In this document: in pieces, positions 1-20,000 of the stretch
How positions within the stretch are numbered: position 1 is the stretch's first letter
Layout of the letters: the number at the start of each line of letters is the position of its first letter
Origin: Neophaeotheca triangularis
Lineage: Eukaryota
DNA length: 20,000 bases
Direction: 5' to 3'
Assembly (NCBI GenBank): GCA_054600435.1
Contig: BAAIJX010000032.1
Location: forward strand, 234,534 to 254,533
Made by a program: the position numbers and the translations under genes
Notes under the pieces: model-generated
What the model was told of the DNA's origin: nothing
Seen by the model: only the letters and a program-made list of their open reading frames with translations
Databases searched by the model: none

Positions 1-3000
1 ACCGCGGGCACCACGGGCACAGGCACCTTTGGTGGTGGTGCGTCCACTGGGTTCGGTCAAAGCGCGACCAATACCACCTCAACAGGTGGTGGCTTTGGTG
101 GATTCGGACAGGCCAACGCAGCTTCGACCCCTGGCAACAACAACAGCGGAACAGGCGGCACACCCTTCAGCGCGTTTGTTGAGAAAGATGGCGCGACAAG
201 CCAAAATTCTCACTACCAGTCTATCACCTTCCAGCAGCCCTACCAGAACAAGAGCTTCGAGGAGCTGAGAGTCGAGGACTACATGCAGGGGCGTAAGAAC
301 GGCAATACAAACGGCCAGGCTGGATCTTTCGGCACAAGCACCGGATTTGGAGGGTTTGGAGCAGGCAACACCGCAACAGGCACTTCCAGCACCACCGGTG
401 GCGGACTGTTTGGAAGTAATGCTTCTACTGCCAACAACAACACCACCACTGGCACTGGGTTTGGAGGGTTTGGAGGATCTCAGCAAAACAACACCAGCTC
501 GTTCGGTGGATTTGGTGCAAACAAACCTGCCACTGGCGGTTTTGGCCAACCCGCGAGCTCTGCTACAACCACCGGTGGCTTCGGACAGACTGCTAGTAGC
601 GGTGGCGGGCTTTTCGGCGGCAACAACAACAACAGCAACACAGCTGGAGGCTTCGGGGCGGGGACAACCACTGGAACTACCGGTGGTGGCCTCTTTGGGA
701 GCAACAACCAGCAGCAGAACAAGCCTGCGTTTGGAGGGTTTGGCAGCACGCCCAGCAATACCACCACAGGGTTCGGCCAGACCGGCAACAACAATGCCGG
801 TGGAGGTCTATTCGGCAGTGGCGCAAACACGACCAACAGCACAAGTACAGGCTTCGGTGGCTTCGGTGGCGCCAACGCCAATCAGCAACAACAGAACTCG
901 AACCCCTTCGGCGCACCCAGCACCAACACAGGTTTTGGAGCCTCTCAGAACAAGCCTGCAACTGGTGGGGGTCTTTTCGGCGGCGCTTCGAACAACACTG
1001 GTGGAGCGTTCGGACAAAACCAGCAACAACAGCAAGCTTCAACGCCTTTTGGAGGCGGCGCAAACTCGAACACGGGAGGATCGTCGCTATTTGGGCAGTC
1101 TCAGAACAAGCCTGCTGGTGGTGGACTTTTCGGGAGCGCTACAGGTCAAACCAATACCGGCGGCGGCTCCCTCTTCGGTGGGCTGAACCAAAATCAAAAT
1201 CAAAACACCAACACCAACAGCACCTTTGGTGGCGGTGCTGCTGGAAGCGGCTCGCTCTTTGGCGCGAAGCCAGCTGCTGGGAACACAGGAGGTCTGTTCG
1301 GCAACTCCGGCAGCGCCAACACGGGCGGTGGCCTCTTCGGGCAGAGTCAGAACCAGAACCAGCAAAACAACAACTCCAATTCTCTCTTCGGAGGCATGGG
1401 AAGCAATCAACAGGGCCAGCAAGGCAATGGCACGTCCCTGTTTGGACAGAGCAACAACAATGCACAGCAGCAACAGCAACAGTCGCAAGCTCAGCCTTCA
1501 GGCCAACTGCACACGTCGTTGACCGCTGCGCCTTACGGGAACGAGCAATTGTTCTCGTCGCTTGCCTCACCATCGCCGCCCATTGGTCCATTGGCTACGC
1601 CACTGTCCGGCGCGAGACCAACACCAAGGAAGGGACCAAGCCTTTTGGCTTCTACGCGGCTCAACAGTCCGGCGCACACCCCACGGGGATCCAGCGGCTC
1701 GTTGGGACGTAGCGCAGGATACGGCTTCAGCTATTCTAACTACGGCACGCCAAGCTCTGTTTACTCCAACAGCCTCACTCCGGGCGCTAGCAGCTTGCTC
1801 CGGCAAAGTGGAAGCTTTGGAAGGTCATCAGGTCTTCTGTCCAAGAGCTACAGCACCAGCAACCTCCGAGGCGACGTCAGTCAGAGCGAGGGCAACAGTT
1901 TGCTTCGCTCAAGCGCCTTCTCTCCGTCCGGGACTGGGTCTGGCAGCTACGGTAGAAACAGTGTTCGCAAACTGCATATTGACCGGTCCTTGCGCTCTGA
2001 TCTGTTCGGCCCTCCGCCTGGCCGTGAAGAAGGCGAGCGCCGCCAGTCAAAGTCCGTTAGCTTCGACAATGCAGTGCTTAGCGGCAGCGCAAATGGCAGT
2101 GCTACGCCCAACAACAATAGCAGCATAAGCACTGCGCTTGTCCGGACTGAGGAATCCGAGGACAGGACGCCACAAGGCTCAAAGTCGCAGTCCGCCAACC
2201 AGGCATCTCAAGGCGAACAGACGAATGTCAATGGTGCTTCTGGTCTCTCTACAGTCCCGGAGGATGGAGAGCCTGCTCGTTCTTCTCCTGCTACTGCACC
2301 TCGTACGCATGCTAGCAAGCCCCGGGAATCCCCCCCTGGTGACTACTACATGGACCCACCGCTTCGTCAACTACAGAACATGTCCCGCGCACAGCTCCAA
2401 AAAGTCAACCGTTTTAGGGTCGGACGCGAAAATGCCGGATTCATCGACTTCGGCCCATGTGACCTGACGTCTGTCGATCTCGACAAGGTCCTGGGCGACA
2501 TTGTGCAAATCGAGGCTCGCAATGCAACGGTGTATCCCGACAAGAAGTCGACCCCGCCCATGGGCCAGGGATTGAATGTTCCTTCGCTCATCACATTAGA
2601 GCAGACGTGGCCAAAGAAGGGAAGAAAAGGCCGGAATGGAGAGGTTATTCAAACGCCAGAGGAACGTCTTATCGACAACCTCAAGAAGATCGATGGGACC
2701 GCATTCATGGACTGGAACCGCGACACTGGGGTCTGGCGCTTTAGGGTTCAGCACTTCACAACCTACGGCCTCGACGACGACGATGACGAGGATGAATTCG
2801 GCGAGAGTAGAATTGAGACTGAGCAAAGTTCCAGCGTTCTCACCGACGCCCCACCAACCACTGATCAGCAAGACGATTACACACTCGCCAGTGTGGATTC
2901 GAGCAACGTCGACGAGGACACCTTTCAGTTCAAACTCGAGAAGCGATCTCAACGCAGCCAGCAAGGCTACATGCCTCCTGGTGGCTTCACGGGCGGCGAC

Positions 3001-5726
3001 GTCTCCTACGAATTTGACGACAAAATCATGGAAGAAGCCCCGACACCAGCCGGATTGAACGATGAGTCCATGGCAGATTCTATTCTGTCCGCTGGAGGCC
3101 CCGTGCAAGCTCCCAGCCCCGGAACCTTACAGAAGTTCCACTCCAGCCAGATGGAGCAAGAGCCTGTTGGCGAACAGATTGAGGAGCCCGAGGAAGCAGT
3201 GATGTCTGGTGCTTACAGCGCGCCGCTCGAGCCGAAGTTTCCGCGTTCAATCTTGAAGCCCACCACTGCTGCTTTTGTCTCGCCGCAGAAGGCTGCTACG
3301 GAAACGTGGGAAGAGAAGCTGCAGCAGACGCTCAGCCCTCGTAAGCGAGACCGGCGTGCACTTAAGGATATGCAGCAACCTATGCGCCACCCGGCGGAAG
3401 ACGATGAGGTCAATCTGATGGCCTTCGGCCAAAGCACTTTCGGACAGAGCGCTCTAGGCCAGAGCTACTTGGCGCAAAAGAGCGCAAAAAAGGCACCAGC
3501 TGAGGCCAACACTGGACCGGCGTTCGAGACAACCATCGACATTATGAATTCTCTGTGGGGACAACGAACCGGCAAAAGCAACGCGAGACAGGATGGATTT
3601 GAGGTATGAACAATGATTCCAACCCTGTTCAAACCCAAGCCCCGTTGGACTTCGTCAGAGGAGTCCCCCAGGCATCGATCGGCCGGTTGAGCAAGAGGAT
3701 GATCATCATCGTAGTGTAAAAGTACATAGCTGAGTATTGCGTTTTACAGATTCCTCAACCGAAGAAGCAGCGCTTCACCGACGCCGATGGCTCTACTCCA
3801 ATGGATGCTGAGTTCCGAGACTCCTTCAAGTCGAAGTTCATGGCAGACGGCACTTTGGTCTACGCCGGCAACGCTCCGCCGGGCGATGGTATGGAGACCG
3901 CAAAGGCTCCTGTTGTTGGTGAGAGACGTGACGTACGCTTTGCTCGGTAAGTCTTGTATTTCCACGCACACTTCCCTTGAAGAAGCTAACCAGATCCCAG
4001 GTTTTCTATCCCTCAAGATGGTGATTCCAATATGACCCTCATTGCCCAACAAGACTGCACTGTCTTGGAGAAAGCTCACACTGGAGAAATCCCACACGCT
4101 TTGAATACTACCGAGTTCACTTTCAAAGACTTTCAGCAATCTGTTCCAGATGGTCTAGCGCTCTGGGCGGAGCGAGACATTTGGCAACTTTGCAGCATTT
4201 TGTTTGATGCTCCTGAAGTCGCGTTTCCGGGATGGGCGAACGATCTACCGCATGACTTGGTTCATCTTTACGAAAGCAAAGCGCGCATGGACACCTTCAA
4301 TTCGTTCTGGGCTAAGCTGTGCCCCAACGAGTCCCAGCTACGGAGTGCGAGAACAGAAGAGGAGAAGGCGTTGTTACATCTCGCAATCGGCGACATTGTC
4401 AAAGCGTGCGAGGTCCTAGTTGCCGCCAAAGACTTCAAACTGGCGACCATTGTTGCTCAGCTTCCAGGTGACCCTCAGAGTCAAGAATACATGAGCAAAC
4501 AGATTGAGGCATGGAAGCAGCGTGGAGACTGGAGTGAGATGTCCGACTCCATGAGAGCGCTCTACAGCATCACAGCTGGTTCCTTCTGCACGGTGGCCGG
4601 GACTGGAGGGAGTACGGAGAATCGTTCTTCGGAGTTTTGTATTGCGGAAAGGTTCGGTCTGAGCTGGAAACAGAGCTTGGCTTTGAGGGTACACTATGGC
4701 GGTTTTGCAAGCCTCGAGAAGGCGATAGACGCCTACGTTCAGGATCTGGAGACACAGAAGGAAAAGCTCAAGCCTACTGCGGGAGACGGAGAAGGCTCGA
4801 CAGCTCGCGAAGATCCGCTCTTCGGCCTACTTCGACTTGCTACCAGGGGCACAGACGCGGACTGCTTAACTGTGCTCGAACCAACACTGGCTCCGGGGTC
4901 TTCGACAAGCACTAGGCTCCCGTGGCAGCTAGCCAACTTGCTTATAGCAGCCGACCTAATTAGCCTGCCTGCTGACAAGATGGACTGCTTGACGAATACC
5001 TACGCCGCGGAGCTTGAGCTTCAAACATCACTCGTCAACGCCGCCTGGGTCCTTCTCCACTTGCACGAGAGCATCGACCGTCAACACGCTATCAAGGGAT
5101 TACTGGAGCGCAAAGCCGGCTCTATCCCAGACACCGGCGATACTGCGCAGCCTGGAACAGTCGAGCAGCTCGTCGAGCAAGGAAAGATTCCTTCTGACAT
5201 GATCTGGAAAGCCAAAGCGCTTCATGCCCAAGCTGTCCTGAAGGATCCGGCTCTACAAGCCTCGTACCTACTTCAAGCCAACGATGCCGACGCCGCTCAC
5301 GACATCCTCGTAGGTCGTGTTGGGCCGTCTGTCGTGGTTGAGCGAAATTACGATGCCCTTCAACTGCTCCTACAAGACTTCGAACACGCGCCCTCGATCG
5401 ACAGAGCCAAATGGGATGCTGGCGGTCAGGTGTTTGCCGACTTTGCCCGCCTTATGACGATGAATGGGGGCCAGAAAGAGGCGGAGAGGGGAGGTTTGGT
5501 CAGAAGGCTGCAGAGGGGTCTAGCGGGCATGGAACAGATGCAGGAACGGGCTCCCAAAGGTGCCATTGGTCTTGAGGCCCGGGTTGCACTGGTCGAGATG
5601 CACACGAGCGTGAAAAAGATCGCGAAGGAGTTGGGAGAGAAGACGTCCGCTCCGGCGCAGACTAAAGCCAGGCTGTCCAGTGCGCAAGACCTACTTGCAA
5701 AGTACACCATGGCAATGGCTGCGTGA
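1..5726 (+). CDS. NUP98: Nup98-Nup96 nucleoporin precursor (Nup145/Nup189/SonB orthologue), 5'-partial; exons <1-3603, 3750-3946, 4001-5726 (1841 aa within the window)
   Basis: Frame 1 is open from base 1 with FG/GLFG repeats (1 to ~1450), so the ORF-track ATG at 283 is internal. GLEBS motif ...YQSITFQQPYQNKSFEELRVEDY at ~148-297. Nup98 autoproteolytic domain ~2332-2760 ending WRFRVQHF/TTYGL. Removing two canonical introns joins GFE|IPQPKKQR...VRFAR|FSIPQ in frame to the 4032-5726 helical Nup96-type ORF. Confidence 0.95.
3604..3749 (+). other. Spliceosomal intron of Nup98-96 (146 nt, phase 0)
   Basis: GAG|GTATGA donor, GCTGAG branch-like site ~3729-3734, TTTTACAG acceptor ending 3749; restores the reading frame. 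Confidence 0.85.
3947..4000 (+). other. Spliceosomal intron of Nup98-96 (54 nt, phase 2)
   Basis: GTAAGT donor, GCTAAC branch 3985-3990, CCCAG acceptor ending 4000; places the downstream exon in frame with ORF 4032-5726. Confidence 0.92.
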
Positions 5727-6551
5727 GCCCAGTAAAAGTAGCCAAGAGAAGGTCAAGAGATGAAGCGAATGATAAGACGGAGAAGGCGTGGAGCCAGTCC
5801 GGTCATGTTTCGTTAGTATAGCTAGTGTATTATTGTCCCAATTGTAAGTGCCATTTTCTTCTTATAGATAGTGGAAGAACGGGTCATCTTTCGTGCATCG
5901 CGGCCATAAAGATCAGCACCATCACACCCTAGACAAGTATGGGCATCATGTGAACCTATGCAGATCTACTATTCGTGTGCATCTAAAGTAATCGATGTTC
6001 CCCCTGAGCACGTGAACTACAAATATACAGATTGAAGCCCTAGCGACAAGCGAGCCCGAGGCTGCGAATAACAGGCTCCAGCTGCCAAAGCACCTACACT
6101 TCACTGGCTTGAGCTCACGACCGTTCGGGAACAAACAGAATTGGAATTACATCCGTGGGCATATTAATTACCATGTCCACAAGTTAAGCTGTCGCCTGTG
6201 TGTGAAGTGCGAAGGGGGCTCGCCACGATGGACCTCCCCGCGACCTTCTTGCTGAGGAGCCTGATACTTTCAGATCGGCCGCCGACGGCTCCATCAAAGA
6301 CTACAAGTGGTATTGTTAATCCCAGGTGTGTCTTTGATCTCAATCGTCCGTCTAATCGGCTGATCGGGAATAGGGTTTTCGACGAACGTAAACATCTACG
6401 CCAGGGACTCCAAACTCCAAACGACGACACGAGAGGCACCTGAAACACAACTGTCCACTCCTGCGGGCCGGCGCACCCTGACCTCAATTGACGGCCGGTG
6501 GATCCAAGGCGTCTCCATTAATCGTAGAGGGCTGCGCGCCGCCCGCCAGCA

Positions 6552-9398
6552 ATGCGGTTGGATCGCACTTCCTCTTCTGACCAGCAAGTGACAGTTACGG
6601 TTGATGATGAAAGGCATCGGGGCTCGCAGCTACCACGGAAGGCTGAGAGGCTTCTAGGAACGAGGGCATTGTATCAGAATAGCAGCGCGGTCAAGAGCAG
6701 GGCAGAAGATCAGCGTCCACATGGGGCATGTTTAGATGCAGAGGAGCGGAGGGGATATGCTGAGCGCGGCAACAGCCACGACGACAGTTCTGCTATATCA
6801 CGAGACTCTATGCCTACACATTGGAAGACCTGGAGGCACCGGGACAAACAACAAGTTTCGAGCGGTCATGGGGCGGTCGCGTCTCATCACGACTACTCGA
6901 AAAACTCCAACGCAAGCCTACAAAGTCAGATGCGGCGCGAACCCTCAAATTCCACCATGGGCTCACAGTACTACGATCCTGCTCGACTTCCGTCCACCGT
7001 CTCCCAGCAGACATCTGCTTCTGCGATTCGAGACAGGCGCTGGATCCCTCCGGAGCATTTGCACGCCAGTGCCAGCGACCCTGCCCTGGTGTCATCTGAT
7101 AGGCCCCTTAAGTCGGCCATGAAGCGGCCTACACAGGATAGGCGCGTCAGCGACAAAGGTCTCAGGCGACCCAGAAAGTTTGACATATCTTCCTTCTTTT
7201 CAAGATCGAAGCCTTCGCAGGATCAGCGCTCAAGTGCGGCGGGATCATCTTCGATTCCTCCCACCTATGGACCGGCAGAACCACTGGAGGGCCTCTCAGG
7301 ACGAGAGAACCTGCATCTGAAAGCGCATGAGACGCCTGCTTCTAGACGCGCGACGAGAGCAAAGATATTCGACAATGACCTTGATACCGTGGAGAGAACA
7401 CGAAGGCGTCCTCCCAAAGGAATATCCAATTGGTTCGATGGTCTTGACGATATCAGTAGCGAAGACGAATGCGAAGACGATGGCGTAGCAGTTGCCGCTA
7501 CGACTTCATACCCAGTTCCGAGGGTTCCTGCTCAGGAGGATCGGTCCCGGGCGCCCCAGCCTGTGAAGCCCAGAGGGGCGATGCCAGACCCTGTACAGGA
7601 TAACCTACTCGCTATACGCGACGCCAAGATTCGGCTCAAACGTGCCATGCAGCCGCCACAACGTAGGGGCAGCGAAGATTCGAACGCCGTTGACTCTGCC
7701 GTTTCTGCTGAAGAAAGGAAGAGGCTTGAATCTAGGCTTGCTGGAGCTCGCCTTGCCAAAGAAAGTATACTCTCGCTCTCTTCTTCATCCGAAGATGAGC
7801 GCCCAAATCTTCCCGCCATCCGAGATAGTCTCGCCTCTGATTCTATTCATCGGATACAAACCCCTTCGATTAGGAACGCTAGAAGCGTTGGCGTACTTCG
7901 ACCGGCTGCGCCCGCCAGGCAATTGCAAAGCAGTCGGAGCTTTCAGCGCGAGAGTGCGTATCCACGCGATACCGTATCGACCTTCCAAACGTCGGGATCC
8001 ATTCCGATCAGGCTCAACAGTGACATTCCGATTCCTCCTTTGCCGATGGCCGACGCGAGCAACGGGTCTGACTCTGCCGTTGTGGCGTTGCACCAGCTAG
8101 AGGGTAAGCGTGAGTCTCAGCGAGCCAGCAGCCGCCTCTGGTCCACGAGCGAGAATGCCTCTGCACAAGATGACGGTGAGAGTTTTGTCAGCGAAACAAC
8201 GACCAGCTACGGTTCAGAACCGGCACACATGTTCGCGGTTACCGAAGAGGAGATGGCTCTTTTGGAGATGATGCGTAAGAAGCGGGCAGCAATGGCTCAG
8301 AATAGCTTCTCCGAAGGTCATCGCACGCTGATGCCGGAAGATAAACGGTACCCTACGTCAAGAAGAGGGTCCTCGCATCACAGGCAGAGCACAATGCTAG
8401 GCCAGGAAAGCGACAATCTGGGCGCCCGGCAAAACCACAGTCCTTCTGGCTCATCATCACCCAGCTTTCCACAAGTCTCTTGCGAATTAGAAGACATTGC
8501 ATTCCGAGAAGGAGATTGTGAGAAAGATACTCAGGAATTGGAAGGAAGCCGGGAAGCCGTGAATCATGCGAGCGGGCAGTTGTTGCTGCCCCAAGCTTAC
8601 GATCCAAGAGCGAAGCAGGTGACAACCACGTTGCATCCTGTTGGCAAGACTGGAGGTTCTCCACAGCATGAGTTCGGAAGTGCTGGAGGATTCTTTACCG
8701 ACGACCACGACGTACCACTCGGCTCAACGCGGACGCCCACGACGGATGCTTTTCCAGCCCCGCCCACAGGCAGGAAGCCAAGCTCGCAAAGGCGCTCGCG
8801 CAAGTCTCCAATGTCTCCCCAACTTATAGTCGAAGAGGAGCCAATACCCGAGCAAGCAGAAGTTCATTATCATTACTCCCGAGCACCAGGGAAGGCCACC
8901 ATGGCAAGAGCCACCACGGGCGAGGATATTTCCACTGACAAGAGCGTCTCCACGTGTTCATCCCCTGCGACCGGCTCCCACCCAACAGGCCACCATTGGA
9001 GTCCCTACCACGCAAGCTCAGACTCGGAGTTGACCAAGCTAGACTCGGCCCAGCCTGGGAGCAAGTTTTCGTTCTCGTCGGCCGGTACCTCTAGCGTTTG
9101 GCCGCGGACCTCTTCTTCATCAGCGCACAGCCCATCCGACGAAGCGCGCAGCACTATCAATCACCAGCAAGGGCCCGTCCGTGAACGGCGCTCGCTCGTC
9201 AGTAGCCAAAGACAGGCTGGAAAGCCCCGCATGAGCATCTACAAAGGAGAAGACTGGCAGGTTCCTCAGGGCGTTCATCGCGTGGGCAGTGTGCGCAGCC
9301 AAAATAGCCACATCAGCGCCGGCGAGGATGTCTTGGCGGCTTGGGCGGCCCTCGGAGGGGGAAGTGAGGCTTTTACCCCCGGAAGAGGAGCAAGGTGA
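6552..9398 (+). CDS. Hypothetical Ser/Arg/Pro-rich, largely disordered protein (948 aa); start codon uncertain
   Basis: 2.85-kb uninterrupted ORF. Short structured-looking islands (KAERLLG, RPPKGISNWFDGLDD, MFAVTEEEMALLEMMRKKRAAM, SAGEDVLAAWAALGG) in low-complexity sequence; no recognisable domain. Confidence 0.8.
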   Translation: MRLDRTSSSDQQVTVTVDDERHRGSQLPRKAERLLGTRALYQNSSAVKSRAEDQRPHGACLDAEERRGYAERGNSHDDSSAISRDSMPTHWKTWRHRDKQQVSSGHGAVASHHDYSKNSNASLQSQMRREPSNSTMGSQYYDPARLPSTVSQQTSASAIRDRRWIPPEHLHASASDPALVSSDRPLKSAMKRPTQDRRVSDKGLRRPRKFDISSFFSRSKPSQDQRSSAAGSSSIPPTYGPAEPLEGLSGRENLHLKAHETPASRRATRAKIFDNDLDTVERTRRRPPKGISNWFDGLDDISSEDECEDDGVAVAATTSYPVPRVPAQEDRSRAPQPVKPRGAMPDPVQDNLLAIRDAKIRLKRAMQPPQRRGSEDSNAVDSAVSAEERKRLESRLAGARLAKESILSLSSSSEDERPNLPAIRDSLASDSIHRIQTPSIRNARSVGVLRPAAPARQLQSSRSFQRESAYPRDTVSTFQTSGSIPIRLNSDIPIPPLPMADASNGSDSAVVALHQLEGKRESQRASSRLWSTSENASAQDDGESFVSETTTSYGSEPAHMFAVTEEEMALLEMMRKKRAAMAQNSFSEGHRTLMPEDKRYPTSRRGSSHHRQSTMLGQESDNLGARQNHSPSGSSSPSFPQVSCELEDIAFREGDCEKDTQELEGSREAVNHASGQLLLPQAYDPRAKQVTTTLHPVGKTGGSPQHEFGSAGGFFTDDHDVPLGSTRTPTTDAFPAPPTGRKPSSQRRSRKSPMSPQLIVEEEPIPEQAEVHYHYSRAPGKATMARATTGEDISTDKSVSTCSSPATGSHPTGHHWSPYHASSDSELTKLDSAQPGSKFSFSSAGTSSVWPRTSSSSAHSPSDEARSTINHQQGPVRERRSLVSSQRQAGKPRMSIYKGEDWQVPQGVHRVGSVRSQNSHISAGEDVLAAWAALGGGSEAFTPGRGAR

Positions 9399-9867
9399 CG
9401 TGTTGATGGCGGTGGTCTCGTCTTGTTCTACTAGCTAGCATTCACAGCTCTCTTTTCCGTTTTACTTCGTAGGTCAAATTGCTGAGATCGCGGACATAGA
9501 GATAGATAATAATAATTATAGTAGTGCGCGAACTGCATATCATACGTGAGTAAGTACCTTTTGACTTCTCTCGGCGCCCCGATGCCAAGCTTGCTGGGGG
9601 GGCTTGCTCCGAGTTACTGCGCGAAGGAGTCACGATGGACGTTTCGCTTAGCCACCGATGCTCTACAGCAACAGGTAAATGAACTGTGGACGAAGCTCTG
9701 AGTGATGAGTTATCAGTGACTCGTCCGTCTTTTTCCCCAAAATAATAAGACAGAGTCTACGATTCAATGGTCGACAGTATTGTAAGACAGACAACCGCAT
9801 CTCGCGCCGTTCTCTCATCATCATTCACACCTCTTCCCGATCGACGGCGTCGCTACATACTGTAAAC

Positions 9868-11214
9868 ATGGTCATTGGGCGTCTCCATGGCAGCATCATA
9901 CTTGATGAACCAAACCATAAGGTCTATCAAGGCCCGGGCGCAACCGTGACTGGGAACATTGCCCTACGGTGGCTGTCAAACCACACTAGCGGCAACGACG
10001 AACTGTTTGGCCCTCTCAAGGCAACTGTACGTCTCGAAGGTCGGGCAAAGAGCAAAGTATGGAAACAAAGCGGTCAAAGCAGCCACATATATCGCGGTCG
10101 ACAAGCTCTGTTCGCCAGGACTCAGATGGCTTACGACGACAGTGTTCGGTTGGGAGACCACGAGCAGATTCTTGTTCCTTTCAGCATTGCATTCCCTTCC
10201 GGCAACGAGGCACAACCTTCAACGAACACCTGGACCCACGATTCTAGATTTGACTCTACCGGTGGAGCGCCTCTTCCACCATCGGTGAACGTGGTCTATT
10301 TTGGATTCTCTCACCATTTTGAATGCTTTGTGGCCTACCAGATCAACGTGTCTGTGAGCACGCCGGGCATCGAAGTCGCCATAGATGGTCTCCATGGAGA
10401 GGGGGGTCCACACCTTCAATACGAACCTCTTCCTCCGTTGAGAGACACTTCGATCGAGCATCATCGCTTAAAATGCTCTGCGAAAGTCCAAAACGAATTC
10501 CTGTTGCCAGAAGACCTCCGGCCCCACGGTTTCAAAGAGAGGGCGAAAGCGGTCTTTCAAAGCGACTACTATCCGACTTTCCAGTACGAAATATCTTTGT
10601 CCGCACCAAAAGCTATCTATCTGGGTGAGCGTATTCGATTCAGGTGCAAGATCAAACCGGACCTTCAGAACTCAACAGCACCAACTATACCGGACGTCAC
10701 GTTGTACGGACTCCAAGCTCAGCTACGTGCCAACACCCTCTGTCGATCGGAGCAGGGATGGATATCATGCTACGAGTCTCACGGGAGTGAAGATGTTCTC
10801 CAGCTTGAGAGCCGCAAAGACCCGGTTCCGTTCAATAAGGCTGACAATTGGGTCAAAGATCTCGAAACTCAGGTAGTAGAGGGAAACTTTTGCTCCTCGT
10901 TCAGCACATTCAACATCGCCCGGTCGTATTCACTGAAGCTCCACCTATGCATCGGGTGCGCTGCAAAGAGTACCAACCTGGAGCACCAAGTGCAGGTCAT
11001 CCTTCATCCTCCGAGGTGGCAGGGTGGCACCGCCAGCAGCGAGGCGATCGGTCACGCTGGACCCTCGGTGAATCAGGCAGTGCCGATAGTAGAGGACCTG
11101 GGAGATGCTGGGTTGACGGTGCCAGTGCCGGAGTACGAGGAGCCTCCAAGCTACGATCAGATTGAAGGGAATGCAGGGCCGGTGGGTGATGTTCAGGGAG
11201 AGGGCAAGTGCTAG
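9868..11214 (+). CDS. Alpha-arrestin-like protein (arrestin-type beta-sandwich with C-terminal PPxY), probable Rsp5/HulA ubiquitin-ligase adaptor
   Basis: 448-aa ORF with AAACATGG start context. Fungal arrestin-N-like pattern (VTGNIAL...LEGRAKSKV...IYRGRQALF...PFSIAFP...PLPPS), second sandwich ending SFSTFNIARSYSLKL, tail VPEY...PPSY. Confidence 0.75.
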   Translation: MVIGRLHGSIILDEPNHKVYQGPGATVTGNIALRWLSNHTSGNDELFGPLKATVRLEGRAKSKVWKQSGQSSHIYRGRQALFARTQMAYDDSVRLGDHEQILVPFSIAFPSGNEAQPSTNTWTHDSRFDSTGGAPLPPSVNVVYFGFSHHFECFVAYQINVSVSTPGIEVAIDGLHGEGGPHLQYEPLPPLRDTSIEHHRLKCSAKVQNEFLLPEDLRPHGFKERAKAVFQSDYYPTFQYEISLSAPKAIYLGERIRFRCKIKPDLQNSTAPTIPDVTLYGLQAQLRANTLCRSEQGWISCYESHGSEDVLQLESRKDPVPFNKADNWVKDLETQVVEGNFCSSFSTFNIARSYSLKLHLCIGCAAKSTNLEHQVQVILHPPRWQGGTASSEAIGHAGPSVNQAVPIVEDLGDAGLTVPVPEYEEPPSYDQIEGNAGPVGDVQGEGKC

Positions 11215-11874
11215 ATGCTGAGACGCGATATCCGATGCGTTTTGCGATACCCCATTGTTTAGTTATTGCCCGTAATATCTGTGTAGTTCGTCCAGACACT
11301 ATGTACATGACTTTGGCTCGGAACATCACACTACAGGCTAAGATAGGCCTGCGGGAGGCTCTGAGGTTGGAAAACCTGAGCGGCATCGGCGTAGCAGGGT
11401 GTCGATAAATGTTCAGCCGCGGTGGAACGCTGGGAGCTCTGCCACAGTACTGTTGTATATAGTAGGACTAGGACTTTCGCTACTTTGCTGCTGAACTGGT
11501 GCTCCCGGTCTGATGGCCGCCGCCCTTTTGAACTCCAACAATTGTGTCTGAGATACTGTATATACCAAACCTTCTGTAGTAAGCGAGTAGTCCAACAGGA
11601 TATCGCGCACTCGGTTTGAAGCGATATATTATTAACAAAATCCACGTAACGACTCATCAATCCTGCAGTGCAGTCTGCAGAGGCTTGGCTTCGGTCACCG
11701 ACGAGTCCCTGGAGGCACTACCGCATCACAGCTGAGGTGTCTCCGCTACGACAACAACAAATACCTCACCTCACCTCACTACTACTTCTTCTACTACTCC
11801 CGTATCTGGCACTACTACCATCTCCATTGCCATTGCCAACACTTTCCACTCCGCGCCATGGCACTGCTGGTCAC

Positions 11875-12193
11875 GTACGTCTCAACACCGCCATCCTGAT
11901 CCACCCCCGGTCCCACATCTAGCAGGCCGGCCGTCAAGCTCTCCACGCTGTCGCCGCTGCAAACCCGCCCCCTCCTCCGCCATCTCTCTTCACACCGCAC
12001 TTCGCAAACCTCACGCGACCACTTGGCGCAACAACACTGACCACGTGCGATCAGCTGCCATTGACTGTCATTACTCGCCGCCGCATCTGCTGCTCGCGCT
12101 ATCTGCTCGTCTAATCCGTCAACGCAATCCCCTGCTCACTCATCCTCACTTGCCGCCTTACTGCACCCTGGGCGGCGCATGACGTCTCTGTAG
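11875..12193 (+). other. Candidate 5'-UTR intron of the SAPS gene
   Basis: GTACGT donor 11875-11880, pyrimidine-rich body, CTGTAG acceptor ending 12193, 90 nt upstream of ATG 12284; branch site weak. Confidence 0.4.
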
Positions 12194-12283
12194 GCTGAAT
12201 CCGTTGTAGCCATCTTCAGCCTGGAACTGCTCGCTAGTTTCTACCAACCTACTCCATAGCTGCGAGCTGAGACGCAATCCAAC

Positions 12284-15200
12284 ATGTTTTGGCGATTCGG
12301 CGGCTACGCCAACATATCTACGCTCGACAGTATTCTGGACAAGCCCGATGTCACTGTCGAAGAGCTACTGGACGAGAGCGACCTGATTCAAGAGCTCAAG
12401 CAGCAGAACAGCAAGCTTATAGAGTTCCTTCGAGAAGAGACTGTGCTTAAGAAGTTGCTCGATTACGTTGTTGCGGACGCTCCTCCGGAAGAGTCAGTGG
12501 ACAAGGCAAAGGCTGAGGGTAGTCATGAAGAGGAAGAAAAGGAAAAGGAGCGGGCCTCAGGCATAAGCTTCTTCGGCAAAGGGAAGGGGCGTGACAGGTC
12601 AAAATCAGCGACGAGCAAGCATGACGACGACGGCGAAACGGAGCAGGAGAAGCAGGAGGCGCAGCGCAAGAAGTACGCATATGTCGCCTGCGAAGTGCTC
12701 TCATCCGAAGTGTGGTCCATTACCGAGGCCATTCTGGATCAGCAAGATGCTTTGCGGGAGTTCTGGAACTACATGCACAGGCCTGCGCCCCTGGATCCAC
12801 TGAGAGCCGGCTACTTCACCAAAGTCAACGAGGCACTGCTCGACAAGAAGACTGAAGAAATGCTCGCATTCTTCAAGTCTCTCGATGGCATCGTTCCGGC
12901 TATGCTGCAGCATGTGGATTGCCCGATGGTCATGGATCTACTACTGAAGATCATTTCCCTGGAGAAGCACGAGGGTGCCACGGGTATCGTCGACTGGCTG
13001 CAGGCACAGAACCTCATGCCTCTATTACTCGGATATCTCGGGGCAGAACACAACTCTGCAACCCAGACATCAGCTGGCGACTTCCTAAAAGCTATCATCA
13101 CCATCTCGGCAAATGCCACCACACAAGACCAATCGGTCATCGGACCAAACGAGCTTACTCGACAACTAGTGTCAGAGCCCTGCATCAAAACACTTATCAA
13201 CGACATGCTGCGCGGAGGCAACCCGTTGACTGTCGGTGTCGGGATCATCATCGAGGTCATCAGAAAGAATAATTCGGATTACGATCCCGAAAGCCTAGTC
13301 GGTCCAGAGCCTAAAACTTCAGACCCAATCTACCTTGGTACTCTGCTGCGCGAATTTGCGAGCCATGTGCCAGCTTTCATGCATCTCATCCGATCTCCAA
13401 GCGCGAAGAAACCCGAGCTCAAGGCAGCATTTGGTCGCAAGATAGAGCCTTTGGGCTTCGATCGATTCAAAACGTGCGAACTGATGGCAGAGCTGCTTCA
13501 CTGCAGTAACATGGGCCTGCTGAATGAGCGTGGTGCGGAAGAGGAGGCTCGAAAGCGCGACGCCGAACGCGAGAGACTCAAGGCAGACGGGATACTAGCC
13601 ACACCGAAAGCGCCAGGGACCCCGAGTCACGAAAACTCGCATGAAGAGTTTGGTAGCTCGGTGGATAGTCACGGTTTCCACCATGCCGAGAAGCCGAGTG
13701 ATGAAGAGTACGAGGGCAACTCCAGAGACGGCAAGAAGCTAGAAGTGCAGAACACGAGCGATGAGGATGGCTTCGAAAAGGTCACGGCGCCTTCTGACGA
13801 TCTGCCTGACGAGGTAACATTCGATGACTTGGACGAGAAGGTCGAGAACAAGAACGTGGTGTCTCAGAGCACTACTGCTGTGGACATACCGAAGCCCCTT
13901 TCGCCGAACAAGGGAGACTCCACGACCAAATCGGCGACACACTTGGCCCCATCAACAACACAAACAGCAGCAGACTCGCCAACTTCCGCCGGCGTCACCG
14001 ACCGTGTCAACAGCCTCGACATGGACGATGATACTGTGATGACTGAACTTGGGGAAGAGCCAGTCGAAAAGGGTAAGCAAACCTCGTCGCCTCTAACCCG
14101 AGAATTACCGATGGGCCCAGAACAGCCACTGAGCTTCCCCACAGATGAAGACGATCAGCCCACAGAGCTTGAGCGCGAGCTGTCCCGTCATGCAGAAGAC
14201 ACACCTGCACCGCTTTTTGCCGCGAAAAAAGAGCCTGCCGATCACTCCAATAGCTCCAACTCCTCCACGGGGCTCAGTGAGGATCCCAGTGAGGACTTTT
14301 CCAACACTGATCAGAGCGTTGCGACCATACAAGGCGAAGAAAGATTGGCGTATGAGACCGATGCCGATGGCAATCCTGTTGTTGGCGATCTTCTCAAGCT
14401 GCAATTCGTCGAGCATCAGGTCGTTCCGACGATACTTGTAAGACCATTATGACCCGTTTTGCAGATTCGGATTCGTCCATGACCGGGCATCGTTGCTAAC
14501 TTCATGTAGGATTTCTTCTTCAGGTTTCCTTGGAACAACTTCCTACATAACGTGGTTTACGACGTTGTCCAACAGGTCTTCAACGGCACACTCGATCGGG
14601 GCTATAACCGGGCCCTTGCCTTTGACCTCTACAAGCCCGTGGCCGGCAAGAACGGCGAGTCTGCCGAATCGCTAGGCTTGGGATCCTCCAAGGATATCAC
14701 CGACCGTATACTCGATGGCCAAAAGGCCTCGGACCTGGCTCAAGCCGACCGTGGTATGCGATTGGGTTACATGGGTCACTTGACGCTTATCGCCGAAGAG
14801 GTCTGCAAGTTTGGCAACAGGCATCCCCCGGAAACGCTTGATCAAATCGTTCTGGACCGTGTCAACCGAGACGAATGGGTCCAATACGTCGAAGGCACCC
14901 TTACTGAGACCCGCGAGAAGGACAACGCTGTCTTGGGAGGCGTCAGACCCGAAAACGCCATGGGCGTGCGGCAGCAAGTCGGCATTGGCAGCCTGCAAAG
15001 TGGCTTCACGGCCAACACGTCAAGCGCCCTCTCCGACGCCGGCATCGCACCGCAGGATAGCCTCGCAATGTCTGAAGGCACCGTTGGGCAATCGTCCTTT
15101 GAGATCAATTCTGGCAGCATGCTGAGTGGATTCGGCGACGGCGATGACGACGAAGAGATGGAAGATGAGCATGAACAAAAGGGTGGCCAACGCAGAGGCT

Positions 15201-16321
15201 CCGAAGGCGCGCTTTCGGAGGATGAACAGGTTGGTGAACTTTCGTTCGATGATGTTGATATGAACTATTAACGGCACCCGCACCTTGCACGCCCTTTTGC
15301 GCTTTTTACTGCCCTCGGCACTCACGTACCTGCATAGTGGACCTTCATCAGATGAGGAGCAGTTTCGATGCATGGGACGGCTTTTGTACGATTACCGGAT
15401 GAGGGAAATCCCTATAGCATACATTTCTCTTCTTGTATAGTAGTACTCTTTCGAGGCTGCACTTGTTCTCGAGATCTTGGGCCCCTTGTTCAATCTTTTT
15501 TCCTTTTCCCCCCCATTCTTCTCCTACTCGACTCGTATTGCTGAGCGTCCCTACCGACTCACCAGCAGCAGCTTTTTCGCATCACGAAGATAGAGGTACG
15601 CCGCAACGAACGCTTCGAACACGTCAACTGACTAATATGCTCGCCTCTGCAGGACTCGTCACCCACGGCAGCCAAAGGCTCTATCCCGCCACCCCTCAAC
15701 ATCCCTCCATCCCGAGCACGCATGCAACTGGCAGCTCGACTGGCTGCCAAGAAGAAGGAAGCAGAAACTTTGGACAACGATCCAGATCTCGCGGATAATG
15801 CCGCTGTAACCACTGCAAGCCTTTTGCCTCAGGAACCCTCGGAAGGCTCTGTCGATCTCGCCCCCGCAGCTGAGCAGGATATACAAGAGTCCGGTCTGCA
15901 AATTACAGGGCTTAGAGTGCAACCCAAGTCGGATGGCATGGGCAAAGGGCCGAATCGGTTCAGTGGCCTCTTCATGAGTGATAACTCGTCGTCTTCGGGC
16001 GAGGACGAGTATGGCAGCGATGAACGCGAGCAAGGGGATGGCACGGCTGGAGCGAAGAAGGGTGCTGCTGCTGGTAGGTCGTCCCAAAGTCAAGAAGAAC
16101 AGGACGACAACAAGCAGCGTCGTCCAAGCACTACCGAAGCCAAGACGCGTCGGCCGCTCGACGAAGACGACGACGACGATGATGATGATGAGGAGTTTGG
16201 CTCTGTACTGGAGAGCAGGCACCGTTTGGGCGCGGGTCCGTTCGCAGATCCCATCGAGATGAGCGATGATAGCAGTGACGACGAGCCCGTTGAGATCAAG
16301 CCTACTCGTCGAGCTGGCTAG
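12284..16321 (+). CDS. SIT4 phosphatase-associated protein (SAPS / PP6 regulatory subunit; SAP185/SAP190/Ekc1 family). Exons 12284-14437 and 14510-15229, probable micro-exon ~15572-15595, and 15653-16321 (~1188 aa); alternative short form ends at 15271 (971 aa)
   Basis: Family signatures MFWRFGGY, YAYVACEVLSS, IIIEVIRKNNSDYD, EPLGFDRFKTCELMAELLHCSNM, DFFFRFPWNNFLHNVVYD (formed across intron 14438-14509) and RLGYMGHLTLIAEEV. The distal exon PPPLNIPPSRARMQLAARLA with an acidic tail is in frame with an acceptor at 15652. Confidence 0.92.
14438..14509 (+). other. Spliceosomal intron of the SAPS gene (72 nt, phase 0)
   Basis: GTAAGA donor, GCTAAC branch 14495-14500, TAG acceptor ending 14509; joins VVPTIL|DFFFRFPW. 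Confidence 0.95.
15596..15652 (+). other. Probable intron (57 nt) before the last SAPS exon
   Basis: GAG|GTACGC donor, ACTAAT branch 15631-15636, TGCAG acceptor ending 15652. Confidence 0.65.
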
Positions 16322-16613
16322 GAAGCGATGCTGGAGCATACGGAGACATGGAGTATGGGGGACTTTGTACTTTTAGCATTATACCAAAGTTTGATCATTC
16401 AGTATCATCTAGGCTCTACGTTTCCTTTGCTGTATTGCCGGCGGTGTCGTAGGGTTACTGCCATGGAATCGATGCTCTAGAAACTACGAACGACCACCCC
16501 ATCTCCACATGGCATAAAGGGAGACCTTGTTGGCATTGCCGAATCCGGTAACAGCTCTAAACGCGGTGAAGGTGGTAGCTTGGGTCTTGAAGGTCCCGTA
16601 GGACCGTTTCAAC

Positions 16614-16723
16614 ATCTCTCTACTCTACTACTTTCTCCTCTATCCTCTCCTTCGAAATCTCTCTACTCTACTACTTTCTCCTCTATCCTCTCCTTCGAAA
16701 TCTCTCTCTACTACTACTACTAC
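16614..16723. repeat. Perfect 43-bp tandem duplication (16614-16656, 16657-16699) running into a partial copy and a short (CTA)n tract
   Basis: Unit ATCTCTCTACTCTACTACTTTCTCCTCTATCCTCTCCTTCGAA read twice, identical. Confidence 0.95.
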
Positions 16724-16752
16724 TTCAGTACAAGCGGTTGAGTTTACCCTTG

Positions 16753-16829
16753 GTAAGAATTACAGGAGTGAAGCATTGGCTTATCTCTCTCCTTGAGTCC
16801 TTCGGTTCTCCTAACATACTAAGCTTCAG
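16753..16829 (+). other. Probable 5'-UTR intron (77 nt) of the orphan gene at 17007
   Basis: GTAAGA donor, CTAAC branch 16811-16815, TTCAG acceptor ending 16829; same donor hexamer and nearly the same length as the coding intron 17700-17775. Confidence 0.6.
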
Positions 16830-16833
16830 TTGA

Positions 16834-17007
16834 GCAGCTACAACGCGCTCCCCTCTCTCCCAGCATCCTTTCAGTTTTAGTAGCTAGACTGCGGACATCC
16901 AGTCACAAGCGACACTACTAGCAGCTACAACGCGCTCCCCTCTCTCTCAGCATCCTTCCAGTTTTAGTAGCTAGACTGCGGACATCCAGTCACAAGCGAC
17001 ACTACTA
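16834..17007. repeat. 87-bp tandem duplication (16834-16920, 16921-17007) with 2 C/T differences; the second copy ends on the A of the ATG
   Basis: GCAGCTACAACGCGCTCCCC...CCAGTCACAAGCGACACTACTA read twice. Confidence 0.95.
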
Positions 17008-19491
17008 TGGAGGGGAACGGGGACGAGCAGCAAAGAAGCGGAAATGTGAAGCGGAAAAGCCGTCCATTCCTTCCAGACTCATCAGATGAGGAACCTGAGC
17101 TGCCTAGTAAGAAGTTGAAGGCTTCGCAGCCACGTGGACCGAGCAAGAGTACAAAGACAAAACACAAGCCAGGGATTCAAGACGAACAAGACGAACAAGA
17201 CGAACAAGACGAACAAGACGAAGAAGACGAGAAATTCCTGTCCGAGCTGTTCCAAGGGCTCGAGAGATTCAGTCCACCAAATGTTTCAGTCACAGCAGAC
17301 AGGCTAAGCGATGCTGGGGACAAAGACTCCGACGATGAAGACACTCTCCCACCTACCGTGAAGCAGGCTTCAAACGCTCGTTCCGGCCGAAAGGACCAAA
17401 AGAACAAGAACATGGGCAAAAAAAAGCTGCCAAAATCTACTAAGGCTGCTCCCAAAAACCCTGGCATTGGTAGCGAGGCTAAAGACACAATCACAACAGC
17501 CCAGTCACAGTGGACCAAGCCAGCGAACGACGCGTATAGTAAATCAGAGATGAGGCTTGTTCTCAGAGCGCTCCAGGAGGGTGTACTCGCTGAAGTCCAG
17601 GGTGTAAAAGGCGCAGGCTGGAAATATTGGACTGAAACGATCGATGCTACGTTCAAGACACTTCCTACGGAAAGAAAATCGAGAGCAGCAAAGTATCAGG
17701 TAAGACCGAGCACCGCTTATAGCTATTCGTTACAAGAATACTTGTGTCGTATCTAACGAACCGGTGATACAATAGGGTGGGCTTGAAAAGCAGAATCTCA
17801 ACCCGATACGAGCCAAGTACCGCAAGCAGTGGTCTAGGTTCAGAATTGCGCTCAACGAACACCCTCTCTATGAGAGGCTTATGAGGAATCCTATGTCTAC
17901 TGTGACAAACTCTGGGAATTCAACCATCTCATACAAGGAGCTGGGTCAGGCGTGCCTTAATGTGGCTTCAGATGCGATCGAAACTCGGTTCAGCAAAGAC
18001 CTCGAAGAAAGCGAGAAATACAAGGCAGCTATCCGAGCGAACCCTAGCCACACTCCGAGCTTCTTCAGTCACGGTAGCAAGCCAAAAGTCGACGTCCGAA
18101 TGATCCAGAGGAATGGGAGTCGTATAGCCTCGTCAGTCGCGCAAGACCAAAAGGTTGAAAACGACGGTGATTCTGAAGACGACGACGACGCCGGACATAC
18201 CACGAATGCAGTCAAAAAGGATCCAGGAGCTAGTACGAAAGTGCAGCGTTCCGTCACAACAGACGCCGTCTCGGACGTCAATGCCTTCCTACTGCTTACG
18301 CAAGCTTTCGCTATGCTCACAAAGCTAAAAGCAAACCTTGCGGAAGAGGGAGAAGTCTTAGAAGCTGCAGGTAGGGATTTCGAGGGTGACGAAGACTTTC
18401 TCGAGGGACACCTTCTTGCGCATCTCGACGGTGAGCAAAAACCTACCGATCAAATCGAAGCGTTCATTTCAAGAATCGAAGAAGACGGCAGACTGGTGAA
18501 GAAGATGAATCCAGCAGAACTTGAAGCTTTTCATCAGATCATCGTCCCTGGTAAGAGGAGAGGTGATAGGGCTGGAGACAGGACCCAGGCTCCGGTCACA
18601 AGCGACGTCGAGACTACCAGGACCCAGGCTCCGGTCACAAGCGACGTCGAGACTACCAGGACCCAGGCTCCGGTCACAAGCGACGTCGAGGCTACTAGGA
18701 CCCAGGCTCCGGTCACAAGCGACGTCGAGGCTACCAGGACCCAGGCTCCGGTCACAAGCGACGTCGAGGCTACCATCCAGGAAATGCGAGATGCTCTGAA
18801 ATCAGCCCCCGTAGCGAGCAAAGGCGAGGGAGATGATCAGCATCAGGACGGCCAAGAAGCTACTCCCGTCACAGAAAACCAAGAGGGAGTTCAAGAGTTG
18901 CAGTCCGGTGATGACGTGCCTACTATGGATCTGGAGTCTGAGGCTGTAAAAGGAGGCGGCTTAGTCTCAAATGACCGCGACCTTGAGGATAAGAAGCCTC
19001 TCTACCAGGCAACTGTCGAGGGCGAAGTTGATGGCATGGACGTTGATGTAAAGGGAGAGGAAGAAGGAGCTGAGGAATTCGATCGAGATGTCCTTCTAGA
19101 CGTTGAGGGTGAGAATGACGGGCAGGTTATAGAAGGGCGAGGCAGTAGTCTCGTCCCTTCAGACTTGGAAGATGAATGTGACAAGCAGATGGTAGGAGAA
19201 CAGGAAACTAAGCCACTAGCATTCGAAGGAGGCAACGGTCCCGACCCTACAGACTTGGAGAGTAAGGGCGGCAGCCAGAGTGCGGAGAAAAGTGCATCCG
19301 TTGGAGAAGGCGATTCGGTCTATGCGGACGCGCAGGATGAGATCAACCAGGTCACCAAAGATAGAGGCTCCGTCACACTCGACTCGAACGACGACGACCT
19401 CACTCAGCCTACTCAAGACGAAACGACTATCGGCGCTAGCTCTTGGTACTCCAAAGCCATCAACTATACTAGCAGCTTCCTCGGGCGCTAA
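17007..19491 (+). CDS. Orphan acidic, probably nuclear protein (802 aa; exons 17007-17699, 17776-19491) with a putative Myb/SANT-like (trihelix/MADF-type) segment and repeat-rich tails
   Basis: Intron 17700-17775 (GTAAGA, CTAAC 17753-17757, AATAG) fuses ORFs 17007 and 17881 through an open 35-codon linker (GGLEKQ...LYERL). NLS-like KRKSR...SKKLK. The domain call rests on pattern only. Confidence 0.8.
17178..17231 (+). repeat. 9-bp coding repeat (CAAGACGAA)x5 plus a degenerate copy, encoding (QDE)5
   Basis: Read directly in the sequence. Confidence 0.95.
18580..18774 (+). repeat. 39-bp coding minisatellite, 5 copies, encoding RTQAPVTSDVE(T/A)T
   Basis: Unit AGGACCCAGGCTCCGGTCACAAGCGACGTCGAGRCTACY; copies differ at only two positions. 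Confidence 0.97.
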
Positions 19492-19760
19492 ACAACTACG
19501 AGTAGTTTGGTCACAGCCGACGGACCACCTCAACAATTCACGACAGCATCCCAACATGAAAGCGACCATCACCCCCAAACGATATTTGATATTACTACTC
19601 GACATTACAACCCTTCCCTTAGCACCAGCAATCTCGAGCCAGTATCTACCCTGCCCTGCCCTGCCCTTTTAGCTAGTCCAGTCACATATGATATGCAGAC
19701 ATGATAATGAAACGTTCAATGACCAAGAATTTACCCTTTTCATTTCAGCTACTAGATGAG

Positions 19761-19857
19761 CTACCGTCTACTATGTCGGAGAGTAAGACATATGCTAGCA
19801 ACACAGACCACAAATCCCCTCAATAGCAAAAACAAAAACATCAAACCCCCGCGGGGG

Positions 19858-19939
<82 letters not shown>

Positions 19940-20000
19940 CGCGGGGGGGTTTTGATTCTGGTGTTGGCGTTGGTGTTGGTGTTGGTTCTGGGTTTGGTTT
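19761..20000 (-). CDS. Possible 3' end of a convergent gene: Pro/Thr stalk, poly-Pro, hydrophobic segment and basic tail
   Basis: Minus frame open from 20000 to a TAG at 19763-19761: KPNPEPTPTPTPTPESKPPRA(P)26RPRGGLMFLFLLLRGFVVCVASICLTLRHSRR*. It crosses an unreliable homopolymer. Confidence 0.4.
19859..19939. repeat. 81-nt poly-G homopolymer (G-rich 19851-19949); possible sequencing or assembly artefact
   Basis: Read directly in the sequence. Confidence 0.9.

Follow-up and report, generated by a model that had tools for sequence, protein, structure and literature searches.

A dispersed array of a bipartite motif in a fungal orphan gene: possible nucleotide-level cis-elements, perhaps read on the mRNA

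Introduction

In CACTA (En/Spm) and PIF/Harbinger elements, subterminal motif arrays serve as binding sites for transposase. At the RNA level, clustered U(U/C)AAAC, the core of the DSR, marks meiotic mRNAs and meiRNA of S. pombe for the YTH protein Mmi1 (PMC3352096). There, the short motif forms clusters across ORF and UTR that recruit the reader, and function resides in the cluster rather than in any one copy (PMC3352096).

Here we describe an array of a bipartite motif, GTCACANNNGAC, in an orphan gene of a fungus. The window, that is, the whole stretch of DNA analysed, is 20 kb long, and positions are numbered within it. An earlier sequence-only reading had interpreted the array as a cis-acting mark of an accessory or mobile element. 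Our preferred, though tentative, explanation is an array of nucleotide-level cis-elements that is probably read on the mRNA.

Structure of the locus

The array occupies a two-exon, 802-codon gene that is adjoined on the left by core genes (Nup98-96 and SAPS). Its features are as follows.

16753..16829, plus strand: candidate 5'-leader intron of 77 nt, predicted from splice signals (GTAAGA donor at 16753, CTAAC at 16811, CAG ending at 16829)
~16833..17007, plus strand: 87-bp tandem in the 5' leader, two copies, 97-98% identical, one exact motif per copy
16902-16913 and 16989-17000, plus strand: leader motifs, CCA GTC ACA AGC GAC, which would read PVTSD
17007..17699, plus strand: exon 1 of the orphan gene, 231 codons, no Pfam domain
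17289..17300, plus strand: exact copy GTCACAGCAGAC, phase 0, S-VTAD
17504..17515, plus strand: out-of-phase exact copy GTCACAGTGGAC, translated as QSQWT
17700..17775, plus strand: coding intron of 76 nt (GTAAGA ... CTAAC ... CAATAG); exon 2 stays in frame
17776..19491, plus strand: exon 2, 571 codons plus TAA, acidic and repeat-rich
17895..17906, minus strand: the sole antisense exact copy, GTCACAGTAGAC, one spacer base apart from the 17504 copy
18253..18264, plus strand: exact copy GTCACAACAGAC, phase 0, S-VTTD
18579..18775, plus strand: coding minisatellite, 39 bp x5.1, unit TRTQAPVTSDVE[T/A]
18595, 18634, 18673, 18712 and 18751, plus strand: minisatellite motifs, all GTCACAAGCGAC, the identical 12-mer to that of the 5' leader
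18868..18879, plus strand: one-mismatch copy GTCACAGAAAAC, phase 0, P-VTEN
18964..18975, plus strand: one-mismatch copy GTCTCAAATGAC, phase 0, L-VSND
19351..19362, plus strand: the only VTxD peptide with other codons (GTC ACC AAA GAT), 9 nt before the next exact copy
19372..19383, plus strand: exact copy GTCACACTCGAC, phase 0, S-VTLD
19510..19521, plus strand: exact copy GTCACAGCCGAC, 19 nt beyond the TAA, in ORF phase, would read VTAD
19681..19692, plus strand: one-mismatch copy GTCACATATGAT in the trailer, in ORF phase, would read P-VTYD

The candidate leader intron, which has a GTAAGA donor in common with the coding intron, would place both upstream motif copies in the mature leader. Both leader motifs lie in the phase of the ATG, and an in-phase TAG TAG intervenes before it. 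The leader holds no ATG upstream of 17007, and thus its copies are currently untranslated. Exon 1 encodes basic NLS-like patches and a (QDE)n run derived from a 9-bp microsatellite (x5.9, 17178-17230), and the stop-free translation of 17776-19488 gives the 571 residues of exon 2. The 19681 copy directly precedes the first A/T-rich stretch after the stop and has TCCAGTCACA and an upstream TTTTAG..CTAG in common with the 5'-leader copy; the 17504 copy is preceded by CCA, as are these two. A possible 60-nt intron at 19446-19505, which would remove the TAA, was rejected for its poor donor (GTACTC). The open frame after the stop was also discarded as a signal, as the trailer is open in two of its three sense frames and the frame is therefore not significant.

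The unit lengths of the tandem repeats (9, 39 and 87 bp) are all multiples of 3, and the arrays are 97-100% identical and run head to tail, which makes them coding minisatellites (VNTRs). This description covers 7 of the 13 exact motif copies; the remaining loci are dispersed, and the sequence common to them is the motif alone. A decayed 90-bp repeat pair is present at 19139/19229.

Pfam returned no family in exon 1 and only a sub-threshold repeat match in exon 2. No homologues of exon 2 were found by word index, and the four matches returned by HMMER over 1.84 billion representatives (E 2e-5 to 7e-4) were all repeat-on-repeat to unrelated proteins. Residues 150-231 of exon 1 gave no homologue among longer proteins. 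Further, a search of metagenome contigs by protein gave 242 pattern matches, 0 of them confirmed, a 21-nt word search for homologues gave 0 matches and the ESM Atlas gave no usable match. RNA families and tRNAs were not matched at the locus, and an AlphaFold2 model of exon 2 residues 1-260, made without alignment, was unusable (mean pLDDT 43). The depth of the source run over the gene (108-121, compared with 130 in the neighbours) is that of single-copy DNA. To the left of the gene, positions 16458-16586 hold an insert of 130 bp from another gene; Pfam found no family in the 38-residue reading of this fragment (16487-16600, minus strand).

Extent and excess of the motif array

Both strands of the window were scanned with the word GTCACANNNGAC. 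The scan recovered all 13 exact copies at the positions that the sequence-only reading had listed, 12 on the plus strand and one on the minus strand (17895-17906), and agreed with it in finding zero exact copies in 1-16,800. Whole-window shuffles predict 0.17 exact matches in 20 kb (largest count 2; 0 of 200 shuffles reach 13). Seven exact copies belong to two young arrays (87-bp x2 and 39-bp x5.1), the collapse of which leaves 8 independent exact loci, the number given before, and three one-mismatch loci. Two of the latter, at 18868 and 19681, were already on the earlier list, from which the third, at 18964, was absent; elsewhere in the window, four one-mismatch copies occur in 16.8 kb. The earlier remark that nearly all copies are preceded by YYYN is true of 9 of 10 loci.

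The excess is also evident without a predefined word. An unbiased hexamer scan ranks GTCACA first in the region once tandems are collapsed (9 observed vs 0.16 expected, Poisson P ~1e-13), and the runner-up words derive from the 9-bp microsatellite. On the plus strand, GTCACA occurs 14 times in 16.8-19.7 kb; the first 16.8 kb contain 0 on the plus and 1 on the minus strand. An apparent depletion of GTCACA/TGTGAC outside the gene (0 and 1 observed vs 2.5-5.4 and 1.5-3.4 expected, Markov orders 1-4) was set aside as too weak and post hoc.

The motif recurs every ~120-500 nt (about 300) along 2.8 kb, the whole gene, and is in sense orientation in 12 of 13 exact copies and 9 of 10 aligned loci. All copies are located between the candidate leader-intron acceptor (16829) and the first A/T-rich stretch past the stop. 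The ~360 nt of non-coding leader and trailer alone hold two exact loci, compared with ~0.003 expected at the rate from the 20-kb shuffles. The dyad GTC...GAC was considered as a hairpin and rejected, its 3-bp stem having a mean pairing probability of 0.06 in RNA-pairing prediction. By prediction, pairing is less frequent in the ACANNN part than at random transcript sites (unpaired 0.72 vs 0.49, P=0.002), a weak signal because composition contributes to it.

Reading phase and codon identity

The phase that reads [S/P]-V-T-x-[D/N] is shared by nine of the ten sense loci, the three non-coding ones among them, and the residue in front is P or S in eight phase-0 loci. Sense copies with two mismatches are likewise in phase (5/5). 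The peptide itself is enriched: 20,000 residue shuffles predict 0.25 VTxD and 0.05 [SP]VTx[DN], and five of each are observed. The main argument of the sequence-only reading, that untranslated, out-of-frame and antisense copies point to selection on the DNA, is thus weaker than stated. The part of it that concerns the out-of-phase and antisense exact copies stands (two copies, P=0.004), whereas the untranslated copies are all in ORF phase.

The related view that the array goes beyond a VTxD peptide was borne out by permutation. With the protein fixed and synonymous codons permuted, in-frame exact copies number 4 vs 0.56 expected (P=2e-4), and a total of at least 6 exact copies arises in 0 of 20,000 permutations. 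Val-Thr dipeptides are spelled GTC ACA in 7/9 cases in the gene and its in-phase trailer vs 0/11 in neighbouring genes, which use ACA least of all Thr codons (0.20). Control peptide motifs of the Nup98-96 gene in the same window are spelled in many ways, with eight codon pairs over 39 FG and all 12 TGxG written differently.

Outside the motif, the loci are unrelated. Flank identity across the 10 loci is 0.265 vs 0.258 in the control, a value that 24% of 2000 control sets reach, and in gapped flank alignment 10 of 90 scores are at or above the control 95th percentile. Spacer identity is 0.244, and all four bases are found at the third position of the preceding S/P codon. Within the motif, the third bases of GTC and ACA are invariant and that of GAC differs at one locus in ten. 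Because the unconstrained sites are saturated, recent copying cannot account for the identity of the motif. Synonymous sites are not free and copies do occur off-frame, which is not the pattern of a peptide-only constraint. These observations suggest that the array extends beyond the VTxD peptide alone and involves some nucleotide-level action.

Variation in a second strain

Strain X2, a sister strain, carries two versions of the block that runs from ~16.7 kb to 19.6 kb or beyond, both RIP-mutated and stop-riddled and each at half depth. C>T (203) and G>A (146) changes make up 349 of the 398 differences. Among the differences listed (40 of 398), in-gene C>T changes fall at CpA in 11/11 cases and G>A changes at TpG in 7/9, and of the five C>T/G>A changes that lie before 16.4 kb, none is of RIP type. 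The X2 block thus carries the CpA/TpG-biased excess of C>T and G>A, confined to the block, by which RIP is recognized. The window's own RIP index is also raised there, with TpA/ApT at 0.96 in the block vs 0.55-0.68 in the neighbours. The X2 pattern implies that the block was once duplicated or abutted repeats; duplication of the block is not required, because RIP can leak from neighbouring repeats into single-copy genes (PMC3105345).

Both X2 versions of the gene have premature stops, and the locus is therefore dispensable in this strain. C>T changes at 17502 and 17508 ruin the 17504 copy and create two TAG stops. VNTR copy number also differs between the source strain and X2 (skips of 87, 117, 156 and 9 nt): both versions have a single 87-bp unit, as read joints skip 87, and they have 3 and 4 fewer 39-bp units, with joints skipping 117 and 156. 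In addition, indels of 1 to 9 nt occur at the locus, and segment 16450-16668, left of the block, is replaced.

Possible explanations and their significance

We tentatively prefer the explanation that the array consists of nucleotide-level cis-elements, probably read on the mRNA. The element would be ~15 nt long (YCN-GTCACA-N3-GAC) and would recur 14 to 16 times, at ~10 loci that together cover the predicted mature transcript, namely the 5' leader, both exons and the 3' trailer, with limits judged from splice and A/T-rich signals. The sense RNA would offer a multivalent platform to a putative sequence-specific RNA-binding protein, and this putative reader may control the fate of the mRNA through its stability, localisation or translation. 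Inside the ORF, the element may sit in the single phase that is suitable for an acidic protein of low complexity, giving [S/P]-V-T-x-D. A cluster of intragenic binding sites read on double-stranded DNA is the less likely version of the cis-element idea. A more specific proposal, which we regard as rather unlikely, is a 'valency code' of ~10 bipartite 12-15-nt elements (YCN-GUCACA-N3-GAC), running from the leader through the ORF to the trailer, in which the same bases would supply a peptide and an RNA signal. The copies would be identical even at synonymous sites because an RNA-binding protein reads them, and the locus would be its target or decoy. Against an RNA element, the phase bias of 9/10 sense loci matches what a peptide motif predicts. 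Because of this bias, the RNA reading needs the extra assumption that only one phase is tolerable, together with a 1-in-27 coincidence for the non-coding loci. The enrichment of VTxD as a peptide, the X2 gene versions with premature stops and a mutated out-of-phase copy, and the different tandem copy numbers of the two strains also count against a cis-element. The array matched no RNA family and no known fungal reader motif, and no structure was predicted for it.

The main rival, a real possibility, is a short linear peptide motif, [S/P]-V-T-x-D, repeated in a protein of low complexity that is probably nuclear; in its acidic surroundings the motif could be a phospho-dependent docking site. The copies would then descend from one coding module through internal duplications and inherit their nucleotide identity from it, and those in the leader and trailer would once have been coding. 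The common phase, the P or S before the motif and the peptide enrichment agree with such a history, as do the growth of the gene by in-frame duplication (9-, 39- and 87-bp units and the decayed 90-bp pair) and the tandem copy numbers that vary between strains. Further, the leader and the 39-bp unit agree at 14/15 bases (CCA/CCG GTC ACA AGC GAC) with a synonymous difference in the Pro codon, and the in-phase TAG TAG and TAA could be CAG/CAA after RIP-type C>T, which is seen making stops in X2. However, codon identity is too high for a selected peptide, and the old FG motif in the same window uses free codons. The flanks, the spacer and the adjacent synonymous site are saturated, and unconstrained descent should have randomised GTC, ACA and GAC too. 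The lack of a leader ATG also speaks against this history, which leaves the exact out-of-phase and antisense copies unexplained. Improbable in our view is a functionless mutational by-product, a process ('cryptic simplicity') in which template switching or templated repair would have copied a short patch many times from a master to breaks or stalled forks close by, in a gene that is hypermutable and prone to repeats. Sharp 12-15-nt identity islands amid unrelated flanks, one inverted and one out-of-phase copy, the 130-bp foreign gene piece and the structural instability between strains (indels, tandem changes and the replaced segment) would fit this process, but a single word was amplified, with no other hexamer near it except microsatellite words. 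The spacer differs at almost every locus, and hence the copies are not recent pastes of one master; random phase and orientation would be predicted, whereas one phase and one orientation prevail.

A mobile or accessory DNA element is very improbable; the array would then be its subterminal or internal set of protein-binding motifs, and the encoded protein might be what binds them. The canonical RIP of the X2 block, the raised TpA/ApT ratio, the left border that differs between strains and holds a foreign gene fragment, and the contig break in which the window ends could all be seen at such an element. However, there are no terminal inverted repeats: the nine inverted pairs in 16300-19840 are 15-41 nt long, 71-82% identical and CT/GA-rich, and none brackets the array. 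Transposase, Myb/SANT and any other DNA-binding domain are absent from both exons in Pfam, and copies in nearly one orientation run along the whole gene, without clustering at its ends. The single-copy depth of the source run, the core genes that flank the block on the left and the possible leakage of RIP into single-copy genes also weigh against mobility. The proposed analogy with En/Spm and PIF/Harbinger is therefore unsupported, and so is the suggestion that the array is bound by the protein it overlaps, as neither exon has a DNA-binding or other Pfam domain. Of the accessory block, a weak echo persists in the RIP-mutated X2 block and the replaced left segment.

If the nucleotide-level reading is true, the locus would provide a natural substrate of high valency with which a new sequence-specific RNA- or DNA-binding protein of filamentous fungi could be sought. 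It would also exemplify overlapping codes cleanly, a non-coding function having frozen the synonymous sites. If the valency code is true, Mmi1-DSR and Whi3-UGCAU would have a new counterpart in this pair of reader and motif. If instead the motif works as a peptide, the gene is a common kind of repeat-rich orphan, and its codon identity is the one feature left unexplained. On either reading, the locus illustrates fast gene turnover: tandem arrays differ between two strains, and RIP kills the gene in one.

Comparison with known systems

Several resemblances to described motifs were considered and dropped. The TGTCACA element bound by a Trichoderma bZIP was dropped as the motif copies have no preceding TG. 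The Abf1 consensus (RTCRYN5ACG) fits 3/8 exact loci, and the Ndt80 middle-sporulation element fits partially at 3 loci. After comparison by eye these two were set aside, as were the RGAC context of yeast m6A and, in the 17504 copy, a CACAGTG heptamer resembling an RSS.

With CACTA and PIF/Harbinger elements, the locus has in common many copies of a ~12-bp word within a few kb that are missing from neighbouring DNA. It differs from them in having no TIRs, no transposase or Myb-like gene, no clustering at two ends, an orientation ratio of 12:1 and a single copy in the source strain. The 9-, 39- and 87-bp units with strain-variable copy number are those of fungal coding minisatellites, although tandem arrays account for only 7/13 copies. 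Like the FG repeats of Nup98-96 in the same window, VTxD is a peptide of 4-5 residues that recurs in frame in low-complexity protein with unrelated sequence between; unlike them, its copies share one spelling, and exact counterparts occur in non-coding, out-of-phase and antisense positions.

Compared with the DSR, the word GUCACA-N3-GAC has greater length and two parts (6 and 3 fixed bases on either side of a 3-nt spacer), its copies are mostly in one phase, and the host is probably a RIP-competent filamentous-type ascomycete, not fission yeast. The word is not U(U/C)AAAC, and the analogy is thus one of mechanism, not of membership. As in the Mmi1/DSR system, several copies of one short word on the sense strand are scattered inside and outside the ORF, whatever the surrounding sequence.

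Motif copies and their excess

The motif GTCACA-N3-GAC is present in far greater excess than chance can produce. An exact scan with GTCACANNNGAC finds 13 copies in the window, 12 on the plus strand and one on the minus strand (17895-17906), each where the sequence-only reading had placed it, and none in 1-16,800, as that reading had also stated. Dinucleotide shuffles of the window predict 0.17 exact copies, with a maximum of 2, and at least 13 were reached in 0 of 200 shuffles. Young tandem arrays of 87-bp and 39-bp units hold seven of the 13, and collapsing them leaves 8 independent exact loci, again the earlier count. One-mismatch sense copies number three in the array region (18868, 18964 and 19681; the second had been overlooked) and four in the remaining 16.8 kb.

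To allow for the post hoc definition of the motif, every hexamer was scored in an unbiased scan of the region, tandems collapsed, with the remaining window sequence as background. GTCACA ranked highest (9 observed vs 0.16 expected, Poisson P ~1e-13), and the runner-up hexamers, which originate from a 9-bp microsatellite, were seven orders of magnitude weaker. Outside the gene (1-16800), GTCACA occurs 0 times vs 2.5-5.4 expected and its complement once vs 1.5-3.4 expected (Markov orders 1-4), a scarcity too weak to be called avoidance.

The host gene

The window has the style of eukaryotic, fungal DNA, and the array coincides with a single two-exon gene whose upstream neighbours are core genes.

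Features of the window
283-5723, upstream ORFs with Nup98-96 autopeptidase/FG and Nup96 domains (Pfam)
12284-15268, upstream ORF with a SAPS (SIT4-associated) domain (Pfam)
16753-16829, candidate leader intron (GTAAGA at 16753, CTAAC at 16811, CAG ending at 16829)
16833-17007, 87-bp x2 tandem array with 2 exact motif copies
17007-17699, plus strand, exon 1 of the orphan gene
between exons 1 and 2, 76-nt intron (GTAAGA...CTAAC...CAATAG)
17776-19491, plus strand, exon 2 of the orphan gene
18579-18775, 39-bp x5.1 tandem array with 5 exact motif copies

The predicted product has 802 codons and is acidic, with basic NLS-like patches. It belongs to an orphan gene across all collections searched: no Pfam family was assigned, a word-index search with exon 2 gave zero matches, and HMMER, run exhaustively with exon 2 against 1.84 billion representatives, gave just four weak repeat-on-repeat matches to unrelated proteins. 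No homologue was found for the exon 1 C-terminus, nor any match to the gene in metagenome contigs by homologue search or in the ESM Atlas, and AlphaFold run on the single sequence gave no usable model (pLDDT 43). Two 151-nt contigs of an estuary metagenome run (depth 5-7) are identical to the gene (18903-19053 and 19431-19581), so the source organism or a very close relative was present in that sample.

Three in-frame tandem arrays (9, 39 and 87 bp) occur in the gene, the 87-bp one in its leader. The 9-bp coding microsatellite (CAAGACGAA x5.9, 17178-17230) encodes QDE repeats and attracts a pile-up of many low-complexity estuary contigs of very high depth from a different organism. A decayed 90-bp in-frame duplication at 19139-19259 (31 nt at 81%; ...SLVPSDLE... 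/ ...PDPTDLE...) shows what older duplication looks like here: its flanks are recognizable, whereas those of the motif loci are not.

With the candidate leader intron removed, both upstream motif copies would fall in the mature 5' leader, and the last copy (19681) lies ~190 nt beyond the stop, directly before the first A/T-rich stretch. Judged from such sequence signals, the array appears to span the mRNA. Upstream of the candidate intron, 2.4 tandem copies of a CT-rich 43-bp unit (96%) and then (CTA)5.7 at 16614-16718 resemble CT-box-type promoter or leader sequence. A ~130-bp segment at 16458-16586 has doubled depth in both strains, with loose ends running into other sequence, and its minus strand holds an open protein piece, YGTFKTQATTFTAFRAVTGFGNANKVSLYAMWRWGG, with no Pfam match; its appearance suggests that part of some other gene was inserted here, separating the SAPS gene from the promoter of the orphan gene. 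At the contig end, a run of ~97 G (19853-19949, 93% pure) is flanked by CCCCCGCG and CGCGGGGG and by loosely mirror-like T/G-rich sequence, followed by (TGGTGT)n. The source-run Logan contig ends ~35 nt past 19840. The G tract is probably not biological but an artefact of sequencing or assembly (no-signal G calls).

Evidence for nucleotide-level constraint

In the reading phase of the gene (phase 0) the motif spells [S/P]-V-T-x-D, and this peptide is itself enriched (5 VTxD vs 0.25 in residue shuffles). Nine of ten sense loci are in phase 0, and Pro or Ser precedes in eight. Even both leader copies and the trailer copies (19510 and 19681) share the ORF phase and would read PVTSD, PVTSD, VTAD and PVTYD. 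In-phase TAG TAG codons and the lack of an upstream ATG mean that the leader copies are untranslated now, while the open frame past the TAA is not significant, since that stretch is open in two of the three frames. One TAG TAG pair per 87-bp unit (16878-16883 and 16965-16970) separates an open in-phase stretch from the PVTSD-like copy; in some filamentous ascomycetes, sexual-stage A-to-I editing converts UAG to UGG. The phase bias is less telling than it seems in so acidic a protein: chance matches fall in phase 0 at ~4x the out-of-phase rate (0.56 vs 0.14, synonymous shuffle), and two-mismatch sense copies, which are at chance level, are in phase in 5 of 5 cases.

Four results speak for an effect at the nucleotide level. 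With the protein held fixed, 20,000 synonymous-codon permutations within the gene, a design that avoids the ascertainment bias of choosing loci by DNA, gave a mean of 0.56 in-frame exact copies vs 4 observed (P=2e-4), and a total of at least 6 exact copies was reached in 0/20,000. Val-Thr is spelled GTC ACA in 7/9 cases in the gene and in-phase trailer vs 0/11 in neighbouring genes, where ACA is the rarest Thr codon (0.20). As controls, the old FG motif of Nup98-96 is written with 8 different codon pairs in its 39 occurrences, and its TGxG motif has 12/12 differing spellings.

The third result is an internal clock. Over 10 aligned loci the third position never changes in GTC or ACA and changes at one locus in GAC, whereas all four bases occur at the third position of the preceding Ser/Pro codon and spacer identity is 0.244. 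Flank identity (0.265 vs 0.258 at random sites) is matched by 24% of 2000 control sets and is raised only at positions -4 to -1 (0.45). Gapped alignment found no flank paralogy (10/90 scores reached the control 95th percentile and 2 reached the 99th). Since the free sites beside and inside the motif are saturated, the fixed state of the synonymous ones cannot be put down to recent duplication.

Finally, two exact copies encode something other than VTxD, one out of phase at 17504 (CCA still in front) and one antisense at 17895 (P=0.004 in the synonymous shuffle), and the ~360 nt of leader and trailer hold 2 exact loci vs ~0.003 predicted from the window-wide rate. The sequence-only reading had based its case for selection on the DNA on copies that are untranslated, out of frame or antisense; the shared phase weakens the untranslated part. 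The two non-VTxD copies also form an inverted pair (GTCACAGTGGAC ... GTCTACTGTGAC, 11/12 identical; 17504-17906) bracketing ~400 bp with the intron and the sole helix-rich, non-repetitive part of the protein, which could be chance.

A second strain and RIP

Logan contigs of a second strain, labelled as the same organism from the same study, were compared with 14000-19840. The part upstream of 16450 is present in a single version, with 17 differences over 2.45 kb. The gene (16696-19606) is present in two, each at half depth: a light one 1.6-2.7% different from the window and a heavy one 13-14% different with frameshifting indels. This half-depth pair beside a full-depth upstream contig suggests a mixed, heterokaryotic or diploid sample. 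The second strain carries one 87-bp unit vs two, one or two 39-bp units vs five and one microsatellite unit fewer. Its contig departs after 16450 and rejoins by 16668-16696, the sequence at 16450-16668 being replaced, a change of structure that coincides exactly with the left edge of the affected block.

C>T or G>A changes make up 349 of the 398 differences. Among the 40 differences listed, C>T falls at CpA in 11/11 cases and G>A at TpG in 7/9 inside the gene, and the five C>T/G>A changes upstream of 16.4 kb all lie in other contexts; both versions thus carry canonical repeat-induced point mutation (RIP). Premature stops account for seven of the 22 listed full-depth differences, which makes the gene a dead pseudogene there; the two at 17502 and 17508 abolish the out-of-phase motif copy as well. 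From the RIP it follows that the block (~16.7 kb onward) was formerly duplicated or beside repeats. The window's own block also has a shifted RIP index (TpA/ApT 0.96 vs 0.55-0.68 in its neighbours). These traces lend limited support to the earlier proposal of an accessory block, which need not have been duplicated, as RIP is documented to leak into single-copy genes (PMC3105345). On the motif, this comparison, based on 40 of 398 differences, is not decisive.

Interpretation and comparison with known systems

Chance, tandem repeats, a free-codon peptide motif and transposon ends all fail to explain the array. A nucleic-acid cis-element array is our leading, tentative reading, held at somewhat below even chance on evidence from one locus in one strain. 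The main rival, slightly less likely, is a peptide motif inherited through the gene's frequent in-frame duplications; it agrees with the phase data and with the duplication-prone history, but leaves unaccounted for the codon identity, the saturation of adjacent sites and the copies that are non-coding, out of phase or antisense. Short-patch copying without function would suit the sharp islands of identity and the unstable locus, yet it is improbable, because it explains neither why one word only was amplified nor the differing spacers and the phase and strand bias. The transposon-type array of the sequence-only reading is highly improbable: there are no terminal inverted repeats, no transposase or Myb domain and no subterminal clustering, nearly all copies share a single orientation, and depth in the source run is single-copy.

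Within the cis-element reading, the copies may be read on sense RNA by a putative reader protein. This RNA version, itself rather unlikely, is placed ahead of a still less likely DNA version because orientation is 12:1 (9/10 aligned loci), the array matches the predicted transcript and a motif-cluster precedent exists. A motif hairpin was ruled out (stem probability 0.06). Prediction gives the ACANNN part greater accessibility than random sites have (0.72 vs 0.49, P=0.002, with composition contributing), which would offer weak support.

The precedent is found in fission-yeast meiotic mRNAs, where Mmi1 is recruited by U(U/C)AAAC clusters scattered across ORFs and UTRs, the cluster rather than the single copy acting as functional unit (PMC3352096). 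The array belongs to no named family. DSR-type RNA motif clusters are nearest to it in logic, but it is not a member. The most daring reading, itself rather unlikely, is that motif and reader form a new pair in which the synonymous sites carry a second code.
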